Positions 1 through 55,012 of a stretch of DNA of 55,012 nucleotides are shown piece after piece. Position 1 is the stretch's first letter. Each line of letters begins with the position of its first letter. A model generated the notes under the pieces. The model saw only the letters and a list, made by a program, of their open reading frames with translations, had not been told where the DNA came from and did no database searches. Made by a program: the position numbers and the translations under genes. This DNA comes from an uncultured Gammaproteobacteria bacterium (GTDB taxonomy: Bacteria; Patescibacteriota; Microgenomatia; Levybacterales; GWA1-39-11), in contig CAYHUY010000003.1 in assembly GCA_964360265.1 (NCBI GenBank), positions 1-55,012 on the forward strand. The letters are read 5' to 3'.

Positions 1-10
1 ACAATCAACT

Positions 11-649
11 TCATTGTTTTTCGTGCGGGGCGTCTTTTACGCCGCCCCGGACCTCTTTCTTTATAACTTTGCCTGCCGAATCAAGTTCGAGGATAACTGC
101 CTGGGCTATTCCAACCTCTACGCTTGAGATTTGTTCGTCTGGAATGTTTTCGAGATATTTGAGAAGCGCACGAATAGAATTTCCATGTGCCACAACAAGC
201 ACATTTTTCCCAGATTTTACAATCGGTTCGATGCTTTTTTTATAATACGGCATCGCGCGCTCGTAAACGTCTTTTAAGCTTTCTCCATTGGATAAAGGGT
301 AGTCCCAAGCCCTTCGGATTTTTATAAATTCTTCTTCTCCAACCTGTTTTTCTATTTCCCATTTATTCTTTCCCGTAAAATCGCCATAGTTTCTTTCTTT
401 TAATGCATCGACAAATTCGGTTTGGACATTTTCTAAATCTATTACCGTTCTTAATTCGTCCAAAGTTTGACGGCAGCGCGCTAGGGGAGAGCAGAATACG
501 GCATCAAATTTAATATCTTTAATTAATTCAGCAGTTTTTCTGGCCTCAACTCGTCCTGCTTCGCCTAAATCAATATCTGTCCATCCTGTCCAAAGGCCTT
601 TTGCATTCCACTCAGATTCACTATGTCTAACCAATGCAAGATAACTCAT
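11..649 (-). CDS. gpmA: 2,3-bisphosphoglycerate-dependent phosphoglycerate mutase (histidine phosphatase family)
   Basis: 212-aa ORF. It has the N-terminal LVRHSESEWN catalytic-His block, then FCSPLARCRQT and LKERNYGDFTGKNK blocks typical of dPGM. Its start overlaps the end of the upstream gene by 4 nt. Confidence 0.8.
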   Translation of the reverse strand: MSYLALVRHSESEWNAKGLWTGWTDIDLGEAGRVEARKTAELIKDIKFDAVFCSPLARCRQTLDELRTVIDLENVQTEFVDALKERNYGDFTGKNKWEIEKQVGEEEFIKIRRAWDYPLSNGESLKDVYERAMPYYKKSIEPIVKSGKNVLVVAHGNSIRALLKYLENIPDEQISSVEVGIAQAVILELDSAGKVIKKEVRGGVKDAPHEKQ

Positions 650-1293
650 ATTCCCAGGATGTTGATTGAAAACAATATTAGGTTATTTATGATTTGTCCT
701 AGAGAAAATCCGCCCATGGGGAAGAAAAGTAAAAAGAACAAAATAAATATACCAAATTGTTGAATTGACAGGTAGCTTCGGGCTATATCATCCGGTAGAA
801 TTGCGGCTATCACTTTGCTGCCATCAAGAGGAGGAATGGGAATTAAATTAATTATTGAAAGCATCAGGTTATAGATAACAACAAGAAAAAGAAATGACTC
901 AATTGTTGCCTCAAGCGGCCCGCCTAGACGCGAGGCTGGTAAAAATCGTATGATTTGGGCAGAAATCAACGCTAAAGCTATATTAGTCAGAGGTCCTGCA
1001 AGTGCGACTAGAGCCATATCCTTTTTGGGATCTTTAAAGTGAATCGGATTTACGGGAACAGGCTTTGCAGCACCAAATATAACAGGGGAACCAGAAAACA
1101 CAAGAAGGGCAGGGAGCAAAACGCTCATAAGTGGATCAAGATGAGGAATAGGATTAAGTGTCAGCCTACCCATGATGCGGGCTGTTGGATCACCAAGTTT
1201 ATCGGCAACTACTCCATGCATTAACTCATGCAGAACGGCAGAGAATATAAGAATTATAAGCGGAATCAAAAACTCCATATGTATATTATACAA
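646..1293 (-). CDS. site-2 protease family (M50) membrane zinc metalloprotease
   Basis: 215-aa polytopic ORF with an HELMHG (HExxH) motif in the first TM helix, GDPTARIMGRLTLNPIPHLDP, and a PPLDGSK motif. Confidence 0.75.
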   Translation of the reverse strand: MYNIHMEFLIPLIILIFSAVLHELMHGVVADKLGDPTARIMGRLTLNPIPHLDPLMSVLLPALLVFSGSPVIFGAAKPVPVNPIHFKDPKKDMALVALAGPLTNIALALISAQIIRFLPASRLGGPLEATIESFLFLVVIYNLMLSIINLIPIPPLDGSKVIAAILPDDIARSYLSIQQFGIFILFFLLFFPMGGFSLGQIINNLILFSINILGI

Positions 1294-1641
1294 GAGAAAC
1301 CCTTTATATTTTAATTTATTTTAAATATGGCCCTTAGAGCGGGAAAAAATCACCTGCTTGTTTTGGGGCCATATTATCAAACCATCTAAGCATCCATCTC
1401 TCCCTTTTTGGCTAACTTCTCTTTTGCTTTTTCAGCATCCTAGGAATTGCCTTTTGTATATATTGTATTTTTACCAACCCGCGATCTTACTAATGTCTGT
1501 CCTTTCCTTTGTACTTTCTCGATGAACCGTGGCACTTGCCCTTTTGGGATCTGCGTTTGGACGAAGGATTTTTCCACATTATAGCAATTGAACTGATTGT
1601 TTCAAGCCCTCAATTTGGAAAGCCTCTTCGCTTTTGATATC

Positions 1642-1671
1642 TTGACAAAGGCTGATACAATAGGCTAATCT
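1642..1671 (+). promoter_or_regulatory. candidate sigma70-type promoter (TTGACA, 18-nt spacer, TAATCT)
   Basis: TTGACA at 1642-1647 and TAATCT at 1666-1671. An ATG lies 12 nt downstream at 1684. The -10 box is identical to that of the pilin promoter at 20477. Confidence 0.35.
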
Positions 1672-1683
1672 ACAATAAGAACA

Positions 1684-1899
1684 ATGCCTAATCCTGAAAG
1701 TTTATCTCGCGATCCCTCAAAACAACATTATTCAGAAAAGGGCGGACATTTATTTCGCGGGCTTGCAGCCCGCCAAAGATCCAATTTTGAATCACGATTT
1801 CCAAATACACCGTATTTACGTCCTCACCCCGATACAGAATTCACCAGAAGAAGATTTATGATGAGAGACCCAAGTAGCGGGAAGAAAAGAGAAGGTTAG
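1684..1899 (+). CDS. hypothetical small basic protein (71 aa), doubtful
   Basis: The ORF sits the usual short distance after a good promoter. However, it is low-complexity, contains a GC-rich palindrome (cgcgggcttgcagcccgc) and overlaps the convergent gene end. It could instead be a non-coding transcript. Confidence 0.25.
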   Translation: MPNPESLSRDPSKQHYSEKGGHLFRGLAARQRSNFESRFPNTPYLRPHPDTEFTRRRFMMRDPSSGKKREG

Positions 1900-2444
1900 T
1901 CTTTTTTTGGCTGCCAAAAGTCCTCTCCCACTGAATTCCATGGAAGTCTTCTCTCGTCAGGGTTCTTAGCGTCAAACTTCTGATTTACAAAATAGAAAAG
2001 CTCTATGTCTTGATTTGACAAGTTTGCCATTCCGTGCGCAACTCCACGGGGGATATAAAGAAGTGAGGATTGTCCCGCCCCTAAAGTAATTTTCATCATA
2101 ACACCATTTGTTTTTGAATCTTTTCGCAGATCCAATAGTCCAACCAATAAAGAATCGGAGGGTGGTAAATAAAAAATATCCTCCTGTTGAAAATGAAGAT
2201 GCCATCCCTTAATGCTTCCCGGAAGAAGTCTTGAGCGGTTTATTTGGACAACCTCAAAATCTTCGATCCCCGTAACTGTCCCATTTTCCATTCGGATTAT
2301 TTCTGAAAAATCTCCATCTTCACCAATAAAATTTTTGACGGGGATAATTTTGATACCATCAATTGTAGGTTTGGCAGAGTAGTCTTGAACGTAAATTTCT
2401 CCTCGACTTTTTTCGTCAATATCATTAAGTGTCAATTTGTTCAT
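1896..2444 (-). CDS. RmlC-like cupin (dTDP-4-dehydrorhamnose 3,5-epimerase-related)
   Basis: 182-aa ORF. The blocks KGWHLHFQQEDIFY, LLDLRKDSKTNG, YIPRGVAHGMANLS and FYFVNQKFD follow the RmlC cupin pattern. Confidence 0.6.
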   Translation of the reverse strand: MNKLTLNDIDEKSRGEIYVQDYSAKPTIDGIKIIPVKNFIGEDGDFSEIIRMENGTVTGIEDFEVVQINRSRLLPGSIKGWHLHFQQEDIFYLPPSDSLLVGLLDLRKDSKTNGVMMKITLGAGQSSLLYIPRGVAHGMANLSNQDIELFYFVNQKFDAKNPDERRLPWNSVGEDFWQPKKD

Positions 2445-2551
2445 ATTTTTATTATATCAAATTCTCTGCCTTTTCAAAAGGTTGATGATTGATTGCCGAG
2501 TACACTTTATGTTAAAATTAATAATACTTAAACGAGAGGACGGTATAATGA

Positions 2552-3721
2552 GTGGCAAACAACTTAGAACTCAAAACTCAAAACTCAAAACCGAATAACC
2601 CAGCAACGTCTATGGCGCAGTTAATGGCCAAGGTGGGCTCGGATCTCCAGGTTCTTCAAAAGGGGCAAACCGTTACAGGGATAATCAAAAAACTTACCCC
2701 ACAAGAGATTCTCATGGATATAGGAGCAAAGGGAGATGCTTTGGTTATTGAATTTGACCGCCAAAATCTTGAAAATCTTCTGGCGCTTTTAAAAGTGGGT
2801 GATCGGGTTTCCGCTACAGTAATATCCGCAGAATCCGAGGAAGGATTCCCTGTTGTATCACTACGTCGAACTTTGGATGACATAATCTTTGAAAAGTTTA
2901 GTAAGCTTTCAAAACTCGAGGAAGCACTGGAAATTGAAGTGATAGATGCGACGCGCGGCGGGTATTTTGCGCAAACCTCAGAGGGTGTTCGCGGTTTCCT
3001 ACCCTTATCCCAAGTGATTGATGAGTCGGGAAGTTTGACCGGCAAAAAAATACAAGTAAAGCTCCTTGAGGTAGATAGATCAAAAAAGAGAGTAGTATTT
3101 TCTCAAAAAGCCTTAACTTATATTCTAGATCCGGATGAAATCAGGAAACTTATAAAGAGAGACGATGTTGTTGAAGGTGAAATCACGGGTATTACGCCTT
3201 ATAGTCTATTCCTTTCTATTAGAACGAAAAAAGACGCCAAAAGCCTGCCTGCCGGCAGGCAGGTGGAAGGGTCTCGCCCTGAGCTTGTCGAAGGGTTTAT
3301 CCATATCTCGGAAATTTCTTACGAGCGAATTGATAACCTTGAGTCTCAATTTAAGAAAGGCGATAAAATTCGCGCCCAGGTAATTGAAGTTGATGCTTCT
3401 AATAGACGAGTAAACCTCTCAATTAAAAGAACCAAAAAAGATACATTTTTGGAAGCAAAAGTTAAATACAAGCCAGAGGATAAAGTAAGAGGTGCAGTAA
3501 TTAAAGTGAGTTCAAGGGGAATAATGATTGCGCTTGAAGAAGGAATCTTGGGGCTTATCCCGCAGGATAAAATTCCCCACTTCACTGAAGCTTCGCGGGG
3601 CAAGCCAGCAGGGTATAATGTTGGTGACATAATAAACTGTGAGGTAGTTGAGATAGACCAACGGCGCCGTGTGATAATTTTATCGCCAATCTTGAAAGCA
3701 GTACCAATAGGGTACAGATAG
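2552..3721 (+). CDS. rpsA: 30S ribosomal protein S1 (four S1/OB repeats)
   Basis: 389-aa ORF with repeated S1-domain signatures (GQTVTGIIKKL, GDRVSATVI, VEGEITGI...FIHISEIS, KVRGAVIKV...GLIPQ). The GTG at 2552 lies only 2 nt after a TATAAT box (2544-2549), so ATG 2612 (MAQLMAKVG) is the more plausible start. Confidence 0.8.
   Translation: MANNLELKTQNSKPNNPATSMAQLMAKVGSDLQVLQKGQTVTGIIKKLTPQEILMDIGAKGDALVIEFDRQNLENLLALLKVGDRVSATVISAESEEGFPVVSLRRTLDDIIFEKFSKLSKLEEALEIEVIDATRGGYFAQTSEGVRGFLPLSQVIDESGSLTGKKIQVKLLEVDRSKKRVVFSQKALTYILDPDEIRKLIKRDDVVEGEITGITPYSLFLSIRTKKDAKSLPAGRQVEGSRPELVEGFIHISEISYERIDNLESQFKKGDKIRAQVIEVDASNRRVNLSIKRTKKDTFLEAKVKYKPEDKVRGAVIKVSSRGIMIALEEGILGLIPQDKIPHFTEASRGKPAGYNVGDIINCEVVEIDQRRRVIILSPILKAVPIGYR
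2568..2588. repeat. heptanucleotide tandem repeat (AACTCAA)x3
   Basis: Three exact tandem copies, read directly. They lie in the 5' end of the rpsA ORF, or in its leader if the true start is ATG 2612. Confidence 0.9.
3244..3263. repeat. perfect 20-bp GC-rich palindrome CCTGCCTGCCGGCAGGCAGG inside rpsA (encodes LPAGRQ)
   Basis: Self-complementary as read. Near-identical copies occur at 25326-25346 (inside the giant ORF) and 41245-41264 (intergenic). Confidence 0.9.
3266..3295. repeat. 24-nt in-frame insertion unit flanked by GAAGGG direct repeats (encodes SRPELVEG)
   Basis: GAAGGG occurs at 3266-3271 and 3290-3295, which is 24 nt or 8 codons apart, so VEG is duplicated in the protein. The core GAGCTTGTCGAA recurs at 11158-11169. 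Confidence 0.7.
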
Positions 3722-3748
3722 CCACTAGCAACTAGCAAAGGCGGCAAT

Positions 3749-5104
3749 ATGCTAGATGCCGAAATTATTATGGCAATTAAAACAGCATTTGTGTGTTCAG
3801 GCTGTGGATATGAATCAGGCAAGTGGTATGGTAGATGTCCTAATTGCTCTTCCTGGAACTCTTTTTCTGAGGTAAAACTTGAGACGGCTTCCAAAAAAAT
3901 CCAGTCGGTTTTAGATGTTGCAACTTCGCTTGTACCCACACAGATTGGCAAAATAAAAAGTGCGGGAATATCCCGTTTCACAACCGGGTTCTTGGAGTTT
4001 GACCGCGTACTTGGCGGTGGAATTGTTACAGGTAGTGCAGTTCTACTATCGGGGGATCCCGGGGTGGGAAAATCAACTTTATTACTTGAACTTGCTAAGA
4101 ATTTCGCTCAAAGTTCCAAAAAACAAAAAACTGATAGCCGGGTTCTCTATGTCTCAGGTGAAGAGTCTGAAGGGCAGATTAAGATAAGGGCAGAAAGAAT
4201 TGGGGTAAAAGAAAATGACAGTCTTTTTATATTCGCAAGCGGTGATATTGACCAAGTGATAAGCCAAGCCGCGGCGCTTAAACCCAAACTATTTATAATT
4301 GACTCAATCCAAACTATGAGTTCTGGGCAGTTCCCCGGTTTTGCAGGAAGTCTGCCTCAAATAAGACATGCTACCGCACGCCTTGTATCCTTTGCCAAAA
4401 AGAATGGAATCCCTGTCTTTATAGTCGGACATGTCACTAAAGAAGGCGATGTAGCAGGACCCATGCTCCTTTCCCACATGGTTGATTGTGTATTGTACCT
4501 TGAGGGAGAAAATCTATCAGGGACAAGAATCCTACGCGCTTTTAAGAATAGATTCGGTGATGCCTCTGAAGTTGGAATATTTACAATGGACGAGAACGGA
4601 ATGAAAGAAGTTTCCGACTCTTCTTTCTTTATCGCAGAAGAGAGCCAAAAGGTTCCCGGATCATGCCTCACCGTTCTCATGGAAGGAAGCCGTCCCATAC
4701 TTGTTGAAATTCAATCACTTGTTGTTCCGTCAAGTCTCTCATATCCCCGAAGGGTATCAAACGGGATATCGGAGAAGCGGCTGGAACTCTTGCTTGCAGT
4801 GATTCAAAAACACGCAAAAATCCCACTTGACCGCGTAGATGTGTATATCAATGTTGTCGGTGGTCTTAAGATTAGTGAGACAGCCGCAGATCTTGCAGTT
4901 TGTCTTGCCGCCATCTCTTCATTTAAAAACAAATCAATAAGTGCCGCTCCTGCCATAGCTGAAGTTGGTTTACTTGGCGAATTAAAAGAGGTTGTTAATC
5001 AAAGGGTCCGCATTAAAGAAGCAAAGAAACTTGGTTTCAGGAATATTTTAACAAACGATAGTTGCAAATTCTTAAATGATATAATTAGAACTCATGAAAA
5101 ATAA
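3749..5104 (+). CDS. radA: DNA repair protein RadA/Sms
   Basis: N-terminal zinc ribbon CSGCGYESGKWYGRCPNCSSWNSF, Walker A GDPGVGKST, a KNRFG motif and a Lon-like C-terminal domain. The start may be the ATG at 3770. Confidence 0.9.
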   Translation: MLDAEIIMAIKTAFVCSGCGYESGKWYGRCPNCSSWNSFSEVKLETASKKIQSVLDVATSLVPTQIGKIKSAGISRFTTGFLEFDRVLGGGIVTGSAVLLSGDPGVGKSTLLLELAKNFAQSSKKQKTDSRVLYVSGEESEGQIKIRAERIGVKENDSLFIFASGDIDQVISQAAALKPKLFIIDSIQTMSSGQFPGFAGSLPQIRHATARLVSFAKKNGIPVFIVGHVTKEGDVAGPMLLSHMVDCVLYLEGENLSGTRILRAFKNRFGDASEVGIFTMDENGMKEVSDSSFFIAEESQKVPGSCLTVLMEGSRPILVEIQSLVVPSSLSYPRRVSNGISEKRLELLLAVIQKHAKIPLDRVDVYINVVGGLKISETAADLAVCLAAISSFKNKSISAAPAIAEVGLLGELKEVVNQRVRIKEAKKLGFRNILTNDSCKFLNDIIRTHEK

Positions 5105-5942
5105 ACCTAATCCAGCATCTAGCGGACAAAATTCAACCCCGATTAACTCCGATTCAATAGGGGTAAAATCGGGATCAAAATTAAAAAAATCAAAGAGAAG
5201 CGGAATGGATGTTGTGGCCATTGGTTCCGGGGTATTACAAAACATAATGTTGCCTCCTCGGGTGATTCGCCAAATTGCCGAGGAAGTAGCAAAAACCGTA
5301 ACTAAAAAAATATCGTTAAGAAGAAAAAAAACCCGCAAAGCAAACATAAAAATCGATAATCCCGTATTTCTTGACACGTCGGCAATTATTGACATGAGAG
5401 TTTTTGAATTGGCAAAAATCGGTGCATTGTATGGAACTTTCATTGTGCTTGAAAGCGTGCTTTCAGAACTCAAAAATATTGCAGATTCGCGGGATTCTCT
5501 CAAAAAAGAAAGAGGAAGAAATGCGCTTGATGTGCTAGATAAATTCAAAAAGACTCGCGGAATAAAAGTTAAGATATTAGCTGATACAAGTGCGCGACCA
5601 GTTGATGAGTCTATTATTGATTATGCCAAGAAATATCGCGGCAGAATTATTACGTGCGACTATAATTTGTCCAAAAAGGCTAGGATTTCAGGCGTTAAAT
5701 CAGTAGACCTTTATGAGCTCGCCAATATCTTAAAAACAACTGCCATTCCCGGAGATGAGTTTTTTGTAAAAGTTATTCAGGAAGGTAAAGGGGCGAATCA
5801 AGGAGTAGGTTATTTACCAGATGGCACTATGCTTGTTGTTGAAGAAGCAAAAAGTCTACTTGGAAAAACAGTTCAAGTTCAAGTTTCACGCATTATCCAA
5901 ACAGACGCGGGCAAAATTCTATTCTCCAAACTCAAAACATAA
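5094..5942 (+). CDS. PIN/TRAM domain protein (YacL-like)
   Basis: PIN-like block VFLDTSAIIDMR...ITCDYNL followed by a TRAM-like C-terminus (VKVIQEGKGANQGVGYLPDGTMLVVEE...VQVQVSRIIQT). It lies directly after radA, as in Firmicutes. The N-terminus is basic and low-complexity, so the start is uncertain. Confidence 0.75.
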   Translation: MKNKPNPASSGQNSTPINSDSIGVKSGSKLKKSKRSGMDVVAIGSGVLQNIMLPPRVIRQIAEEVAKTVTKKISLRRKKTRKANIKIDNPVFLDTSAIIDMRVFELAKIGALYGTFIVLESVLSELKNIADSRDSLKKERGRNALDVLDKFKKTRGIKVKILADTSARPVDESIIDYAKKYRGRIITCDYNLSKKARISGVKSVDLYELANILKTTAIPGDEFFVKVIQEGKGANQGVGYLPDGTMLVVEEAKSLLGKTVQVQVSRIIQTDAGKILFSKLKT

Positions 5943-5990
5943 AAATTAATATCCAATCATTAGGAGTTTCTCTAAGGTTGCCTTAAAACC

Positions 5991-6025
5991 GTGAAAATTT
6001 GAGGAGTAAATGGTGAAATTTTCAC
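5991..6025 (+). terminator. 10-bp-stem hairpin downstream of the PIN/TRAM gene
   Basis: GTGAAAATTT (5991-6000) pairs with AAATTTTCAC (6016-6025). The following T-tract is weak. Confidence 0.3.
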
Positions 6026-6167
6026 AGTTTACAATAAAAAGGAGTAAGAATGCCTGCCCAACACTCCTACCCCTATTTAATGTCTCGAAGGCAATGAGAG
6101 AATTTCAAGACATGAAAAATGTTTGCAGGACGCCCTAATTAGCTATTTTTTGCCTCGTCAATTTTCC

Positions 6168-6196
6168 TTGACAAAAAAAATATCTTCTGTTAAGTT
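6168..6196 (+). promoter_or_regulatory. strong candidate promoter (TTGACA, 17-nt spacer, extended -10 TGtTAAGTT)
   Basis: TTGACA at 6168-6173, TG at 6188-6189, TAAGTT at 6191-6196. No ORF follows. Confidence 0.5.
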
Positions 6197-6202
6197 CTAT
6201 CT

Positions 6203-6310
6203 CAAGCATAGTCTTTTCCTGCCTAAAGACTAAAAGCTTACTTTTAAAAGAGCATTGCTTTTCGTACTTAAGGATTTATTTAAACAGTAGCGAAAGTGAT
6301 GCTCTTTTTT
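6203..6310 (+). ncRNA. candidate ~105-nt small RNA (unknown family)
   Basis: It is bounded by the 6168 promoter and a long hairpin plus T-tract at 6249-6310. It contains a 7-bp hairpin AGTCTTT/AAAGACT (6210-6231) and has no start codon. This is purely structural inference. Confidence 0.3.
6249..6310 (+). terminator. intrinsic-terminator-like long hairpin followed by T6
   Basis: AGAGCATTGCTTTT pairs with GAAAGTGATGCTCT, including G:T wobbles, and is followed by TTTTT (6306-6310). Confidence 0.4.
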
Positions 6311-6360
6311 CTGCCTAATTAAGATCAAAGGCCTACTTTTAAAAGTACAAGCGCAAAAGG

Positions 6361-6510
6361 CTACATTATAAGGACAGGTATACTTAAGCCTTTCTCAACA
6401 AGTTTACGAATTTGGTCGCCGCCAACTTTCTCGATAGATTCTTGATAGAAATCAGTTACCCCAACCGTTTTTTTCCGTCTCCTTTTAAGTAGTAATTTTA
6501 GAATTCTCAT
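6361..6510 (-). CDS. hypothetical small basic protein (49 aa)
   Basis: ATG at 6510 lies 10 nt after a TTGCAA-17-TATACT promoter. I take the longer 92-aa ORF in the track (to 6639) to be an upstream over-extension. No recognisable motif. Confidence 0.3.
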   Translation of the reverse strand: MRILKLLLKRRRKKTVGVTDFYQESIEKVGGDQIRKLVEKGLSIPVLIM

Positions 6511-6520
6511 GTTTGTTGGT

Positions 6521-6549
6521 AGTATAGCACAAGTCGTCAAGCCTTGCAA
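6521..6549 (-). promoter_or_regulatory. candidate promoter TTGCAA, 17-nt spacer, TATACT
   Basis: -35 at 6549-6544 and -10 at 6526-6521 on the minus strand, with an ATG 10 nt downstream. Confidence 0.45.
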
Positions 6550-6711
6550 CCTATAGCATTTTTGAGTACAAAATTTACTAATCCCAGAGTATTTATATGT
6601 AAGATTTTTGTTGATTTTACAGTCTAAAGTAAAAGTCAAAAATTTTATGTGGATAACTTTCGGAAAAATAAAATACTACTTGACAAATACAAAAAATACT
6701 ACGTTTACAGT

Positions 6712-9700
6712 CTACTGACTGCGGTATTTGGTCTTTACAAGACCCATAAAGATAAATGAAGATATGAGAATTAGAATTCCAAAGCCTGTGTATTCAAGAT
6801 ACTGAGGAAGATATACAACCACTATCGTGGAATTTCCAATTTCCAATTTCCAATTTTCAATTAGCCACCCGTTGGCCCATCCGTTTACTTCAACATGGTC
6901 CTTGAGTTCGGTTCCAAAAACGAAAGGCAAAGCCACGTTTAGAAAACTTTGAGCTTTGAACTTCCCGCCTGCAACGCTTGCGCTAGCATTGCGGGCAGGT
7001 GAACTTTGAACTTGATATGCTTTCCATCCACGGTCATAGCTTTGGGAAAAGACGAGATACTTTGAAGTGCCGCCCTTTTCTATAGTCAAAGAGTAGAGTG
7101 AAGCATTAATTTTATTACCGGAAATTACCGCAGGTGTCCCCGACACAAGTGTTTGCTTATTTAACAATATTTTCATGTTTTCAATCGTGCTTTCCGGAAC
7201 AGGGAATAAGCTTATATTCTTAAGTACACTCGCGGCCTCTTCAAGACCTGCTGACTTTAATGTAAAATGGAAACCGTATCCTGACAGCTCCGCTTCAGTT
7301 GGCGGCAGTATTATTACATTTTTGTCTTTTGTTTTGGACAATTTAGTCTCAACTTCCGGTCTTCTCCTAAAGGAATTTTCTACATAAAAACCCACGGGCA
7401 GTCCAGACCGATACTGTGAGTCTACAAACATGATATAAGACCCAGGATGCGGTAAGTGATCTAAGTAGAAAGAAAGATCTACGCTAGAATTTGCTCTTGC
7501 CGAAAGCAAGACGCCCGATACATCCTCTCGCGCGGATGCGCGAGCAAGTCCTGGGAACAAATTTTGCGGATCAAGACTATGTTTTATCTCATACAAGTTA
7601 TTCTGAATTATGTTTTGAACAGCAAGCGAGTTATCAAATTTACTTATTACTATCTCTAATTTATTGATTTTATCGGAAGCAATAGGTATGGAATATGATG
7701 TTTTATTAATATTTTCTGTATTTACAGCAATTACTTCTTCCTGTGTGAGACTAGCCACCTTAATAATGTTATTGTAGTTATTGAAAATAAAACCCTTTGC
7801 CGATCCATTTACGATCTCAACCTTATTTTTTGTATCTACAAATTCAATCGATGAAGGGTTTTGGAGTGAAAAATCCACGACGATTTTTTGGTCTTGAGTT
7901 ACATAAACACGGTCATTTATTACAATTGTAGGATAAAGCGGCGAGAAAACAATTTGGTTTCCTACGACTCTTGCTTCCACAGGGATTAAGAATTCGTCTA
8001 CGAATAAAGAGGGCAGCTCAATTGTTGGGTTGTTTGCGGTATCTAAATCGGTAAAGACCTTTTTTGGTCGTAAGATTATCGAATCTTTAGTATCTTGCGC
8101 CTCAAAGTAAATGTCATTCTGGAGTTTTCCTGTATAAAGTGAAGGTAAAATAAATACAGAATCGGGGTTTTTCTCATCGAATACAAAATTCTGCGAGGCA
8201 TTGTACAAAACGTCTTGATTTGTAAAGTGGAAGCCAGGGAATACTTTGGGGGTATTTTGCTGATCGATAACATAAAAATTGCTCTTTTGAGTTTTTACAT
8301 TATAAATAATTAAATTGCCTATCTCGCGTTCTTTTTGAACCATTCCACTTGAATTAAGGAAACTCTCAAGACTAGCGTAGTCAACCATCTCCCGTGACAG
8401 GGAATTTTGAATGGATTTATCAACTAATAGATATTTAATGTTATATTTTTGCAATACTTTATTGAAGTGCTCTTTATCATTTTTGTTTATGGCGTAGGAA
8501 GATTCGTTATAAAATTGTTCATTATAGAAGCTCCACGGGTCAAAGGCGCGATCAAGAAGCGGCTGTCCTATCCCATACCATAAAAATCCGGAACCTATAT
8601 GTCCCCAATCTCTATATTTCCAATTCCAGAATGTAGACGATGGAAGAATTGCGATGCGCGCTTTTTCATCCTGAGTTGAAAAAAAAGAAAAGACCTCTTT
8701 ATATTCCGCGGGCAACTCAAGTCTTAGAAGAGGAGAGAAAAAATAGCCCTTGAAGGCAGGAGCCGCAATCAGGAATAAGAGAATAGTAAATAGTGAATAG
8801 TAAATAGGAGCAAGAATTTTCCAATTTAACTTTGATTTTCGAATCACTTCCGTGAGAATTGAAATTCCAAGGGAGAAAAAGATGGAAAAACAGAATGCAA
8901 AAAGAATTATAAATTTGGTAAAAGGAAACCTTAATGCTTCGGAAATAACAGGGAATAGCGATCTTACGATATCATTGATTTGTGCAAAAAGTGGGGTGTT
9001 ATTTGCAAGAAATACAAATGATACGCCCATACTTATGAGATAGGCAGAATATCTTTTCTCTTTTCTTGCAATAACATATGCCAGTCCAAGCAGCATTATT
9101 AGAATAAATACAAACGTGATTAACCGGATATAAAATTTCCCATAATGCTCTTTCCATTTTTCCATGAAGAAGATATTATTGTTGTTGCGGCTGTCATATT
9201 CGACTGAGTCAAGCATAAAACCCTTAAACGAAAGTACGCTTGTTATGTCGGCTGAAGCTCGATTCCTGTAGAATATTTCTTCTGACGAAAACTGATTTAT
9301 ACGAGTTCCCTGAATTATTTTTGCATTCTGAATTGCCGTGTAAGAATAAGGAAGTAACCAGAATGCGTTGGCAGCCGCAACAGTAAAAGCTACAATAGTT
9401 ATTTTTTTAACATCATGATTTTCAAAGAAATCCACAACAAGAAATGAACCAAAAAGAATCATGAACACGGCAAAAAGAGTAGGTACAAAACCCTGAGCAC
9501 TAACTGCAAAGCTGACTAAAAGAAGAACAAAAAGGTTTCCAGGAGTTGGCTTCTTGAGCGTATTTAGTATGGATAAAGTAAAGATTGGAAGTGCGGCAAA
9601 GTGGACAACAAACACTTCAAGCGGCGCGTAAAACATCTGGATAACACCGAGATTAAACATATAGAAAAAAGCACCAAAGAATGCAACTATTCTTTCGGGG

Positions 9701-10188
9701 TCCTGCGTTTCTTGCGCTCGGGGTCCTGTCGCGGGTTCTCCCTCCCGCCAGTGCTCGCTCATATTCATTCGACTGTGCGCTGTCGGGATCCCTTCCACCC
9801 GCACCACCCCTTCGCGTTTGCCCTGAGATTTTAGAAGGGTCACCCCTCGCTTGATTAATTTTTTAAGGAGAAAATACATTCCGATGCCGCCCGCAAGATG
9901 GAGAACCAGAATAAAAGTGTATCGGAGTAAATTTTGAGGCAAAACGACCGACAGTAAAAATATATAGACGGTATGTGTAAGATTTGCTGCGTGTGACAAA
10001 CCGTCCGGAACCCCCAGACCCCGGTAATCTTGCCAGACGGAAAAGAGAGCGCGTTTAAAATTAAGCGGGATATTAAATTCAGGCATGATATTATCCCATC
10101 CAAGTAAATACGTCCCCGGTATATAGTTTGCAGCAAATAGGATAATTTCAATAAGTAAAATTGTGATAATCGGCCAGATTTTTAGCAT
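6712..10188 (-). CDS. very large polytopic membrane protein, putative GT-C-type glycosyl/arabinosyltransferase-like (AftD/YfhO-like architecture)
   Basis: 1158-aa ORF. It has about 12 N-terminal TM helices with an early loop motif GWDNIMPEFNIPLNFKRALFSVWQDYRGLG, a large extracytoplasmic C-terminal region and a final TM. It sits directly downstream of a GT2 gene. The functional call is inferred from architecture only. Confidence 0.55.
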   Translation of the reverse strand: MLKIWPIITILLIEIILFAANYIPGTYLLGWDNIMPEFNIPLNFKRALFSVWQDYRGLGVPDGLSHAANLTHTVYIFLLSVVLPQNLLRYTFILVLHLAGGIGMYFLLKKLIKRGVTLLKSQGKREGVVRVEGIPTAHSRMNMSEHWREGEPATGPRAQETQDPERIVAFFGAFFYMFNLGVIQMFYAPLEVFVVHFAALPIFTLSILNTLKKPTPGNLFVLLLVSFAVSAQGFVPTLFAVFMILFGSFLVVDFFENHDVKKITIVAFTVAAANAFWLLPYSYTAIQNAKIIQGTRINQFSSEEIFYRNRASADITSVLSFKGFMLDSVEYDSRNNNNIFFMEKWKEHYGKFYIRLITFVFILIMLLGLAYVIARKEKRYSAYLISMGVSFVFLANNTPLFAQINDIVRSLFPVISEALRFPFTKFIILFAFCFSIFFSLGISILTEVIRKSKLNWKILAPIYYSLFTILLFLIAAPAFKGYFFSPLLRLELPAEYKEVFSFFSTQDEKARIAILPSSTFWNWKYRDWGHIGSGFLWYGIGQPLLDRAFDPWSFYNEQFYNESSYAINKNDKEHFNKVLQKYNIKYLLVDKSIQNSLSREMVDYASLESFLNSSGMVQKEREIGNLIIYNVKTQKSNFYVIDQQNTPKVFPGFHFTNQDVLYNASQNFVFDEKNPDSVFILPSLYTGKLQNDIYFEAQDTKDSIILRPKKVFTDLDTANNPTIELPSLFVDEFLIPVEARVVGNQIVFSPLYPTIVINDRVYVTQDQKIVVDFSLQNPSSIEFVDTKNKVEIVNGSAKGFIFNNYNNIIKVASLTQEEVIAVNTENINKTSYSIPIASDKINKLEIVISKFDNSLAVQNIIQNNLYEIKHSLDPQNLFPGLARASAREDVSGVLLSARANSSVDLSFYLDHLPHPGSYIMFVDSQYRSGLPVGFYVENSFRRRPEVETKLSKTKDKNVIILPPTEAELSGYGFHFTLKSAGLEEAASVLKNISLFPVPESTIENMKILLNKQTLVSGTPAVISGNKINASLYSLTIEKGGTSKYLVFSQSYDRGWKAYQVQSSPARNASASVAGGKFKAQSFLNVALPFVFGTELKDHVEVNGWANGWLIENWKLEIGNSTIVVVYLPQYLEYTGFGILILISSFIFMGLVKTKYRSQ
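6831..6862. repeat. heptanucleotide tandem repeat (ATTTCCA)x3 plus a degenerate copy
   Basis: aatttccaatttccaatttccaattttcaatt, which encodes WKLEIGN near the C-terminus of the 1158-aa protein. Confidence 0.85.
6964..6999. repeat. GC-rich imperfect palindrome CCCGCCTGCAACGC...GCATTGCGGGCAGG (encodes PARNASASVAGG)
   Basis: Family members occur at 24788-24821 (opposite orientation), 33120-33160 and 51935-52007. This copy is embedded in a (CTTTGAA)n-like heptamer tract (6940-6963 and 7001-7013). Confidence 0.85.
9700..9845. repeat. ~145-nt GC-rich insertion in a loop of the 1158-aa membrane protein
   Basis: Local G+C is clearly above the rest of the gene. It contains the direct repeat TCGGGGTCCTG (9705-9715 and 9728-9738). 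It shares the CATTCGACT...CGGGA block with the intergenic copy at 37095-37125. Confidence 0.7.
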
Positions 10189-10196
10189 TACTTATA

Positions 10197-11132
10197 TTAT
10201 ACAGATGACGGGGAGATAAAACGTCCGATAAGAAAAGGCATGTGTACGGTTTTTGGTTTGACAATGCCTTTTGCAACTAAATATAAATTTTTGGTGAATG
10301 ATTCGGGAAGCAATAATATAACAGCCCCCTGAATCATATTGAGCGCGATATCTTTTATGGTCGGCTTGTAGTTTTTGTTCAATACCATAGTGATTCTTAT
10401 TTTTAAAGTATTAAGATACTTCTTTTTTATATCAATAAATGTGTCATTTTTATCGTGAATTCTATAATATAGCAGTTTATCCGGAAGGTTCACAAAGATA
10501 TAACCGCTGCAGATCATTTTAAAGAAAGTGTAATAGTCATTGTTAGCGCTGTAATTTATCTGATAGGAAAATTTTTTCCCGCGAAAAATCCTTCTAAATA
10601 CTGCAGTTGGATGAATTATAGGATGGAAGGTTGCATATGCGCGATAAATCTCGAGGGGACGAGTCGGTTCGAGTTTCTCGCCCACAATAGTTCCCCTCTT
10701 ATTAATTACATTGGCACTAGCGCCAACCAGGAATACCCGCTTGTTTTTCTCTAAAAAAGCAACCTGTTTCTCAAGTTTTGTGGGTATGGCTATATCGTCT
10801 GCATCCATTCGCGCTATATACTTCCCGCGCGCAATCTCTATTCCAAGGTTTGCGCACATATCTCCGCCCCGATTTAAATTCTTTCCGGTTTTTATTACCT
10901 TAATTTTTGCCCGGTGGCGTCTTTGGTAATGCTTAATTATTTCACTTGATTTGTCAGTTGATTCATCGTCTATTATTATTAATTCAAAGCGCTTGTAGGT
11001 TTGAGTCATAATACTCTCGATCGCTTCTGGTAAATACTTTTCCGAATTATAAACGGGCATGACCACGGAAACTAAAGGAGGGCGTTTCTTCCTCCTTGCG
11101 AAAGATTTATTTTTTATAAATAAATTCTTCAT
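10197..11132 (-). CDS. family 2 glycosyltransferase
   Basis: VSVVMPVYNSEKYLPEAIESIMTQTYKRFELIIIDDESTDKS and a DADD motif (classic GT-A/GT2), followed by C-terminal hydrophobic segments. Confidence 0.85.
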   Translation of the reverse strand: MKNLFIKNKSFARRKKRPPLVSVVMPVYNSEKYLPEAIESIMTQTYKRFELIIIDDESTDKSSEIIKHYQRRHRAKIKVIKTGKNLNRGGDMCANLGIEIARGKYIARMDADDIAIPTKLEKQVAFLEKNKRVFLVGASANVINKRGTIVGEKLEPTRPLEIYRAYATFHPIIHPTAVFRRIFRGKKFSYQINYSANNDYYTFFKMICSGYIFVNLPDKLLYYRIHDKNDTFIDIKKKYLNTLKIRITMVLNKNYKPTIKDIALNMIQGAVILLLPESFTKNLYLVAKGIVKPKTVHMPFLIGRFISPSSV

Positions 11133-11199
11133 AAGAGCTACTCTTAAGATCGCGATGAGCTTGTCGAATCGTGAGCTTAAGAGTAAAGGTATACAGGTT

Positions 11200-11256
11200 G
11201 AGTGAAAGTTGTTCGCGTGAAGCGAACGGATCGTCTTTTGGACGAAACTTTCACTT
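11200..11256. other. compact three-helix (three-way junction) structured element at the left island end
   Basis: P1 is 11200-11210 paired with 11246-11256 (11 bp, one G:T). P2 is GTTCGC-GTGAA-GCGAAC (11211-11227). P3 is TCGTC-TTTTG-GACGA (11231-11245). The only junction nucleotides are GGA. Confidence 0.5.
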
Positions 11257-11461
11257 ACGCGTGTTTACTTTACCCATCTAGAGTCAGACCATTTATGGTA
11301 TCTTGCGCTGCAAGCTTTTGCAGAATAGAACCAAAAGATAGGCTAACTCAGTGTGTTTTTCTAATAGGCTCCCCGAGGGGGAGAGAAGGGCTCAGCTAGA
11401 CTTTCGTCTGCTTTGCATGTTCGATTTTATTCGAACCATCAGCCTCCTCAAAACGCACTGG

Positions 11462-11638
11462 CTAGATCCCCAGGAAACCCGAAAGCACCCACAAGACTAT
11501 CGCTATGATCACCAGTGTGAACACCAGCTCAAGGATGCCTCGTGAGAGCCAATTGTTCTTGATCTTTCGATCAAGGTCCTCAAGGAATTGCTCAATCGGA
11601 TCTCCTCTCAGGATCGAGATAACCTTGCTGCGGTTCAT
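11462..11638 (-). CDS. hypothetical 58-aa protein with a C-terminal TM helix (island gene)
   Basis: Not in the ORF track because it is under 60 aa. My translation is MNRSKVISILRGDPIEQFLEDLDRKIKNNWLSRGILELVFTLVIIAIVLWVLSGFLGI. It starts 7 nt after the upstream stop, with AGGAAG upstream. Confidence 0.4.
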   Translation of the reverse strand: MNRSKVISILRGDPIEQFLEDLDRKIKNNWLSRGILELVFTLVIIAIVLWVLSGFLGI

Positions 11639-11644
11639 TGCTTC

Positions 11645-12586
11645 CTACCTGGGGGGTAGGGAGCTCTGGTCGTAAGCCTGTTTGGCTGCATCTGCGCACG
11701 CCGCCGGCCATGACCAAGAGGTTCCACCACCCATGAGAGGAGCGTTGTTCCCGGGAGACAGGAGGATCTTGCGTTCCTGCTGGTCTTGTCCGGGTTCGTT
11801 GGTCCAGAAATTGACCACTCGCCACTCACCCGTAGGGACCCATCCCTGACCGACAACCGGTTCGCGAGTCTCCTTAACGCCAATGTCGCAATTGACCGAT
11901 CCCGCAGCAGATCCCTGAGCGGGTTGTTGTGCCGGAGCCGCCGCCGCCATTTGTGGGATCGGAATTTCGAATCCGCTCTCGCCCTTACGCATGGCTGCCG
12001 AGTGGATTGCCAAAAGCGACATGATGTCGTCCTGGCTCAGGTTCCGCAGGTTCGCCACGACCGTTGGAGGGTTGCTCCTGAGATCGATGACGAGTCCCGA
12101 GTGGCCGCTGTCGAGGCGAGCTTCCGCGTATGCGGTTGCGTCCGTAGTCCAGTTAAAACTGGCGCATTCGGGCGTGTCGCCTTCCCAAAGGCTGCCGTAG
12201 CCCCAGGCTATGTCGGGCACGCCGTCCGGATTGGCGATTTTGTCGATGATGTAGCTCACCGCGTAGATCCTAGCCGGCTGGTACTGAGGGTAGAAGTCCA
12301 GGTGTTGTCCACCATGGCCTCCAACCTCAATTCGGTGCGGGTTATTGCCCTCGCTCCATGTGCCGACCTTGTCAAGCCTGCAGGCGTCGCCTGACCCGTT
12401 TGCGAACGGGTTCTGTATGCCTGCGTCTAGCACGCCGGACGTCGCCGTTGCCGTGGGTGTCGCGGTTTGCTGTGCCGTCGTCGTTTTCACGCCGTCGTCG
12501 TCGAGAGCAAGGACAACAAGGCCGATCAGGGATCCGACCAGAATGACGGCCACGCTTGCTCCTAAGCTCCATCTAAGTAGATTCAT
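11645..12586 (-). CDS. hypothetical N-terminally anchored/secreted protein (313 aa, island gene)
   Basis: N-terminal TM ASVAVILVGSLIGLVVLAL, a Thr/Ala/Pro linker, then a Cys- and Trp-containing globular region. A strong SD (AAGGAGG) lies 6 nt before the ATG. I recognise no motif. Confidence 0.7.
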   Translation of the reverse strand: MNLLRWSLGASVAVILVGSLIGLVVLALDDDGVKTTTAQQTATPTATATSGVLDAGIQNPFANGSGDACRLDKVGTWSEGNNPHRIEVGGHGGQHLDFYPQYQPARIYAVSYIIDKIANPDGVPDIAWGYGSLWEGDTPECASFNWTTDATAYAEARLDSGHSGLVIDLRSNPPTVVANLRNLSQDDIMSLLAIHSAAMRKGESGFEIPIPQMAAAAPAQQPAQGSAAGSVNCDIGVKETREPVVGQGWVPTGEWRVVNFWTNEPGQDQQERKILLSPGNNAPLMGGGTSWSWPAACADAAKQAYDQSSLPPR

Positions 12587-12687
12587 TGTCTGCCTCCTTT
12601 AAGGCTTGAACTGAACGCTCCGCAAGATTCCATTAGGAATCTCAACGTGCATGCCTACCGATGTTTATCTCGATCGGATCACCTCTT

Positions 12688-13701
12688 TTACGGTGCCTGC
12701 TGCTTTCCGCCGAGTATGGTCGCGGGGTCGATGATGATCCCTTGACCGCTTGGCAGAAACGCGATCTGGACATTATCCGCCAGCTTCTGAAGCGCCTGGA
12801 ACTGGATCAAGAGAGGTGTGAGACTCTCGTTGATGAGCCGGTTGGCGTCTGCCTGACCCTGCGCCTCCGTACGCAGTCTCTCGGCTTCACCTTTTGCGGT
12901 CTCGACCCTCTGTTCGGCCTGGTTCTTGAAGAGCTCGATCTTGTTCTCCTCGGTGATGGCGTTCTGCTCTGCAATCACCTTGTCCTGAATCGCTTTTGCG
13001 TATTCAGGGTCGAAGGACAAGTTGTAGATACCGATCTTGGTAACGGTGATCGCATAACCTGCGTCGTCCAGAACTTGCTGCATCCGAGTCCGCACGGACT
13101 CTCGAAGTGCCTCTCGGTTTTGAGCGATTACCGTGCTGTCGTAGTCTGTCGTCTCTTCCTTCAGAATGTTGGGAAGCTCTGTTACGAACAGCTTGCCGAA
13201 GTAGTCCGGGCCGACGTTGTCCAGGATGTTCTCGACTGCTTCCCGGTCGACCTTGATGTTGATGGTGACATCCATGTAGACGTCTTGGTTGTCGTCACTG
13301 AATGTTTCCATCCGACCGGCGCGGAAATGTACACCTGAGAAGTCAGCGTCCTCGCGGTGTTCCGGTGCAACCCAGCCGAACGATTGCTCTCGTACATCCT
13401 GGCTCTTCACTTCCTGCCAAGGCGCCGTTACGACGAGTCCGCTCCCGGTGGTACCCGTCACAGCCTTGAATGTGTAGATGGCTCCGACGTGTCCGTTGGG
13501 TACCTGATGGAACATTGACGCCAAGGTGAAGATGAGCCAGAGCACGATAGCAAAGACCGAACCGCCCCATCGCAAAAGAGATCCAGCTTCTTCGGCTTCA
13601 GATTGCTCCTTCCGTCCTACTGAGCGGACCAATGTCCCAACCACGATAACGACGGGTATGACCACTACGAACATGGTGATCGAGAATATTATCCAACCCA
13701 C
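12688..13701 (-). CDS. SPFH / band-7 (prohibitin-like) membrane protein
   Basis: N-terminal TM, a PHB-type core (GHVGAIYTF...VTAPWQEVKSQDVREQ...VYMDVTINIKVD...), then a coiled-coil tail (IAEQNAITEENKIELFKNQAEQRVETAKGEAERLRTEAQGQADA). GTG start with an AGGA upstream. Confidence 0.85.
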   Translation of the reverse strand: MGWIIFSITMFVVVIPVVIVVGTLVRSVGRKEQSEAEEAGSLLRWGGSVFAIVLWLIFTLASMFHQVPNGHVGAIYTFKAVTGTTGSGLVVTAPWQEVKSQDVREQSFGWVAPEHREDADFSGVHFRAGRMETFSDDNQDVYMDVTINIKVDREAVENILDNVGPDYFGKLFVTELPNILKEETTDYDSTVIAQNREALRESVRTRMQQVLDDAGYAITVTKIGIYNLSFDPEYAKAIQDKVIAEQNAITEENKIELFKNQAEQRVETAKGEAERLRTEAQGQADANRLINESLTPLLIQFQALQKLADNVQIAFLPSGQGIIIDPATILGGKQQAP

Positions 13702-13789
13702 TGTGAATTTCCTTTCCTCTTCACGTCTTCGTGAAGGCTAGACTTGCTTGCTGTGGTGTTTGCCGGTGTGTTTGCCGCGCCTGTTTACC

Positions 13790-13918
13790 TCACGCCGTTC
13801 TTGCGTTTTTCCCTCCTCCGTTACGCTTTTCCTGACGCTTCTTCCGGGCGGACATACACTTGCAGGCTTTTTGGGCCTTGCGTCCTTTTCTCTTCGCTTC
13901 CGTCTTGCCGTTTGCCAC
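13790..13918 (-). CDS. possible 42-aa highly basic peptide (island), speculative
   Basis: GGAGG lies 4 nt upstream of GTG. My translation is VANGKTEAKRKGRKAQKACKCMSARKKRQEKRNGGGKNARTA. There is no other support. Confidence 0.2.
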   Translation of the reverse strand: MANGKTEAKRKGRKAQKACKCMSARKKRQEKRNGGGKNARTA

Positions 13919-14034
13919 GATGCCTCCTTGCGTCTATTTCCTCACTTACGGATTCATTCGGTTGTGTTTTTTGACCAACCCCCTTTCATGGGTTTCTTCG
14001 AGTTGCCGAAGTCTCTTCGGTTTTTGGCCGAAGG

Positions 14035-14295
14035 CTAAAATGCCGCTTTGACGATTAGCCAAATAGACACTCCTGCAATGATTGACAGTGCCGAAACGGT
14101 ATTACGGTACCTATCCAGTGCCTCAATTAGGCGCTGAAGCCGTGGAAACCTTGTCACTAGTTCATGCCTCCTTGCGTACTTTCCTGCCGACTTGTCTTCT
14201 AGTTTCGATTCCTTTCCTTCTCCCTCCTTTTTCTCTAAATGCCGGACAACGCGTACCGTGTGCAGTTTCAACTCACAGTACGCTGTATCCGACAC
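14035..14295 (-). CDS. hypothetical 86-aa tail-anchored protein (island edge)
   Basis: GTG-start ORF with a C-terminal TM (VSALSIIAGVSIWLIVKAAF). Composition is intermediate and no SD is present, so support is weak. Confidence 0.35.
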   Translation of the reverse strand: MSDTAYCELKLHTVRVVRHLEKKEGEGKESKLEDKSAGKYARRHELVTRFPRLQRLIEALDRYRNTVSALSIIAGVSIWLIVKAAF

Positions 14296-14450
14296 CTAAA
14301 GTGTAAGAGAGAATTTTTTAATTTATAGATTATCTTTGTCCTTCGTCTTCTTTAAAAGCTGACTACGCGAACATCAATAATTGCCTATTAGGGACGCACC
14401 ACAAGGGTGCATCCTTCTGTATACCTTTTGTTAAAGAACAACTAGCGGTT

Positions 14451-14471
14451 AGCAACTAGCAACTAGCATCT
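14451..14471. repeat. heptanucleotide tandem repeat (AGCAACT)x2 plus AGCATCT
   Basis: Read directly. The same ACTAGCAACTAGCA unit occurs at 3724-3737 between rpsA and radA. Confidence 0.8.
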
Positions 14472-14610
14472 AGTTATGCTTTTAAACTAGAGCAGCGCTG
14501 GCACTTCGCGCCAGAATTTTCCGTCCTTAAATTTAAGGTCGGGGAGAGTGGTTTCAAGCGTTGTGGTGGCGGGGTTGATTTGCGGTGTGTTTTTTGGGGT
14601 GTATGATTTT

Positions 14611-14630
14611 GAAACTGCTTGAAACTGCTT
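14611..14630. repeat. exact tandem duplication of the 10-mer GAAACTGCTT
   Basis: Two adjacent identical copies in the spacer. Confidence 0.9.
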
Positions 14631-14647
14631 CCTCCTACCTTAAAGAG

Positions 14648-14664
14648 TCCCGATTTAATCGGGA
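14648..14664. repeat. hairpin TCCCGAT-TTA-ATCGGGA immediately after the stop of the 229-aa gene; a second copy lies at 53697-53713
   Basis: The 15-nt core CCCGATTTAATCGGG is identical at 14649-14663 and 53698-53712. It may be a terminator or a repeat element. Confidence 0.6.
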
Positions 14665-15354
14665 TTAATTTGCTTTTCGTCTTAAGTAAATTCCTGCAAG
14701 CCCTGTAGGGATAAGTCCAAAGAGAAATGCCATTTCCGGGCCAGTTGCCGGAACCTCTTTTACTTTTTGTTTTTCAAAGATTTGTGGAGCAGGAGTTGTG
14801 CCTAAAACTTGCTTTTCAATACAAATTTGCGCTGAATCCTGTGCAACTGATCCTTCAGACACAGAAGCTTTTACCACATTTTGAGTACACGTAACAGTTT
14901 GGTTTGCAGGAAGCAGACCTTGCTCTGCGGTTTTGGCAGCAATGATGAATTCCCGCTTCTCACCCTTAACTAGAGTTCCTACGGCAAAATTTATTTGTTT
15001 TGCGCCTGCATTAGCATTTCCGACTCCCGCTACAAAGGTTAAAAATTCGCCAAATTCATCAACCACATTAAGATTTGTTATGTCTCGGTCGCCGGTATTT
15101 TCAATCACGATTCTGAAATTAACGTTTTGACCAGGCGCAAATTTTGGATCGTGAGTTGTGAGGTTTTCAACAAATTCCCCACCCTTGCCGCTTTTTTGCA
15201 CCAGTTTATTAATAGTGAATTTTACTTGTTTGGGAGGACAAACTTCACCGCCGCCGTAGGCAATTTGACAATTGGATTCGCCTGCTGCTGTGACAGTTCC
15301 TACTGCAACAAAGAATATTGCTATGGTTGCAAGAAGTGTAGATATTTTCTTCAT
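14665..15354 (-). CDS. secreted cell-surface protein with a DUF11/CARDB-like fold and a sortase-type C-terminal sorting signal
   Basis: Signal peptide MKKISTLLATIAIFFVAVGTVTAAG. Central block NVNFRIVIENTGDRDITNLNVVDEF. The C-terminus is VPATG, then a hydrophobic stretch, then the RRKAN tail (LPXTG-like). Confidence 0.75.
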   Translation of the reverse strand: MKKISTLLATIAIFFVAVGTVTAAGESNCQIAYGGGEVCPPKQVKFTINKLVQKSGKGGEFVENLTTHDPKFAPGQNVNFRIVIENTGDRDITNLNVVDEFGEFLTFVAGVGNANAGAKQINFAVGTLVKGEKREFIIAAKTAEQGLLPANQTVTCTQNVVKASVSEGSVAQDSAQICIEKQVLGTTPAPQIFEKQKVKEVPATGPEMAFLFGLIPTGLAGIYLRRKAN

Positions 15355-15365
15355 ACGATTTGGTG

Positions 15366-15394
15366 ATTCTAACAGATTAAAAATGCTTTGTCAA
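15366..15394 (-). promoter_or_regulatory. promoter TTGACA, 17-nt spacer, TAGAAT; ATG 11 nt downstream
   Basis: -35 at 15394-15389 and -10 at 15371-15366 on the minus strand. The start codon is at 15354. Confidence 0.55.
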
Positions 15395-15682
15395 GTGCTA
15401 TAGGACGTAGAAATAAGCAGCAAATATGATTTTGTTGATATCTTTTTTAATCTTAAATTATATCAAGTAGTATTAAATCATAGTCTTAAGGCATCAATAT
15501 CATCCTTTTTAGCTCTTTATTCGATGAGCTATTCACCTATTGACAATGGGTAGCCAACATGCTTTAATAAGCTTGCTTCGAGATCTTTCCCGCAAGCAAT
15601 TTCCTGAAAACGTGTTAATTCAAGCATAGAATTTTCCAAAGTTAGAATTGAATCTAAATTTTTAATATTCAATATTACTACA

Positions 15683-16975
15683 GTGTCTACTAAAAGAATT
15701 TCAAAAAGTTCAAAAGACGAGGGTGAAATGACCCCTGAGCCTATTGTGGAGTCAGGAGCTGTGCCGGAAGCCAAAAAAGACCCGGAGGCCCATTTGCCTT
15801 CAGAATCTGGCGAACGGACGCTTAGGCAGGCAGGGCCTTTTTATGATCGCGGCAGTCGCGAGACGGATGCACATAATTCTGTGCCTGTTTCAGGTATTCT
15901 TGATATTCAACATGAAGGGCACGGATTTCTAAGGCCCAAGTTCCGCGCCTCGGACCGCGACATCTATATTTCAGCCTCACAAATTAGGCGATTTTGGCTT
16001 CGCTCCGGGGATTTGGTCACGGGCATTGGCAGACCACCTAAGGATAACGAGCGTTATTTTGGCTTACTCAAAATTGAGAACGTTAACGGCGATGACCCCG
16101 ATAAATCCTTAGAACGCCCCTATTTTGATGACTTGACGCCTATTTACCCAAAAGAGCAGATTAAGCTTTCAACGGAAAAAATCCCTCTATCAACACGAAT
16201 AATTGACCTAGTCTCACCAATCGGTTTTGGTCAGCGTGGAATGATTGTCTCGCCTCCCAAAGCCGGCAAGACTACCGTTATAAAAGAGGTTGCTGAGGGC
16301 ATCTCAACCAATTATCCCAAGGTTCATCTCATGGCTGTCTTAATAGGCGAGAGGCCTGAGGAGGTTACGGATATCTCAAGAAGTGTTAAAGGTGAGGTTG
16401 TAGCTTCAAACTTTGACGAGTCCCCTCAGACTCAAACCAGAATTGCGGAAATTGCTATGGAGCGCGCAAAACGCTTAGTTGAACGTGGAGTGAACGTGGT
16501 AATTCTTCTTGATTCGATCACGCGCTTGGCTCGCGCATACAATCTTTCCGTAGATCCCTCAGGCCGCACGCTTACAGGCGGATTTGATCCTGCTGCCTTG
16601 TATCCTGCTAAAAAGTTCTTTGGCGCGGCTCGCAATTGCGAAGAAGGTGGATCTCTTACCATAATTGGAACTGCCCTGGTGGATACGGGTTCACGAATGG
16701 ACGATTTAATATTCGAGGAATTCAAAGGCACGGGCAATATGGAAGCGCATTTGGACCGAAAACTTGCCGATAGGCGAATATTCCCGGCTATAAATGTTGA
16801 GCGTTCAGGCACGCGCGCCGAAGAGTTGATTTTGGATAAAGAGACACTAAATAAAGTTATCTTATTAAGACGCATGATAGATGTTTTAAATCCCGATGAG
16901 AGAACCGAAGTTTTGATCGAGCGCCTTTCAAAAACAGACGATAATAAGGCTTTTCTTGAGACATTAGGAAAATAA
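15683..16975 (+). CDS. rho: transcription termination factor Rho
   Basis: Rho N-terminal RNA-binding block (GILDIQHEGHGFLRP...DIYISASQIRRFWLRSGD), Walker A PPKAGKT, and the conserved C-terminus (RIFPAINVERSGTR). It has a GTG start and an acidic or low-complexity N-terminal extension. Confidence 0.9.
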   Translation: MSTKRISKSSKDEGEMTPEPIVESGAVPEAKKDPEAHLPSESGERTLRQAGPFYDRGSRETDAHNSVPVSGILDIQHEGHGFLRPKFRASDRDIYISASQIRRFWLRSGDLVTGIGRPPKDNERYFGLLKIENVNGDDPDKSLERPYFDDLTPIYPKEQIKLSTEKIPLSTRIIDLVSPIGFGQRGMIVSPPKAGKTTVIKEVAEGISTNYPKVHLMAVLIGERPEEVTDISRSVKGEVVASNFDESPQTQTRIAEIAMERAKRLVERGVNVVILLDSITRLARAYNLSVDPSGRTLTGGFDPAALYPAKKFFGAARNCEEGGSLTIIGTALVDTGSRMDDLIFEEFKGTGNMEAHLDRKLADRRIFPAINVERSGTRAEELILDKETLNKVILLRRMIDVLNPDERTEVLIERLSKTDDNKAFLETLGK

Positions 16976-17158
16976 TAGCTAGGGCTCCACTTTTCCATTC
17001 AACCTCGTAACCCTCAAAAAGAATAAAACATCACATATGAAGCCTTAATTAAGCGGGGGTTTGACTTTGTTGTCCTCTTTTTGGTAAGCTTTATTTTTAG
17101 AATTCTCATCATTTGCTCCGTGGTTTTATAATAGAACTTATCTTTTAGCTTCCTGGAT

Positions 17159-18262
17159 ATGAACAAACTTTATAATAAAGAATTTTACTTTTATCTGGCA
17201 GGGGAGTTCAAGCGGTATTTGCGCTTCCTTAATATATACCTCAAGGACAAACTCCTATTTTTTTATCAAGGCTTTGAAGATTCAAAAGGCGTTCTAATAA
17301 GGAATGTGCTAATTAAGAGGGGAAAGCGCAATCGCATATTTCTTCACGTTTCTGCTATGACTATTTTAACAGTAGGAGTTGTGGTTTCGCCTTTTATCTC
17401 AGATACCAACCTTTTTGGTCAGGGATATAATTTATCTTTTGCACAAAGCTTAGATAAGCAATCAATTACAAGCTTTGACGTATTTGATACAAAAGAGTCG
17501 GATAAACCAAGGAGCGAGATTATTGAATATACAGTACAAAACGGCGATACAATATCAACAATTGCTAAAAAATTCGGAGTATCAGAAGATACAATAAAAT
17601 GGGAAAACGGCTTAAAATCCGACAGGATAACAACAGGAGATAGTCTGCGCATTTTACCTGTATCGGGTATTGCCTATAAGGTCGTTAGGGGAGATACGGT
17701 TTATACTATAGCCAAGAAATACAGCGCCTACGCTCAAGCGATAGCTGATTTTCCATTCAATGATTTTGCCAATCCCCAGACATTTTCGCTTGTGGAAGGA
17801 CAAATCCTAATAGTTCCTGAGGGCGTTCCTCCAAAAGAAGTACCCGTAATGATCCGCCCACGCTACATTGCCACAGGTCCTGTAACGGTAGGCGCCTCAG
17901 GTTTTACATGGCCAGTGAAAGGTACAATAAATCAGGGATATGCATGGTATCACCCAGGAATTGATATAGGAGCACCAACTGGTACACCTGTAGTTTCAGC
18001 AACTTCAGGGACCGTTTCCGAGGTTTACACAGGCGGTTGGAATGGAGGGTACGGAATACATGTCATAATTTCGGGAGCCAACGGCTATACAACCCTTTAT
18101 TCTCACCTTTCAGGAGTAAATGTTTCGCCCGGACAAAAGGTCGTGGCCGGAAATACTGTAATAGGTTGGGTAGGCTTAACAGGAAGAACAACAGGACCAC
18201 ACCTTCATTTTGAAATTAGAGGAAGCGCAGGATTCCTCAGTCCACTTGGAATCATGCAATAA
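17159..18262 (+). CDS. LysM-domain M23 family metallopeptidase
   Basis: N-terminal TM, two LysM repeats (YTVQNGDTISTIAKKFGV; YKVVRGDTVYTIAKKY) and M23 motifs (HPGIDIGAP...YSHLS...GPHLHFEI). Confidence 0.85.
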   Translation: MNKLYNKEFYFYLAGEFKRYLRFLNIYLKDKLLFFYQGFEDSKGVLIRNVLIKRGKRNRIFLHVSAMTILTVGVVVSPFISDTNLFGQGYNLSFAQSLDKQSITSFDVFDTKESDKPRSEIIEYTVQNGDTISTIAKKFGVSEDTIKWENGLKSDRITTGDSLRILPVSGIAYKVVRGDTVYTIAKKYSAYAQAIADFPFNDFANPQTFSLVEGQILIVPEGVPPKEVPVMIRPRYIATGPVTVGASGFTWPVKGTINQGYAWYHPGIDIGAPTGTPVVSATSGTVSEVYTGGWNGGYGIHVIISGANGYTTLYSHLSGVNVSPGQKVVAGNTVIGWVGLTGRTTGPHLHFEIRGSAGFLSPLGIMQ

Positions 18263-18264
18263 GC

Positions 18265-20370
18265 CTATTCGGCTGATTTTGTGGCTTTCTCTTCCTCTTC
18301 CGGAGGAGGGGAAATTAAGATAGGTGGTTTTTGAGGAGGAAGCTTTGCCGAAGGAGTAGAAATCTCAAGAGGTGTCTGATCACCTCCTGTTTGTACTTGT
18401 TGTTCGTTTATGGTGGTTTTGCCAATTTTTGCTTCAAGACTCTCTATCTTTGCATTAATTATATCGAGGTTTGTTTCATTGCCTTGAGATAATTGTTTTA
18501 CTGTCCTGTAGGCTGCAAGAGCATTTGTAAAATCTCCCTTTTGTTCAAGCGCGTTGCCTAGATTATAATACGCATTAGCAAAATCTCGCTTCAGATTTAT
18601 TGCAACCTGAAACTGGTTTTGCGCCGCATCGAAATTTCCTAGCTGATAGTAGATTCCTCCAAGTTGGATATATAGCTGTGGGTTAAATGGGTCAAGCGCG
18701 ATCGCTTGATTCATTGAGGAGATAGCAAATTGTTCTGCATTCTGTCCCACATTTATTAAAGCTCTATATATCTGTGCAAGGTTTTGCCAATGAACAGAAT
18801 TAAGAGGAGATAGAATTACTGCATTTCTTGCCGAGTTAATGCTTTGTTGAAGAAGGGAAACAATATTTTGCTGAACCTGGGCGCTTGGAGATGACCCCGG
18901 CTGAACACCTTGTGAAAGGGAGTTTGCGACCGCAAGATTTATTTGGGAAAAAACTCTATGATAATCCGCTCTTTGCGGGAAGTCGGAAATTGCTTGAGCT
19001 TGAAGCTGATAAGTCTTTTGTCCATTATTCTGCCTTGCATGTTTAAAAGATTCAGCAAAGGCAAAATCTGACATAGCAAATTTGTACGTATAAAACCCCG
19101 CAAAACCAGAAATCAAGATAACTAAAATAAATACTATTCCTGGCAAGATCGGACTTTCAGATCGGGATTCTCGTTTTCCTTCTGGAGTTGTTTCAAAAGA
19201 GAACATCCCGCTTTTAGTGAGTACCGTAGCGAGTGTCACATCTGATACTCTTCTGTCCTCGTTAACATTAAGATAGGATATGTAAATTGCAAGTAATATA
19301 AAAAGTAGAACTACGGATACATAAGATAGGGGAAGTATTATTGATAAAAAACACATCACGATAACAGGTATAAAAAAGGGATTTTTAGCGCTTTTTAATT
19401 TTAGCAATGAAAAGATTATGGCAATAAAGGAGATGGCACCTGCGAGTCCCGTTGTTGCAATGAGTTCAAGAAAGTATGACGAGGAAAAGCCAAAATTCAA
19501 ATTCCAAATGTTTGTGAGATTGAATGCCGGAAGCTTAAACCTTGTAAAATCAACCAGGAAGGTGCCATACCCCGAGCCAAAAATAAGAGACAGAATGAAA
19601 CGCGGCGAGTCTTGACTAATTGTTGCTAAAGCTGTTTGAAATCCATATATATAAGGAAGGACAATTGGCTTATTGGGTAAGAAAATGAGTTGATAGGTGA
19701 TAAGTGAAACGCCTGCGAGGCAAGCAAGTGCTGCCACCAATTGAATAAAAAATCCTACATCAGTTTTAATTACTTGGGAAATCATAATTTTTGGAAAATT
19801 AACAGCTTTAGCAATATAAAATACTGAAAAAATCAAAATTGGAATAAGGTATATTAAGTGCTGAATGGGAGATCCGTAAGTATTAAAGAATTGATTTTTT
19901 ATTTCGGGTATTGGCAAAAAATAGAAATTTGTAAAATATGCTATTGTAATGAGTGAAGATGCAGCCGCGCCAAGAACAAGACTTGCGAGCACAAAAGAGA
20001 AGGAGCGTTTATCGCGGATTGTGTTGACTATTAAAAAGAAGAAGATAATAGCAAAAACAACCGGAATCGCCTGGATTAGAGAATCATACCTATTTCTTGA
20101 CAGCAGAGTAGATACTATTAATACTGCGGCAAAAGTTAGAACAGGAAGATTTAGGGAATGAACAGTAAGTACAATTTTCCGCTCAATTAAAATCTTTACT
20201 CCCCAAACTACCAGCAAAATAATTACCGAACCAACGATCAACAGTTGTTTTGGAATAGTAAAAAAGTCCGTTGTGTTTACAAGAAATAGTATTGGGAGGA
20301 AAAAGAGAGTAAGTGATATGATTACAACGGATAAAATTGTTAAATTCTCAAGAGCCCCCTGTTTTTCCAT
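18265..20370 (-). CDS. O-antigen ligase-like polytopic membrane protein with C-terminal TPR repeats
   Basis: 701-aa ORF with about 12 TM helices, then TPR units (ALDPFNPQLYIQLGGIYYQLGNFDAAQNQFQVAINLKRDFANAYYNLGNALEQKGDF). Confidence 0.65.
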   Translation of the reverse strand: MEKQGALENLTILSVVIISLTLFFLPILFLVNTTDFFTIPKQLLIVGSVIILLVVWGVKILIERKIVLTVHSLNLPVLTFAAVLIVSTLLSRNRYDSLIQAIPVVFAIIFFFLIVNTIRDKRSFSFVLASLVLGAAASSLITIAYFTNFYFLPIPEIKNQFFNTYGSPIQHLIYLIPILIFSVFYIAKAVNFPKIMISQVIKTDVGFFIQLVAALACLAGVSLITYQLIFLPNKPIVLPYIYGFQTALATISQDSPRFILSLIFGSGYGTFLVDFTRFKLPAFNLTNIWNLNFGFSSSYFLELIATTGLAGAISFIAIIFSLLKLKSAKNPFFIPVIVMCFLSIILPLSYVSVVLLFILLAIYISYLNVNEDRRVSDVTLATVLTKSGMFSFETTPEGKRESRSESPILPGIVFILVILISGFAGFYTYKFAMSDFAFAESFKHARQNNGQKTYQLQAQAISDFPQRADYHRVFSQINLAVANSLSQGVQPGSSPSAQVQQNIVSLLQQSINSARNAVILSPLNSVHWQNLAQIYRALINVGQNAEQFAISSMNQAIALDPFNPQLYIQLGGIYYQLGNFDAAQNQFQVAINLKRDFANAYYNLGNALEQKGDFTNALAAYRTVKQLSQGNETNLDIINAKIESLEAKIGKTTINEQQVQTGGDQTPLEISTPSAKLPPQKPPILISPPPEEEEKATKSAE

Positions 20371-20386
20371 AAAAGCTTAATATGAA

Positions 20387-20416
20387 ACTTTATCAAAGAT
20401 TTGAAGATATTGTCAA
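20387..20416 (-). promoter_or_regulatory. candidate promoter TTGACA, 18-nt spacer, TAAAGT for the 701-aa gene
   Basis: -35 at 20416-20411 and -10 at 20392-20387 on the minus strand. The -35 box lies in the left arm of the 20410-20460 inverted repeat. Confidence 0.4.
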
Positions 20417-20460
20417 GCCCCCGCTCGCAAGCGCGCTCCGCTTCTAGCGGGGGTTGACAA
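20410..20460. repeat. inverted repeat TTGTCAAGCCCCCGCT ... AGCGGGGGTTGACAA carrying the -35 boxes of two divergent promoters
   Basis: The arms are 20410-20425 and 20446-20460, with a GC-rich centre. Confidence 0.75.
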
Positions 20461-20482
20461 GCATAGGTAAGTTTACTAATCT
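20454..20482 (+). promoter_or_regulatory. promoter TTGACA, 17-nt spacer, TAATCT; ATG 8 nt downstream
   Basis: TTGACA at 20454-20459 and TAATCT at 20477-20482. The pilin start is at 20491. Confidence 0.55.
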
Positions 20483-20490
20483 AAATCAAT

Positions 20491-21024
20491 ATGGGAATCT
20501 TGACCACAAAGTTATCAAGAGAAGGTGTCACTTTAGTTGAATTAGTAATAGTAATTGCAATTCTTGCAGTGCTTGTATCGGTTGTTTCTTTTGCTTTTAA
20601 TCCACTTACTCAAATTGAAAAAGCAAGAAACGCGCAGCGCCAAAGTGATATACGAGAAATTCGTAATGCCCTTGAGACTTATTATCAGGATAAAAATTGT
20701 TTTCCAATAGCGCGTGACTTTTCGACGATACTTGCCTTAAACGGTGAGTGGTCAGAGAACGAAGGTAGGACATTCTATCTCAAAAAGGTGTCTGCGGGTC
20801 TTGGAAGCTTAGCCTACGTCTATAAAGCACAATCACAAAATTGTCCTCAGTGGGCAGTGATTTTTGCAAAGCTATCCATTATGTCAGAAGATAAAAACGT
20901 TTGCCCGTTATCTCACAATCCTGAATGTGCGCCGCAAGGATTCGATGGAACTTGGGCTTGCGTTACTTTAGGATCCCCTGATTGTCAGGATCTTTCGACT
21001 AGAAATTTATACATAAATTTATAG
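20491..21024 (+). CDS. type IV pilin-like protein (prepilin-type N-terminal cleavage/methylation domain)
   Basis: The N-terminus ...REG/VTLVELVIVIAILAVLVSVV has Glu at +5 after the predicted cleavage site. The C-terminal domain is Cys-rich. Confidence 0.7.
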   Translation: MGILTTKLSREGVTLVELVIVIAILAVLVSVVSFAFNPLTQIEKARNAQRQSDIREIRNALETYYQDKNCFPIARDFSTILALNGEWSENEGRTFYLKKVSAGLGSLAYVYKAQSQNCPQWAVIFAKLSIMSEDKNVCPLSHNPECAPQGFDGTWACVTLGSPDCQDLSTRNLYINL

Positions 21025-21041
21025 TCGTTATTCCACAATAT

Positions 21042-24000
21042 TTAATTCACTATTATCCAGTTGAATTTAATGTCTGTTGTAGTTGATGGAATATTTATGC
21101 CGACCGTAAATGAACCTTCCGCCCCCGCCTGCAAAGGATCTTCCGCTGTCTGTCTCAAAAGATATAAAACCCTACCATTTGTATTCCCAACAGGCGTTAT
21201 ATAGATCAATGAGTTTTCGGTAACATTTTGATTCTTGATGGTAATCTCACCTCTATATTGTTTTACGATCGCCGCTCCGGCTGATCCAGAAGCCACGGCT
21301 TCGATATCAGAAATGGCGAGAGCCTGCCTGGCTAGCGATAGATTTAATTTATTGAATGTACCGGAACCCGAAGCAACAAGTGCACCCCTAACATCAACTA
21401 ACGTGTCATCGTAAATCCCGTCCGCGGCGCTTGTTGCGGTCCCAGATTTGATAATAAGATTTTGGTTAGGTAGAGGAGAAATTATGTTCGCAGAAAGTGT
21501 CCCTCTAATGCTTACGTTGGAGGCAAATTCTGCGCTATTCAAAACCTTAAGCGTTCCATCTGTTTCAATCCTTACGTACCCTGCCATAAATGATATCGAG
21601 CCTTGTTTAAGCGGTTGAATTTCAAGAGTTTCGGAAAGTGTATTAATCGAATTCGGTCCGATCAGAAGCGTGGTGCCAACAGACATGCTATCAAGAGCAG
21701 TTATTTGATTAAATGTTGCAGGACCAAAAGCTATCAAACCCGATCGTATTGTAGCAAAATCTGCCGAAAGATTTTTTATGTCTAAGAAATCAAATTCTCC
21801 GCCTAAACTTGACACGTTATACGTGTTGCTTGATATTGATCCCGCAGCAATACTGGCGATCTTGGCTTCCAGTCCATCAATCGAATTAGCTTGGATCCGA
21901 TCAGCGTACAATGTTCCTGAAATTGTAGCCTGGTTAGCACTCAAATTATCGGTTGCTAATTCTCCCGATATTGAGGCACCGTTCGAACTCAAAATACCAG
22001 AGAACGTGGCCCGCCTCGCTTCGAGATCTCCGGCGAAGCGGGCATTCCCGGTATTATCAATTGATGCAACAACAGCTGAATCGCTAGCGCTCGAATTTTT
22101 AATTTCCAGTTTCGAATTTGCAAGATCAATAGCAATGTTCGATCCATCCGCAAGAGGAGATATGATATTGGTTCGGATTTGATCAATTGAGGCAAGAGGA
22201 GAAACAATAGATTCGCCAGTATTGAGTATTGAGTATTCAGTATTCAGTATAATTGCAACAGTAGATGCGATATAGTCGGAAAGACTTTGTCCTGCAATAG
22301 TTACAGAATCCGTAGCGACATTAAGACTAGATGCAAAAACATTACCTGCGTTTATCACTCCAAGAGTAAGGCTCTCAAGTTCTCCGGCGATACTTTTATG
22401 ATATGTGGAGCTATCTATATATACTATAATTTTTCCGATGCCATTTGCGTTGTAGTCTGCAAGCGCAAAGCCCGCTATTTTACCAGATCTGGTTGCTTTC
22501 ATACCAACACCTGGGATTGATGAGGACGTTATAGGATCGCCGATTTGAATCGGACCATTCTCAACTGAAACCTTAAGATGCACGCGGCCGGATAACGCCA
22601 CCGCGCGAGGATTTTTGGCGTAATCGTATATGTCCCTTCCAAAAGTTTGATAAGGACTCGATGAAACTATACCTATTATATTATTTTGATACGGTTCAGT
22701 TGATTCGGTCAGGATCGCAATTTGAGATTCAACTTTGCCCGCTAGTTCTCCGCTTTCCGGATTGGTTTTTTGGGCCATATAGGTTATCTTATTATTTGTC
22801 GCAACAAGAATTTCCGCTTCTTGTGCTCCGGCGGTTGTTTCATACCATTCGGCGATATCTGCAGGTGCACCCGAGCATGCGACAATATCACGATCAGCAA
22901 ATGTTCCATCGGAGTTTGCGCCCGAGTGACAGAGGCCGTTAGTTGTTGCAGGTTCGTTGGCATCTAATCTGATGTCGCCATTGACTTCCAATTCTTGACC
23001 TGGCACACTCACGCCAATTCCAACTTTTCCGCTTCCTCCTAAAGCGCTTAGAATAATATTTCCTGTACTTGTTCCTCCTATGGTAAGAGTATTATTATTG
23101 AGAGACTGTATTGTTGCAGTTGATGCATTAAGCGATAGTCCGTTGCTATTTATAGTAGCAAATATGGAAACCATTGGATTACCATTGCCAACTCCTGTTA
23201 TCGCAAATTCAGCACTTGCGGTTGCCCGTGAACCAATCAAGAGATCCATAGTGGAGTTATTAGAAAATAACGTTCCTGATCCCTGACCCCAAGCTAAATC
23301 ACAAGTGCCCCACAAGGGGTTTCTATCCCCCGAGAGAAGACAAAGTGATGGAGCGGAAGTGATTGCTTGACTAAGTATACCCGTGCCATTAGAGCCGTAT
23401 AAAACCCCATTTTTTTCTGTAAAGGCCGGTAATATTATCTCTTGACCCAACCGACCCAGAGAGAGAGTTGTTGCCAACGTACCTCCAATGCTCAGAGTTC
23501 CGGTTGAAATAGTGTCAAGCAAAGCTCCTGCTGCAAAACTTATGTCGCCATCGTTTGCTATTACGAAACGATTCGTGCCCGATGATGAAGCTGTGAAAAT
23601 ATCCCCACCAGTTGTATCGTTATTGATAACAAAAGCCGCGACGGCTGATTCTGTTGCAAGCACACTCATCTTATCATTAATCTCAACAGAACCGGGGGCG
23701 AGATTTCCAGTTGCGCTCGTATTAACTAATGGTTTTTCAATATTTATTCTGCCAATTCCATCTGGAATAATATTAATATCCCCATCAGAACTGTCTTCGG
23801 TTGCAAGGACTAAGGTTTTTCCGGAAATCTTAAATCGCCCACCGGTTGCGGCAAAAGTGGGATTAGCAGACCCTGCAAAAGTTAAATTGCCGGATGAATC
23901 AAGAGCCAAAATAACATTTTTACCTTTGGGAGAATCTGTAATAGGCAACATTCCCTGAAGAGTTTCGGAATTTTTGGCATAGGACACAGAAGGGAGTTTC

Positions 24001-25553
24001 TCGCGGGGCGCAAGTTCTGGCGTCTGCCCAATTGTTATACCAAGATATAGGGAGTCATAGTCGCGAAATATAGTTGCCGGCATACTATTCTTACTGCCGA
24101 GTAGTACAGAAAACTCACCGTTTTCGTCTGGAATTATACTTTGCCGTACTTCCTGCCAAAGAAGAGCGGATCCTGAGGCAGTCTCGCCGTTATAGATAGC
24201 AAATCTTAAATCAGCTTCGCTTGTGATTGGTTTATCATTATTGTCAATAAGCGTTCCATGAAATGAAAGTATTCTTGATACGGCTGTGGGTAAGGCGGAT
24301 GCTATTTGTTTACGTGCTTCAGGGAAAAGACCCGAATAAACAACGAAACCTAAAGCTGAAGCATAAATCACAAGGATGGTAAAATGAAAATAGTGCACGA
24401 TTGAATAACTATGATATCTTTTGTACCATTTTGGTCTTGTATACTTAGCATGATGTATTATTTTTTTTTGCCAGGAAAGGCCAACTAAGGAAATTTCATT
24501 GGGGGCATACATTGCCTTTGGAATATTAGACACGGGAGCAAAGAGGCTCTGGTTCAGTTTTGATGCATTTTGGCGCAGCCGTCCATACGGTACCCGGCGG
24601 AGACGACTATTATTAATTGAACGGGCGATATAAGAGGCGATCGAATCTTCAAGACTAAAATATGGCACTAGCAGTTTCTGTAGTAGTCTGATAGGAGGAA
24701 TCCGGGAGTGCCTTGAGTCTTGGATCTTACTTGCTCGGTCTTGGATTTGTTTAAAATCCCCAAGACTTAATCCCTTTTTTAAAACTGCCTGCCCACCAAT
24801 GCTAGACGTTTGCAGGCGGGGAAATTGGTCCGCCAGCCGGCGAATGAAAATTGGAAATTGTTCCAGGTGGCCTTGTGCCTGCGCAAACCGCAGATATTTT
24901 CTTATTGAGGATAATTTTCTATTAATGCTTCTAGGAGAAAGGTTAAGAATTGATATAAGGCTTTCTTTATAGTTATCAATAGCCACATTAGTAATTAGTT
25001 TGATATAGTCTTTTACGTTTACTCCCGCAGGTTGATCCGCCAGCTGGCGGATTCGGCTTTCTTTAATCCAGGAAGTAAATGCTCTTATGTCTGCAAGATA
25101 ATTTTTGATTGTAGATTTTGATCCACCATAAATATACAAATAGTCCTTAAACTCTTTTAAAAACCAGGGGTCAAAATCCTTATTGGAGATTTCCGACTCG
25201 CGATTGATGATTTCAAAAGGATTTTGAGAAATAAGTCCTTCTCCGGCTATAAATTCGGCGAATTTACGAAGCGTAGAGAGGTAGCGCTCAAATGAACGAG
25301 CGGGAGAAGGATTAACGATTGACGACCTGCCTGCCGGCGAGGCAGGTTCATGATTAACAATTTGGCCGCCTTGGGTTTTTGTGAAAAGGGTTACAACCTC
25401 TGCTGTTAAATCAGATGGCTGAAATGTTGTTGAAAAAGAGAATTCAAACCAAGAGAGGAAGCGGCGCAAATCAGAAACATAATTCTTAGCGGTCAAGGAT
25501 GATACCTTCCCGCGTATTAGGAGATAATTTCTAAATAATTCCAGCAATGGCAT
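21042..25553 (-). CDS. giant single-pass surface protein with a cytoplasmic N-terminus of recombinase core-binding (SAM-like) type repeats
   Basis: 1503-aa ORF. The N-terminal ~380 aa carry three modules resembling the tyrosine-recombinase N-terminal domain (LTAKNYVSDLRRFLSWF; STIKNYLADIRAFTSWI; RSINRKLSSIRKYLRFA), with no catalytic domain. One TM follows (IVHYFHFTILVIYASALGFVVYSGLF), then ~1100 aa of Gly/Thr/Ser/Asn-rich beta-type repeats. It is paralogous to the ORF at 53734. Confidence 0.85.
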   Translation of the reverse strand: MPLLELFRNYLLIRGKVSSLTAKNYVSDLRRFLSWFEFSFSTTFQPSDLTAEVVTLFTKTQGGQIVNHEPASPAGRSSIVNPSPARSFERYLSTLRKFAEFIAGEGLISQNPFEIINRESEISNKDFDPWFLKEFKDYLYIYGGSKSTIKNYLADIRAFTSWIKESRIRQLADQPAGVNVKDYIKLITNVAIDNYKESLISILNLSPRSINRKLSSIRKYLRFAQAQGHLEQFPIFIRRLADQFPRLQTSSIGGQAVLKKGLSLGDFKQIQDRASKIQDSRHSRIPPIRLLQKLLVPYFSLEDSIASYIARSINNSRLRRVPYGRLRQNASKLNQSLFAPVSNIPKAMYAPNEISLVGLSWQKKIIHHAKYTRPKWYKRYHSYSIVHYFHFTILVIYASALGFVVYSGLFPEARKQIASALPTAVSRILSFHGTLIDNNDKPITSEADLRFAIYNGETASGSALLWQEVRQSIIPDENGEFSVLLGSKNSMPATIFRDYDSLYLGITIGQTPELAPREKLPSVSYAKNSETLQGMLPITDSPKGKNVILALDSSGNLTFAGSANPTFAATGGRFKISGKTLVLATEDSSDGDINIIPDGIGRINIEKPLVNTSATGNLAPGSVEINDKMSVLATESAVAAFVINNDTTGGDIFTASSSGTNRFVIANDGDISFAAGALLDTISTGTLSIGGTLATTLSLGRLGQEIILPAFTEKNGVLYGSNGTGILSQAITSAPSLCLLSGDRNPLWGTCDLAWGQGSGTLFSNNSTMDLLIGSRATASAEFAITGVGNGNPMVSIFATINSNGLSLNASTATIQSLNNNTLTIGGTSTGNIILSALGGSGKVGIGVSVPGQELEVNGDIRLDANEPATTNGLCHSGANSDGTFADRDIVACSGAPADIAEWYETTAGAQEAEILVATNNKITYMAQKTNPESGELAGKVESQIAILTESTEPYQNNIIGIVSSSPYQTFGRDIYDYAKNPRAVALSGRVHLKVSVENGPIQIGDPITSSSIPGVGMKATRSGKIAGFALADYNANGIGKIIVYIDSSTYHKSIAGELESLTLGVINAGNVFASSLNVATDSVTIAGQSLSDYIASTVAIILNTEYSILNTGESIVSPLASIDQIRTNIISPLADGSNIAIDLANSKLEIKNSSASDSAVVASIDNTGNARFAGDLEARRATFSGILSSNGASISGELATDNLSANQATISGTLYADRIQANSIDGLEAKIASIAAGSISSNTYNVSSLGGEFDFLDIKNLSADFATIRSGLIAFGPATFNQITALDSMSVGTTLLIGPNSINTLSETLEIQPLKQGSISFMAGYVRIETDGTLKVLNSAEFASNVSIRGTLSANIISPLPNQNLIIKSGTATSAADGIYDDTLVDVRGALVASGSGTFNKLNLSLARQALAISDIEAVASGSAGAAIVKQYRGEITIKNQNVTENSLIYITPVGNTNGRVLYLLRQTAEDPLQAGAEGSFTVGINIPSTTTDIKFNWIIVN
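22218..22250. repeat. heptanucleotide tandem repeat (AGTATTG)x2 (AGTATTC)x2 plus a partial copy
   Basis: Read directly. It encodes NTEYSILNTG inside the giant ORF. Related TACTTAATACT-type units occur in the spacers at 27250-27315, 29070-29100 and 38293-38330. Confidence 0.85.
24788..24821. repeat. inverted-orientation copy of the CCCGCCTGCA...GCGGGCAGG palindrome family
   Basis: cctgcccaccaatgctagacgtttgcaggcgggg. It is translated here as PRLQTSSIGGQA in the cytoplasmic part of the giant ORF. Confidence 0.75.
25037..25050. repeat. perfect 14-bp palindrome CCGCCAGCTGGCGG (encodes RQLADQ); a related copy lies at 24830-24842 (RRLADQ)
   Basis: Self-complementary as read, and the peptide motif LADQ occurs twice. 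Confidence 0.8.
25326..25346. repeat. CCTGCCTGCCGGCGAGGCAGG palindrome inserted in-frame, flanked by an 11-bp direct repeat
   Basis: GATTAACGATT (25310-25320) and GATTAACAATT (25352-25362) are 42 nt, or 14 codons, apart. The protein shows IVN...IVN duplicated around HEPASPAGRSS. Confidence 0.8.
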
Positions 25554-26259
25554 GGCGATTATAATTTACACGGAATCCCGTGAAAATTAAGAAAAAATAA
25601 TTTACGGTAGTCCTCAATTTCTATTAGCTTCGGGATTATACTGATTATACGGTTTATACGTGCTTCTTTTAAGAGTAAGCTATTATTTATGATTTTGTCA
25701 ATAACCTAGAGTATTTTGCGTGAACATATATGATGTGTTTTGATGCTGTATAATTTAGCGATTGGTGTAGTGAAATCTAGCCTTGAATGTTATCGCATCG
25801 GCTTTTCATAGATTCTCAAAATAGCATTATCCCATTACGTTAATATATCTAATCAGATACAAATATATCAAATCCTCCAATTTATTCTTTGATGGGTTAC
25901 GATGCCTTTGCGGTTAATTGTTTTTGGCCGAATTTACTCACATCAGTAATTCAAAAATCATGGAATAACTATATGTTATTATTTTTTTACCTCTTCCAAA
26001 ATGTATTTCCCTTTTCATGTCATTATGTCAAATAAGACATTTGAGTGCCAAGTATGCAAGTACGCTATTTTTCCAATAAGTACTTATCTATTTTAGATAT
26101 GTGGTTTATTTGATGATCAATATTAATAATAGCTTAGCCTTAGAAGGTGAGATATTATTTGATTGCCCTTTTTATTTAAAGAAGATCTACAGACATTTAC
26201 TCTGAGACTAAAAATATTATTGTTTTCAATCATTCCTGAGGCGAATTGAGGCAAGTTTG

Positions 26260-27231
26260 TTAATTAGTCTTCCTTACTACTTTTATCCAAATTCCAATAA
26301 GAACAAGGGCAAAGAATGATATTACCGCAATAATATATAAAGGAAGAGCAAGAAAGCTGATTTTAGTCTCAAAGACAGGCCCATCCTGCGCGAGTCTTAC
26401 GTGAGCTGTTGCAGTATATAGACCAAGCAGAAACTTTTCAGGCCAAATAAGAGCGGGTCCATGCAAAGTGCTTATAGATTCTTGATCTGAGGCATTCATA
26501 AAACGATCCGAATTTGCAAGAATATATTGAGGCAAAATGTTGAGTTGACCTGCCTTTCTTCCGAACATATCCTTAATTGTTATATTTCCTTCCGGAACTA
26601 TATAACGTTGACTATTATTACGCACCAGGAGAGTAAAAGGAATGGGCCCGGAAAATACAACTCGCGGAGCCGAAAATTCACGAATCTCACCTGTTATTTT
26701 CCCTTTTTTGCCCACTGAGAGAATCACGTTTGTCCCAATTCCACCCACAATCTGCGATCCAGAAGTTTCATGAATATCCTCAGCCTTTGAGATAAATATT
26801 ACCGAAAAGTAATAATCGGATACAGGATCCCCTCTATTAAGAATAATTTCAAGAGTCAAGTTTTTTGCCTCAAAGGGTTTAAACGTTATATCTTTAATCT
26901 CCCGTTTATCTTCAAGTATCTTTATTTTTTGACGAAAAGTTGGGTCAGGGCCATAAATTTCACCTTCCGAAAGAAGTTCAATCTGACCATTACTGTTCTC
27001 TTTCGGTTTAAAAAAACGAATCATTAAATTTAGATGTAGTTCGTTTTCGCTTTGATTCTCTATGTTTATATTAGAATTAATTATTGCAGGAGGATCAGCG
27101 TTGATCTCGATAACTGTGGGGAAAATCCCAAGGGAAAACTGATCAGAATCTGAGATCTCTTGCGCATATAAATTAGTAGAAGGTAGCAGCAAGTAGCAGG
27201 TGGCAAGGAGCACAGCAAATAATCTTTTCAT
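26260..27231 (-). CDS. secreted two-domain surface protein with a C-terminal membrane anchor
   Basis: Signal peptide MKRLFAVLLATCYLLLPSTNLYAQE, about 260 aa of predicted beta-rich sequence, then a C-terminal TM (LALPLYIIAVISFFALVLIGIWI) and the KVVRKTN tail. The architecture is reminiscent of DUF916/DUF3324-type Gram-positive surface proteins; this resemblance is unverified. Confidence 0.7.
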   Translation of the reverse strand: MKRLFAVLLATCYLLLPSTNLYAQEISDSDQFSLGIFPTVIEINADPPAIINSNINIENQSENELHLNLMIRFFKPKENSNGQIELLSEGEIYGPDPTFRQKIKILEDKREIKDITFKPFEAKNLTLEIILNRGDPVSDYYFSVIFISKAEDIHETSGSQIVGGIGTNVILSVGKKGKITGEIREFSAPRVVFSGPIPFTLLVRNNSQRYIVPEGNITIKDMFGRKAGQLNILPQYILANSDRFMNASDQESISTLHGPALIWPEKFLLGLYTATAHVRLAQDGPVFETKISFLALPLYIIAVISFFALVLIGIWIKVVRKTN

Positions 27232-27690
27232 ATTTATAGTATGTAAGATCGCATATCAAGTATCAAGTGGAAAGTTTTCAAATACAAAATAGATGATACT
27301 TAATACTGTATTTTGTGGCTGTGCGGTAATATTTCACAACTTTTCATAGCTATTTTGATTGAAAATTATTAGAACATATAAAGCTCAATCTCTTATTGTG
27401 GATATCCTTGTTTTAATATGCCCATAAAAAGATAACTATATCAAAATGATCGGTTTAAAAATTCAATAAAAATAGCAATGTCAATATATAAGTGTCAGAA
27501 AATAAACTAACCCATTTACATTGATAAATCGGTACAAAATGGAATCAACAAAATAATTGAAAGATCATGTTGCCATAATGTTCTTGTCAAGAATAAAAAT
27601 TATCAATTATTTGATGGCGCATTTAATTGATAATTTCTTTTTTTGTGGGCAAGATGTTGCTATTTATATATAAGTATTGCGAAAATTGAT

Positions 27691-28443
27691 CTATATCGAC
27701 GGTATTGCGATATATATTATACTATTTTGATAATGTCCCTGAATTTGAGTTGCGGGAATATTTAACTTGTAGGTAATTTGACTTTTCATATAGGAACCTG
27801 TGCCTGAACCACTCATTACAATTTCAGCAGACTCATCATTTTGCCTATTTGCCAACTGTTTATAAAAATTTTCTCCGGCAAAATCCTCACTGCAGCTTTT
27901 GCCGGTAATATTATCACATCTATAACCAAAGCCGTAAGTAAGTGGGCTTTCCCAGATTGAAGCTATTCTCTCCGTGCATGTTCCTGCGTCACACGTTACA
28001 TCCTGGATTTGCGCTGTCTGTGGCGTTTTTGGTACGCTAACTTCTTCTGCTATCACCTTGTATCCTACAGCCGAGCCATTTGAAACTGTGAGTATGCCTG
28101 TTCTCGTAATTGGTTCTCCGGGATTGAGTGTCCCAAAATTTACGGAGAGGTTTGATATTGAAAAAGTAAAAGGCATAATTGAATCTATATACTGAAATCC
28201 GGACCTAACTTTGTAGTTATCAAATTCTGCCATTTCCCCCTTTTCCGTTGGAGTAATTTTGCCTTGATTTATTAACGGTTTTTGTAAAGAGGAATCGATG
28301 CGACTTTCCTGAATTTTATACTCCTGATTTTTCATGGAAGCCGCTTCAGAAATGCTTGTTAGACTAAAAACAAGCACAACAAAAGAAATCAAAATGCCAA
28401 CATGCGGAATGAAGAACAATGAATGGCGAATAATAATCTTCAT
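27691..28443 (-). CDS. secreted hypothetical protein (250 aa), possible surface-structure subunit
   Basis: N-terminal signal/anchor (ILISFVVLVFSLTSISEAA). The sequence is beta-rich with FGTLNPGEP and a C-terminal YKLNIPATQIQGHYQNSIIYIAIPSI strand motif, plus four Cys in the middle. Confidence 0.65.
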   Translation of the reverse strand: MKIIIRHSLFFIPHVGILISFVVLVFSLTSISEAASMKNQEYKIQESRIDSSLQKPLINQGKITPTEKGEMAEFDNYKVRSGFQYIDSIMPFTFSISNLSVNFGTLNPGEPITRTGILTVSNGSAVGYKVIAEEVSVPKTPQTAQIQDVTCDAGTCTERIASIWESPLTYGFGYRCDNITGKSCSEDFAGENFYKQLANRQNDESAEIVMSGSGTGSYMKSQITYKLNIPATQIQGHYQNSIIYIAIPSI

Positions 28444-28449
28444 TTATAT

Positions 28450-29058
28450 TTAGTCTTTCAGGGCTTCTTTTCGAAGTTCATCCGTTTTTTCAAAAATATC
28501 TTCAATTTCATCAATGTCCTCATCTTGACCTCGTTTGCGCAAAGCTTCTGTGTCTTGTAGAATTTGATCCGTTTTTTCTAGGATCGCATCTTCCAATTGC
28601 TCTTTTTTTTGAGACTCGCGTCCTATGAAATAAGCAATGGGTGAAATAAGAACTAAAGATCCAAGCTTGATTAGGTTTGAGACCAAATTTCCTTGTGTTG
28701 CTGATTCAAAAAAAACAACCAAAATTCCCAAAAGTAAAACGAATACGGTTGCGGGATTATATAGAAATATTATTCCAAACAGTAGAAAATAGAGTAGAAA
28801 ATAAAGCTGAGAATCAAGACCTCCTGTTAATAATATTGCAAGCATCACAGCTGTAATTACTGTAAAAACTTCTTTATTTGAGCCCATAAAGAGTTCATCA
28901 TGTTTTTTGTTTCTTCGCATAAGAATTATAAAAATGACAGATATTACTATGATAAAACCTAAAATTGGAGCCATATATGAAGAAAGGGGTGTTGAAGCTA
29001 CAATGAGCACAAAGAGAAAAGAGAAAGAGGTTGTAAGGGATTGTATAAAGAACCTCAT
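28450..29058 (-). CDS. hypothetical polytopic membrane protein with an acidic C-terminal tail
   Basis: 202-aa ORF with 5-6 TM helices, followed by QKKEQLEDAILEKTDQILQDTEALRKRGQDEDIDEIEDIFEKTDELRKEALKD. Its stop is 6 nt from the next gene's start. Confidence 0.6.
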   Translation of the reverse strand: MRFFIQSLTTSFSFLFVLIVASTPLSSYMAPILGFIIVISVIFIILMRRNKKHDELFMGSNKEVFTVITAVMLAILLTGGLDSQLYFLLYFLLFGIIFLYNPATVFVLLLGILVVFFESATQGNLVSNLIKLGSLVLISPIAYFIGRESQKKEQLEDAILEKTDQILQDTEALRKRGQDEDIDEIEDIFEKTDELRKEALKD

Positions 29059-29140
29059 ATGTAATTAGTATAAGGTATTTAGTATTAAGTATAAAGTATA
29101 AAAACTTTAAGCCTTAAATCGTAATTTTTAACTTTTAGTT

Positions 29141-29169
29141 TTGAACTTTGAACCAATAAGCTATATAAT
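29141..29169 (+). promoter_or_regulatory. promoter TTGAAC, 17-nt spacer, TATAAT; ATG 7 nt downstream (leaderless leuS)
   Basis: TTGAAC at 29141-29146, TATAAT at 29164-29169, ATG at 29177. Confidence 0.6.
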
Positions 29170-29176
29170 CAAGCGT

Positions 29177-31750
29177 ATGAGCAAAAATTCGAATTCAAAT
29201 AAAATTGAGTACGATCCTGGCGCGATTGAACAATATTGGCAGAAGTTTTGGGAGGAGAATGGGACTTTTTCGCCTGATTTAAAAAATGCCAAAAAGCCGT
29301 TCTATAACCTCATGATGTTTCCGTATCCCTCCGCCGAAGGTTTGCACGTTGGAAATTTGTATGCTTTTACCGGCGCCGATGTTTATGGTAGGTATCAGAG
29401 AATGAAAGGTTTCGACGTATTTGAGCCTATCGGACTTGATGGATTCGGGATTCACTCTGAGAACTATGCTATCAAAGTCGGCCGGCATCCTAAAGAGCAA
29501 GCCGCGATTTCGCAAAATAACTTTTACCGCCAGCTTCGCGCAACAGGTAATGGTTATGATTGGACCGCGACTCTTGAGACTTATGATCCGGATTATTATA
29601 GATGGACACAGTGGATATTTATCCAGATGTTCAAAAAGGGTTTGGCATACCGCAAAAAAGCGCAAGTTAACTGGTGTCCGCGTGATTTGACTGTTTTGGC
29701 AGACGAACAGGTAATTGATGGGAAGTGCGAGCGTTGTTCGTCTATTGTTGAAAAGCGTGATCTTGAGCAATGGTTTTTCAAAATTACAGAATATGCTGAT
29801 GCATTGCTTAACGGTTTGAATCAGATTGATTGGCCTGAAAAAATCAAAATCGCCCAACGCCTCTGGATAGGGAGATCCGAGGGAACTCGAATCGAATTCA
29901 AAATTCAAAATTCAAAATCAATAATTGAAGTCTTTACAACAAGAGTGGATACATTGTTTGGCGCAACGTTTTTAGTGCTTGCTCCTGAGCATTCCATTGT
30001 AGCTTCGATTAAAGATAAAAAGGTGCAGAATTATGTTCAATCAGCAAAAAAGAAAACAGACAAGGAGAGGATAGAAAAAAAGGAAAAAACTGGTATATTC
30101 TCCGGCCTATATGTAATAAATCCACTCAATCAGGAAGAGATTCCCGTTTGGATTGCCGATTATGCAGTAATGGGATATGGAGCTGGTGCATTATTTGGAG
30201 ATGCTCACGATGACCGGGACGTTGAATTTGCAAACAAATATAAGATTCCTCTTAAACCAACTCTTGAAACAGGCGATTTGGAAAAAGACAAGAAAATTAA
30301 AAATCTCGAGGAAGTTTTTACCGGTTATGGAACTCTATTTAATTCTGGTCAGTTTTCAGGGTTAAGTTCGGATGAGGCAAAAAAGAAGATCACAACTTGG
30401 CTCGCCGAACAAAAATCTGGAGGGTCGCAGACGACTTATCGCCTCAGGGATTGGTTGATTTCAAGACAGAGGTATTGGGGGCCGCCTATCCCCATCATCT
30501 ACTGTCGTAGCTGCTGGGAGAGTTCAGAGCCCAGAGTTCAGAGCCCAGAGTTAAAGGAGGGAGTTGATTATGCCGTTATAGAGGGGAAAGAGCATATGAT
30601 TTATGCCGTTCCCGAAGAACAACTGCCGGTTTTGCTCCCGGATGTTGAAGATTGGAGACCTGAGGGTTCAGGAGCTTCGCCGCTTGCGAATCACCCGGAA
30701 TTTTACAAGACAAAATGCCCAAACTGTAAGTCACTTGCAAAAAGAGAGACTGATGTTTCTGACACTTTTTTAGACAGTTCATGGTACTACTTAAGATATT
30801 TGAGTGATAATAAAAGAGCAAAAAAAGGCGAAAATGGATCTCCTTTGATCCCTTATGACATAGAAATTGTAAAAAAATGGTGTCCGGCTGCAATTTACAT
30901 TGGCGGAGCAGAGCACTCAGTGCTACACCTTTTGTATGTAAGGTTTATCGCAATGGCGTTGCATGATTTAAATGATCCGAAGCTAAAAAACTTAGCCTTG
31001 CCATTCCAGGAGCCTTTTCCCCGTTTCTTTGCGCACGGATTAATAGTTAAAGACGGGGCCAAGATGAGCAAGAGCCGTGGCAATGTAGTAATTCCGGATG
31101 AATATATTGCGAAGTATGGTGCTGATACACTCAGGATGTACTTAATGTTCTTAGGCCCTTTTGACCACGGCGGAGATTTCAAAGATACGGGCCTTGAAGG
31201 AATGAATAGATTTATTCGACGCGTTTGGAAACTGTTTACTACAAAAGATTTTGGTAAAGACAAAGAAGATTCACTTCGAATGATAAATAAAACCGTAAAA
31301 GAAGTGACAGAAGATATTAAAAGCTTCTCGTATAATACAGCCATAGCCAAGCTCATGGAGTTTTATAACTTTATTTCAAGGGGCTCGAATTCATGGTCCC
31401 GTGATACCGTGCTTGTTTACCTTAAACTTTTTGCTCCCTTTGCGCCTCACTTCACTGAAGAACTCTGGCAATCCCTTCACGCTCAGGGTCGGACCCTAGG
31501 CGCAAATGTTTCTATACACTTCGAGCCGTGGCCGCGATATGATGAAAAATACTTAATTCAAAAGCAGGCTACTATTGTTGTTCAAGTTAACGGGAAGAGA
31601 AGGGGACAAATCACGATCGATAGTTCGAATGTAGATAAAAAAGAGGAAGTCGAAACTCTGGCGCGAAAAGAAGTCGAAAAATACCTTGAAGGGCAAGTAA
31701 TTCGCAAGGTAATTTACGTGCCAAGTAAAATTATCAACTTTGTAATTTAG
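29177..31750 (+). CDS. leuS: leucyl-tRNA synthetase
   Basis: HIGH-type motif (PYPSAEGLHVGN), KMSKS (GAKMSKSRGN), a CP1 editing region (FTTRVDTLFGATF) and the LeuS-specific C-terminus. The start is set at ATG 29177 rather than the track's TTG at 29141, which is the -35 box. Confidence 0.95.
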   Translation: MSKNSNSNKIEYDPGAIEQYWQKFWEENGTFSPDLKNAKKPFYNLMMFPYPSAEGLHVGNLYAFTGADVYGRYQRMKGFDVFEPIGLDGFGIHSENYAIKVGRHPKEQAAISQNNFYRQLRATGNGYDWTATLETYDPDYYRWTQWIFIQMFKKGLAYRKKAQVNWCPRDLTVLADEQVIDGKCERCSSIVEKRDLEQWFFKITEYADALLNGLNQIDWPEKIKIAQRLWIGRSEGTRIEFKIQNSKSIIEVFTTRVDTLFGATFLVLAPEHSIVASIKDKKVQNYVQSAKKKTDKERIEKKEKTGIFSGLYVINPLNQEEIPVWIADYAVMGYGAGALFGDAHDDRDVEFANKYKIPLKPTLETGDLEKDKKIKNLEEVFTGYGTLFNSGQFSGLSSDEAKKKITTWLAEQKSGGSQTTYRLRDWLISRQRYWGPPIPIIYCRSCWESSEPRVQSPELKEGVDYAVIEGKEHMIYAVPEEQLPVLLPDVEDWRPEGSGASPLANHPEFYKTKCPNCKSLAKRETDVSDTFLDSSWYYLRYLSDNKRAKKGENGSPLIPYDIEIVKKWCPAAIYIGGAEHSVLHLLYVRFIAMALHDLNDPKLKNLALPFQEPFPRFFAHGLIVKDGAKMSKSRGNVVIPDEYIAKYGADTLRMYLMFLGPFDHGGDFKDTGLEGMNRFIRRVWKLFTTKDFGKDKEDSLRMINKTVKEVTEDIKSFSYNTAIAKLMEFYNFISRGSNSWSRDTVLVYLKLFAPFAPHFTEELWQSLHAQGRTLGANVSIHFEPWPRYDEKYLIQKQATIVVQVNGKRRGQITIDSSNVDKKEEVETLARKEVEKYLEGQVIRKVIYVPSKIINFVI
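29895..29915. repeat. heptanucleotide tandem repeat (AATTCAA)x3 inside leuS (encodes KIQNSK)
   Basis: Three exact copies read directly. The 21 nt keep the reading frame. Confidence 0.9.
30521..30552. repeat. 14-nt tandem repeat (AGTTCAGAGCCCAG)x2.3 inside leuS
   Basis: It encodes SSEPRVQSPEL within an extra segment between the CxxC knuckle (YCRSCW) and the conserved PEEQLPVLLP block. Confidence 0.85.
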
Positions 31751-31853
31751 GTACGTCCCCCGCCTTCGCTAAAGCTATGTCGGGCAAGCCGGCAGGATTA
31801 TAAATTTTGTGATTTAAGCCCAATCAATTCAATAATTTAGCCGATCGTCCAAC

Positions 31854-31882
31854 TTATTGATGTTTGATCTATAGTGTATAAT
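31854..31882 (+). promoter_or_regulatory. candidate promoter (weak -35 TTATTG, TG-adjacent TATAAT); ATG 8 nt downstream
   Basis: TATAAT at 31877-31882 and ATG at 31891. Confidence 0.4.
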
Positions 31883-31890
31883 TAACCGCT

Positions 31891-33102
31891 ATGGTCAATG
31901 AACAAGCTCCGCGAACTTTCGAGCGGCAAGTGCCCGCGGGTGAAATAATTTTGGCGGAAGGAATTCCGACCCCTATTTCGCAGGATCCATCTTTTGAAAA
32001 CACTCAGGTCTTTTTTTCCGCACTGTCTTTTCCTATTGATTCAAAAAATCCGCCAAAGCCGTTTGGGTACAAAAAGTTAGGAGGTCAAACACGTGAGGGA
32101 TGGGCCCGAAACTGGGATATCCTTGGAAGGCACCTGGGTACTGATGCGGTTCTAGAAGAAGCAGGGGCGAATGAAATTACAAGAGAAAGAGTCCGCCAGA
32201 TCACGAAAACCTTAATCAACCAATCATATGATTCCGCTCCTGCAGCCCTAAAAGAAGCTTTCTCGCGAGCCAGTCTTGGGACAAGGAAACCATATTCTAT
32301 TCATAAAGGCATGCGGCGGTCGGAAGCAAAAGGTGGAAAAATGCGTGAGGTAAAAGAGGCCGTATTAGCAGGAAAAAGCATTGCAGAGATCAAAGAGGAG
32401 ACGGGAGTTTCAAGTCAGACGATTGCCAACTGCAGATCGAAAGGGATAGCTGTCCCCTATGCCAAAGAGGGACTTGGGAGAGAGTACCAGAGAAACCTAA
32501 GGTTTCTTGCAAGCGGATTACTTGACGATAGACAAATTCTTGCAATATTCGAGGACATAGAGAAGCATAATCGGAGTCAAGTTTGCCGGAGTTTAAAGAA
32601 AGCCGGAGCGCTTGTGTCCCTTGGTAAAGCTGCCCGAAGTGTTGGGGTATTTATCCACTTGTTTGAATCCGCCGCATACAGACTTATGAAAGAGCTAGGT
32701 ATTCCTACAGTCCAGGTGCATAGGACATTTGACAATGCCGACGTAAGTGGAGCTAAGGAAACACTAAGAAACTATTTCTACGTGCTCAATAACCATGAAG
32801 GTACAAGGCATGCATTTGCCCACCCGTCATTTGATGCGTTTAGGACAAATCCTGTAGAGGTATTAGGAAGAGTTCCAGAAGAAATCCCAACAACAAGTAT
32901 TCTGCAAGATCCTGCGTATATACCCGTGGGAAAATTCCTAAAAAAAAGAGGGATTCCCATCAGATCGGAGGAGGTAAGAAAATATTTGAGTTCTGATTTC
33001 CCCGTGCCTGTTTTCTTCATATTCCAAGGACGTAATTTACTTGTTCGAAAGGACGACTCAGACGCTTTGGCAGTATATTTTGAAACAAAACTTTCTTCTT
33101 GA
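31891..33102 (+). CDS. hypothetical protein with sigma-70 region-4-like and additional HTH segments
   Basis: 403-aa ORF. ITRERVRQITKTLINQ resembles sigma region 4.2. KSIAEIKEETGVSSQTIANCRSKG is a second HTH-like segment. The rest is unrecognised. Confidence 0.55.
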   Translation: MVNEQAPRTFERQVPAGEIILAEGIPTPISQDPSFENTQVFFSALSFPIDSKNPPKPFGYKKLGGQTREGWARNWDILGRHLGTDAVLEEAGANEITRERVRQITKTLINQSYDSAPAALKEAFSRASLGTRKPYSIHKGMRRSEAKGGKMREVKEAVLAGKSIAEIKEETGVSSQTIANCRSKGIAVPYAKEGLGREYQRNLRFLASGLLDDRQILAIFEDIEKHNRSQVCRSLKKAGALVSLGKAARSVGVFIHLFESAAYRLMKELGIPTVQVHRTFDNADVSGAKETLRNYFYVLNNHEGTRHAFAHPSFDAFRTNPVEVLGRVPEEIPTTSILQDPAYIPVGKFLKKRGIPIRSEEVRKYLSSDFPVPVFFIFQGRNLLVRKDDSDALAVYFETKLSS

Positions 33103-33119
33103 TTCCCAATTGATTATTT

Positions 33120-33160
33120 CCCCGCCTGCATTGCCTATTGCAAAGCAATTGGCGGGCAGG
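33120..33160. repeat. intergenic copy of the CCCGCCTGCA...GGCGGGCAGG palindrome family
   Basis: ccccgcctgcattgcctattgcaaagcaattggcgggcagg, located just upstream of comEA. Confidence 0.8.
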
Positions 33161-33173
33161 TTATCCTTTATTC

Positions 33174-33791
33174 ATGGATCGGGGTTCGGAAAAGCCTTTT
33201 CAAGACAAGCTAATCGAATTTGCCAAGAAGAATTTCTTGATTTTGGGCTTGTTTTCCATAGGATTGATATTCATAGGTATTGGTTTGATACAGATATTTG
33301 GTTCAAGCGCAACACAAATAAAATTCGAAAAAGGCCAGGATGTGTCCTTCGACGGTGCTCAGGATAAAGAAGGTTTAAAAATTAAAGTTGACGTTGAAGG
33401 AGAGGTTATAAAACCGGGAGTTTATGAATTATCTTCGGCCGCGCGAGTTCAAGACGCTCTTGTCGCAGCCGGAGGTTTGACGCGAGATGCCAATCGAAAC
33501 GCAATTAATCTGGCTGCAAAAATTGCGGATGGACAAAAGATATATGTGCCCGCCGTAGGCGAGGCAATGCTAGGGGGAGGATTCATCGCCGGTTCAACTA
33601 CTGCTTCGAATAGCATAATTTCGGTTAATTCCGCAAGTCAGTCGGAGTTGGAATCTCTTCCCGGAATTGGACCGGTTACAGCTCAGAAAATAATTGATGG
33701 CAGGCCATATGGTTCAATTCAAGAGCTCCTGGAACGCAAAATTGTCGGTAAGGCAACATATGAGAAGATCAAAGACCAAGTAGCTCTATGA
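33174..33791 (+). CDS. comEA: ComEA-type DNA-uptake protein (TM + SLBB-like + helix-hairpin-helix)
   Basis: N-terminal TM, the VDVEGEVIKPGVYEL...RVQDALVAAGG block, and C-terminal HhH (INSASQSELESLPGIGPVTAQKIIDGRPYGSIQEL). The start is set at ATG 33174, because the track's TTG at 33138 lies inside the palindrome. Confidence 0.8.
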   Translation: MDRGSEKPFQDKLIEFAKKNFLILGLFSIGLIFIGIGLIQIFGSSATQIKFEKGQDVSFDGAQDKEGLKIKVDVEGEVIKPGVYELSSAARVQDALVAAGGLTRDANRNAINLAAKIADGQKIYVPAVGEAMLGGGFIAGSTTASNSIISVNSASQSELESLPGIGPVTAQKIIDGRPYGSIQELLERKIVGKATYEKIKDQVAL

Positions 33792-33795
33792 CGAT

Positions 33796-34797
33796 ATGTT
33801 TCGCATAATCCTTATTCTTTCTCTTGCGCTTCTTGTTCGCCTTTTTCTTTTTTACACAAGCAATTCAACTTTGCAAATTAACACCACAAGCGGAAATATA
33901 GAATTAAAGCTTCCAATAATTACTTCAGCAAAAGAAAAAACATCGGAAAGCTTTAGAAAGACGCTTCCGGCGGACGCCTCAGGCTTGCTTTTAGGTATAC
34001 TGTTTGGCGAAAAAGGCAGTTTTGATAAAGAATATCTTGATGCCCTGAGAAGAACAGGCGTGCTCCATGTAATAGCGGCTTCCGGAATGAATGTCAGCAT
34101 GGTGGCAGGCGCAACGCTTCCCGTATTGGTTTTATTTTTAAAAAGAAGGCAGGCGCTAATACTATCCGCCATATTAATAATCCTTTACTGCGCCTTTGCT
34201 GATTTTGAAGAATCAATAGTTCGCGCATCAATTATGGCGGCGTTTGCCTTTGGAGCAGGACTTTTTGGCCGTCAGAATACGTCTCTTCTTGCGTTGTTTT
34301 TTGCCGCCTTTACGATGGTAATGTGGGATCCAAAAATTGTTGATTCGGTAGGATTCCAGCTTTCATTTGCTGCGACTTCCGGCATAATTTTACTTACGCC
34401 AATATTCAGAAAATTCGGGAACAATTTTCTACTCGAGGATTTGAGTACAACAATATCAGCACAAATTGCAACTGTCCCTATTCTACTTTTCTATTTTTCA
34501 ACCTATTCACCCATTTCAATTCTTGCAAATCTTCTAATTCTTTGGACAGTGCCTCCACTTATGATTCTTGGTTTAATCGCCCTGCCTCTATCTTTAATTG
34601 CGGAAGTTTTCGCCCTGCCTATTTTATGGATTGCTTTCCCTCTTTTAGTTTACTTTAAAGAGGTAGTTTTATTTTTAAACAAATTAGCAACGGAATTTTC
34701 GACAGACTCGATTCCCGTCACAATGATTTTGGGATACTATTTTATAGTTTTGGCGCTAGTCGCAGCCGTTCATAAAAAGCTAAAAATAAGAATATGA
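33796..34797 (+). CDS. comEC: ComEC/Rec2 competence (channel) domain protein, N-terminal half of a split ComEC
   Basis: Polytopic ORF with LLLGILFGEKGSFDKEYLDALRRTGVLHVIAASGMNVSMVAG, typical of the Competence domain. It ends in an ATGA overlap with the next ORF. Confidence 0.85.
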   Translation: MFRIILILSLALLVRLFLFYTSNSTLQINTTSGNIELKLPIITSAKEKTSESFRKTLPADASGLLLGILFGEKGSFDKEYLDALRRTGVLHVIAASGMNVSMVAGATLPVLVLFLKRRQALILSAILIILYCAFADFEESIVRASIMAAFAFGAGLFGRQNTSLLALFFAAFTMVMWDPKIVDSVGFQLSFAATSGIILLTPIFRKFGNNFLLEDLSTTISAQIATVPILLFYFSTYSPISILANLLILWTVPPLMILGLIALPLSLIAEVFALPILWIAFPLLVYFKEVVLFLNKLATEFSTDSIPVTMILGYYFIVLALVAAVHKKLKIRI

Positions 34798-35630
34798 AAA
34801 GAGCAATAATTCCAGTTCTGATTTCAGTAGTTGCCTTAGTCTTCATGTTCTCTTATCAAACAGGAGCGTTATCTGATAAAAAACTTTTCGTAGTTTTTTG
34901 CGATGTAGGGCAGAGCGATGCAATTTATATTAGAACTTCGGGGAATGTTGATATTCTAATTGACGGAGGGCGAGGAAATCAGGTACTTGAATGTCTTTCA
35001 AGTAACATGCCGCTTTGGGACCGAGAAATAGAATTAGTTTTTGCCACCCATCCTGATGCTGACCACATTGCAGGTTTAATAGCGGTTCTTAACAGCTATA
35101 AGATCGGATCATTCAATTCGGTTGCAGCACCCAAAAACACCAAAGTCTACGAGGAACTTAGAAAATTAATTGAAAACTATAAAATACCATATAAAAATCT
35201 ATCAATTGGTGATAAATTCAAACTTTCAGACGGCGTCAGTATTGAAACAAAATGGCCTGAAAAAGGTTTTACTTCAAAGGACACAAATGATTATTCCCTT
35301 GTTCAGCACTTAAAATTTGGCGAATTTGATTTGCTTTTGACAGGGGACATTAGTTTTCAAATCCTGAACAGTTTGAAATTTGATTCGGAATCAATTGAAG
35401 TCCTAAAACTTCCCCATCACGGCTCAAAAACAGGGGTGGATAGTTTGACATTCGAAAAAATTAAGGCTTCCATTGCCATAATTTCCGCGGGGAAAAACAA
35501 TTCCTATCACCATCCCCACCCAAGTGTTCTAAGCCTTCTTAAAAAGTATAATATTGAGTATAAAAGAACAGATCTTGAGGGAGAAATCAAAATCGTCACC
35601 GACGGCCGCACCACAAAAATGGTGAATTAA
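34794..35630 (+). CDS. ComEC-type metallo-beta-lactamase domain protein, C-terminal half of a split ComEC
   Basis: N-terminal TM, then FCDVGQSDAIYI...LIDGG...THPDADHIAGL...LTGD...KLPHHGSKT (MBL motifs as found in the ComEC C-terminus). Confidence 0.85.
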   Translation: MKRAIIPVLISVVALVFMFSYQTGALSDKKLFVVFCDVGQSDAIYIRTSGNVDILIDGGRGNQVLECLSSNMPLWDREIELVFATHPDADHIAGLIAVLNSYKIGSFNSVAAPKNTKVYEELRKLIENYKIPYKNLSIGDKFKLSDGVSIETKWPEKGFTSKDTNDYSLVQHLKFGEFDLLLTGDISFQILNSLKFDSESIEVLKLPHHGSKTGVDSLTFEKIKASIAIISAGKNNSYHHPHPSVLSLLKKYNIEYKRTDLEGEIKIVTDGRTTKMVN

Positions 35631-35631
35631 T

Positions 35632-36186
35632 TCACCTCCACTTTCTAAATGCGTAAAAATCCTCTGAGAATCTTTCTAAGATTCTTTCCCTTGCATATTC
35701 CGGCCAAGACATAATTTTTAATCTGTGCTTTACGGCATAATCTCGATAACACTCGTACGCTCTGTGGAGGATAAAAGCAGTAGCGTTATTTTTGTAAAAA
35801 AGCAAAACTTGACTGCGCTCAACTTTGCCTGAGTGTAATTCTTGCATCAGTTCTTTTGCCCGAAGCCTAACTGTTCTCATTCTTTTATCTTCAACACTTT
35901 CTTCTTTAGGAATAGGTTTTTCAATGGGAATTTCGCCGGTAGGTTCCGCCCGTTTTGACTGTGGAATTTTCCAACCTCGCGGCGGCGCCATTGATCTTTT
36001 TCTTCGTTGTATTACTTCATCGGTAAAATGAGCTACCCCGAGCAGTTTATATGGATTTCTACGGCGCTTTGATTTTATAGGCGGAGGCGGAATGTCAGGC
36101 CAGTTCTGAGGGTCAATTTTAAAAAAAGAAGGAGCTTGGCCGGTTTCAGATTTGTCTCTTGGATTATGACTAGGTTTTTCTTTCAA
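35632..36186 (-). CDS. hypothetical protein (184 aa), sole cargo of an insertion at the comEC 3' end
   Basis: TTG start 14 nt after its own TTGACA-17-TATTAT promoter. The N-terminal half is Pro- and Lys-rich and the C-terminal half is helical. No motif recognised. Confidence 0.55.
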   Translation of the reverse strand: MKEKPSHNPRDKSETGQAPSFFKIDPQNWPDIPPPPIKSKRRRNPYKLLGVAHFTDEVIQRRKRSMAPPRGWKIPQSKRAEPTGEIPIEKPIPKEESVEDKRMRTVRLRAKELMQELHSGKVERSQVLLFYKNNATAFILHRAYECYRDYAVKHRLKIMSWPEYARERILERFSEDFYAFRKWR

Positions 36187-36200
36187 TTAAACCCTTGGCT

Positions 36201-36229
36201 ATAATAAACGTCTTAAGCTATTTTGTCAA
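36201..36229 (-). promoter_or_regulatory. promoter TTGACA, 17-nt spacer, TATTAT
   Basis: -35 at 36229-36224 and -10 at 36206-36201 on the minus strand. Confidence 0.5.
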
Positions 36230-36251
36230 GGTTCCGCAATATTCTCCGTAA

Positions 36252-36341
36252 AAATTCGGAGTCGAATACAAAAGAACAGACAAGGATGGCTCGATTCGAA
36301 TAATTACCGACGGCCCAACCACAAAGCTTATTGACAATTGA
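36252..36341 (+). pseudogene. displaced, diverged fragment of the comEC MBL-domain 3' end
   Basis: It translates to KFGVEYKRTDKDGSIRIITDGPTTKLIDN*. The intact gene end at 35541-35630 reads KKYNIEYKRTDLEGEIKIVTDGRTTKMVN*. An in-frame stop lies immediately upstream. Confidence 0.7.
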
Positions 36342-36400
36342 TTATTTATTATTGACTGTTGAATTGTCCCAGACTTAGGGTTTTTAGGCTTAGGCCAAAC

Positions 36401-36430
36401 TTGACAAGCCCCACATGGTTAGCATAAAAT
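36401..36430 (+). promoter_or_regulatory. promoter TTGACA, 18-nt spacer, TAAAAT; ATG 9 nt downstream
   Basis: TTGACA at 36401-36406, TAAAAT at 36425-36430, ATG at 36440. Confidence 0.5.
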
Positions 36431-36439
36431 GCTCGGATT

Positions 36440-37003
36440 ATGACAAACGAAGCTCTTGATCGAAAGGGACTTAGCCCGGAACCGTCAAGATTACACCCAT
36501 CACTTGAAGGAAAAGTCCGCATAGAACCAATTAGGCATGGTGGAATAGAAAAGCATGACCTTTTGGCTGACATTACAAGAAAACCTGTAAATATTGGTGA
36601 GACTGCGCAATTTATGGTTGAAAGAGATGAATTTTCTACCCTACCAGAGTCCCAACCTTACAATTTGGTTATCACACGGGTTGATGTTATAGTACCAAAT
36701 CCTAAAGGACCCTTAGCAACAACTGAAGAGATTGATAACGCTCGTGATGAAAAGGGTTTACAACCCATACCCGCCGAAACTCTCCTTCATTTCCTTCTTC
36801 AAAAAGGTGACCAATTACAAATGCACGAATGGATAGTAGCCAGTATGAAACCCCTGGCTGCTTCCGACGGCAATCCGTTCGTGTTCAGTGTGGTACGCTA
36901 TGATGATGGGTTGTGGCTCGTTGGCTATTGGGCGGGTCCTGACGGCAGGTGGAATCCTGGCTATCAGTTTGCTTTCGGTCTTCCGCAAGTAAATAAAACT
37001 TAA
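36440..37003 (+). CDS. hypothetical protein (187 aa)
   Basis: The ORF has a good promoter in the leaderless configuration. No recognisable motif and no TM. Confidence 0.55.
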   Translation: MTNEALDRKGLSPEPSRLHPSLEGKVRIEPIRHGGIEKHDLLADITRKPVNIGETAQFMVERDEFSTLPESQPYNLVITRVDVIVPNPKGPLATTEEIDNARDEKGLQPIPAETLLHFLLQKGDQLQMHEWIVASMKPLAASDGNPFVFSVVRYDDGLWLVGYWAGPDGRWNPGYQFAFGLPQVNKT

Positions 37004-37120
37004 GACCTTTGTTCTATTGATTTTGCTTCTTTGATTCTTTATTTCTTTGATGCTTTGATTTCGTCAGAAAATTTTTTTGTAATTTACTTCTTGTCCATTC
37101 GACTTCGCTCGGGACTGCGC

Positions 37121-37145
37121 CCCAAATTATCAAAGATAATTTGGG
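37121..37145. promoter_or_regulatory. perfect 11-bp-stem hairpin / inverted repeat CCCAAATTATC-AAA-GATAATTTGGG upstream of the response-regulator gene
   Basis: Read directly. There is no T-tract after it, so it could be an operator or an RNA structure rather than a terminator. Confidence 0.5.
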
Positions 37146-37187
37146 ACTTGCATTCGTTTCACGGGGTGTGGTAGCCTAAAATGGGCT

Positions 37188-37556
37188 ATGAAAAAAATTC
37201 TTCTCGTTGATGATGAGCATGAGGTGGCGATTGTTTTTCAAACAGGTCTTGCCGCCGCAGGTTATCAAGTTACGCTCGCTCAGGACGCAAAAACCGGGCT
37301 AGAACAGGTAAAACAATCAAAATTTGACCTAATAATATTGGATCAGATGATGCCTGATATGTCCGGGAATACTGTTCTTGGAATACTCAAAAGCGCTGAT
37401 GCAACAAAGACTATCCCTGTTCTAATGTTGACAAATTTTAATCAAGATGAACTGCTTAAGGAGGCTTTAAGTCTTGGGGTATCAGACTATGTCTTAAAAT
37501 ATCAAGTGGAGCCAAAAGATTTAGTTGTCAAAGTAAAAGCCCTGATAGGAGAGTAG
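37188..37556 (+). CDS. stand-alone response regulator receiver (CheY-like)
   Basis: ILLVDDEHEV, the phospho-acceptor context LIILDQMMPDMSG, PVLMLTN and DYVLKY. There is no output domain. Confidence 0.85.
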   Translation: MKKILLVDDEHEVAIVFQTGLAAAGYQVTLAQDAKTGLEQVKQSKFDLIILDQMMPDMSGNTVLGILKSADATKTIPVLMLTNFNQDELLKEALSLGVSDYVLKYQVEPKDLVVKVKALIGE

Positions 37557-37561
37557 CTTTT

Positions 37562-37936
37562 ATGGAAGACAGCAGAGCAACATTTACGGCGGTAATAAAA
37601 AAACAAATGGAGATCTTGGGTAGCGATATAACCCTGGCTAGGGTTAGAAATGTTCCCGGGATAAAAGTGGATCAGGAAGGAAACGTTATAAGCGTTGAGG
37701 GGGAGACCCAATTTTTACTGGAGCAACTTACAAACCAATTCGTTGAATTGTCCGGGTTAATAATCAAAAAAACTATGGAATCAATACTCTCGGTACACCC
37801 CATGGCCCAGGTGAGTCAAGTTCTTCCTGTCCTGTCCCCGACAAATGGAGAGGGAGCCGGGGTGCTTGCCGCCGATAACGATATTGAGGAATTAAATAAA
37901 GCGCTTAATAATTTAAATATAAAGAATAGTCAATAA
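37562..37936 (+). CDS. hypothetical soluble protein (124 aa) inside the two-component cluster
   Basis: The ORF starts 5 nt after the receiver gene. No motif recognised. Confidence 0.5.
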   Translation: MEDSRATFTAVIKKQMEILGSDITLARVRNVPGIKVDQEGNVISVEGETQFLLEQLTNQFVELSGLIIKKTMESILSVHPMAQVSQVLPVLSPTNGEGAGVLAADNDIEELNKALNNLNIKNSQ

Positions 37937-37952
37937 AATTTATCTATAGATT

Positions 37953-38291
37953 ATGTTCGATACTGCCCGATTTTTTACAATTTTGGTCAATGGGATATCT
38001 TTCATCGCTGCTTTTGCGGCCATTGCAGCAGCCATGCTTATGTATCAAGTTACAAAAAAATTTGGGAGCGGAATACTTGCGTCAGGATTTAAAAGCATCT
38101 CATCAGGCGTACTTTTTTTGGCACTTGGAATAATTATTGACGCTCTTAATTCCTACTTTCTATTATCTGCGGACAACATATATTCGAGCCTAGTCTCTAT
38201 GATAAAAGGCGCATGTTTTGTTATAGGTACTTACATAATTGTTATTGGAAGTAAAAGAACCGCCGATCGCCTCGAATCACTCACCAAATAA
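37953..38291 (+). CDS. hypothetical membrane protein (112 aa, about 3 TM)
   Basis: Hydrophobic segments FFTILVNGISFIAAFAAIAAAMLMY, GVLFLALGIIIDAL and ACFVIGTYIIVIG. Confidence 0.5.
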   Translation: MFDTARFFTILVNGISFIAAFAAIAAAMLMYQVTKKFGSGILASGFKSISSGVLFLALGIIIDALNSYFLLSADNIYSSLVSMIKGACFVIGTYIIVIGSKRTADRLESLTK

Positions 38292-38335
38292 TTCACATAC
38301 TTGATACTTAATACTAAATACCTAATACTATAACC

Positions 38336-39151
38336 ATGGTTTGGTATTTTGCCGCAACTACGCTTGTGTTTGCTCTACTTGCTATTTATCTTTCTCTTAG
38401 AGGAGAAAAAAAAGCAAAAGGGAAAAGCGATGAAGTGCGAGAAAACCACATCCATGTAATAGTGCATGAATTACGTGCTCCTCTTACCGCTATCAAAGGA
38501 GCAGCATCACTACTATTATCTGCGAATTTGAGCGAGGCCGATAAACAGAAGATGCTACATGCTATCTCGGATTCGGCGCGCGAGATGCTTGTTCGGATTT
38601 CGGAACTACTTGATTCAGCAAAGCTTGAGGAGGGAAAATTTACTATAAAAAAAGTGAAATCTGACCTCTCTGTAATATTGCGTGAGCACGTTGATGTTTT
38701 TTCTTATGTAGCCCTCGAGCGCGGAATAGATCTTAATTTTAATCCAACTAGCGTAATTACCCAATTTTACTTTGATCCTGGCAGAATTGGACAGGTAATT
38801 AATAATCTTATTTCTAATTCTCTCAAGTTTACAAATGAAGGCGGAAGAATAGATATTAAAACCGCCCTTCGGGCAGTACCCTCAGGACAAGAGCAGGATC
38901 GCGAAATTGAAGTTGAGGTATCTGATAATGGTACTGGTATACCAGAGGACAAAAAAGCCCTTCTTTTCACAAAATTTGGGCAAATTGACCACGACGGTAA
39001 AAGAGCCGGTAAGGTTGTTGATCCGGGGGAAAGTTCCGGACTTGGACTTTTTATTTGTCGTCAAATTATTGAAGCTCATGGAGGAAAAATTTGGATAGAA
39101 TCTGAGGAAGGAAAAGGGACCAAAGTTTTCTTCACATTGCCGCTTATCTAA
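38336..39151 (+). CDS. sensor histidine kinase (1 TM, HisKA + HATPase_c)
   Basis: H-box VHELRAPLTAIKG, N-box NLISNSLKFT, and G-boxes DNGTGIP and GLGLFICRQIIEAHGGKIWIES. Confidence 0.85.
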   Translation: MVWYFAATTLVFALLAIYLSLRGEKKAKGKSDEVRENHIHVIVHELRAPLTAIKGAASLLLSANLSEADKQKMLHAISDSAREMLVRISELLDSAKLEEGKFTIKKVKSDLSVILREHVDVFSYVALERGIDLNFNPTSVITQFYFDPGRIGQVINNLISNSLKFTNEGGRIDIKTALRAVPSGQEQDREIEVEVSDNGTGIPEDKKALLFTKFGQIDHDGKRAGKVVDPGESSGLGLFICRQIIEAHGGKIWIESEEGKGTKVFFTLPLI

Positions 39152-39195
39152 GATGAAGAAAAAGAAGAACCCCAAACTGTTCAAGGCTTCGCCAA

Positions 39196-39708
39196 TTAGA
39201 AGTCGAATCTTCTGGCTTCAGGAAGTTCTGGTAATTGATCAGACTCTCCTAATGCTGTCATTAAGTCTTCTTCGGGAATAATACCGGTCAAGTTTGATAA
39301 GGCAGTTTCCGTTCTATAGGGTTTAGGCCCAGTTAAAAACACAAAAACAAGTCTGTCATTGTATTTTTTAACTTCTTGGCGAACTACATTCCGGCTTATT
39401 AATATTTTTTTATCTCCTCCGGCCCGGAGCTTAATAGCATCAACTAAAGCTCTATATTTCAATGAAGCCCAGCTTCTTTGCCACTCGTCAAAACATAGAT
39501 CGGGGAATTCTTCATCTCTTTCTCTTGCAATTTTTGCCCTTAAACCACTAGTTCTTATGACATCAATTAAACTATTCAAACTGGAAGAGGAATTCAATTT
39601 TTGTTCAGCGCTAGTATATTCTCCTTCCCAAATATTTAATAGCTCCGGTCCAAATAATTGAGCCTCCTGTATTTCTTTTCTAAGACCCCGCTTATATTTT
39701 TCTGTCAT
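39196..39708 (-). CDS. hypothetical protein (170 aa)
   Basis: The ORF lies downstream of a strong promoter at 39828-39856. No motif recognised. Confidence 0.55.
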   Translation of the reverse strand: MTEKYKRGLRKEIQEAQLFGPELLNIWEGEYTSAEQKLNSSSSLNSLIDVIRTSGLRAKIARERDEEFPDLCFDEWQRSWASLKYRALVDAIKLRAGGDKKILISRNVVRQEVKKYNDRLVFVFLTGPKPYRTETALSNLTGIIPEEDLMTALGESDQLPELPEARRFDF

Positions 39709-39820
39709 TTTTAACTATTTGCGTATTCTTCCATTGCTCGCAAAGCTCACTAAAGGTTGTAGGTTCGCAAACTGTAATTGACTGCTCTTTTAATCCATTT
39801 CTAGCTTGTTCTATCGCCAT
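39692..39820 (-). CDS. possible leaderless 42-aa ORF overlapping the start of the 170-aa gene
   Basis: ATG lies 7 nt after the -10 box. My translation is MAIEQARNGLKEQSITVCEPTTFSELCEQWKNTQIVKNDRKI. It overlaps the downstream gene by 17 nt in another frame and could simply be a 5' leader. Confidence 0.3.
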   Translation of the reverse strand: MAIEQARNGLKEQSITVCEPTTFSELCEQWKNTQIVKNDRKI

Positions 39821-39827
39821 GTGGGGT

Positions 39828-39856
39828 ATTTTAGGCAAAAATTGCCCCAAAGTCAA
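39828..39856 (-). promoter_or_regulatory. promoter TTGACT, 17-nt spacer, TAAAAT
   Basis: -35 at 39856-39851 and -10 at 39833-39828 on the minus strand. The spacer contains a GGCAA-AAA-TTGCC hairpin. Confidence 0.55.
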
Positions 39857-39884
39857 TTAACTGCAACAAAATATATCTTCCAAT

Positions 39885-41090
39885 TTATTGTAAAGATACC
39901 CGGTAGATATTGTAAGGGACGGTTTCGGAGAGCCTTGAAACCATTCCTATACTGCGGCCATTGGGCCATGGGAATATAAGACCGTCAAGAAACGGTCCGT
40001 TATAAACCGTCGTCAAATTACCCCCATCATACTCAACAATATTAATTTTTCCATCCTGTGTGAAGATTAAGTGACTTGAGTCAGACTGCCATAAATAGTT
40101 TGGTGGCTGCGGGTGTTCTTTAAGTTTTGATGCACTATATATCAAGTAATTCTTATCCTCGGAAATATCATAAACATAAATATTCCCCTTGACTATTTGG
40201 CGTTGATCAGGAGTGGAGTTAAGCGACGGAACTACCTTTTTTAAAATAGGAGAAAGAGTTGCGGCCGCGCTCGCTGTATAAAGTATCTTGTCTTGTTCAC
40301 CTGAGAGCTTCATACCGCCAAAAAATTCCTTGGCAATTGGGCGCAATTCAACTGATAAAGAATCCATTGTTTTTTTCTCAGCGTCTCTTCGCTGTTGTTC
40401 CCAGTCCTCCTTAATAAGAGAAAGTGTTTGGCTGACATTACGAGGGATTTGATTTCTTCCATCGGTTAAAAAAAGATAATACCGCGTAGGTTTTTGAAGC
40501 TGCGCCAAAATCTCCTTTCCGTCGGGCGAGAACGTAAAGTTGGCTCCCGAAAACTTATCGATGGTCTCATCAGCAACTTGGGTACCTGAGGCCCCCAGGA
40601 AAACAAAAGGCCCGGAGTTCATATTTAGAACATAAACGCCGTTTTTTGAAGCGGAGGCAGAACTAACTTCATATACAAGAAGCGTTCCGCTTCTATCCAT
40701 AACCACATTTGAGACACCTATCGTAGTCACCGCCTCGAGTTTTGGTGCAGTTGGAAGAAGAAATGCATTTGCCTCAGAAACCAAGCCTTTTTTGATTATG
40801 ATCCTTTTCGACCATGTTAGATAACCATCCTTTTCGATCCTTACATCGTATTCCCCGGGCGCAAGATCTATAGTATTGTTTGTGGCTGTTGTGAGCGCGT
40901 TATTCACCAAAACCCGAGCACCGTCGGGACTTGAAGTCGTAACCAGAATTCCCGTTCCCTCGATAAATTTGTAATTACCTCTTTGGCCGTTAAATTCAAA
41001 TCTATATCCTGTTGCGTAGAGAACTGCAGCAACTGTTCCAAGGGCGACAAAAAGTCCAATCACTATTCCCGTAATTAGAGTTTTTTTCAT
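39885..41090 (-). CDS. PEGA-domain protein with a C-terminal beta-propeller-like region (TolB-like repeats)
   Basis: N-terminal TM, a PEGA block (PDGARVLVNN...LAPGEYDVRIEKDGYLTWSKRIII), then repeats such as FSPDGKEILAQ and WQSDSSHLIFTQDGKINIVEYDGG. Confidence 0.7.
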   Translation of the reverse strand: MKKTLITGIVIGLFVALGTVAAVLYATGYRFEFNGQRGNYKFIEGTGILVTTSSPDGARVLVNNALTTATNNTIDLAPGEYDVRIEKDGYLTWSKRIIIKKGLVSEANAFLLPTAPKLEAVTTIGVSNVVMDRSGTLLVYEVSSASASKNGVYVLNMNSGPFVFLGASGTQVADETIDKFSGANFTFSPDGKEILAQLQKPTRYYLFLTDGRNQIPRNVSQTLSLIKEDWEQQRRDAEKKTMDSLSVELRPIAKEFFGGMKLSGEQDKILYTASAAATLSPILKKVVPSLNSTPDQRQIVKGNIYVYDISEDKNYLIYSASKLKEHPQPPNYLWQSDSSHLIFTQDGKINIVEYDGGNLTTVYNGPFLDGLIFPWPNGRSIGMVSRLSETVPYNIYRVSLQ

Positions 41091-41120
41091 AGATATTTAA
41101 CTTCAATTTCTTTAGTCTTT

Positions 41121-41148
41121 ATTATAGCCGTTTTTAGGGACATTGCAA
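41121..41148 (-). promoter_or_regulatory. candidate promoter TTGCAA, 16-nt spacer, TATAAT
   Basis: -35 at 41148-41143 and -10 at 41126-41121 on the minus strand, 30 nt upstream of the ATG at 41090. Confidence 0.45.
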
Positions 41149-41244
41149 ATTAAAACCGTAAATATTTAATCTTTGACGTTCATTTTTTCAATTACCCACT
41201 TTTGACATATTGAAACAGAACCACTTCGGTGGTATAAAAAGATA

Positions 41245-41264
41245 CCTGCCTGCCGGCAGGTAGG
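41245..41264. repeat. intergenic copy of the CCTGCCTGCCGGCAGG(C/T)AGG palindrome
   Basis: It differs by one mismatch from the perfect copy inside rpsA (3244-3263). Confidence 0.85.
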
Positions 41265-41344
41265 TCCTGCTTGATTTTTAGAAATTTGATCGAGAAAGGA
41301 TATGGTTTGACTACGTCAACCAGAATGATGGGAGATAGAATATT

Positions 41345-42352
41345 ATGCTAAGCAAACGAATTGGAATTGATCTTGGTACGGCTAATGTTCTCGTCTATTT
41401 GGCGGGGGAAGGTGTGGTTCTAAATGAGCCTACCGTTGTTGCTGTTAGATCCGATGACAACAGGGTTGTCGCCGTAGGCCAGGAAGCAAAGGAAATGCTT
41501 GGGAGAACTCCAGTCAATATTTTTGCAACGCGTCCTCTCAAAGACGGAGTAATTGCGGATTATGTAATCACTCAATCAATGCTTGCGTACTTTATAAATA
41601 AGGTTTCCGGTCGGTCTCATTTCATTAAACCTGAGGTTATGGTTTGCGTCCCCTCAGGCATTACTCAGGTTGAAAAAAGGGCAGTACTGGACGCTTGTGC
41701 GGCGGCGGGCGCAGGAAACGTTTATTTAATTGAGGAGCCCTTAGCAGCAGCAATTGGTGCAAAAGTTCCGATAGCCCAAGCCGCTGGGCACATGATCCTT
41801 GATTCCGGAGGAGGAACAACAGATATCGCAGTAATTTCATTAGGGGGAATAGTTGTTCACAAGTCAATTAGGGTGGCCGGAAACAAAATTGAAGAGGCGA
41901 TCGCAAACTATATAAGGAAACGCTTTAATTTGCTGGTTGGAGAGCGAACCGCTGAAGAGATTAAGATGACTATAGCAAATGCAATAGTTGATCAAAAAGA
42001 AGTAAAAACGCTTGAGGTAAAGGGACGCGATAGCGTCACCGGACTCCCTCGTGCAATAGAAATTTCCGAGTCGGAAATAAACGAGGCCATACAACCGGTA
42101 CTCCGAGCCATGATCTCCGCAATTAAAGAAGTTTTTGAGGCAACCCCACCTGAGCTTGCATCAGACATTATTGAGCGTGGAATAGTACTGACAGGCGGAA
42201 CAACCCTACTAAAAAATCTAGACAAGTATATTGCAGCAGAAACTGGAGTACCGGCATATGTTGCTGAAGACCCGCTTTTTTGTGTCATTCGCGGGGTAGG
42301 GGTAGCTCTTGAAAATCTTGAGTTATATAAGAGGACCATCAATAGAGATTAA
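41345..42352 (+). CDS. mreB: rod shape-determining actin homologue MreB
   Basis: IGIDLGTANVLVY, NEPTVVA, RPLKDGVIADY, DSGGGTTDIAVISLGG and LTGGTTLLKNLD are canonical MreB blocks. No mreC or mreD follows. Confidence 0.92.
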   Translation: MLSKRIGIDLGTANVLVYLAGEGVVLNEPTVVAVRSDDNRVVAVGQEAKEMLGRTPVNIFATRPLKDGVIADYVITQSMLAYFINKVSGRSHFIKPEVMVCVPSGITQVEKRAVLDACAAAGAGNVYLIEEPLAAAIGAKVPIAQAAGHMILDSGGGTTDIAVISLGGIVVHKSIRVAGNKIEEAIANYIRKRFNLLVGERTAEEIKMTIANAIVDQKEVKTLEVKGRDSVTGLPRAIEISESEINEAIQPVLRAMISAIKEVFEATPPELASDIIERGIVLTGGTTLLKNLDKYIAAETGVPAYVAEDPLFCVIRGVGVALENLELYKRTINRD

Positions 42353-42640
42353 TAGTCAAATAAACAAATAATCCAATAGTCAAATATGTCAAACATTACA
42401 AAATTTGTCCATTTGGGTATTTGACTAGTTGGGTATATTGAGGTCTTATAGTTCATAAAAAATGAAAGAATTAATCATTTTTTTCACACATATTCCTATA
42501 TGTTTACACGGAATTTTAATCCCATAGAAAACTTTAAGGGAAAAAATGATTGGAAACAAAAAAAATCAATAGAGCCTCTAGTTCCGTACAAAAATCCGTT
42601 CAAAGAAAGTATTCGAATTCTACGTTTTGGAAATATTATT

Positions 42641-42668
42641 TTGTTAAATAGAGGACTTATAGTATAAT
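42641..42668 (+). promoter_or_regulatory. promoter TTGTTA, 16-nt spacer, TATAAT; ATG 6 nt downstream (leaderless)
   Basis: TATAAT at 42663-42668 and ATG at 42675. Confidence 0.5.
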
Positions 42669-42674
42669 GAAAAT

Positions 42675-43412
42675 ATGTTAGAGAAGACAAATATCTTAGG
42701 AGTAGGTATAACAGTGGCAAAAGAAAAAAAAATCCTAGAGTATGTACTTAATGAACTTATTAAGCCTAAAAAAGAGCGCAAGAAAATAATTATTTTTACT
42801 CCAAATCCCGAGCAGATTTCGGCAGCCACGAATCTTAGTCTGAGAAAGCTTCTTAACAGAGCTCAGATTTCATTGCCCGATGGGGTGGGGGTTTTAATAG
42901 GAGCAAGACTATTAGGGAGGCCAATTTACGCACGGATTACAGGAGTAGATTTCTTAAAAAAACTCTGTGAAAACGTTTCAAAACGGCCCGTCATTACGGG
43001 CTTTTTAGGTGGTCAACCACGCGTAGCAAAAGAGTGTGCCGAGTGCTTGCAAAAAATATGGCCGGAACTGCGCGTTGGATACGCTTCCGAGCTCTACGAC
43101 AAGAGGAAGTTGATCCATTCTGATATAGATATTCTCTTTGTTGCTTTTGGTTTTCCAAAACAAGAAAAATGGATATTGAAACACAAGCGTGAAATTCCAG
43201 CAACAGTTATAATGGCTGTTGGGGGAGCATTTGATTTCATTTCAGGCGGAGTGCCGCGTGCTCCAAAAATTGTTCGAAAATTTGGATTCGAGTGGATATT
43301 CAGACTAATAATTCAGCCGTGGCGAATTTTCCGACAGCTTCATATTTTGCATTTCAGCGCCTTAGTTTTTGCAGAAGCACTAACTAACCGTCTCAAAAGA
43401 TTCAAAATATAA
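42675..43412 (+). CDS. WecB/TagA/CpsF family (GT26) glycosyltransferase
   Basis: FTPNPEQI, LPDGVGV, RITGVDF, FLGG, FGFPKQEKW, AVGGAFDFISGGVPRAP and EWIFRLIIQPWR are classic family blocks. Confidence 0.85.
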   Translation: MLEKTNILGVGITVAKEKKILEYVLNELIKPKKERKKIIIFTPNPEQISAATNLSLRKLLNRAQISLPDGVGVLIGARLLGRPIYARITGVDFLKKLCENVSKRPVITGFLGGQPRVAKECAECLQKIWPELRVGYASELYDKRKLIHSDIDILFVAFGFPKQEKWILKHKREIPATVIMAVGGAFDFISGGVPRAPKIVRKFGFEWIFRLIIQPWRIFRQLHILHFSALVFAEALTNRLKRFKI

Positions 43413-43526
43413 AACATACAACTAAAAATTAGCCGCACCAGCCTAACCTCTCGCCTTTTTCCCGACGGATTTCACTCGTGCGGGACAGTGATCCTCGTCG
43501 CAAAAAACTCATAGTTTTTTTGCTCC

Positions 43527-43555
43527 TTGACAACTCTGACATTGTTTGCTAGTCT
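43527..43555 (+). promoter_or_regulatory. candidate promoter TTGACA, 17-nt spacer, TAGTCT
   Basis: TTGACA at 43527-43532 and TAGTCT at 43550-43555. Confidence 0.4.
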
Positions 43556-43596
43556 TTATTCATATACTATACATTAAATAAGTAATCTTGACTAGT

Positions 43597-43809
43597 ATGT
43601 CTCAGCAAAATATATCAATCAATAACCTTCCAGATCTACTGACTGTTCGTGAAGTGGCACAGATTTTGAGAGTTTCGCCTCTGACAATTAAAAGATGGGG
43701 TAAAAGGGGTAAGTTGCCGGCAATTCGGATCAATTCCCGCGGCGACCGCCGTTATAAGAAGGAAGCAGTCCTATATTTATTAGGTATCCAAGCCAAAACC
43801 GAGGTCTAA
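43597..43809 (+). CDS. excisionase/MerR-superfamily helix-turn-helix DNA-binding protein (about 70 aa)
   Basis: LLTVREVAQILRVSPLTIKRWGKRGKLPAIRINSRGDRRYKKEAV is a typical excisionase-type HTH. The ATG at 43597 is preferred over the track's TTG at 43588. Confidence 0.7.
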   Translation: MSQQNISINNLPDLLTVREVAQILRVSPLTIKRWGKRGKLPAIRINSRGDRRYKKEAVLYLLGIQAKTEV

Positions 43810-43810
43810 A

Positions 43811-45391
43811 TTAGGCATTTCTAAAATAATTTATACAGCGATCGTATGTAGCGCTGTCAACTATTCCAGTTCTTTTATAATATTCTAAGAGATTGGATAG
43901 ATCAAAGGCCCAATGAGGAGTACAATCATTATTTCTTATAGCTTCAACTCCGCCCTGTTCACGATTCACAAGAGCTACGAAGTCCTTCACAATAACACCA
44001 GCTGCTCTTAGAGTATTAATTGCATCATTTGCACTTGCTCCGCTTGTTATAACGTCATCGAAAGATAAAGCTACTGTTTTTCCAGGCTCATAATCACCGT
44101 CAATTTTTGCTCCACTGCCATGTGTTTTTTCTCCCCGAGGAGTTATCATGGGTATACCGTTTACGTAAGAGAGAAGACTGACTAAAGGAGTAATAGCTGT
44201 GGGTGTGTCTGCATATACATCGAATTTTAAATCAGTAGTCAGTTCTTGTAATACTTTACAGGCCAAAAGCTTAATTTCATTAGTCGCTGATCGTAAAACT
44301 CTTTGGTCTACATATATTGGCGATAAGGGAGCCTCAGGATGTTTTTCGTGAAGTTTAAGTCTGAATTCCCCAAACTTTATCACGCCCGTATCAAAAAGAG
44401 CCCTTGCGAGTTCTTTTTGAGAATCAGAAAAACCTTCAGGGTTTTCTCTGTAATAATTAATCCCATCCCTCAACTTTAGGGCCTCACGTCTGGCCGCTTG
44501 GCCAACCGTTTCTATTTGATTAGGTCCTATTTGCTGCCTCTTAGCAAAACTGATTCCGCTGGAGGAATTTACTATTATTCCTCCATTGTTAGCGCTCATA
44601 CTTGCGGCAACAGCTTTCTGAAGATCTGCGCCTTGAGTACCAATTCCCGGGACAAGGAATTGTATATGTGGATCCATAGCCCTTATTTGTTTTGCTTGTT
44701 CAGGATAAGTTGCGCCTACAACAATTGCACAGTTATTTTCTTTATTCCAGTGCCTTGCGACACGGTTTGCTTCAGCAAGATATAGGGGAATTTTTGTACC
44801 TCCTGCAATTCTCATTAGCTCTATCTTTTCATCAACATCAGTAGTGAAGTCATCAATTGCTATAGGAAGATCCTGAAACTCTCCCCCTCCAGGATTGGAG
44901 GTTTTAACTACAACTATAATTCCTTTATCTTTTTCGGAAAGCAAAGGCTTTAAAGCTTCCGACCCTAAATTAGGGCTAACAGTAATAGCGTCAAACTTAT
45001 ACCTTCTGAATAGTTTTCTTGCATATGCTGCGCTTGTAGGGCCGATATCCCCGACCTTATTGTCTCCTATTACTGGAATGCCCGGGTACGTTTTATGAAT
45101 GTATTCAACTGTTCGTTCAAGCGCCCGTTCTCCCTCAATTGATTCTTCATAAAAGGCAACGTTGGGCTTAAAAGCACATACCAAATCTGCCGTGGCATCT
45201 ATGATTTCCTTATTGAATTGGAAAGTTCCCTCTTCTTCTCCTAAAACTTTGTACTCTGAAGGAATCATTGAGGGGCTATTATCGAGGCCAACGCAGAGGT
45301 AATTCCCTCGAGCTTGCAGTCTTTCAACTTTCCCATTGAAACTTTCCGGAATTCTGTCTGTTTCTCGAGGGCGAAGGTTTTCGGCTATCAT
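43811..45391 (-). CDS. pyrF-pyrE: bifunctional orotidine-5'-phosphate decarboxylase (type 2) / orotate phosphoribosyltransferase fusion
   Basis: The N-terminal ~300 aa have LCVGLDN...AFKPNVAFYE...IGDNKVGDIGPTS...VPGIGTQG (ODCase). The C-terminal ~200 aa have GVIKFGEFRLK...DDVITSGASANDAINTLRAAG...VNREQGG (OPRTase PRPP motif). Confidence 0.85.
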   Translation of the reverse strand: MIAENLRPRETDRIPESFNGKVERLQARGNYLCVGLDNSPSMIPSEYKVLGEEEGTFQFNKEIIDATADLVCAFKPNVAFYEESIEGERALERTVEYIHKTYPGIPVIGDNKVGDIGPTSAAYARKLFRRYKFDAITVSPNLGSEALKPLLSEKDKGIIVVVKTSNPGGGEFQDLPIAIDDFTTDVDEKIELMRIAGGTKIPLYLAEANRVARHWNKENNCAIVVGATYPEQAKQIRAMDPHIQFLVPGIGTQGADLQKAVAASMSANNGGIIVNSSSGISFAKRQQIGPNQIETVGQAARREALKLRDGINYYRENPEGFSDSQKELARALFDTGVIKFGEFRLKLHEKHPEAPLSPIYVDQRVLRSATNEIKLLACKVLQELTTDLKFDVYADTPTAITPLVSLLSYVNGIPMITPRGEKTHGSGAKIDGDYEPGKTVALSFDDVITSGASANDAINTLRAAGVIVKDFVALVNREQGGVEAIRNNDCTPHWAFDLSNLLEYYKRTGIVDSATYDRCINYFRNA

Positions 45392-45416
45392 GATTTATTG
45401 AGCAGAAGTCAGGATA

Positions 45417-45444
45417 AATATAGCAGAATTAACAAAATTGTCAA
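45417..45444 (-). promoter_or_regulatory. candidate promoter TTGACA, 16-nt spacer, TATATT
   Basis: -35 at 45444-45439 and -10 at 45422-45417 on the minus strand, 25 nt upstream of the ATG at 45391. Confidence 0.45.
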
Positions 45445-45454
45445 GAAGCATAAG

Positions 45455-46279
45455 TTAACTTAAAAATACCAGGAAATAAATAATCGAAAGGACAATCCTA
45501 TAGATGCCAAAAGCTATAAAGCTGTGGTTTTGAACATACTTTACTAGCCATTTTATAGCTATTAGCGCTATGATGAATGATGTGGTAAAACCGAGAGCGA
45601 AAGCCTCCCATTGATTCGAATCGAAGCTAAAACTTGTTTGCCTTATGTCGAGTGCGGTTGCGGCGAGCATAGTAGGAATTGCAAGTAAAAAAGAGAATTC
45701 CACGGCTGTTTTTCTTGGCAGACCAACTAGCATTCCGCCAATGATGGTTGCGGCCGCACGCGATACACCAGGAACAACAGAGATTGATTGAAAAAGACCG
45801 ATCACAAAAGCACGCTCATAAGAGAGCTTATCAGTCGGCGCTTCGTATTTGCTCACGCTCCCAAACTCCCTACGCAAGTCAGATCGCAAATTCAAATCGC
45901 CTCCTTTTGCCTGCATAAATAACTCGATTGCAATTAAAATGATTCCACCCAGGAACAAAGAGAGCAGGACAACATCGGTATTACCAATAAGATACTGTTT
46001 GATTACTTTGTAAAGAAGAAATCCAATAATTGCCGTTGGAATAAAAGCGACAAATATCCGTTTTCCCAGTTCGAAATCCCGAAAAATAGTTCGATGATAT
46101 AGAAACACAACTGATAAAATAGCTCCTGACTGGATTGCGATTTCGAAGGTTTTTACAAACTCGGTTTGTTCTATCCGCAAGAGATTCGAAGCCAAAATCA
46201 GATGCCCTGTTGAAGATATAGGCAGGAATTCTGTGATTCCTTCAACAACGCCCAGAATCACCGAACTCGCAATATCCAT
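45455..46279 (-). CDS. uppP: undecaprenyl-diphosphate phosphatase
   Basis: VEGITEFLPISSTGHLIL, a SRAAATI-type motif (PGVSRAAATIIGG) and about 8 TM helices. Confidence 0.9.
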   Translation of the reverse strand: MDIASSVILGVVEGITEFLPISSTGHLILASNLLRIEQTEFVKTFEIAIQSGAILSVVFLYHRTIFRDFELGKRIFVAFIPTAIIGFLLYKVIKQYLIGNTDVVLLSLFLGGIILIAIELFMQAKGGDLNLRSDLRREFGSVSKYEAPTDKLSYERAFVIGLFQSISVVPGVSRAAATIIGGMLVGLPRKTAVEFSFLLAIPTMLAATALDIRQTSFSFDSNQWEAFALGFTTSFIIALIAIKWLVKYVQNHSFIAFGIYRIVLSIIYFLVFLS

Positions 46280-46288
46280 ATTATGTAT

Positions 46289-46317
46289 ATGTTAAACCAA
46301 GCAAGACTAATTAGCAA
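46289..46317 (-). promoter_or_regulatory. candidate promoter TTGCTA, 17-nt spacer, TAACAT; ATG 9 nt downstream
   Basis: -35 at 46317-46312 and -10 at 46294-46289 on the minus strand. Confidence 0.4.
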
Positions 46318-46591
46318 AGGACGGAATCTATATAGGATATTGACTTTCGGCACGACACCTAGGTATACTTTTCATGCTCTTAAGTAATGTTGTAGGTGAC
46401 TTGTTTTCCTCTACAACTTTTCCGATAAGGTATCGGCTCACAAAGAGCTGAAAAGGGATGTTTTTAAATTGACCCCGTGGGGTCAAATTAGCATCTTCCT
46501 AATTTTAAGTCGGGGAAGCGTTTCCTACAATTGCTTAAGGGCGGCTTTATCAGGTAGATATTAGGGGCTAGATACTAGAAAATAGGGAGTG

Positions 46592-46664
46592 AGCCGACTC
46601 AGGGATTCGAACCCTGGACCTACGCTTTACGAAAGCGCCGCTCTACCAACTGAGCTAAGTCGGC
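46592..46664 (-). tRNA. tRNA-Thr (anticodon CGT)
   Basis: Hand-folded cloverleaf: acceptor GCCGACT/AGTCGGC, D arm GCTC-AGTTGGTA-GAGC, anticodon arm GCGCT-TTCGTAA-AGCGT, variable AGGTC, T arm CAGGG-TTCGAAT-CCCTG, discriminator T. No CCA is encoded. Confidence 0.9.
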
Positions 46665-46703
46665 AAAAAATAGCTGATCTCAAAATTTTACCATAATTTA
46701 ATC

Positions 46704-47100
46704 ATGGCGGTACAATCCACAATGGTTCCTCTTGGAACACATGCGCCTGATTTTAACCTAAGAGATGTTACAACCGGAGCTTCAATTTCGCTTCAAAATT
46801 TTTCGAACCCCGCCAAAGGCGAGGCAGGCAAAAGAATTGGGTTTTGAGTTTCCATATTGTTTTGATGAGACGCAAGAAGTAGGTAAAATATATCATGCGG
46901 CCTGCACACCAGACTTTTTCTTGTTCGACCAAAATCAAAAATTGGTTTACCGCGGACAGATGGATGATTCTCGGCCAGGGAATTCTGAGCCTATCGATGG
47001 TCATGGCCTCAGGGCCGCTATCGAAGCAGTATTGATAGGTTCGCCTGTTTCGAAAGACCAAAAACCCGGTATAGGCTGCAGCATCAAGTGGAAAAGGCCT
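46704..47100 (+). pseudogene. decayed thioredoxin-fold (TlpA/AhpC-TSA-like) thiol-disulfide oxidoreductase gene
   Basis: The N-terminal frame reads MAVQSTMVPLGTHAPDFNLRDVTTGASISLQNF, then a GC-rich repeat fragment and a stop. The C-terminal part (ELGFEFPYCFDETQEVGKIYHAACTPDFFLFD...DDSRPGN...IGCSIKWK) is in another frame. The CxxC-containing middle is missing, and no stop precedes the tRNA. Confidence 0.7.
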
Positions 47101-47101
47101 G

Positions 47102-47173
47102 AGCCGAAGGAGGGATTCGAACCCTCGACTTGCTGTTTACAAAACAGCTACTCTACCACTGAGTTACTTCGGC
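47102..47173 (-). tRNA. tRNA-Thr (anticodon TGT)
   Basis: Hand-folded cloverleaf: acceptor GCCGAAG/CTTCGGC, D arm ACTC-AGTGGTA-GAGT, anticodon arm GCTGT-TTTGTAA-ACAGC, variable AAGTC, T arm GAGGG-TTCGAAT-CCCTC, discriminator T. Confidence 0.9.
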
Positions 47174-47405
47174 GTGAATCTAATTTTAACAAATCCAAGA
47201 AGCTTTTAGAAGTGGAGCCACCCCTGGAGGAAGATTAGGAGGAAAAGCATTCCCAGGAGAATATAAAAAATAACTGTTAATGAGGTAAGGGGGTGTATTG
47301 TTTGGTGAAAAGGAGAACTCGCTTTTTTTGATCTCTTTGCCATATATAAAAGGTTAGAATACTAGAGTTGTATTTGTCAACTGTGTATATCTATTACAAA
47401 GTATG

Positions 47406-47702
47406 TTATTTAGTCTTGATAATCCCTTTTTCTCCGCCAAAACCTACATAAACATTTACTTTATTTTCAATTGCCTTAAGAACTCCCTGTGTTATTTTGA
47501 GTTCCTCCTGTCCGTTGAATTTAATAATCCTAATAAAGTCTTTTATGACCGATATAAAATTCTCGTGTAGGGGCAGAATATCAAAAATACCCCTCTCATT
47601 AATAGAAGTTAAAGCCGCGGCTTCTCCTTCAAAAAGTACACCATCCTTATTTTTAATTACTACGTATATAGACCTGTCTTTGTTTTTTTGATTGTTTCTC
47701 AT
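47406..47702 (-). CDS. atpC: F1 ATP synthase epsilon subunit, short form (beta-sandwich only)
   Basis: 98-aa ORF directly after atpD. FEGEAAALTSINERGIFDILPLHENFISVI fits the epsilon N-terminal domain. There is no C-terminal helical hairpin. Confidence 0.7.
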   Translation of the reverse strand: MRNNQKNKDRSIYVVIKNKDGVLFEGEAAALTSINERGIFDILPLHENFISVIKDFIRIIKFNGQEELKITQGVLKAIENKVNVYVGFGGEKGIIKTK

Positions 47703-47724
47703 ATGTTTTGCTTGTGCCTACAGT

Positions 47725-49964
<2,240 letters not shown>

Positions 49965-49969
49965 AGCTT

Positions 49970-51448
49970 TTAACTTATTGCTGTGCTTTTACCAGGATTA
50001 TTCTTGGGTTGAATTTTCCTTATTTTTCCAAGCAGCTCATTTATGTGAGAAGAGGTTGCAATTATATTGTCAACACTTGCGTGAAAACTCTTGTCCGTCT
50101 CGTATAGCAAAGTTAATTTTTCCATGTCTTCTTTTATTTTTTCAAAACTATCATCTTTCCAATAATCCCCCCAGATCATACTAAAAAGAAAGACTTGTAT
50201 ATTCTCCGCCGCTATAGTGCTTGGGGCTTGTTGAAAGAATCGAGTGATCCTGTCTCCTGTCTTAATGATTGTTTTTATCCCCTCATTTACTTCTTCTCCA
50301 AAGTGAATATAGCGCTGACTTTTGTTGTATAGAGTAAGAAAGGCCCTTAGTTCCCGCGCGATGCTTCTTTTGAGAGTAGACTGAGTTTGCTGGCCAACCC
50401 TTGTTACTGAAAGAAAGGGGTTTATAGCGGGGCGTCTGCCTTGGGAGAAAAGATCTGAGTCAAAATAAAGATGGCCATCTGTCATTGACATGAGGTTTGT
50501 CTGAATATATCCTGATAAATCTCCCTGTGCTGTCTCAGCAATGGGTAGCACCGTAATTGAGCTCTCGCCTGACCCTATTGCAAAATTGCCTGCCCTCTCC
50601 AGAAGCCGTGCGTGTATATAAAAAATATCGGCAGGGTAGGAATTTCTACCCGGAAAGCGACGGCCAAGTAGCGCGAGTTCTCGATAGAATTTTGCGTGCG
50701 TTGATAAATCGTCAATTACCAGCAAGGTATCAATGCCGTGATCACGAAAATACTCAGCAATTGTCATAGCAGAGTAGGGCGTCATAAAGATTGTGCCCAC
50801 GGGATCGCGCGATGTAGTCGTAACAATTATTATCTTATCAAGTACCTTATTTTTGGCAAATAATTCCTCGATTCTCTTAATGTCGATCTTGCGCTTGCCA
50901 ACCATTGCATAAATGCAAATGTTTCCTTTTTTGGCTTGAGAAAGAATAGCCTGGAGCAGAAAATTAGTCTTGCCGGTTTTGCGGTCTCCAATCAAGAGTT
51001 CGCGTTGTCCGTGTCCTAGCGGAATAAGAAGGTCAACAATTGAAACACCGGTGGCAAAATGCCTTTTGATAGTTTTTCTTGAAACGATGCCCTGTGGAGC
51101 AATCTGGATTTGACGCACTTCTTTTGGTTTTTTTTGACGGCGCGTGGGGTCAAATGAGTTCCCAAATGGATCAACAATCCCGCCTAAAAGTTCCGCGCCT
51201 ACTGGAATCTCAAAATATTTACCCGTTCTTGTAATTTGTAACCCAACACGAACTGGCGAATTTGTGAAAGTGAGTATCTCAACATGATTTTCAGATAAAG
51301 ATAATACTTGTCCCACTTCACCCGACTCAAATATCATGAGTTCTTCAGGCATGGCTCCGGGTAAACCGTTGGCGTAAACTATTGGGCCAACAACTTGCTC
51401 AACATAACCAATCTCTTTTGTTTGCTTAAGATATTGATCGAAATTCAT
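49970..51448 (-). CDS. atpA: F1 ATP synthase alpha subunit
   Basis: Walker A GDRKTGKT, LLVIDDLSTHAKFYRELALLGRRFPGR, and the SGYIQTNLMSMTDGHLYF blocks. Confidence 0.95.
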   Translation of the reverse strand: MNFDQYLKQTKEIGYVEQVVGPIVYANGLPGAMPEELMIFESGEVGQVLSLSENHVEILTFTNSPVRVGLQITRTGKYFEIPVGAELLGGIVDPFGNSFDPTRRQKKPKEVRQIQIAPQGIVSRKTIKRHFATGVSIVDLLIPLGHGQRELLIGDRKTGKTNFLLQAILSQAKKGNICIYAMVGKRKIDIKRIEELFAKNKVLDKIIIVTTTSRDPVGTIFMTPYSAMTIAEYFRDHGIDTLLVIDDLSTHAKFYRELALLGRRFPGRNSYPADIFYIHARLLERAGNFAIGSGESSITVLPIAETAQGDLSGYIQTNLMSMTDGHLYFDSDLFSQGRRPAINPFLSVTRVGQQTQSTLKRSIARELRAFLTLYNKSQRYIHFGEEVNEGIKTIIKTGDRITRFFQQAPSTIAAENIQVFLFSMIWGDYWKDDSFEKIKEDMEKLTLLYETDKSFHASVDNIIATSSHINELLGKIRKIQPKNNPGKSTAIS

Positions 51449-51927
51449 ATTGATTTAAATATTTCTTCGCGCTTTGTCTTAAATACCTCCTCAAGCTTTG
51501 TTTTGAGACTATAGTCACGATACAGGCCATTAAAAACTATAATTGCCCCTCCAAGAATGCTTGGCTCGACATTTATTTCAATGATTATATTTTCCGCAAG
51601 AAGCTGCCGGGCAAAGGCTGATATTTTATCGATTGTTGACTGCTGCGCTTCAAAGGCAAGAGTCAGAGTTATAGCTTGTAAGCCCTCGGCTTTATTTTTA
51701 ATTTCGGCAAGATTCTTTGCGATTTTTTCTCTTAGGGCCTCATCGAGAGGTTTACCCTGAAGAAGGCCCAGAATATAGGCTCTAAGCTGCGGCGAAACTT
51801 TTGTATCAAGTATTTTTTCAAGATCGGCTTGCTGCCGAAAAAGTACGTCGAGAACAAGCGAAATTTCCAAATATAATTGTTTTCTTTCTTCCAGGGTTTT
51901 TATTGACGAAAGCGAATAGCCATTCAT
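51445..51927 (-). CDS. atpH: F1 ATP synthase delta (OSCP) subunit
   Basis: 160-aa ORF whose C-terminal IEINVEPSILGGAIIVFNGLYRDYSLKTKLEEV is the delta signature. It overlaps its neighbours by 4 nt at both ends. Confidence 0.8.
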   Translation of the reverse strand: MNGYSLSSIKTLEERKQLYLEISLVLDVLFRQQADLEKILDTKVSPQLRAYILGLLQGKPLDEALREKIAKNLAEIKNKAEGLQAITLTLAFEAQQSTIDKISAFARQLLAENIIIEINVEPSILGGAIIVFNGLYRDYSLKTKLEEVFKTKREEIFKSI

Positions 51928-52685
51928 TTTGATTCCCCGCCTGCAACGCTTTGCCAGCCCGCAGAGCTACGCTCAGCATTGCTGGCGGGCGTAGCATTGC
52001 GGGCAGGTTGATTTTCAACAGCTTCTTTCAGCGCCTCCAGGATAAGGTCTTCGTGTTTATCAAGATCAATAGACTTTCCTATCGCAAGTTGAACAGCATT
52101 TTCAGTTATTTTATAAATATTATCTTGAATTTTTTGAATTTCCTGTTTTTTGTAATCTTCAACTTCGTTCGACGTATCAGCGTACAACTTATCAATTTTC
52201 TCCCCGACAATTTTTTGGGATTCAAGAGTCTCTCTTCTTAAAATATTTTTAAAGTCTTTTATTTCCAAAGTTGCTTGTACTTCTATATCTTTTGATATAC
52301 TCTTAAACATATTGATATACTCTTTGAGCAGTTCGTCAAATGCACGGCTGTATTCTATCCTTAATCCTTCAGAAGTTTTTTGAAGTTCTTCTTTTTGAAT
52401 GCTTTGAAGAGTATTGGATATTTCAGAGGATACATCCGATGCCTGTTCTTGAAAAAGTTTAGTTTCAGCAACTGCCTGTCGGGCCTGAACACTCGCGGCC
52501 ATTATTATTTCATGAGCCTTTTGTCTCGCCTGATTGAGCATAGTTTCACTAGATCTAAGTGCATCTTTATTATGCAAACTAATTCTTTTAAGAGCATTTA
52601 AGTAATAGCCTGCCAACAATATGACAGTTCCCGAGAGAACCAGGATGGAAAAAATAAGAGCGTAAAGTAGTAATGATTCAGTCAT
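51924..52685 (-). CDS. atpF: Fo ATP synthase b subunit, elongated (253 aa)
   Basis: Single N-terminal TM (LLLYALIFSILVLSGTVILLAGYY) followed by a long charged coiled coil. The last ~28 aa are encoded by a GC-rich palindromic element. Confidence 0.7.
   Translation of the reverse strand: MTESLLLYALIFSILVLSGTVILLAGYYLNALKRISLHNKDALRSSETMLNQARQKAHEIIMAASVQARQAVAETKLFQEQASDVSSEISNTLQSIQKEELQKTSEGLRIEYSRAFDELLKEYINMFKSISKDIEVQATLEIKDFKNILRRETLESQKIVGEKIDKLYADTSNEVEDYKKQEIQKIQDNIYKITENAVQLAIGKSIDLDKHEDLILEALKEAVENQPARNATPASNAERSSAGWQSVAGGESK
51935..52007. repeat. composite (nested) copy of the CCCGCCTGCAACGC...GCATTGCGGGCAGG palindrome forming the 3' end of atpF
   Basis: It encodes QPARNATPASNAERSSAGWQSVAGGESK* in the same frame (PARNA...SVAGG) as the copy at 6964-6999. 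TTGATT occurs on both flanks (51929-51934 and 52008-52013). Confidence 0.85.
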
Positions 52686-53509
52686 AATGCTAATATCAAA
52701 TAGCCAATAGCAAGGCCTGCAAGCACTATTCCAATTGTTAGAACAACATTCATCAGAACACTGACCTGAATAAAAACTCCCGCCAATGGATTTCTGCCCA
52801 AGGCTTCAATACCAGTTTTTACAATTCTTCCAAAATGAATAAATCCTAATATGAATGAGGTAACTACAACAAATGCCGCAAGTATATATCTGAAAGTGGT
52901 GAGTGGGGTAAGGAACGGTGAGCTAATTACATTTTTAAGGTTTTCAACAAGATTGGTTCTGGTTGCGATAAATGTGGCATTGAAGTGGGGGTTAATATAG
53001 ACTAATATTTTTCCAACAGATTTAGAATCGCTTGCGCTATAATCTTCAAGCGATGTTCCTAAGACAAAGCCATTTGCCGTAGATTTAGCTGCAACACCCC
53101 TGATCTCACTTGAGGTTAAAAAGTCGTTCTTTTTGATTACGCCATTTATTGTTGATACACGCACATATGCCTTCCCGCTTATTAAAACCGGATAGGTATT
53201 TTGTAGATTTGCATCACCGTTCTCCAGGAATAATGCCGGTGTGCTTGTTATAACGCCATAAGTTGATGGTTGGTAAGCATAAGTAGCAAGCTTATATCCT
53301 TGGTCGGTTGATGCTATGACGTCTCCGTCGAGGACGTTCTTGTCAATAATTGGAATAGAAATTGCAATACCTGTTCCAGTCAAAGCGTTTGGTTCCTGGG
53401 CTGCAGCAGGAAGCACTAAGCAAAAAACGAGTATTGTTCCCAAAAAAAATTTTCCAATCGAATTCACAGCAAAAGAGCTTCGAATGGATTCAAAGTCAAG
53501 GTTTATCAT
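52682..53509 (-). CDS. signal-peptide protein with a ~170-aa extracytoplasmic domain fused to an ATP-synthase-c-like helical hairpin that lacks the carboxylate
   Basis: It is the first gene of the atp operon, with an ATGA overlap with atpF. The C-terminus is FRYILAAFVVVTSFILGFIHFG-RIVKTGIEALGRNPLAG-VFIQVSVLMNVVLTIGIVLAGLAIGYLILAL. The loop resembles the c-subunit R(Q/N)P loop, and helix 2 has no Asp or Glu. Confidence 0.7.
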   Translation of the reverse strand: MINLDFESIRSSFAVNSIGKFFLGTILVFCLVLPAAAQEPNALTGTGIAISIPIIDKNVLDGDVIASTDQGYKLATYAYQPSTYGVITSTPALFLENGDANLQNTYPVLISGKAYVRVSTINGVIKKNDFLTSSEIRGVAAKSTANGFVLGTSLEDYSASDSKSVGKILVYINPHFNATFIATRTNLVENLKNVISSPFLTPLTTFRYILAAFVVVTSFILGFIHFGRIVKTGIEALGRNPLAGVFIQVSVLMNVVLTIGIVLAGLAIGYLILAL

Positions 53510-53556
53510 AGGACAGTTCTCTGGTCATCTTAAGGTTAATTTTCACGATTAATTAA

Positions 53557-53586
53557 ATCATACTTGTACAGAGTTGGACATGTCAA
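53557..53586 (-). promoter_or_regulatory. candidate atp operon promoter TTGACA, 18-nt spacer, TATGAT
   Basis: -35 at 53586-53581 and -10 at 53562-53557 on the minus strand, 47 nt upstream of the start at 53509. Confidence 0.5.
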
Positions 53587-53733
53587 TAGATTAAAGCATG
53601 GACAAAGTTACCCAAAATGAGGACAAAAGTTGGACATTAGTCCCTTGACATTTTTCACAGAGTGTGTCTTACTCTTATTATAGCGATTTTGATTGACCCC
53701 GATTTAATCGGGGTTGAACAAATTTAATGCCCA

Positions 53734-55012
53734 ATGCAAGATAAACTCCTGACAATTCAGGAGGCAGGAAAACTTTTAGGGGTCTCCACCAAGACTCTTA
53801 GGCGTTGGGAGGCTCGCGGAATTCTAACTCCTCAAAGAACAGCCGGAAATCAACGAAGGTATATTAAGTCTCAAATAGAGAATTTCAAACTCCAACAAAA
53901 GTTTGGTATTAATACAGAGTTTAATCCTACGCCCTCAGGGCAAATTTTTCAGGGTGAATCACCAACCGCCCTAGGCGCTCAGCATAAGCTGGCCCGCATA
54001 AGTTGGGGAGTTCGCGGAATAAAGAAGGGAATATTTATCCTGTCCGTGAGTTCTTTGGGAGTATTGGTGGGAATAGCAGGCGTGTTTGCCTTAGGTAAGG
54101 CAACGGATTTATTTGATAATAACAAGCTTGCAGGCCTGTACCCACGCGCCCTTCCAACTCTCAATGAAAGCTATAAACAGGTGTTGGCAGCAGGAACAGA
54201 AGGCTTGAATCCAACGCTCCTCGTTAACATTCCAAGTAACTTTTTTGAGGGTATTGAGGCTCAAAGGGTGGCAACCTTATCAGGTGGAATTATAACGGAG
54301 GGTGCTGATATAGACGCAGCGGAGGGATCAGTGTTTGCCTCAAATCTTCTTTATGGAGTAGCCTCAGGGTCTGGCATATTGATTGGCATAGGGCAGACTC
54401 CAACTATATCGAACAATGGTGTACTAACACTAAATAATACAATCGGAGAATTGACACTTAAAGGTTCGGGCGCAACAAGCATCTCTACGTCTGATAAAAC
54501 CATCACCATTTCCTCAACAACAAATGATGGTGATATTACGGGAGTGACGGCTGGGACAGGGCTTTCAGGCGGCGGAACCTCCGGTAGTGTCACTCTTACA
54601 AACGCTGGAGTAACAAGTCTCACCGGAACTTCGAATCAAGTAAATATTTCTGCTTCAACAGGCAGCATTACTTTATCACTCCCTCAAAGCATAGGTACAG
54701 GTTCATCCCCGACTTTTTCAGGCCTAACATTATCGTCATTCACATCAAACGGTGGCCCACTATATACAAACGCATCAGGGACACTTGCCCAAGTAACTGC
54801 AGGAACAAGTTCGCAGTGTCTTTTGGGTGGCACCACCCCCTCTTTTGGTTCCTGCGGCGCAGGTGAAACCTCTGATACTTTCTGGAATCAATCATCGGGA
54901 GCATTGTTTGCCAATAATTCTACAGTTGATCTCTTGATTGGAGCACAGGCTTCATCATCTGCCGAGTTTGCAATTACCGGCATAAATGATGGCACACCTA
55001 CGGCATCTATCT
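53734..55012 (+). CDS. giant surface protein (5' partial in this window) with an N-terminal MerR/excisionase-type HTH, one TM and an extracytoplasmic repeat region
   Basis: It is absent from the ORF track because it runs off the window. I translated 53734 to the end with no stop. The sequence is MQDKLLTIQEAGKLLGVSTKTLRRWEARGILTPQRTAGNQRRY (HTH), a TM GIFILSVSSLGVLVGIAGVFALG, then ITGVTAGTGLSGGGTSGSVTLTN-type repeats. The stretch LFANNSTVDLLIGAQASSSAEFAITG matches LFSNNSTMDLLIGSRATASAEFAITG of the 1503-aa protein. Confidence 0.8.
   Translation, partial: MQDKLLTIQEAGKLLGVSTKTLRRWEARGILTPQRTAGNQRRYIKSQIENFKLQQKFGINTEFNPTPSGQIFQGESPTALGAQHKLARISWGVRGIKKGIFILSVSSLGVLVGIAGVFALGKATDLFDNNKLAGLYPRALPTLNESYKQVLAAGTEGLNPTLLVNIPSNFFEGIEAQRVATLSGGIITEGADIDAAEGSVFASNLLYGVASGSGILIGIGQTPTISNNGVLTLNNTIGELTLKGSGATSISTSDKTITISSTTNDGDITGVTAGTGLSGGGTSGSVTLTNAGVTSLTGTSNQVNISASTGSITLSLPQSIGTGSSPTFSGLTLSSFTSNGGPLYTNASGTLAQVTAGTSSQCLLGGTTPSFGSCGAGETSDTFWNQSSGALFANNSTVDLLIGAQASSSAEFAITGINDGTPTASI

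Follow-up and report, generated by a model that had tools for sequence, protein, structure and literature searches.

The surface-layer genes of other bacteria have strong ribosome-binding sites and stable leaders. The vls cassettes of Borrelia reach 49% G+C in a genome of 28.6% (PMC11499132). They differ from the locus described here, which shows neither their GC skew nor their silent cassettes, and in the literature searched we found no description of a variable slot of GC-rich envelope genes led by Shine-Dalgarno (SD) sites. Within the 55,012-nt stretch of DNA analyzed (the window), from a tiny groundwater bacterium, a GC-rich segment (positions 11,350–14,300, minus strand) is probably the local content of a hypervariable envelope-protein slot whose position is constant among Microgenomates (Levybacteria-like) CPR genomes. 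The slot is bounded by a DUF11/CLIPPER gene on one side and, on the other, by an operon for a family-2 glycosyltransferase (GT2) and a polytopic membrane protein of ~1100 aa; here its core is a two-domain protein of 313 aa, with an SPFH scaffold gene and several mini-ORFs as accessories.

Composition profiles, GC3 and codon usage set the segment apart (50–63% G+C), confirming the abrupt GC-rich island reported in a preliminary description of this DNA. G+C in 1-kb windows is 0.50, 0.58, and 0.53 across 11–14 kb, vs. 0.32–0.46 for the remainder of the 55-kb window; in 150-nt windows it is at least 0.48 from ~11,350 to 14,270, with a peak of 0.63, and the flanks of the segment are at ~38%. GC3 is 0.68 for each of the 313-aa, SPFH and 58-aa genes, and 0.25–0.46 for the 38 other long ORFs in the window. 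Likewise, the two-fold pyrimidine codons for Asp, Phe, Asn, and Tyr end in C in 78–93% of cases in the island, whereas they do so in 29–32% in host genes; the G-ending codons AAG, CAG, CTG, and ACG are also raised, and the internal spacers have 0.48–0.51 G+C compared to 0.26–0.41 in host intergenic DNA. The composition profile revealed no GC skew in the segment, and no partial copies of it exist elsewhere in the 55-kb window. The five minus-strand ORFs listed previously are all present, and an SD-like motif precedes four of them; among 37 host ORFs, two have such a motif (Fisher P = 6e-4). A TATAAT box 5–10 nt before the ATG is found in many host genes. The proposed contrast between an SD-led island and a leaderless host thus holds except for the 86-aa ORF, whose long start has no SD. 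The foreign look earlier attributed to the island is apparent in its composition, codon usage and ribosome-binding sites, all of them atypical. No integrase or transposase was found inside the island, also as described, and a 1,503-aa ORF 6.4 kb away (21,042–25,553) contains only an integrase N-terminal SAM-like domain. Nor were tRNA or Rfam features found near the segment.

The core slot gene (11,645–12,586, minus strand), with AAGGAGG 6 nt before its ATG, encodes a 313-aa protein anchored to the membrane at its N terminus, with a Thr/Ala/Pro linker and two Cys-containing domains (around aa 69–200 and 230–313) that are predicted to be extracellular. A single transmembrane segment is predicted at aa 10–28; the 86- and 58-aa ORFs also have one each, in agreement with the placements first suggested. 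The protein has no match in Pfam, PHROG, NCBIfam, or PADLOC, and its AF2 model, with two confident domains (mean pLDDT 82.6), matches no fold in PDB or BFVD. The family is small, amounting to 50 hits, or to 229 clusters at 50% identity among 1.84 billion representatives; no member was found in the IMG/VR viral contigs and GenBank phages searched. The family gene was directly upstream of GT2 in 16 of 16 other loci examined, all of them on low-GC contigs, and is GC-enriched in nearly all of these loci. With respect to the closest relative (L029), dS is 0.56 for the 313-aa gene and 0.44 for GT2, and that of the large membrane protein with respect to L008 is 0.79; the 313-aa gene has thus kept pace with its flanks in diverging from L029. 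L030 and L031 share 85% identity in domain A vs. 61% in GT2, and the identities of domain A and GT2 are uncorrelated overall (rho = -0.07).

The 337-aa ORF (12,688–13,701, minus strand) proved to be, as anticipated, an SPFH/Band 7 (prohibitin-type) membrane protein (Pfam Band_7, PF01145, 8.7e-25; phrog_200, 4.9e-45) with two N-terminal hydrophobic segments. We found SPFH relatives at 66–82% identity; in the three with a readable context (L009, L010, and L037) the gene adjoins that for a VirD4-like ATPase, and in L009 it lies within the slot. The SPFH protein is 75% identical to that from L009 (dS 0.88) and nucleotide homology ends at the ORF ends, whereas for the same genome pair Rho is saturated and the CLIPPER and large membrane proteins are 41 and 29% identical, respectively. 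Additionally, SPFH alleles are mosaic. The SPFH gene is thus an accessory that is exchanged laterally between Levybacteria lineages.

The genes bounding the slot are conserved. On one side, GT2 (10,197–11,132, minus strand; 311 aa; PF00535, 2.7e-33), with a G+C of 0.37, GC3 of 0.39 and no SD, adjoins the slot in nearly all relatives. It is followed by the gene for a 1,158-aa membrane protein (6,712–10,188, minus strand), predicted to have ~9 transmembrane segments in its N-terminal part, one more at the C terminus, and a large outside domain. The latter protein has no sequence match in Pfam, NCBIfam, or PDB, its single-sequence AF2 model has a pLDDT of 41, and no glycosyltransferase fold could be assigned from the sequence searches or this model. 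On the other side lies the gene for a 229-aa DUF11/CLIPPER surface protein (14,665–15,354, minus strand; PF01345, 1.1e-08) with a C-terminal sorting-signal-like tail, which is syntenic in nine loci (L005, L009, L012, L014, L015, L021, L024, L025, and L035) and, in some genomes, is beside the gene for a VirD4-like ATPase. The order Rho, CLIPPER, variable region, GT2 and large membrane protein is common to 17 genome loci, fetched using the large flanking membrane protein as query, as well as to metagenome loci and L043.

The position of the slot is fixed, but its content is not. Between lineages, slot content is replaced in pieces the size of a gene or of a domain (e.g., it is entirely different in the close relatives L009 and L012, although their ATPases are 87.5% identical). 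The slot always holds at least one gene for a predicted exported protein, membrane-anchored or of lipoprotein type, with low-complexity Thr/Pro/Ala linkers; these genes are mosaics of domain families with signal-anchor or lipobox N-termini and no Pfam match. In nearly every lineage, this gene pool is GC-rich, uses GC-type codons and is SD-led, within AT-rich genomes that mostly lack SD sites. Among related Microgenomates/Levybacteria loci with enough upstream sequence, from hosts of 24 to 46% G+C, the DNA just upstream of GT2 is at least 15 points GC-richer than GT2 plus the large membrane protein in 21 of 23. An SD-like motif precedes 23 of 27 slot genes vs. 1 of 21 flanking genes (P = 2e-8), a count based partly on start codons chosen by us (14 of 16 with gene-caller starts only). 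In ~20 kb around each of 17 loci, the GC3 outliers are either slot genes or SPFH islets (L038, L039, and L041) with one exception, in L025; this survey is of ~20-kb neighborhoods, and other parts of these genomes may also contain genes that are GC-rich and SD-led. The GC3 of slot genes ranges from 0.55 to 0.87 and does not track that of the host; nevertheless, the 378-aa occupant from L021 has a host-like GC3 (0.26), which shows that the GC signature has exceptions. We propose that slot content would be exchanged by recombination, rather than via an element bounded by inverted repeats, and that turnover would be driven by diversifying pressure from partner cells or phages. The anchored 313-aa protein would be displayed on the cell surface and may be a substrate for glycosylation by GT2 and the large membrane protein next to it, while the SPFH protein would organize the membrane patch that holds it.

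The preliminary description interpreted the segment as an assembly chimera, a mobile cassette or a transfer from a high-GC donor. An artificial join between a CPR contig and a fragment of GC-rich genome could be suspected from the abrupt switch in composition and from the contigs of L008 and L029, which end inside the slot as contigs of relatives often do. However, the island is present in the Logan assemblies SRR32696699, SRR32696697, and ERR3858111 and in the ENA assembly ERZ1292618, with the GT2-side junction spanned by all four at 99.99–100% identity and both junctions by two, and the architecture recurs in complete chromosomes of relatives (e.g., OZ246401.1); with four independent assemblies that stem from separate runs and projects, a chimera is ruled out for practical purposes. 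A non-autonomous mobile cassette with 12-bp terminal inverted repeats and subterminal hairpins is also highly improbable, even though the repeat does bracket the island: one arm, AAAGGTATACAG, is at 11,185–11,196 (plus strand), and its exact reverse complement at 14,417–14,428 (minus strand), 122 nt upstream of the 86-aa ORF, with a hairpin adjoining each arm (of 9 bp for the second) and no other copy in the 55-kb window. An exact 12-nt inverted pair between the two bounding intergenic regions has a post hoc P of ~0.008 (20,000 first-order Markov simulations), and is left unexplained if the segment is slot content; yet six of the 12 positions, the core GTATAC, form a palindrome, which leaves just six that are informative. 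Moreover, the GC-rich DNA begins ~150–250 bp inside either arm, homology with relatives stops at gene boundaries and not at the repeat, and direct reading of the sequence showed no target-site duplication. The GT2-side arm is part of the conserved GT2 leader/promoter region, 53 nt before the GT2 start both here and in L008 and L029, the only other loci where the 12-mer recurs, and only as this arm. It abuts the conserved leader hairpin (11,138–11,186, minus strand; -17.2 kcal/mol, z = -3.3), which ends 5 nt before the GT2 ATG and whose equivalent in L029 (-18.0 kcal/mol, z = -3.6) shows compensatory changes, with both sides altered in at least two pairs. The second arm has no counterpart among relatives covering the CLIPPER side, and no empty site was found among the relatives examined, the CLIPPER-side junction being covered by no close relative. 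That the entire 3.2-kb block was acquired once and recently from a high-GC donor would fit the atypical G+C, codon usage and ribosome-binding sites, as well as the Chloroflexi being the nearest named SPFH relatives, but is very unlikely: the same slot is GC-rich in the 21 of 23 relatives above, and the SPFH and 313-aa genes have separate histories, the first lateral and the second that of a positional orthologue that has co-diverged with its flanks. Likewise, there is no donor nearer than sister CPR genomes, where the closest homologues occur with the same local composition.

Three other explanations address why the slot should be GC-rich in so many lineages. It is possible, and we suggest it tentatively, that the slot is a landing pad for envelope genes of viruses or of genomes that are GC-richer and use SD sites; the donors might be the host of the episymbiont, co-resident bacteria (e.g., Chloroflexi), or the viruses of these, with footprints that would be repeatedly renewed. 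G+C content, codon usage and SD sites would then be three independent foreign-type signatures, co-occurring in nearly every lineage, and the independence of slot and host GC3 agrees with this. The SPFH subfamily, too, is found on L040 and L044, viral or phage-like contigs that are uniformly GC-rich (58–60% G+C), and in proteins labeled Dehalococcoidia/Chloroflexi; in a genome of 36–39% G+C, a related SPFH gene is one of two in a GC-rich islet that lies 300 nt away from a tRNA gene. Conversely, these GC-rich possible sources are just 37–43% identical to our SPFH protein, and the Dehalococcoidia label of a closer one (P0084, 78%) comes from a 1.6-kb contig that may be misbinned; neither the 313-aa nor other slot families were found outside the slot, on GC-rich contigs or in the viral collections searched; a search of 5.8 billion proteins gave no homologue of the most extreme slot gene (L024, GC3 0.87); and the co-divergence of the 313-aa gene with its flanks is hard to reconcile with a renewed import. 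More doubtful is that native slot genes form a special expression class, kept SD-led, GC-rich and with stable mRNA by selection in a leaderless genome, for instance so that major surface proteins are made in very large amounts or under specific conditions. The precedent of surface-layer genes is in line with this, as are the canonical, correctly spaced SD motifs, the strongest codon shift being toward C-ending two-fold codons, and the enrichment of transcribed parts, including operon spacers, next to AT-rich promoters, with a GC boundary exactly at the start codon in L038. However, the rise of AAG, CAG, CTG, and ACG fits a general GC shift better than tRNA-matched selection, ribosomal protein S1, presumably highly expressed, has a GC3 of 0.38, and the L021 occupant is host-like. 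GC-biased gene conversion, by which heteroduplex repair during frequent exchange would raise G+C at a recombination hot spot, seems unlikely. Mosaic SPFH alleles, shuffled domains, exchange between lineages, the GC-enriched spacers, the intermediate G+C in the 150 nt either side of most slot genes and the vls precedent all favor it; against it, G+C is at host level within ~150–300 nt, although the 5′ end of GT2 should act as a recombination arm, the SD sites are left unexplained, and there is no GC skew or silent cassettes as in vls. To our knowledge, the bacterial gene conversion biases reported are also far below the GC3 shift of 0.3–0.5 seen here.

The mini-ORFs lie at both ends of the segment. 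The 58-aa ORF (11,462–11,638, minus strand), directly after the 313-aa gene and with an AGGA motif upstream, has a C-terminal transmembrane segment and is probably a real gene: it is 56% identical over 41 aa to ORFs in the same position in L008 and L029, and was missed by the gene caller in L001–L004. For the 42- and 86-aa ORFs, no homologue could be detected in the loci fetched. The former (13,790–13,918, minus strand), putative and very basic (16 Lys/Arg), has a canonical AGGAGG before a GTG, although whether it is coding is uncertain. Its ribosome-binding 14-mer, ACGCAAGGAGGCAT, is repeated at 14,164–14,177 inside the 86-aa ORF (14,035–14,295, minus strand), which has a C-terminal transmembrane segment and is among the genes called in L001 and L002. 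This repeated AAGGAGG 14-mer is followed, 9 nt on, by an in-frame GTG that opens an internal alternative of 40 aa (14,035–14,157), which may be the real ORF instead of that of 86 aa. In the AT-rich stretch before the island operon, a consensus scan identified a promoter-like site (TTTAAA, 16 nt, GATAAT; 14,329–14,356, minus strand).

The G+C profiles bear out the abrupt GC-rich island of the preliminary description. Mean G+C of the window is 41% and only three 1-kb bins, between 11 and 14 kb, reach 0.50–0.58; in 150-nt windows, G+C stays at or above 0.48 across approximately 11350–14270, with a maximum of 0.63. The five ORFs that had been proposed were all found on the minus strand in an ORF scan: a 58-aa ORF (11462–11638), a 313-aa ORF (11645–12586), a 337-aa ORF (12688–13701), a 42-aa ORF (13790–13918) and an 86-aa ORF (14035–14295). 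Profile searches gave no Pfam or PHROG family for the 58-, 313-, 42- and 86-aa ORFs. The 337-aa product is a predicted member of the SPFH/Band 7 family, matching PF01145 (8.7e-25; 88.2 bits against a gathering cut-off of 23.6, covering profile positions 2–176 of 176) and phrog_200 (4.9e-45). The foreign-looking composition and codon usage expected of a horizontal island are also present: GC3 is 0.68 in the 58-, 313- and 337-aa genes, versus 0.25–0.46 in the 38 other long ORFs of the window, and codon usage is inverted, with TAC, TTC, GAC and AAC making up 78–93% of their pairs in the island versus 29–32% in host genes, and an AAG share of 79% versus 29%. Spacers within the island have a G+C content of 0.48–0.51, compared to 0.26–0.41 in host intergenic DNA, and the GC skew of the island is near 0. 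ACG represents 37% of the Thr codons in the island and 18% otherwise. Two tRNA-Thr genes lie 0.5 kb apart at 46591–46664 and 47101–47173 (anticodons CGT and TGT), from which it follows that a dedicated ACG reader is kept in the genome; tRNA and Rfam scans found no RNA genes close to the island.

An exact-protein look-up of the 313-aa product retrieved four contigs from different data sets, the Logan assemblies SRR32696699, SRR32696697 and ERR3858111, and ENA ERZ1292618 (contig name beginning Hain_H52_01um). They match the window, both in the island and in its flanks, at 99.99–100% identity, and the sole difference with the ENA contig is a T/C at position 13769. Both junctions are spanned in two of the four contigs, from the Rho and DUF11/CLIPPER (14665–15354) genes through those for the glycosyltransferase GT2 (10197–11132) and a 1158-aa membrane protein (6712–10188; the big protein hereafter). 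The assembly chimera, one of three origins proposed earlier for the island, is thus ruled out, because the island and its flanks recur in four assemblies obtained from different runs.

A second proposed origin was a non-autonomous cassette bounded by a 12-bp inverted repeat. The repeat itself is real: AAAGGTATACAG occurs at 11185–11196 and its exact reverse complement at 14417–14428, these are the only two copies in the 55-kb window, and hairpins lie adjacent to them. Its role as the ends of a mobile element is not supported: the outer flanks (...TTAAGAGT and TGTTAAAG...) are unlike each other, with no target-site duplication. In simulations, an exact 12-nt inverted pair appeared in around 0.8% of the pairs of bounding intergenic regions (P ~0.008, in a post hoc test), and the core of the 12-mer, GTATAC, is a 6-bp palindrome identical to its own reverse complement. 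The GT2-side arm is situated 53 nt ahead of the GT2 start. Its surroundings are conserved in L008 and L029, the loci of the closest relative (L numbers designate the fetched loci of relatives), and it abuts a leader hairpin (11138–11186, minus strand; -17.2 kcal/mol, z = -3.3); no counterpart of the second arm was found in the relatives covering that side. The GC-rich DNA starts 150–250 bp inside the arms. A repeat-bounded cassette is not supported: there are no multiple copies in the 55 kb, and homology blocks end at ORF borders and not at the repeats. We therefore treat the inverted pair as chance or a shared regulatory motif, rather than as transposon ends. The leader hairpin ends 5 nt before the ATG of GT2. 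L029 and L008 have kept it, at least two of its pairs being changed on both sides, and it may serve to regulate the operon comprising GT2 and the big protein.

The contrast drawn earlier between Shine-Dalgarno (SD) starts in the island and a leaderless host also stands, with SD-like motifs preceding 4/5 island ORFs and 2/37 host ORFs in the window. Among relatives, an SD-like motif is located 5–20 nt before the start of 23 of 27 slot genes, i.e., genes at the equivalent variable position, versus one of 21 flanking genes (Fisher P = 2e-8). The motifs of slot genes are often a full AGGAGG or GGAGG, and counting only starts from public gene callers they were present in 14 out of 16 slot genes. 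An SD motif is missing from most host genes, and a TATAAT-like box is located 5–10 nt ahead of the start in many, as seen upstream of 1896–2444, 5094–5942, 6712–10188, 31891–33102 and 42675–43412; the missing SD motifs and these start-proximal boxes suggest that the host transcriptome would be largely leaderless. Since composition, codon usage and start type all deviate, slot genes differ from the genomes that contain them in three independent respects, and this three-way deviation is seen in nearly every lineage examined.

The 313-aa protein has 50 database relatives, and in the contexts of three of them the gene lies directly upstream of GT2 and of a gene for a ~1100-aa protein; moreover, the order Rho, CLIPPER, variable region, GT2 and big protein is kept whole in a named Levybacteria genome. 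An alignment of the big flanking protein retrieved 17 syntenic loci in species-representative genomes; eight more came from scanning metagenomes for the 313-aa family and one from a last look-up. The 17 loci are labeled Levybacteria, Roizmanbacteria, Gottesmanbacteria or Microgenomates, and several are mislabeled Gammaproteobacteria, a label borne by several CPR genomes in the species collection (e.g., OZ246401.1, containing L024). Relatives of the 313-aa gene occupy the slot upstream of GT2 in 16/16 other loci encoding one. A horizontally acquired island should be absent from sister genomes; this is not so, since in 21 of the 23 loci with enough upstream sequence for a comparison the DNA just upstream of GT2 is at least 15 G+C points above that of GT2 and the big protein (e.g., 65% versus 24% in L020 and 71% versus 35% in L024), and no empty site was seen in relatives. 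In 17 loci of ~8–23 kb, GC3 outliers were confined to the slot or to the SPFH genes of L038, L039 and L041, with one exception (L025). The GC-rich stretch ranges from ~0.7 kb with a single gene (L017, L018, L020) to 5–6 kb with five genes (L012, L025, L043). The one clear exception to the pattern is a slot gene of L021 (7679–8815; 378 aa, secreted), with a host-like GC3 of 0.26. As judged by flanking proteins that are only 31–44% identical, the slot persists across class-level divergence. A recurrent neighbor of the slot, of host-like composition, encodes a ~720-aa DUF87/DUF8128/TrwB-type ATPase (VirD4- or HerA-like), which adjoins the slot in L005/L012, L009, L010, L014, L015, L024 and L037, and follows the big protein in L016, L017, L018 and L020; the gene is absent from the 55-kb window.

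The N-terminus encoded by nearly all slot genes is a signal anchor or lipoprotein signal, and a linker rich in Thr/Pro/Ala or Gly/Asn/Ser comes next. An all-against-all comparison sorted them into a handful of domain families in differing combinations; besides orphan genes, the occupants represent no fewer than five unrelated families of domains. Two of these correspond to the domains of the 313-aa protein, a third is common to L013, L014, L015, L018, L020 and L026, a fourth occurs in L015, L023 and L025, and a fifth in L016 and L017; none of them has a Pfam match. At 50% identity, the small 313-aa family forms 229 clusters in a set of 1.84 billion representatives; both of its domains are also found apart or repeated, and no relatives were found in GenBank phages or IMG/VR. 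AlphaFold2, with 35 sequences, modeled two confident domains (aa 69–200 and 230–313; mean pLDDT 82.6), with conserved cysteines; no similar fold was found in the PDB or in the BFVD viral structure library (best E = 0.007, TM ~0.1). The most GC-extreme occupant is the slot lipoprotein of L024 (6953–8926, in the complete chromosome OZ246401.1), whose GC3 is 0.87 in a genome with a median of 0.33 and for which no homolog appeared among 5.8 billion proteins. The transmembrane anchors, lipoboxes, linkers and conserved Cys pairs lead us to infer that slot products are probably surface-exposed. A link of the island proteins to defense was rejected, as PADLOC gave only a marginal and evidently spurious match of SPFH to Cas8b (E = 0.0077). 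Likewise, opposite-strand ORFs in relatives (170 aa in L009, 179 aa in L037 and 160 aa in L012) look like antisense artifacts of GC-rich genes.

Like the known SPFH scaffolds (prohibitin, HflK/C, stomatin), the 337-aa protein carries N-terminal hydrophobic segments followed by a complete Band_7 domain. It is not an HflK/HflC equivalog, scoring 35.8 against an NCBIfam cut-off of 159.4 bits (hflK) and 15.6 against 134.4 bits (hflC), and, unlike SPFH scaffold systems, its gene lacks an NfeD-type partner; the recurrent partner of the island-type SPFH is instead a downstream exported anchored protein or small lipoprotein (window, L009, L037 and L038). The SPFH proteins from the window and L009 are 75% identical, with an unsaturated dS of 0.88, while between the same two genomes the synonymous sites of Rho are saturated, and the CLIPPER and big proteins are 41% and 29% identical, respectively, which points to lateral exchange. 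Nucleotide similarity to L009 ends within 4 nt of the ORF ends. The SPFH gene from L010 retains 85% nucleotide identity in only its first two thirds, and the C-terminus of that from P0057 (P numbers designate SPFH relatives) derives from a different allele. In P0070, a 51% identical SPFH forms with a small lipoprotein a two-gene GC-rich islet, 300 nt from a tRNA gene, with 57% G+C in a genome of 36–39% G+C, and composition switches exactly at the start codon. The same SPFH and lipoprotein islet was found in L038 (5155–7300) and L039 (1–2100), from two samples; over 2038 nt the two contigs have the same sequence, after which they part within the lipoprotein ORF, and one runs on into a type I restriction-modification system. 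Another low-GC contig has a 45% identical relative, flanked by Rho on one side and a Crp-like gene on the other.

More distant SPFH relatives occur on GC-rich DNA: a 42% identical homolog on a uniformly 58% G+C, phage-like contig of 78 kb (L040), which further carries RtcB, SbcD-like and ParB-methyltransferase genes, and a 37% identical homolog on a 41-kb IMG/VR contig of 60% G+C (L044). Named relatives at 35–43% identity bear the labels Dehalococcoidia or Chloroflexi. From these contigs and the Chloroflexi-labeled proteins it follows that the SPFH subfamily lives in GC-rich genomes and viruses. Identity to SPFH proteins from GenBank phages was only ~25%, and the IMG/VR scan also retrieved an AT-rich contig with a 24% identical SPFH. 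On sequence identity, the CPR versions are close to each other and distant from those of GC-rich genomes and viruses.

Horizontal acquisition from a high-GC donor, the third proposed origin, predicted homologs in a donor lineage; yet the best matches of both large proteins are sister CPR loci, and for SPFH the relatives from GC-rich genomes are at most 43% identical. With respect to L029 and L008, dS is 0.56–0.63 for the 313-aa gene, 0.43–0.44 for GT2 and 0.79 for the big protein; being like those of the flanks, the dS values of the 313-aa gene indicate that it was already in place in the common ancestor with these relatives. Its G+C at four-fold sites is 0.62 in the window and 0.60–0.62 in the two relatives. 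Other loci tell of exchange: L009 and L012 have no slot gene in common, with a neighboring ATPase that is 87.5% identical; the identities of domain A and GT2 are uncorrelated (rho = -0.07, ten loci), and L030 and L031 are 85% identical in domain A and 61% in GT2. The SPFH mosaics, the swap between L009 and L012, and the mismatch of domain A and GT2 thus indicate that slot content has been exchanged between lineages in gene- and domain-sized pieces. Mobility hallmarks were not found, with no integrase or recombinase inside the island, no tRNA nearby and no flanking direct repeats. All three origins put forward in the preliminary description are therefore wrong or incomplete, and compositional island detectors will call such slots recent transfers when they are not.

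Why slot genes should be GC-rich and SD-led might be explained in three ways. Import from GC-richer, SD-using genomes or viruses would account for all three signatures and is supported for SPFH; nevertheless, no other slot family was found outside the slot and the core 313-aa gene co-diverges with its flanks, so that we regard import as possible, well short of probable. Selection for a special mRNA or translation class, which would account for functional SD sites and for promoters being AT-rich where the transcribed parts are GC-rich, is somewhat doubtful, because G-ending codons shift as well and ribosomal protein S1 has an ordinary GC3. The mosaicism seen in the slot fits GC-biased gene conversion, and there is a precedent in the vls cassettes of Borrelia, with 49% versus 28.6% G+C (PMC11499132); conversion leaves the SD sites, the size of the shift and the sharp edges unaccounted for, and appears unlikely.

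It is also conceivable, although quite improbable, that slot genes are written in the dialect of another cell, being either captured from a GC-richer partner or tuned for expression there; if captured, slot composition would be a fingerprint of the host organism. In the extreme form of this explanation, slot genes would undergo a T-DNA-like transfer into the partner cell, and the VirD4-like ATPase does adjoin the slot in many relatives.

Among known systems, the slot comes closest to the replacement-type flexible genomic islands for surface structures (O-antigen, capsule, "glycotype"). It is found at a fixed place in many genomes, where conserved flanks enclose non-homologous content, and shares with these islands the predicted envelope-exposed products, the adjacent glycosyltransferase genes, an atypical G+C content and a probable exchange by recombination without an integrase. 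Conversely, its G+C is above that of the genome, while theirs is below; its cargo consists of anchored proteins and an SPFH scaffold, not sugar pathways, and is SD-started, unlike the rest of the genome; and it spans class-level divergence, not just strains. Classical tRNA-linked, integrase-bearing islands also have deviant G+C and codon usage and variable accessory content, but the slot lacks integrase, tRNA gene and direct repeats; in nearly all relatives it is filled and deviates likewise, and some of its cargo is inherited vertically. In Borrelia, the vls surface-lipoprotein locus is likewise held GC-rich in an AT-rich genome, with ~49% versus 28.6% G+C, which its authors consider actively maintained (PMC11499132). 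The vls cargo families are unrelated to those of the slot, and vls-like antigenic variation was rejected for the island, since there are no silent partial cassettes in the window and GC skew is near 0. A Gracilibacterium gene, also from the CPR, encodes an N-terminally anchored, extracellular and hypervariable protein with a Pro/Thr-rich repeat, proposed to act in partner-cell contact (PMC6851277); its variation concerns repeat number and nucleotides in one gene and one population, and no compositional island or conserved slot was described (PMC6851277). Besides this gene, the literature searches returned overviews of type IV secretion and gene transfer in Patescibacteria, and no description of the pattern. 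The compositional and translational signature is worth following up.

SPFH proteins are membrane-attached oligomeric scaffolds, Thr/Pro-rich linkers are typical targets of O-glycosylation, and systems that glycosylate outside the membrane usually pair a GT2 with a large polytopic transferase. Because of this knowledge of the protein classes, the island may be interpreted as an envelope module in which an exoprotein would be tethered to the membrane and perhaps glycosylated by the neighboring GT2 and big protein, with the SPFH scaffold and the small membrane peptides as putative accessories; partner cells or phages would exert pressure for rapid evolution of such a module. Topology prediction places approximately nine transmembrane segments in the N-terminal part of the big protein and one at its C-terminus, with a large domain outside. 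It had no sequence match in Pfam or NCBIfam, a PDB profile search returned only noise, and a single-sequence AF2 model had a pLDDT of 41, so that only its topology fits a GT-C-type transferase.

Little is known of the hosts and attachment molecules of CPR/Patescibacteria, which are abundant and for the most part uncultured. A fixed, lineage-wide slot with fast-evolving anchored exoproteins next to glycosyltransferase genes is a place to seek molecules for partner contact or phage recognition. The GC-rich, SD-led signature in an AT-rich, leaderless genome also offers a natural test of which force sets base composition locally, be it import, mRNA selection or biased gene conversion; were it import, host identity could be read from sequence alone. 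In practice, these islets interrupt assemblies, and binning can wrongly place them in GC-rich genomes.

Three further features of the window deserve mention. A 1503-aa ORF (21042–25553, minus strand) has as its sole Pfam match a phage-integrase N-terminal SAM-like DNA-binding domain (aa 132–228), with no catalytic domain detectable even at E = 1. The motif AACTAGCAACTAGCA, at 14454–14468 between the CLIPPER gene and the island, lies within a short run of CAACTAGC-like units and recurs with one mismatch at 3723–3737, just before a RadA-like gene, when none would be expected by chance; it is absent from the fetched relatives. Finally, the 14-mer ACGCAAGGAGGCAT occurs exactly twice on the minus strand, at 13920–13933, where it constitutes the ribosome-binding region of the 42-aa ORF, and at 14164–14177, inside the 86-aa ORF and 9 nt ahead of an in-frame GTG; this second copy and the GTG suggest that the product may be a 40-aa membrane peptide (14035–14157) and not one of 86 aa.

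Follow-up and report, generated by a model that had tools for sequence, protein, structure and literature searches.

Membrane-tethered regulators of the ToxR, CadC and TcpP type combine an N-terminal cytoplasmic DNA-binding domain with winged-helix fold, one transmembrane (TM) helix and a small extracytoplasmic sensor domain. In the tyrosine recombinases Cre and XerD, DNA is contacted through helices B and D of the core-binding (CB), or SAM-like, domain, and such a domain on its own is usually a weak DNA binder. Among phage fibres, gp12 of phi29 carries an intramolecular chaperone that forms its extreme C-terminus and is discarded, and the intramolecular chaperones known so far sit C-terminally. 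Cell-encoded fibres of tail-fibre type have been described as mosaic adhesive trimer (MAT) proteins in Bdellovibrio bacteriovorus (Caulton et al. 2024, PMC10769870; PDB 8ond, 8ol4, 8oml). For bacteria of the CPR, a preprint notes that pam operons co-localise with genes for ATP synthase and for a 'tail fibre-like protein' (Troman et al. 2026, 10.64898/2026.03.03.709456). In that preprint the words 'integrase', 'recombinase' and 'XerD' occur 0 times each, and a recombinase-type N-terminus is unmentioned.

Here we analysed a gene within a 55,012-nt stretch of DNA (the window) that also contains ATP synthase genes. The fibre gene is one unbroken ORF on the minus strand, and its 1503-aa product is a chromosomal, lineage-wide surface protein of the Levybacteria (CPR/Patescibacteria) and not a recombinase (Table 1). 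An earlier note had read the protein as a recombinase-type cytoplasmic module joined by one TM helix to a huge external domain of beta-type repeats. This architecture is borne out, with an ectodomain of tail-fibre type, and every peptide motif quoted in the note was found where it had been placed. The data strongly support that aa 1-~384 are cytoplasmic and comprise two paralogous XerC/D-type SAM-like four-helix domains, a basic linker and a juxtamembrane motif, and that one signal-anchor helix is followed by ~1090 exported residues, which resemble phage tail fibres and Bdellovibrio MAT fibres and harbour a Peptidase_G2-type intramolecular chaperone in their middle. The layout is that of ToxR, CadC and TcpP, but two recombinase CB domains, i.e. 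putative DNA binders, replace the winged helix and a huge fibre replaces the small sensor.

Table 1. Coordinates of the fibre gene, its parts and its neighbours in the window.
Feature	Coordinates	Strand	Remarks
Whole fibre gene	21042..25553	-	two CB domains, linker, TM helix and tail-fibre-like ectodomain
SAM-like/CB domain 1 (aa 1-115)	25209..25553	-	first of two Phage_int_SAM_1 stretches (Pfam)
SAM-like/CB domain 2 (aa 128-232)	24858..25172	-	Phage_int_SAM_1 at aa 132-228
Basic, partly disordered cytoplasmic linker (aa 233-360)	24474..24857	-	conserved helix aa 286-319; AF2 model
Juxtamembrane motif K-Y-T-R-P-x-W-Y-K-R-Y-H-S-Y (aa 361-384)	24402..24473	-	near-invariant; P374, W376, Y377 and Y380 invariant
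Single TM helix/signal anchor (aa 385-410), N-in	24324..24401	-	sole hydrophobic peak in 1503 aa; positive-inside charges
Membrane-proximal ectodomain (aa 421-700)	23454..24293	-	beta-sandwich (aa ~430-520), then beta-rich fibre; best-conserved region of the ectodomain
Variable fibre segment (aa 701-897)	22863..23453	-	swapped or variable among homologues
Peptidase_G2-type intramolecular chaperone (aa 898-1060)	22374..22862	-	block profile matches phi29 gp12 autochaperone 3gqh (5e-8)
C-terminal region (aa 1073-1503)	21045..22337	-	homologues 42-62% identical whichever chaperone type precedes
Palindrome 1, ACCTGCCTGCCGGCGAGGCAGGT	25325..25347		adds ~7 aa in frame to a domain 1 loop; modelled as beta-hairpin
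Palindrome 2, ATCCGCCAGCTGGCGGAT	25035..25052		loop insertion in domain 2, in frame
Palindrome 3, related to palindrome 2	24812..24844		directly after domain 2; 12-nt direct repeat on its flanks
Gene-specific upstream element	25624..25659	-	tandem 9-nt units GTATAAACC-GTATAATCA-GTATAATCC, then CGAAGCTAA
u323	26260..27231	-	upstream neighbour; signal peptide, beta-rich domains, C-terminal TM helix; WxLIP (DUF916)-like
u250, distant Pam-pilus pilin-family protein (PamT-like)	27691..28443	-	NCBIfam CPR_pilus_PamT E=1.9e-5, CPR_Pam_pilin_C E=5e-5
u202, small polytopic membrane protein with acidic C-terminal tail	28450..29058	-	conserved neighbour
Polytopic membrane protein with C-terminal TPR repeats	18265..20370	-	downstream neighbour; 24/43 loci, count limited by flank length

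The N-terminus shows a strong profile likeness to recombinase CB domains. Pfam Phage_int_SAM_1 matches the whole protein with E=1.4e-14 and aa 1-380 with 1.3e-16, clearly exceeding the gathering score, and SAM_4 and SAM_5 match as well. While three modules had been claimed, the actual count is two (aa ~1-115 and ~128-232), each of which supplies two 'motif' helices. The three motifs taken for modules are helix B of domain 1 and helices B and D of domain 2; a fourth, RSFERYLSTLRKFAEF (aa 86-101), had been overlooked. With 36% mutual identity (E=3e-13) the domains represent an internal duplication. AlphaFold2 (AF2) models both as four-helix bundles with pLDDT >90 (helices 2-14, 19-40, 51-59 and 85-104 in domain 1), and the best Foldseek matches of the N-terminal model are the N-terminal domains of integrases, Xer proteins and Cre. 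In profile comparisons with the PDB domain 1 matches 9i5v_14 (8e-9), 3nrw and XerD (1a0p), while the Phage_int_SAM_1 alignment of domain 2 spans profile positions 1-83 of 83. Invariant residues are T21, N24, Y25, D28, F32, W35 and R90 in domain 1, and N151, Y152, D155, N211, R212, K213, S215 and R218 in domain 2; common to both are the signatures T-x-K-N-Y in helix B and R-x-L-S-x-[IL]-R-K in helix D. Both domains are basic across the family (pI ~9.4), and their helices B and D have conserved K/R residues.

XerC, XerD and phage integrases (PF02899, PF13495, PF13102) are therefore homologues of both domains in sequence and fold. Unlike in these enzymes, the CB domain occurs in tandem, with no catalytic domain at all, and is joined to a TM helix and an ectodomain of 1090 aa. 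The absence of a catalytic domain, already proposed, is confirmed by two observations. The NCBIfam XerC and XerD models match only with their first ~90 of ~295 positions, domain 2 aligning with XerC TIGR02224 at aa 134-235 on profile positions 2-91 only, and the XerC, XerD, XerS and XerA models taken together align over their first ~90-130 positions with 26-57 bits against cutoffs of 220-335. Moreover, the catalytic domain PF00589 Phage_integrase (active site R-K-H-R-H/W-Y) has no match at E<=1 in the whole protein or in aa 1-380. The name 'site-specific integrase', under which databases list members of this family (others appear as 'tail fiber domain-containing protein'), is thus wrong.

The linker following domain 2 contains a conserved PPxRLxQK motif and has a net charge of +13, compared to a family median of +4. 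The juxtamembrane segment carries a net charge of +2 to +8 in 64/64 members. AF2 predicts a helix at aa 384-409, coinciding with the TM segment, which is preceded by 7 K/R and 0 D/E in 25 residues and followed by 3 K/R and 1 D/E; the protein has no N-terminal signal peptide. The proposed location of the N-terminus inside the cell is supported family-wide by the positive-inside rule, with a median net charge of +6 before the TM helix and +1 beyond it.

Four GC-rich palindromic insertions had been reported in the cytoplasmic region. Three of these are present and in-frame, while the fourth (aa 317-328) failed a hairpin scan; this stretch is GC-rich, yet kept in the closest relative. Compared to that relative (68% identical) two of the palindromes add 7 and 3 residues. 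Palindrome 1 encodes the beta-hairpin insert of domain 1 (aa ~62-82), and members of its family occur elsewhere in the window at 3244-3263 and 41245-41264.

The ectodomain has a high content of G, S, T and N, as described before, and of A and I as well. A BLAST map against homologues shows conservation of aa 1-~700/860 and 1073-1503 with a variable region between them. In the mature fibre the variable segment is probably the part that lies distally or binds the receptor; one homologue (P0016) has an LVIVD beta-propeller in it. The fibre profile matches Bdellovibrio MAT fibres 8ond (2.6e-8), 8ol4 (1.6e-4) and 8oml in the PDB. The fibre character is further supported by a structural search of BFVD, in which tail fibres and preneck appendage proteins gave 78 matches at E<=1e-3, and by Foldseek matches of the ectodomain to lambda gpJ and pre-mature phi29 gp12. 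While the monomer model of the ectodomain has a low overall confidence (mean pLDDT 64), pLDDT values reach 83-90 over aa 430-520 and 88-96 in the chaperone block. The family resembles the MAT fibres: both are cell-encoded, tail-fibre-like and beta-helical, keep a conserved beta domain near the cell, have distal modules that can be swapped, often include an autoproteolytic chaperone and presumably act in cell-cell recognition. In contrast, MAT proteins have a cleavable signal peptide in place of the signal anchor and folded cytoplasmic DNA-binding-type module found here, and lack the internal position of the chaperone with a conserved ~440-aa region after it.

The association of the block beginning ADIAEWYE with tail-fibre-like proteins, originally offered without verification, could be verified: the block is a Peptidase_G2-type intramolecular chaperone. 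Its profile also matches 6qz9 and the Dpo31 chaperone domain, and Foldseek finds 3suc at prob 1.0. The Pfam Peptidase_G2 model matches 8/15 members, with the block of the protein itself under the Pfam threshold; other members have a Peptidase_S74-type chaperone in the same slot with S-D-x-R-x-K intact. Both the D-F/I-A-E-Y/W cleavage-site motif and the downstream beta domain of phi29 gp12 (3gqh, 3suc, 6qz9) align. D899 corresponds to D692, with which the released fragment of gp12 begins, and the D-x-A-E motif is invariant. Based on this alignment with the gp12 autocleavage site, autocleavage is predicted at A898|D899 (codons 22860-22862 / 22857-22859). Whereas the gp12 chaperone is terminal, the one here is internal and in an extracellular, ATP-free setting, and in G2- and S74-type members alike ~440 conserved residues (aa 1061-1503) follow it; cleavage and the fate of the C-terminal fragment are uncertain. 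The region of aa 1073-1503 is confined to Microgenomatia and matches lambda gpJ weakly. At its end the model shows, with good confidence, a beta-sandwich (aa ~1410-1503; pLDDT 87-94 over the final ~95 aa), and the C-terminus FNWxIVN is conserved.

More than 120 full-length homologues were retrieved from independent NCBI, JGI, ENA and Logan assemblies. The family comprises at least 170 clusters at 50% identity (E<=1e-30), with lengths of 1.2-6 kaa, from at least 162 GTDB species named Levybacteria or Patescibacteria, and is essentially limited to Levybacteria/Microgenomatia. The fusion architecture is kept in well over a hundred species, which excludes both an artefact and a pseudogene.

The neighbourhood provides conserved partners that the earlier note had overlooked: a Pam-pilin-like, a WxLIP/PamC-D-like, a small membrane and a TPR membrane protein. 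The gene order u202-u250-u323-fibre-TPR is conserved among related loci, and synteny with leuS, rho and other housekeeping genes is strong. The u323 gene is co-oriented and present in 42/43 loci. Its family matches Pfam WxLIP_PGBD in 34/46 members (best E=4.5e-7), while u323 of the window is under detection and has no match in the PDB or NCBIfam; its layout is that described for the PamC/PamD chaperones (10.64898/2026.03.03.709456). For u250, found in 41/43 loci, scores in the window are 24 bits for CPR_pilus_PamT (cutoff 240) and 23 bits for CPR_Pam_pilin_C (cutoff 55), but 43/46 orthologues match the former and 34/46 the latter (E<=0.01; best 6e-17). For u202 the searches gave no family assignment. 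Like the Pam pilus locus of CPR, this locus may combine a distant relative of Pam pilin/PamT with a candidate TM-anchored chaperone of the PamC/D type. It differs in that the u250 similarity is far under the NCBIfam cutoffs and that, among the 17 window ORFs scanned with NCBIfam, u250 alone matched a Pam model, with no PamA or PamB major pilin.

A new finding is the tandem-repeat array upstream of the fibre gene, which ends 70 nt 5' of its ATG and probably overlaps the -10 region. Direct 9-nt repeats GTATAATCN are present in two to three copies at the promoter of the fibre gene in 75/75 related loci, where the element is exact or near-exact and the period always 9 nt. The element occurs once in the 55-kb window, and all exact occurrences in 1.16 Mb of related DNA (71/71) are upstream of, and co-oriented with, a fibre gene. 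Among 241 million metagenome records we found 116 exact matches, of which 108 were assessable and 98 lie directly upstream of a homologue. The array is thus gene-specific and overlaps the gene's own promoter, which lends circumstantial support to the 'membrane-tethered regulator or sensor' suggested by the earlier note. The repeats also include a perfect TATAAT and in five loci end 7-13 nt from the ATG, so they may be no more than an atypical core promoter, or a site for some other factor. In one related locus (L158) the gene cluster and the repeats are retained, and the protein encoded behind them is DUF2341/LamG-like, TM-anchored and SAM-less; the element can thus occur where no SAM module is encoded in cis.

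Overall, the best explanation is an attachment fibre that forms trimers and binds DNA through its cytoplasmic module, possibly at its own promoter, in a ToxR-like arrangement; to this we assign an even chance. A competing explanation, conceivable though less likely, sees the CB domains as a bulky basic anchor or nucleoid tether without regulatory role, which would bind DNA non-specifically, anionic lipid or a cytoplasmic partner, or aid trimer assembly, the upstream repeats being merely the promoter of the fibre gene or the site of an unrelated regulator. This would be consistent with the basic nature of the whole cytoplasmic part, linker and juxtamembrane motif included and not just the putative recognition helices, with the juxtamembrane motif as the most conserved element, pointing to an interaction with the membrane or a partner, and with the consensus -10 hexamers, the proximity of some arrays to the ATG and the L158 arrangement. 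A mere anchor, however, needs no two folded recombinase-type domains with near-invariant helix B/D signatures at 30-50% protein identity, and the exclusive association of the array with the fibre gene in related DNA and metagenomes is unexpected of a generic promoter. We regard as improbable a releasable transcription factor, in which engagement or processing of the ectodomain would lead to intra- or juxtamembrane cleavage that frees the module. Its model is MYRF, a eukaryotic protein that, as far as the reference list of PMC10769870 indicates, joins a DNA-binding domain, an S74 chaperone and a TM helix. Like MYRF, the fibre protein unites a DNA-binding(-type) domain and a TM helix with an intramolecular chaperone of phage tail-fibre type, in one polypeptide that here would likewise form trimers. 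The linker is long and disordered, and the window holds a gene of the M50 site-2-protease family (646-1293); this common housekeeping gene is 24 kb away, though, and the linker has no evident cleavage motif. In MYRF the chaperone lies on the side of the DNA-binding domain, which is freed by cleavage. Here, by contrast, the TM helix (aa 385-410) separates the CB domains (aa 1-232) from the chaperone (aa 898-1060), so self-cleavage across the membrane cannot free the module.

A role in DNA uptake had been suggested from the nearby pilin and competence genes; the cytoplasmic module would then receive or hold incoming DNA. Indeed, the window contains comEA (33138-33791) and comEC (33796-35630), which relatives also keep in the vicinity, and a prepilin-type gene abuts the fibre gene. 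This prepilin-type gene is found at this position in 0/43 related loci, and comEA/comEC are on the opposite strand past leuS and one more gene, reflecting general synteny and not an operon. CB domains, moreover, bind duplex DNA while ComEC delivers single strands, and the ectodomain is tail-fibre-like and not DNA-binding. This role is very unlikely. The chance is negligible that an integrase fragment was fused to a tail-fibre gene by prophage decay, mis-assembly or gene-calling, as the phage-related homologues of both halves and the database labels could imply. This is effectively refuted by the identical full-length architecture in the independent assemblies, by strong conservation with invariant residues, by the housekeeping synteny and by the absence of any relative in 2.9 million IMG/VR contigs or 50,697 phage genomes.

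In the favoured attachment-fibre explanation, homology to known fibres suggests that the chaperone would drive trimerisation and cut the chain at the predicted site. This would leave a membrane-anchored fibre with ~490 external residues, whose variable distal part may contact the target, while the conserved C-terminal fragment of ~600 residues would be released or held non-covalently. The conserved gene order suggests that the fibre and the co-encoded Pam-pilus-like proteins may form a cell-surface attachment apparatus. Tentatively, we propose that the two CB domains bind the tandem 9-bp GTATAATCN repeats, which would make the protein a ToxR-like membrane-tethered autoregulator; it could tie transcription of its own gene to the number of fibres or to their engagement. 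Slightly more doubtful still is a one-component transmembrane signalling device, in which a phage-derived, host-contacting fibre would be wired via one TM helix to a tandem module that reads the 9-bp array at its own promoter and possibly elsewhere too.

Levybacteria are tiny and probably host-dependent, and to our knowledge host recognition and attachment by CPR/Patescibacteria are largely unexplained in mechanism. A fibre that is near-universal in Levybacteria, has swappable distal modules and is encoded beside Pam-pilus-like genes is a prime candidate for a host-range determinant. The mis-annotation as 'site-specific integrase' or 'XerD' inflates recombinase and mobile-element counts in CPR and hides a large adhesin family. 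The internal, interchangeable G2/S74 chaperones and the conserved region after them widen the picture of how cells reuse phage fibre maturation modules. For organisms with very few regulators, the tandem CB module together with a gene-exclusive array provides a concrete contact-to-transcription hypothesis. If true, this would be the first case in which the core-binding domain of a tyrosine recombinase was exapted to serve on its own as a membrane-tethered transcription factor, and an ultra-small episymbiont would turn physical contact with its host, or the loss of it, into transcriptional change.

The open reading frame of 1503 codons is uninterrupted, and all peptides quoted from it in the earlier note are found in the protein at the positions stated. 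The proposed relationship of its cytoplasmic part to recombinase core-binding (SAM) domains is borne out by Pfam, with Phage_int_SAM_1 giving E=1.4e-14 for the whole protein and 1.3e-16 for amino acids 1-380. The match falls into two stretches, the best of which (amino acids 132-228) spans the full 83-position model, and Phage_int_SAM_4 and Phage_int_SAM_5 are likewise above their gathering scores. The NCBIfam models XerC, XerD, XerS and XerA align over their first ~90-130 positions only, far under the full-length cutoffs, and catalytic-domain models do not match the protein. Thus, the recombinase active site is absent, as suggested before, and the fibre protein is not a tyrosine recombinase.

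While three SAM modules had been proposed, we find two, comprising amino acids ~1-115 and ~128-232. Per domain there are two signature helices, i.e. helix B with T-x-K-N-Y-x-x-D...F..W and helix D with R-S-x-x-R-x-L-S-x-[IL]-R-K-[FY], which explains all four motifs and rules out a third module; three of the four helices had been noted and RSFERYLSTLRKFAEF (amino acids 86-101) was overlooked. The two domains share 36% identity (E=3e-13), and an AlphaFold2 model built from 64 sequences shows two four-helix bundles with pLDDT >90. Its best structural matches in the PDB are the N-terminal domains of Brujita integrase, XerA, IntI, XerD and Cre, with Foldseek probabilities of up to 1.0 and E-values that are weak for such a small domain within a 440-residue query. 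Both domains are basic across the family (pI ~9.4) and lysines and arginines are conserved in helices B and D. A profile was needed for sequence comparison with the PDB, as a single-sequence phmmer search with domain 2 returned spurious ankyrin and deformylase matches only. The top PDB sequence match of domain 1 is chain 14 of 9i5v, the N-terminus of a 400-amino-acid Porphyromonas gingivalis protein deposited as ribosome-associated 'RaiA', whose beginning is apparently a SAM-like domain of the recombinase type; the ribosome model includes only 34 residues of this protein, which says nothing on function.

The single transmembrane (TM) helix could be confirmed, amino acids 385-410 being the sole segment that is hydrophobic enough. 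Directly N-terminal of it lies the near-invariant stretch K-Y-T-R-P-x-W-Y-K-R-Y-H-S-Y, with invariant Pro374, Trp376, Tyr377 and Tyr380. In 64 family members the net charge of the 24 residues preceding the helix ranges from +2 to +8 (median +6), compared to a median of +1 for the 30 residues after it. Considering this charge bias, the lack of an N-terminal signal peptide and the 384 folded, basic residues ahead of the helix, an N-in/C-out signal anchor is the only reasonable reading of the sequence.

The ectodomain resembles known fibres. A profile of 29 full-length homologues matches the mosaic adhesive trimer (MAT) fibre proteins of Bdellovibrio in the PDB (8ond, E=2.6e-8; 8ol4, E=1.6e-4; 8oml) and, weakly, lambda gpJ. 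The AlphaFold2 monomer model of amino acids 421-1503 is confident in parts only (mean pLDDT 64), with well-modelled globular parts at ~430-520, ~900-1050 and ~1410-1503. Using this region, Foldseek retrieves lambda gpJ, pre-mature phi29 gp12 (probability 1.0) and phage cement or decoration proteins from the PDB, and 78 viral matches from BFVD (E<=1e-3), e.g. 'preneck appendage protein', 'tail fiber-like protein' and 'gp37 distal tail fiber'.

The block ADIAEWYE...VALSGRVHLKV...GVGMKA, which had been associated with tail-fibre-like proteins, indeed corresponds to an intramolecular chaperone of the Peptidase_G2 type. A 15-sequence profile of this block matches the gp12 autochaperone fragment (3gqh, 5e-8), full-length gp12 (6qz9, 1.4e-7) and the chaperone domain of the Klebsiella phage depolymerase Dpo31. 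Asp899 aligns with Asp692 of gp12, the first residue of the released 163-residue fragment, so that the gp12 cut is S691|D692, and D-x-A-E is invariant in the family. Pfam Peptidase_G2 is passed by eight of the 15 members, with the query itself below it. In other family members the identical slot holds a Peptidase_S74 chaperone with an intact S-D-x-R-x-K motif. This swap of two analogous self-cleaving trimerisation modules argues that both trimerisation and cleavage matter to the family. To our knowledge, all characterised intramolecular chaperones of these types are terminal, whereas in the fibre family the chaperone is internal and followed by a region of ~440 residues (amino acids 1073-1503). 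The latter is confined to Microgenomatia, e.g. Levy-, Curtiss- and Shapirobacteria, shows 42-62% identity in close relatives and is conserved after either chaperone type. Most variable is the stretch directly N-terminal of the chaperone (amino acids ~700-897), where homologues have other inserts, for example an LVIVD beta-propeller in one; in another a CBM is present instead, at the very C-terminus. After the predicted cleavage this stretch would be the place of a receptor-binding tip.

The family is widespread and is already in the databases under misleading names. A word-indexed search of NCBI, JGI, ENA and Logan assemblies yields 139 homologues of 1.2-2.6 kaa, all with SAM Pfam domains; the names given, where there are any, are 'site-specific integrase', 'XerD', 'tail fiber domain-containing protein' and 'hypothetical', with Candidatus Levybacteria as the name of the organisms. 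The same type of search with the proximal ectodomain (amino acids 411-700) returned next to nothing. With amino acids 1-440, phmmer finds at least 170 clusters among 1.84 billion representatives (E<=1e-30), with members of up to 6048 amino acids, and a scan of one genome per GTDB species gives at least 162 loci titled Levybacteria, Levyibacteriota or Patescibacteria. The title 'uncultured Gammaproteobacteria' on many TPA MAGs we take to be a placeholder, since their gene order is identical. A public gene call identical to the protein studied here covers its C-terminal 735 amino acids only, on a 15.8-kb contig; the full architecture is thus missing from the protein collection for the source organism. 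No relative of the fibre protein was found among 2.9 million IMG/VR contigs, and tblastn with its C-terminal 612 amino acids finds nothing in 50,697 phage genomes, indicating that the gene is cellular and lineage-wide rather than left over from a prophage.

The coordinates of the fibre gene and of other features are compiled in the table. Across 43 related loci of at least 15 kb the one-strand order u202, u250, u323, fibre gene, TPR membrane protein gene is conserved (u323 in 42/43, u250 in 41/43), and the cluster is flanked on the opposite strand by leuS (39/43) and comEA/comEC. The product of u250 weakly matches NCBIfam CPR_pilus_PamT and CPR_Pam_pilin_C (E~1e-5, below cutoff); 43 of 46 orthologues match the Pam models, with a best value of 6e-17. 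The u323 protein combines a signal peptide with a C-terminal TM helix, and 34 of 46 orthologues match Pfam WxLIP_PGBD, the former DUF916 from Gram-positive WxL loci. The occurrence of this domain in TM-anchored proteins encoded beside a Pam-pilin-like gene suggests that the CPR 'Pam' chaperone-like proteins are related to Gram-positive WxL-locus proteins. Searches of u323 and u250 profiles against PDB sequences gave nothing significant.

Features of the window and their coordinates
Feature	Position	Strand	Remarks
CCTGCCTGCCGGCAGGCAGG family copy	3244-3263		in frame in a linker of the ribosomal protein S1 gene; encodes ...SLPAGRQVEG...
1158-aa ORF without Pfam or NCBIfam match	6712-10188	-	adjoins family-2 glycosyltransferase (10197-11132)
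313-aa ORF without family match	11645-12586	-	in GC island
SPFH/Band 7 gene	12688-13701	-	in GC island
TPR membrane protein gene	18265-20370	-	
Prepilin-type (GspG-like, N_methyl) gene	20491-21024	+	between fibre gene and TPR membrane protein gene, on the opposite strand
Fibre gene	21042-25553	-	1503 codons
Repeat element, 36 bp, CGTATAAACCGTATAATCAGTATAATCCCGAAGCTAA	25659-25624	-	ends 70 nt upstream of ATG
u323	26260-27231	-	
u250	27691-28443	-	
u202	28450-29058	-	
ComEC, seemingly split	33796-34797, 34794-35630	+	two overlapping ORFs (Competence domain; separate metallo-beta-lactamase domain)
CCTGCCTGCCGGCAGGCAGG family copy	41245-41264		intergenic, upstream of mreB

Pam pili of a Saccharimonadia episymbiont have been described as donor-strand-exchange pili whose chaperones are PapD-like, unusually with a C-terminal TM helix (Troman et al. 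2026, 10.64898/2026.03.03.709456). The same preprint reports that, across CPR, pam operons are consistently accompanied by 'a tail fibre-like protein' and ATP synthase genes, compares the Pam chaperones with PapD/FimC only and nowhere mentions an integrase-type domain (10.64898/2026.03.03.709456). An ATP synthase operon is also present in the window, at 47.7-53.5 kb. Apart from the cluster, a GC island (~11000-14000; 50-58% compared to ~40% in the window) may have been acquired horizontally in recent times.

An AT-rich spacer of 706 nt (median 659 nt in 38 loci) separates u323 from the fibre gene and contains no convincing ORF and no Rfam match; among generic promoter and terminator scans the promoter result was at chance level. 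It harbours tandem 9-nt direct repeats with the family consensus (g/t)ATAAtcc-GTATAATCn-GTATAATC-TCGaGGCTAa. The 14-base pattern GTATAATNNGTATAAT occurs 71 times in 1.16 Mb from 82 related loci, compared to a chance expectation of ~0.1 from a rough base-composition estimate; each copy precedes the fibre gene in the same orientation, and within the 55-kb window the pattern is found at this position only. All 75 loci with enough upstream sequence have the repeats, exactly or with up to three mismatches and always with a period of 9 nt. Both this repeat sequence and the recognition-helix residues of the two SAM domains are almost invariant. Among 241 million metagenome records, an exact 19-base version is found in 116 stretches. 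Of these, 108 extend far enough downstream, and in 98 a family member is encoded directly after the element; three of the other ten show the full extended context. The distance from the end of the element to the ATG is only 7-13 nt in five loci. Given this distance, the -10 hexamer of the core promoter is most likely part of the element; the mRNA would then have no leader or a short one in these loci, and a leader of up to ~600 nt in others. Three -10-like units in strict phase, exclusive to one gene and with conserved flanks, exceed the needs of sigma-70 and are as expected of a promoter-overlapping operator. Closer to the gene, a 12-nt inverted repeat, TAATTTTCACGG-gatt-CCGTGTAAATTA (25562-25589, 9-36 nt upstream of the ATG), is kept in few orthologous loci (5/62), and a TTTTCAC motif near the start codon is common to many.

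We propose, tentatively, that the repeats over the promoter are bound by the cytoplasmic SAM pair of the encoded protein itself, which would most simply be a repressor. This pair is the sole DNA-binding-type module encoded in the conserved cluster. In Cre and XerD, helices B and D enter the major groove; two like domains facing tandem like repeats are a natural fit, and binding is predicted. Tethering need not block access to the promoter, since in very small cells the nucleoid should be near the membrane everywhere. Such binding could result in negative autoregulation or in contact-dependent de-repression, as in bitopic regulators of the ToxR/CadC type. Counter-evidence comes from one metagenome contig (Ga0182027_10001177), which carries u202-u250-u323, a second u323-like copy and tandem GTATAATC repeats (motif at reverse-complement position ~6740). 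Here the product of the gene 3' of the repeats lacks SAM domains and has a short basic N-terminus, followed by a TM helix and DUF2341/LamG-like domains, so that the element can occur without a cis-encoded SAM module.

The cytoplasmic module might instead serve as a non-specific anchor or nucleoid tether, which is possible though doubtful, while its release as a factor by regulated proteolysis seems improbable. A role in DNA uptake had been raised on account of the neighbouring pilin and competence genes; the prepilin-type gene is at this position in 0/43 loci, so that the proposed tie to it is not supported, and we consider such a role very unlikely. A prophage or artefact is ruled out by the many full-length homologues, the conserved synteny and the absence from viral and phage collections, and has next to no probability.

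The earlier note also described four palindromic insertions in the cytoplasmic region. Three GC-rich ones, located in loops, hold up; the fourth (amino acids 317-328) failed a hairpin scan and is conserved in a 68%-identical relative. Compared to this homologue, palindromes 1 and 2 add seven and three residues, and at the third site it has a different palindrome-like insert, LPAGRQV. Palindrome 1 (25325-25347) lies in a loop of SAM domain 1 and is modelled as a beta-hairpin; the direct repeats beside it are no target-site duplications, as the closest relative has both 'IVN' copies without the palindrome. Its family is a 20-nt GC-rich perfect palindrome, CCTGCCTGCCGGCAGGCAGG, in a genome of otherwise ~40% GC, and also occurs in three related loci (L023:2596-2613, L026:19020-19037, L031:9046-9063). 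The copy in the S1 gene adjoins a second GC-rich segment, 'SRPELVEG', and a second palindrome type, TCCGCCAGCTGGCGGA, has two copies in the fibre gene. The palindromes look like very short mobile or recombinogenic elements whose in-frame insertion into protein loops is tolerated; as a side phenomenon, they have no part in the function of the fibre protein.

In the literature searched we found no description of the SAM, TM and tail-fibre architecture or of the repeat array. The protein has partial homology to MAT and phage tail fibres and works like them, but differs by its TM anchor, cytoplasmic module and internal chaperone. It shares its layout with ToxR-type regulators, although the DNA-binding fold is different, and is reminiscent of MYRF, but with the chaperone on the opposite side of the membrane. 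That this amounts to a genuinely new signalling design can be advanced only with reserve. By homology, the exported part would form a trimeric fibre under the G2 chaperone and be cut at A898|D899, leaving a membrane-anchored product (amino acids 1-898) that displays the variable distal region; the conserved C-terminal fragment may then be released, cap the tip or interact with the Pam-like proteins. The genomic context suggests a common attachment apparatus of the fibre and the Pam-like proteins, on a cell that is probably episymbiotic.

Follow-up and report, generated by a model that had tools for sequence, protein, structure and literature searches.

In Microgenomates and WWE3 bacteria, a carboxylate-free, subunit c-like hairpin fused to an exported beta-barrel heads the F1 ATPase operon

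The window, that is, the whole stretch of 55,012 nucleotides analysed here, contains an F1 ATPase operon. The features of the operon given below with coordinates all lie on its minus strand. The first gene of the operon (52682..53509; hereafter, the fusion gene) encodes a protein of 275 aa which combines a signal peptide, an exported beta-barrel and a hairpin like that of subunit c. It is followed by genes in the order b-delta-alpha-gamma-beta-epsilon: (i) a b-like peripheral-stalk gene of 253 aa (51924..52685), which precedes delta and only weakly matches PF00430 (E 0.021), and whose product has one N-terminal transmembrane (TM) helix (residues 5-23) and then a long helix; (ii) delta/OSCP (51445..51927; PF00213, E 9e-12); (iii) F1 alpha (49970..51448; PF00006, E 1.5e-64); (iv) a very divergent F1 gamma (49089..49964; PF00231, E 1e-21), whose best PDB match reaches only 1e-4; (v) F1 beta (47725..49101), a bona fide F-type catalytic subunit (best PDB match 2e-116); and (vi) a short epsilon of 98 aa (47406..47702; PF02823), which consists of the beta-sandwich only, without a C-terminal helical domain (the median length in relatives is 89 aa). 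The P-loops, the catalytic Glu of beta (in GER) and the Arg finger of alpha are conserved in 61-69 operons, and from these intact motifs F1 is inferred to be catalytically competent. An N-ATPase (atpDCQRBEFAG; with AtpQ/AtpR and a Na+-type c, but no delta) was rejected on the basis of the gene order and the presence of delta/OSCP.

The best sigma-70-like promoter match of the region (53557..53586; TTGACA, 18 nt spacer, TATGAT; 11/12) lies 48 nt 5' of the fusion start codon. It is a match to the consensus only, and fits an operon that starts with the fusion gene. At the other end of the gene, its stop codon and the start codon of the b-like gene overlap in ATGA (52682..52685).

The fusion gene is considered real and conserved because its protein has 327 relatives at 90% clustering and its family comprises 482 clusters of 50% identity at E<1e-30 in a library of 1.84 billion proteins. 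The family is present in at least 233 species-level genomes of Levybacteria, other Microgenomates and WWE3. Four parts can be distinguished in the protein: (i) a cleavable signal peptide (residues 1-37; 53399..53509) with a predicted SPase I site, AAA/QEP; (ii) an exported beta-barrel of ~135 aa (residues ~44-178; 52976..53380); (iii) a linker with a short helix (residues 179-197; 52919..52975), modelled with low confidence (AF2 pLDDT 53-59); and (iv) a C-terminal two-helix hairpin. Cleavage at AAA/QEP is inferred; in relatives, the h-region ends with sites of the A-x-A/Q type. In the hydropathy profile, residues 18-36, 209-227 and 255-273 stand out as hydrophobic, the first of these stretches belonging to the signal peptide, while the AF2 model (mean pLDDT 82, and above 90 for the beta domain at 47-177) places the helices of the hairpin at residues 198-239 and 243-274. 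The peptides quoted in a previous, sequence-only reading of this DNA (...FCLVLPAAA/QEP, IVKTGIEALGRNPLA and VFIQVSVLMNVVLTIGIVLAGLAIGYLILAL) are all found in the 275-aa ORF. That reading had described a signal peptide, an exported domain and a hairpin in a protein translationally coupled to the b-like gene; the first three stand on sequence, hydropathy and the AF2 model, and the coupling is supported by the ATGA overlap.

The exported barrel has a fold similar to that of phage preneck-appendage or tail-fibre barrels and capsid decoration proteins, as judged from Foldseek matches in the PDB (8pkh, 8hdt_G, 7kmx_a and 3suc; E 2.5e-5 to 6e-3) and from BFVD matches (E 1e-12, 20-25% identity). PF23982 is weakly matched by nine of 35 relatives (best 0.0017), the window protein itself remaining below significance. 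The fold is shared with phage decoration and appendage barrels (PF23982 XM1_gp53; DUF2190-like), but in the fusion protein it is found in a cellular, membrane-anchored setting. The same beta domain is also carried by giant surface proteins which have no hairpin.

The hairpin consists of helix 1 (residues 198-239; 52793..52918), a cytoplasmic loop (G233-I-E-A-L-G-R-N-P-L-A243; 52781..52813), which is the counterpart of the R-Q/N-P loop of subunit c, and helix 2 (residues 243-275; 52685..52783), whose end, the C-terminus of the protein, falls exactly at the membrane edge. The predicted topology has both termini outside and the loop inside, and the signal peptide would place the N-terminal domain outside as well. 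The F-type subunit c (AtpE, PF00137) has in common with the fusion: (i) the two-helix hairpin with its termini outside; (ii) the polar loop E-x-x-x-R-[QN]-P; (iii) a conserved Gly six residues past the carboxylate column; and (iv) a gene located directly 5' of a b-like gene, in an otherwise canonical order. A PDB search with the profile of the fusion family returned six matches at E<10, every one of them an F-type c subunit aligned over the full hairpin (best match 2wie_A, E 0.027; 4bem is also among them), and the alignment keeps its register from the loop as far as the conserved Gly. When residues 196-275 were compared by hhalign with ten c subunits, the score was 30.3 (probability 77%, 69 columns), versus 15.3 for the reversed template and at most 15.6 for 30 column-shuffled templates. 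The hhalign score thus stands far above those of the controls and, on the profile search and these scores together, the resemblance is greater than chance would give.

By Foldseek, the hairpin superposes on c subunits with TM 0.7-0.86, rmsd 1.4-2.0 Å and 18-27% identity, but a good superposition on c is obtained with any TM hairpin, which must be set against the homology. PF00137 is matched by only two of 35 relatives (best E 0.0018) and its family threshold is not reached by the window protein, for which Pfam and NCBIfam gave no match at E<=1 and PHROGs gave none either. Two relatives of the fusion are named "subunit c" in the JGI annotation. The hairpin is best described, from a weak sequence similarity, as a diverged homologue of the rotor subunit c.

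In several respects the fusion is unlike the F-type subunit c: no member of the family has a Glu or Asp in helix 2 or GxGxGxG in helix 1, the protein reaches 275 aa with its signal peptide and exported barrel, it has no partner subunit a and, in the window, it escapes detection by Pfam. If positions are counted from the loop Pro (P+n in helix 2, -n in helix 1), none of 279 unique relatives has D/E between P+10 and P+34, and for P+8..P+34 there is a single exception, at +9; 53 loop variants show no D/E beyond +9, and two of them have one at +9. The carboxylate column is occupied by I/V/L/A, and by I259 in the window protein. Helix 1, which has no acidic residue, carries Gly at -19, -14 and -8 and small conserved residues at -30, -23, -19 and -14, with no alternating pattern (GxGxGxG/AxAxAxA). 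The claims of the sequence-only reading concerning the hairpin are sustained: a relationship to subunit c, weak but specific in the profile and structure searches; the missing carboxylate of helix 2, in the window protein as well as in the 279 relatives and 53 loop variants; and the missing packing motif of helix 1. As for what is conserved, the loop G-x-E-A-x-G-R-N-P-L-A is essentially invariant, with zero entropy at eight positions over 279 sequences and an invariant RNP. The invariant positions of helix 2 are G265 and P+13 (N254; Asn in 258 of 279 relatives and His in 18), while Gln/Glu at P+7 and Thr at P+17 are common. The invariant Asn/His at P+13, together with Gln/Glu at P+7, leave room for an unconventional polar site.

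The surroundings of the gene were compared in 72 species-level genomes of Levybacteria, other Microgenomates and WWE3. F1 genes lie directly 3' of the fusion gene in 69 of the 72 loci with enough downstream DNA, so that linkage of the fusion to atp genes in relatives, the lack of which would have spoken against the earlier interpretation, is borne out. This synteny is near-universal across divergent lineages despite differing upstream neighbours, and the layout is unchanged in long variants fused to an HTH. The b and delta genes are kept in 63 of the 72 loci and wholly absent in six lineages; one contig (L083) keeps only fusion-gamma-epsilon. A Woesebacteria copy without downstream ATPase genes (L080) has a degenerate loop, TVENIARNPSV. 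A divergent MerR-HTH giant surface gene is found directly upstream of the fusion in only six of 69 loci and, in consequence, was not counted as evidence. An apparent second F1 copy in another locus (L067) was discarded, its extra "alpha" match being Rho.

Neither subunit a nor a canonical c (atpB/atpE) was found in the 55-kb window or within ±10 kb of ~80 loci. An HMM made from ten c-subunit sequences detected no canonical c among the six-frame window ORFs (50 aa or longer), where it matched the fusion itself best (E 0.39). Subunit a was sought through a regular expression for the R..N motif, by counting the TM segments in every flank ORF, and by a Pfam search with the multi-TM proteins of the window. 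The latter were rejected as candidates, since they correspond to BacA, ComEC, an M50 protease and a TPR membrane protein, or, in the case of two small unassigned proteins, have no a-like Arg. In the flanks examined, there was no conserved multi-TM gene beside the operon and no second ATPase operon; the fusion operon appears to be the only one.

As the coverage was limited to the window and flanks, not whole genomes, a canonical atpB-atpE pair elsewhere is not formally excluded. This limit gives some support to a first alternative, regarded as unlikely, in which the fusion is an accessory to an ordinary F1Fo with canonical a and c encoded elsewhere, whether it assists assembly, caps the ring on the periplasmic side or joins a normal c ring as a minor or regulatory protomer. 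Many atp operons begin with AtpI, and the fusion stands in that usual place. Besides, in the duplicated proteolipids of the V/A type and in c1 of Acetobacterium woodii, hairpins without the ion-binding acid are still part of the rotor ring, so that carboxylate-less protomers are tolerated in such hetero-oligomeric or duplicated rings (4bem, as indicated above, is among the PDB matches). But in these rings other hairpins keep the carboxylate and subunit a/I is present, whereas in the fusion family no member has the carboxylate. Moreover, atpB and atpE almost always adjoin atpF, and neither was seen in the window or the flanks. The conservation of the 11-residue loop is stronger than expected of a cap or chaperone, L083 retains the fusion with gamma-epsilon alone, and a published analysis of a WWE3 genome reported no recognisable a or c (PMC3812714). 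Among the roles that had been suggested for the protein, that of a rotor-like anchor of F1 agrees better with the data than that of an accessory to a normal Fo, and the list of roles otherwise remains unresolved.

A second alternative, considered quite improbable, maintains that the rotor still translocates ions by means of a non-carboxylate polar site (Asn/His at P+13, Thr at P+17, Gln/Glu at P+7) and an unrecognised stator which replaces subunit a. The conservation of N254 and the frequent polar residues at P+7 and P+17 speak for it, as does the b-delta peripheral stalk, whose retention in 63 of 72 loci suggests a continuing importance of torque. Against it, no characterised F/V/A rotor ring is known to use anything but Glu or Asp; no conserved multi-TM gene adjoins the operon; b and delta have been dispensed with in six lineages; and no conserved polar residue could be found, among relatives, in the TM helix of the b-like protein. 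When the flank ORFs were clustered to look for a further conserved gene that might encode such a stator, nothing emerged except a Fic-like gene (23 loci), GalT, glycogen synthase and antisense artefacts. Finally, the likeness to c could be convergent, in which case the protein would be a surface beta-barrel anchored by an unspecialised pair of helices and would do no more than share a transcript with F1 genes. This could be argued from the lack of a direct Pfam or NCBIfam match for the window protein and from the giant surface proteins which carry the beta domain without a hairpin, but is very improbable given that all the PDB matches of the profile are c subunits, aligned without a shift between the loop and the Gly six past the carboxylate column, that the hhalign controls score far lower, and that synteny with F1 extends over divergent lineages with differing upstream neighbours.

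The preferred reading, which is held with moderate confidence, is that the fusion, a degenerate homologue of c, serves as the anchor of the gamma/epsilon stalk in an F1 ATPase that has ceased to translocate ions, the fusion gene encoding the whole recognisable membrane sector of the Microgenomates/WWE3 F1 ATPase. As far as can be established from sequences and predicted structure, the fusion has kept the c hairpin and the putative F1-binding polar loop; no longer has the ion-binding carboxylate or the GxGxGxG packing motif; and has gained, N-terminally, an exported beta-barrel of phage-fibre-like fold preceded by a Sec signal peptide, while a subunit a gene is absent beside it and the catalytic residues of F1 are intact. 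After export and signal-peptide cleavage, the hairpin would adopt an N-out/C-out orientation with its loop in the cytoplasm. It may then homo-oligomerise into a body resembling a c-ring, and the invariant GxEAxGRNPLA loop may bind the foot of gamma/epsilon; such a ring bound to gamma/epsilon is supported only indirectly, by loop conservation and synteny. With no carboxylate and no subunit a, translocation of H+ or Na+ by the known Fo mechanism would be impossible, and from this it would follow that the complex is an ATP-hydrolysing "F1-X0" machine without a chemiosmotic role as synthase or pump. Driven by ATP hydrolysis, gamma/epsilon would turn or twist, together with the hairpin assembly and the external beta-barrel crown, relative to alpha3beta3, which in most lineages the b/delta stalk would tether to the membrane. 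A classical rotary work cycle is nevertheless uncertain, because in the six lineages without b/delta it is hard to see what resists the torque. Also to be set against this degenerate-anchor reading, the TM helix of the b-like protein shows little conservation among relatives, and no partner for it is evident.

A functional parallel is found in the F1-like "X0" ATPases of Mycoplasma (Type 2/3; the M. mobile gliding motor, G1-ATPase), in which alpha/beta/gamma/epsilon are clustered with non-Fo membrane proteins and ATP hydrolysis is proposed, or has been shown, to serve a purpose other than ion transport (PMC3369863, PMC11864180). Those clusters are extra paralogues beside a genuine F1Fo and their membrane partners have no similarity to Fo subunits; the fusion operon, in contrast, usually keeps b and delta, and its membrane partner derives from c. 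Membership of Type 2/3, which would imply divergent paralogous alpha/beta beside F1Fo, was rejected: the beta of the window is much closer to canonical F1 beta (2e-116) than to the beta of G1-ATPase (1.4e-78) and there is no second operon in the flanks. The likeness is one of functional analogy and does not amount to membership: the membrane sector of the fusion operon is without a and without the c carboxylate, yet derived from c.

A more speculative proposal, rather unlikely on present evidence, goes beyond the loss of ion translocation and views the complex as an ATP-driven mechanical transducer, in which F1 would turn or twist a carboxylate-free c-like ring whose motion crosses the membrane to the phage-fibre-like beta-barrel crown at the surface. 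Such a crown might engage the giant surface proteins which, in these genomes, carry the same beta domain. If this were true, the complex would be a c-ring-based counterpart of the F1-like gliding motor of Mycoplasma mobile, with possible uses in attachment, surface movement or host interaction by episymbiotic bacteria, and the "F-type ATP synthase" with which Microgenomates and WWE3 are routinely credited could neither make ATP from an ion gradient nor build one.

No paper dissecting the fusion protein was found in the literature, the only mention being a remark in Kantor et al. (2013) (PMC3812714). These authors noted that, in a reconstructed WWE3 genome, a, b and c "lack significant homology" and that a putative c subunit matches a TM protein of OP11/WWE3 ATPase operons, and they left open the choice between proton and sodium pumping. 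Their putative c subunit very probably belongs to the same family as the fusion, which is likewise found in WWE3 and Microgenomates loci. That earlier account, a single sentence, does not mention the homology to c or the phage-like domain that is exported, nor that the carboxylate and any candidate for a are lacking.

According to reviews up to 2024-2026, the F-type ATP synthase is kept by nearly all Patescibacteria, and the discussion concerns ATP synthesis versus reverse proton pumping. For a whole clade (Levybacteria, other Microgenomates and WWE3) the premise of an F-type ATP synthase looks unsupported, because the operons have no subunit a and the sole c-like protein is unable to bind the coupling ion in the known way. 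From an operon without the channel subunits a and c and a hairpin without the ion-binding acid, it is deduced that the "ATP synthase" of this large group of ultra-small (CPR) bacteria probably neither pumps ions nor uses them by the known mechanism. If so, these organisms would be misjudged by metabolic reconstructions which score "complex V present". If the preferred reading is true, they would possess a natural and strongly conserved F1 motor on a membrane base which derives from c but is blind to ions, and which bears an extracellular domain. For bioenergetics, this would make testable what a rotary ATPase does after it has ceased to be chemiosmotic.

The fusion gene lies at 52682-53509 on the minus strand and encodes 275 aa, where the sequence-only reading had placed it. 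Three further claims of that reading are borne out: (i) a signal peptide, seen in the N-terminus (MINLDFESIRSSFAVNSIGKFFLGTILVFCLVLPAAA, followed by QEP) as a hydrophobic core at residues 18-36 by hydropathy and a signal-peptidase site of A-x-A type following A37, cleavage itself being inferred; (ii) an exported domain and a C-terminal two-helix hairpin, an AF2 model built on 35 homologues (mean pLDDT 82) comprising a signal helix, a beta domain (residues 47-177, pLDDT mostly >90), a floppy linker and two long helices (198-239 and 243-274); and (iii) translational coupling to an atpF-like gene, whose ATG overlaps the fusion stop codon in an ATGA at 52682-52685. This putative peripheral-stalk gene, directly 3' of the fusion gene and here called b-like, encodes 253 aa, helical over a long stretch after a single TM helix at the N-terminus (weak ATP-synt_B match, E 0.021). 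Next in order come delta/OSCP, alpha, gamma, beta and epsilon, the last being short. Just 3' of epsilon, on the same (minus) strand, are two tRNA-Thr genes (46591-46664 and 47101-47173; anticodons CGT and TGT). The best sigma-70-like promoter match within 47-54 kb is found 48 nt 5' of the fusion ATG and, since the next gene upstream is divergent, the fusion gene is the first of the operon.

The divergent gene (53728-55012, plus strand, running off the end of the window) encodes a MerR-type HTH and then a membrane-spanning, repeat-rich surface protein, with relatives of 720 to >3000 aa. Of 69 loci, only 6 have it next to the fusion gene on the upstream side and, hence, its link to the operon is weak. 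The same architecture of cytoplasmic HTH, TM helix and large extracellular part is found in long fusion variants (proteins P0217, P0259 and others), which lie in the same F1 operon and in which the signal peptide gives way to a cytoplasmic HTH domain and one additional TM helix.

Relatives of the fusion protein number 327 at E<=1e-3 in a 90%-clustered database, and an exhaustive 50%-clustered library gives 482 clusters at E<1e-30 and 3104 at E<1e-10; the nearest carry the label Candidatus Levybacteria (Microgenomates within CPR/Patescibacteria). Among GTDB species representatives, a relative was found in 233 genomes, and 80 loci (L numbers) were fetched from Levy-, Gottesman-, Woese-, Ames-, Roizman- and Shapirobacteria, WWE3 and unclassified Patescibacteria. 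For many MAG TPA assemblies with the operon, which is Patescibacteria-specific, the labels read "uncultured Gammaproteobacteria", "Pseudomonadales" or "Saccharibacteria" and look like taxonomic errors.

The fusion precedes an atpF-like gene in most loci, not in all: of the 72 whose downstream sequence reaches 3.5 kb or more, b-like/delta, alpha, gamma, beta and epsilon follow in 63, while six (L033, L041, L044, L045, L047, L066) pass directly to alpha-gamma-beta-epsilon without b-like or delta genes, one (L083) has gamma-epsilon only, and two have no ATPase genes downstream. In the six, catalytic motifs are intact and the F1 would have no peripheral stalk; at L044, a GIY-YIG-like ORF is inserted before alpha. 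In L040, L049, L051 and L052, a gene for a ~565-aa 2,3-bisphosphoglycerate-independent phosphoglycerate mutase separates the fusion and b-like genes. Alpha and beta are missing from the L083 contig (689-2675), where the "rotor" genes seem to survive as a remnant. One of the two loci without ATPase genes is a Woesebacteria copy (L080, 2540-3301; also protein P0211), with none within 10 kb downstream and a degenerate loop (TVENIARNPSV vs GVEALGRNPLA). At L075 (WWE3), adjacent ATPase genes are absent, the loop is kept and a C-terminal extension is present. Upstream neighbours vary by lineage (a Fic-like gene, the MerR-HTH giant surface gene, others), so that the conserved linkage is to F1 genes only. 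The Fic-domain/HTH gene (~313 aa) lies immediately upstream on the same strand at L001 (9049-10038), where it overlaps the fusion gene start, and at 22 other, Levybacteria-type loci.

The F1 part looks functional, as far as can be judged from sequence. In beta, 60 of 61 operons keep the P-loop and all 61 the catalytic Glu of GER; in alpha, 69 of 69 have the Arg finger, and the P-loop is conserved there too. This conservation includes operons without b/delta. In a PDB search, beta matched canonical bacterial F1 beta at 2e-116 vs 1.4e-78 for Mycoplasma G1-ATPase beta and is, by this comparison, far closer to the former. Gamma is very divergent (best PDB match only 1e-4), epsilon lacks the C-terminal helical domain (median length 89 aa), and no PDB relative was detectable for the b-like protein.

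The favoured reading, considered reasonably probable, is that the fusion protein is a c-derived, ion-blind F1 base that replaces both a and c. It could instead be an accessory of an ordinary Fo whose genes lie elsewhere, and the search for a and c was indeed limited to the window and locus flanks (±10 kb), not whole genomes. Within that range, a subunit c HMM found no match other than the fusion, no flank ORF coded for a multi-TM protein with an R..N motif as in subunit a, and no locus had a multi-TM gene directly upstream of the fusion gene; an accessory role is thus deemed unlikely. By eye, flank multi-TM ORFs resemble M50-type protease (HExxH), PAP2-like phosphatase, DUF1295-like and EamA-like proteins, and two are similar to an unassigned membrane protein of the window (202 aa). 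Within the window, the multi-TM proteins, rejected as subunit a, are BacA, ComEC, M50, a TPR membrane protein and two small proteins without a-like features.

An unconventional ion site is also conceivable. When 279 unique relatives were registered on the loop Pro (P241 in the window protein), P+13 was Asn in 258, His in 18 and Ser in 3, and P+7, near the membrane, was Gln in 193 and Glu in 32. No D/E occurs from P+10 to P+34 or in helix 1 from -33 to -14, and only one at P+9; the carboxylate column (P+18) holds I, V, L or A, and is filled by I259 in the window protein in both sequence alignments to c subunits. The mid-membrane acid is also absent from 53 further members with slightly different loops, and the N-terminal helix of b-like relatives is poorly conserved, with no conserved polar residue. 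Such a site is considered quite unlikely, and the earlier claims that helix 2 lacks the carboxylate and helix 1 the GxGxGxG motif stand. Entropy is zero at G-8, E-6, A-5, G-3, R-2, N-1, P0, I+6 and G+24 (279 sequences, Neff about 160), and every registered protein ends exactly at P+34.

The proposed relationship to subunit c is supported by sequence and structure. Pfam and NCBIfam give no match for the window protein itself, and PF00137 is matched by 2/35 relatives (best E 0.0018), two relatives being named "subunit c" by the JGI pipeline. Against all PDB sequences, the family profile gave six matches at E<10, all F-type c subunits aligned over both helices and the loop (best 2wie_A, Spirulina c15 ring subunit, E 0.027). 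With hhalign, residues 196-275 matched ten c subunits with a score of 30.3 (probability 77%, 69 aligned columns), vs 15.3 (1.7%) for the reversed template and <=15.6 (<=1.9%) for thirty column-shuffled templates. The register is identical in both alignments: E235/R239/N240/P241 pair with the c-subunit E-x-x-x-R-Q/N-P loop, and G265 with the Gly that c subunits conserve six positions C-terminal to the carboxylate. By Foldseek superposition, the hairpin fits c subunits of Chloroflexus, Bacillus PS3, chloroplast, mycobacteria and yeast (target-normalised TM-scores 0.7-0.86, rmsd 1.4-2.0 Å, identity 18-27%). The conclusion is of remote homology between the hairpin and subunit c, the hairpin lying outside the family as currently defined; a merely convergent anchor is very improbable. 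The fusion protein resembles F-type subunit c in position, topology and loop, but differs in failing the profile threshold and in lacking the carboxylate, the packing motif and, within the window and flanks, a partner a.

For the exported domain, Foldseek matches in the PDB are capsid decoration/cement proteins of Borrelia phage BB1, cyanophage Pam3, XM1 (gp53) and TW1, and the phi29 gp12 appendage; in BFVD, they are phage "preneck appendage protein barrel" and tail-fibre proteins (E down to 1e-12, 20-25% identity). PF23982 is weakly matched by 9/35 relatives. The domain recurs (E 1e-19) at residues 954-1052 of a 1503-aa protein (21042-25553, minus strand), and giant ORFs with the same domain adjoin the ATPase operon in L024, L059, L069 and L082. 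The 1503-aa protein also carries N-terminal phage-integrase SAM-like domains (residues ~87-228). Elsewhere in the window, a GC-rich island (11645-13701; 55.6% vs ~40%, strong negative AT skew), which has no rRNA or other Rfam match and may be horizontally acquired, codes for a membrane protein of the SPFH/band-7-like kind and for a secreted protein.

The whole Microgenomates/WWE3 system is similar to the mycoplasma "F1-like X0" ATPases (PMC3369863), but is not one of them: its F1 is of orthologous grade, its membrane partner is c-derived and, in the window and flanks seen, the fusion operon seems to be the sole ATPase operon. One complete Microgenomates genome has no membrane ATP synthase (PMC7143001) and, in consequence, the machine is dispensable in the group. 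The odd TM protein of these operons received a one-sentence mention in 2013; for the WWE3 genome reconstructed there, a, b and c were reported to show no significant homology, and the putative c to resemble a TM protein in OP11/WWE3 ATPase operons (Kantor et al., PMC3812714). In recent overviews, complex V of Patescibacteria continues to be taken for an ordinary one, and no paper was found that reports the homology of the fusion protein to c, its lack of the carboxylate, its phage-like exported domain or its spread across the clade.

At the level of sequence and gene order, the evidence is of a c-derived hairpin with the F1-type loop kept, no carboxylate, no a gene nearby and intact F1 catalytic motifs, in a synteny with F1 that is tight and ancient. 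The fusion protein would be exported, its signal peptide cleaved, and the hairpins would oligomerise in the manner of c. The invariant loop would hold the gamma/epsilon foot, as inferred from the fusion-gamma-epsilon remnant, the decayed loop of the ATPase-less Woesebacteria copy, and the part that the R-Q-P loop of c is known to play in F1 binding. Without a coupling site or half-channel subunit, the enzyme is inferred to be neither a chemiosmotic synthase nor a pump, and should act as a membrane-anchored ATPase. Hydrolysis of ATP would make the assembled hairpins, together with the crown that they carry outside, rotate or twist with respect to alpha3beta3. The weak points are a stator anchor without an evident partner and lineages without any stator; for this reason, the useful output is given only as a range of possibilities: work done mechanically on surface structures, gating, or anchoring alone.
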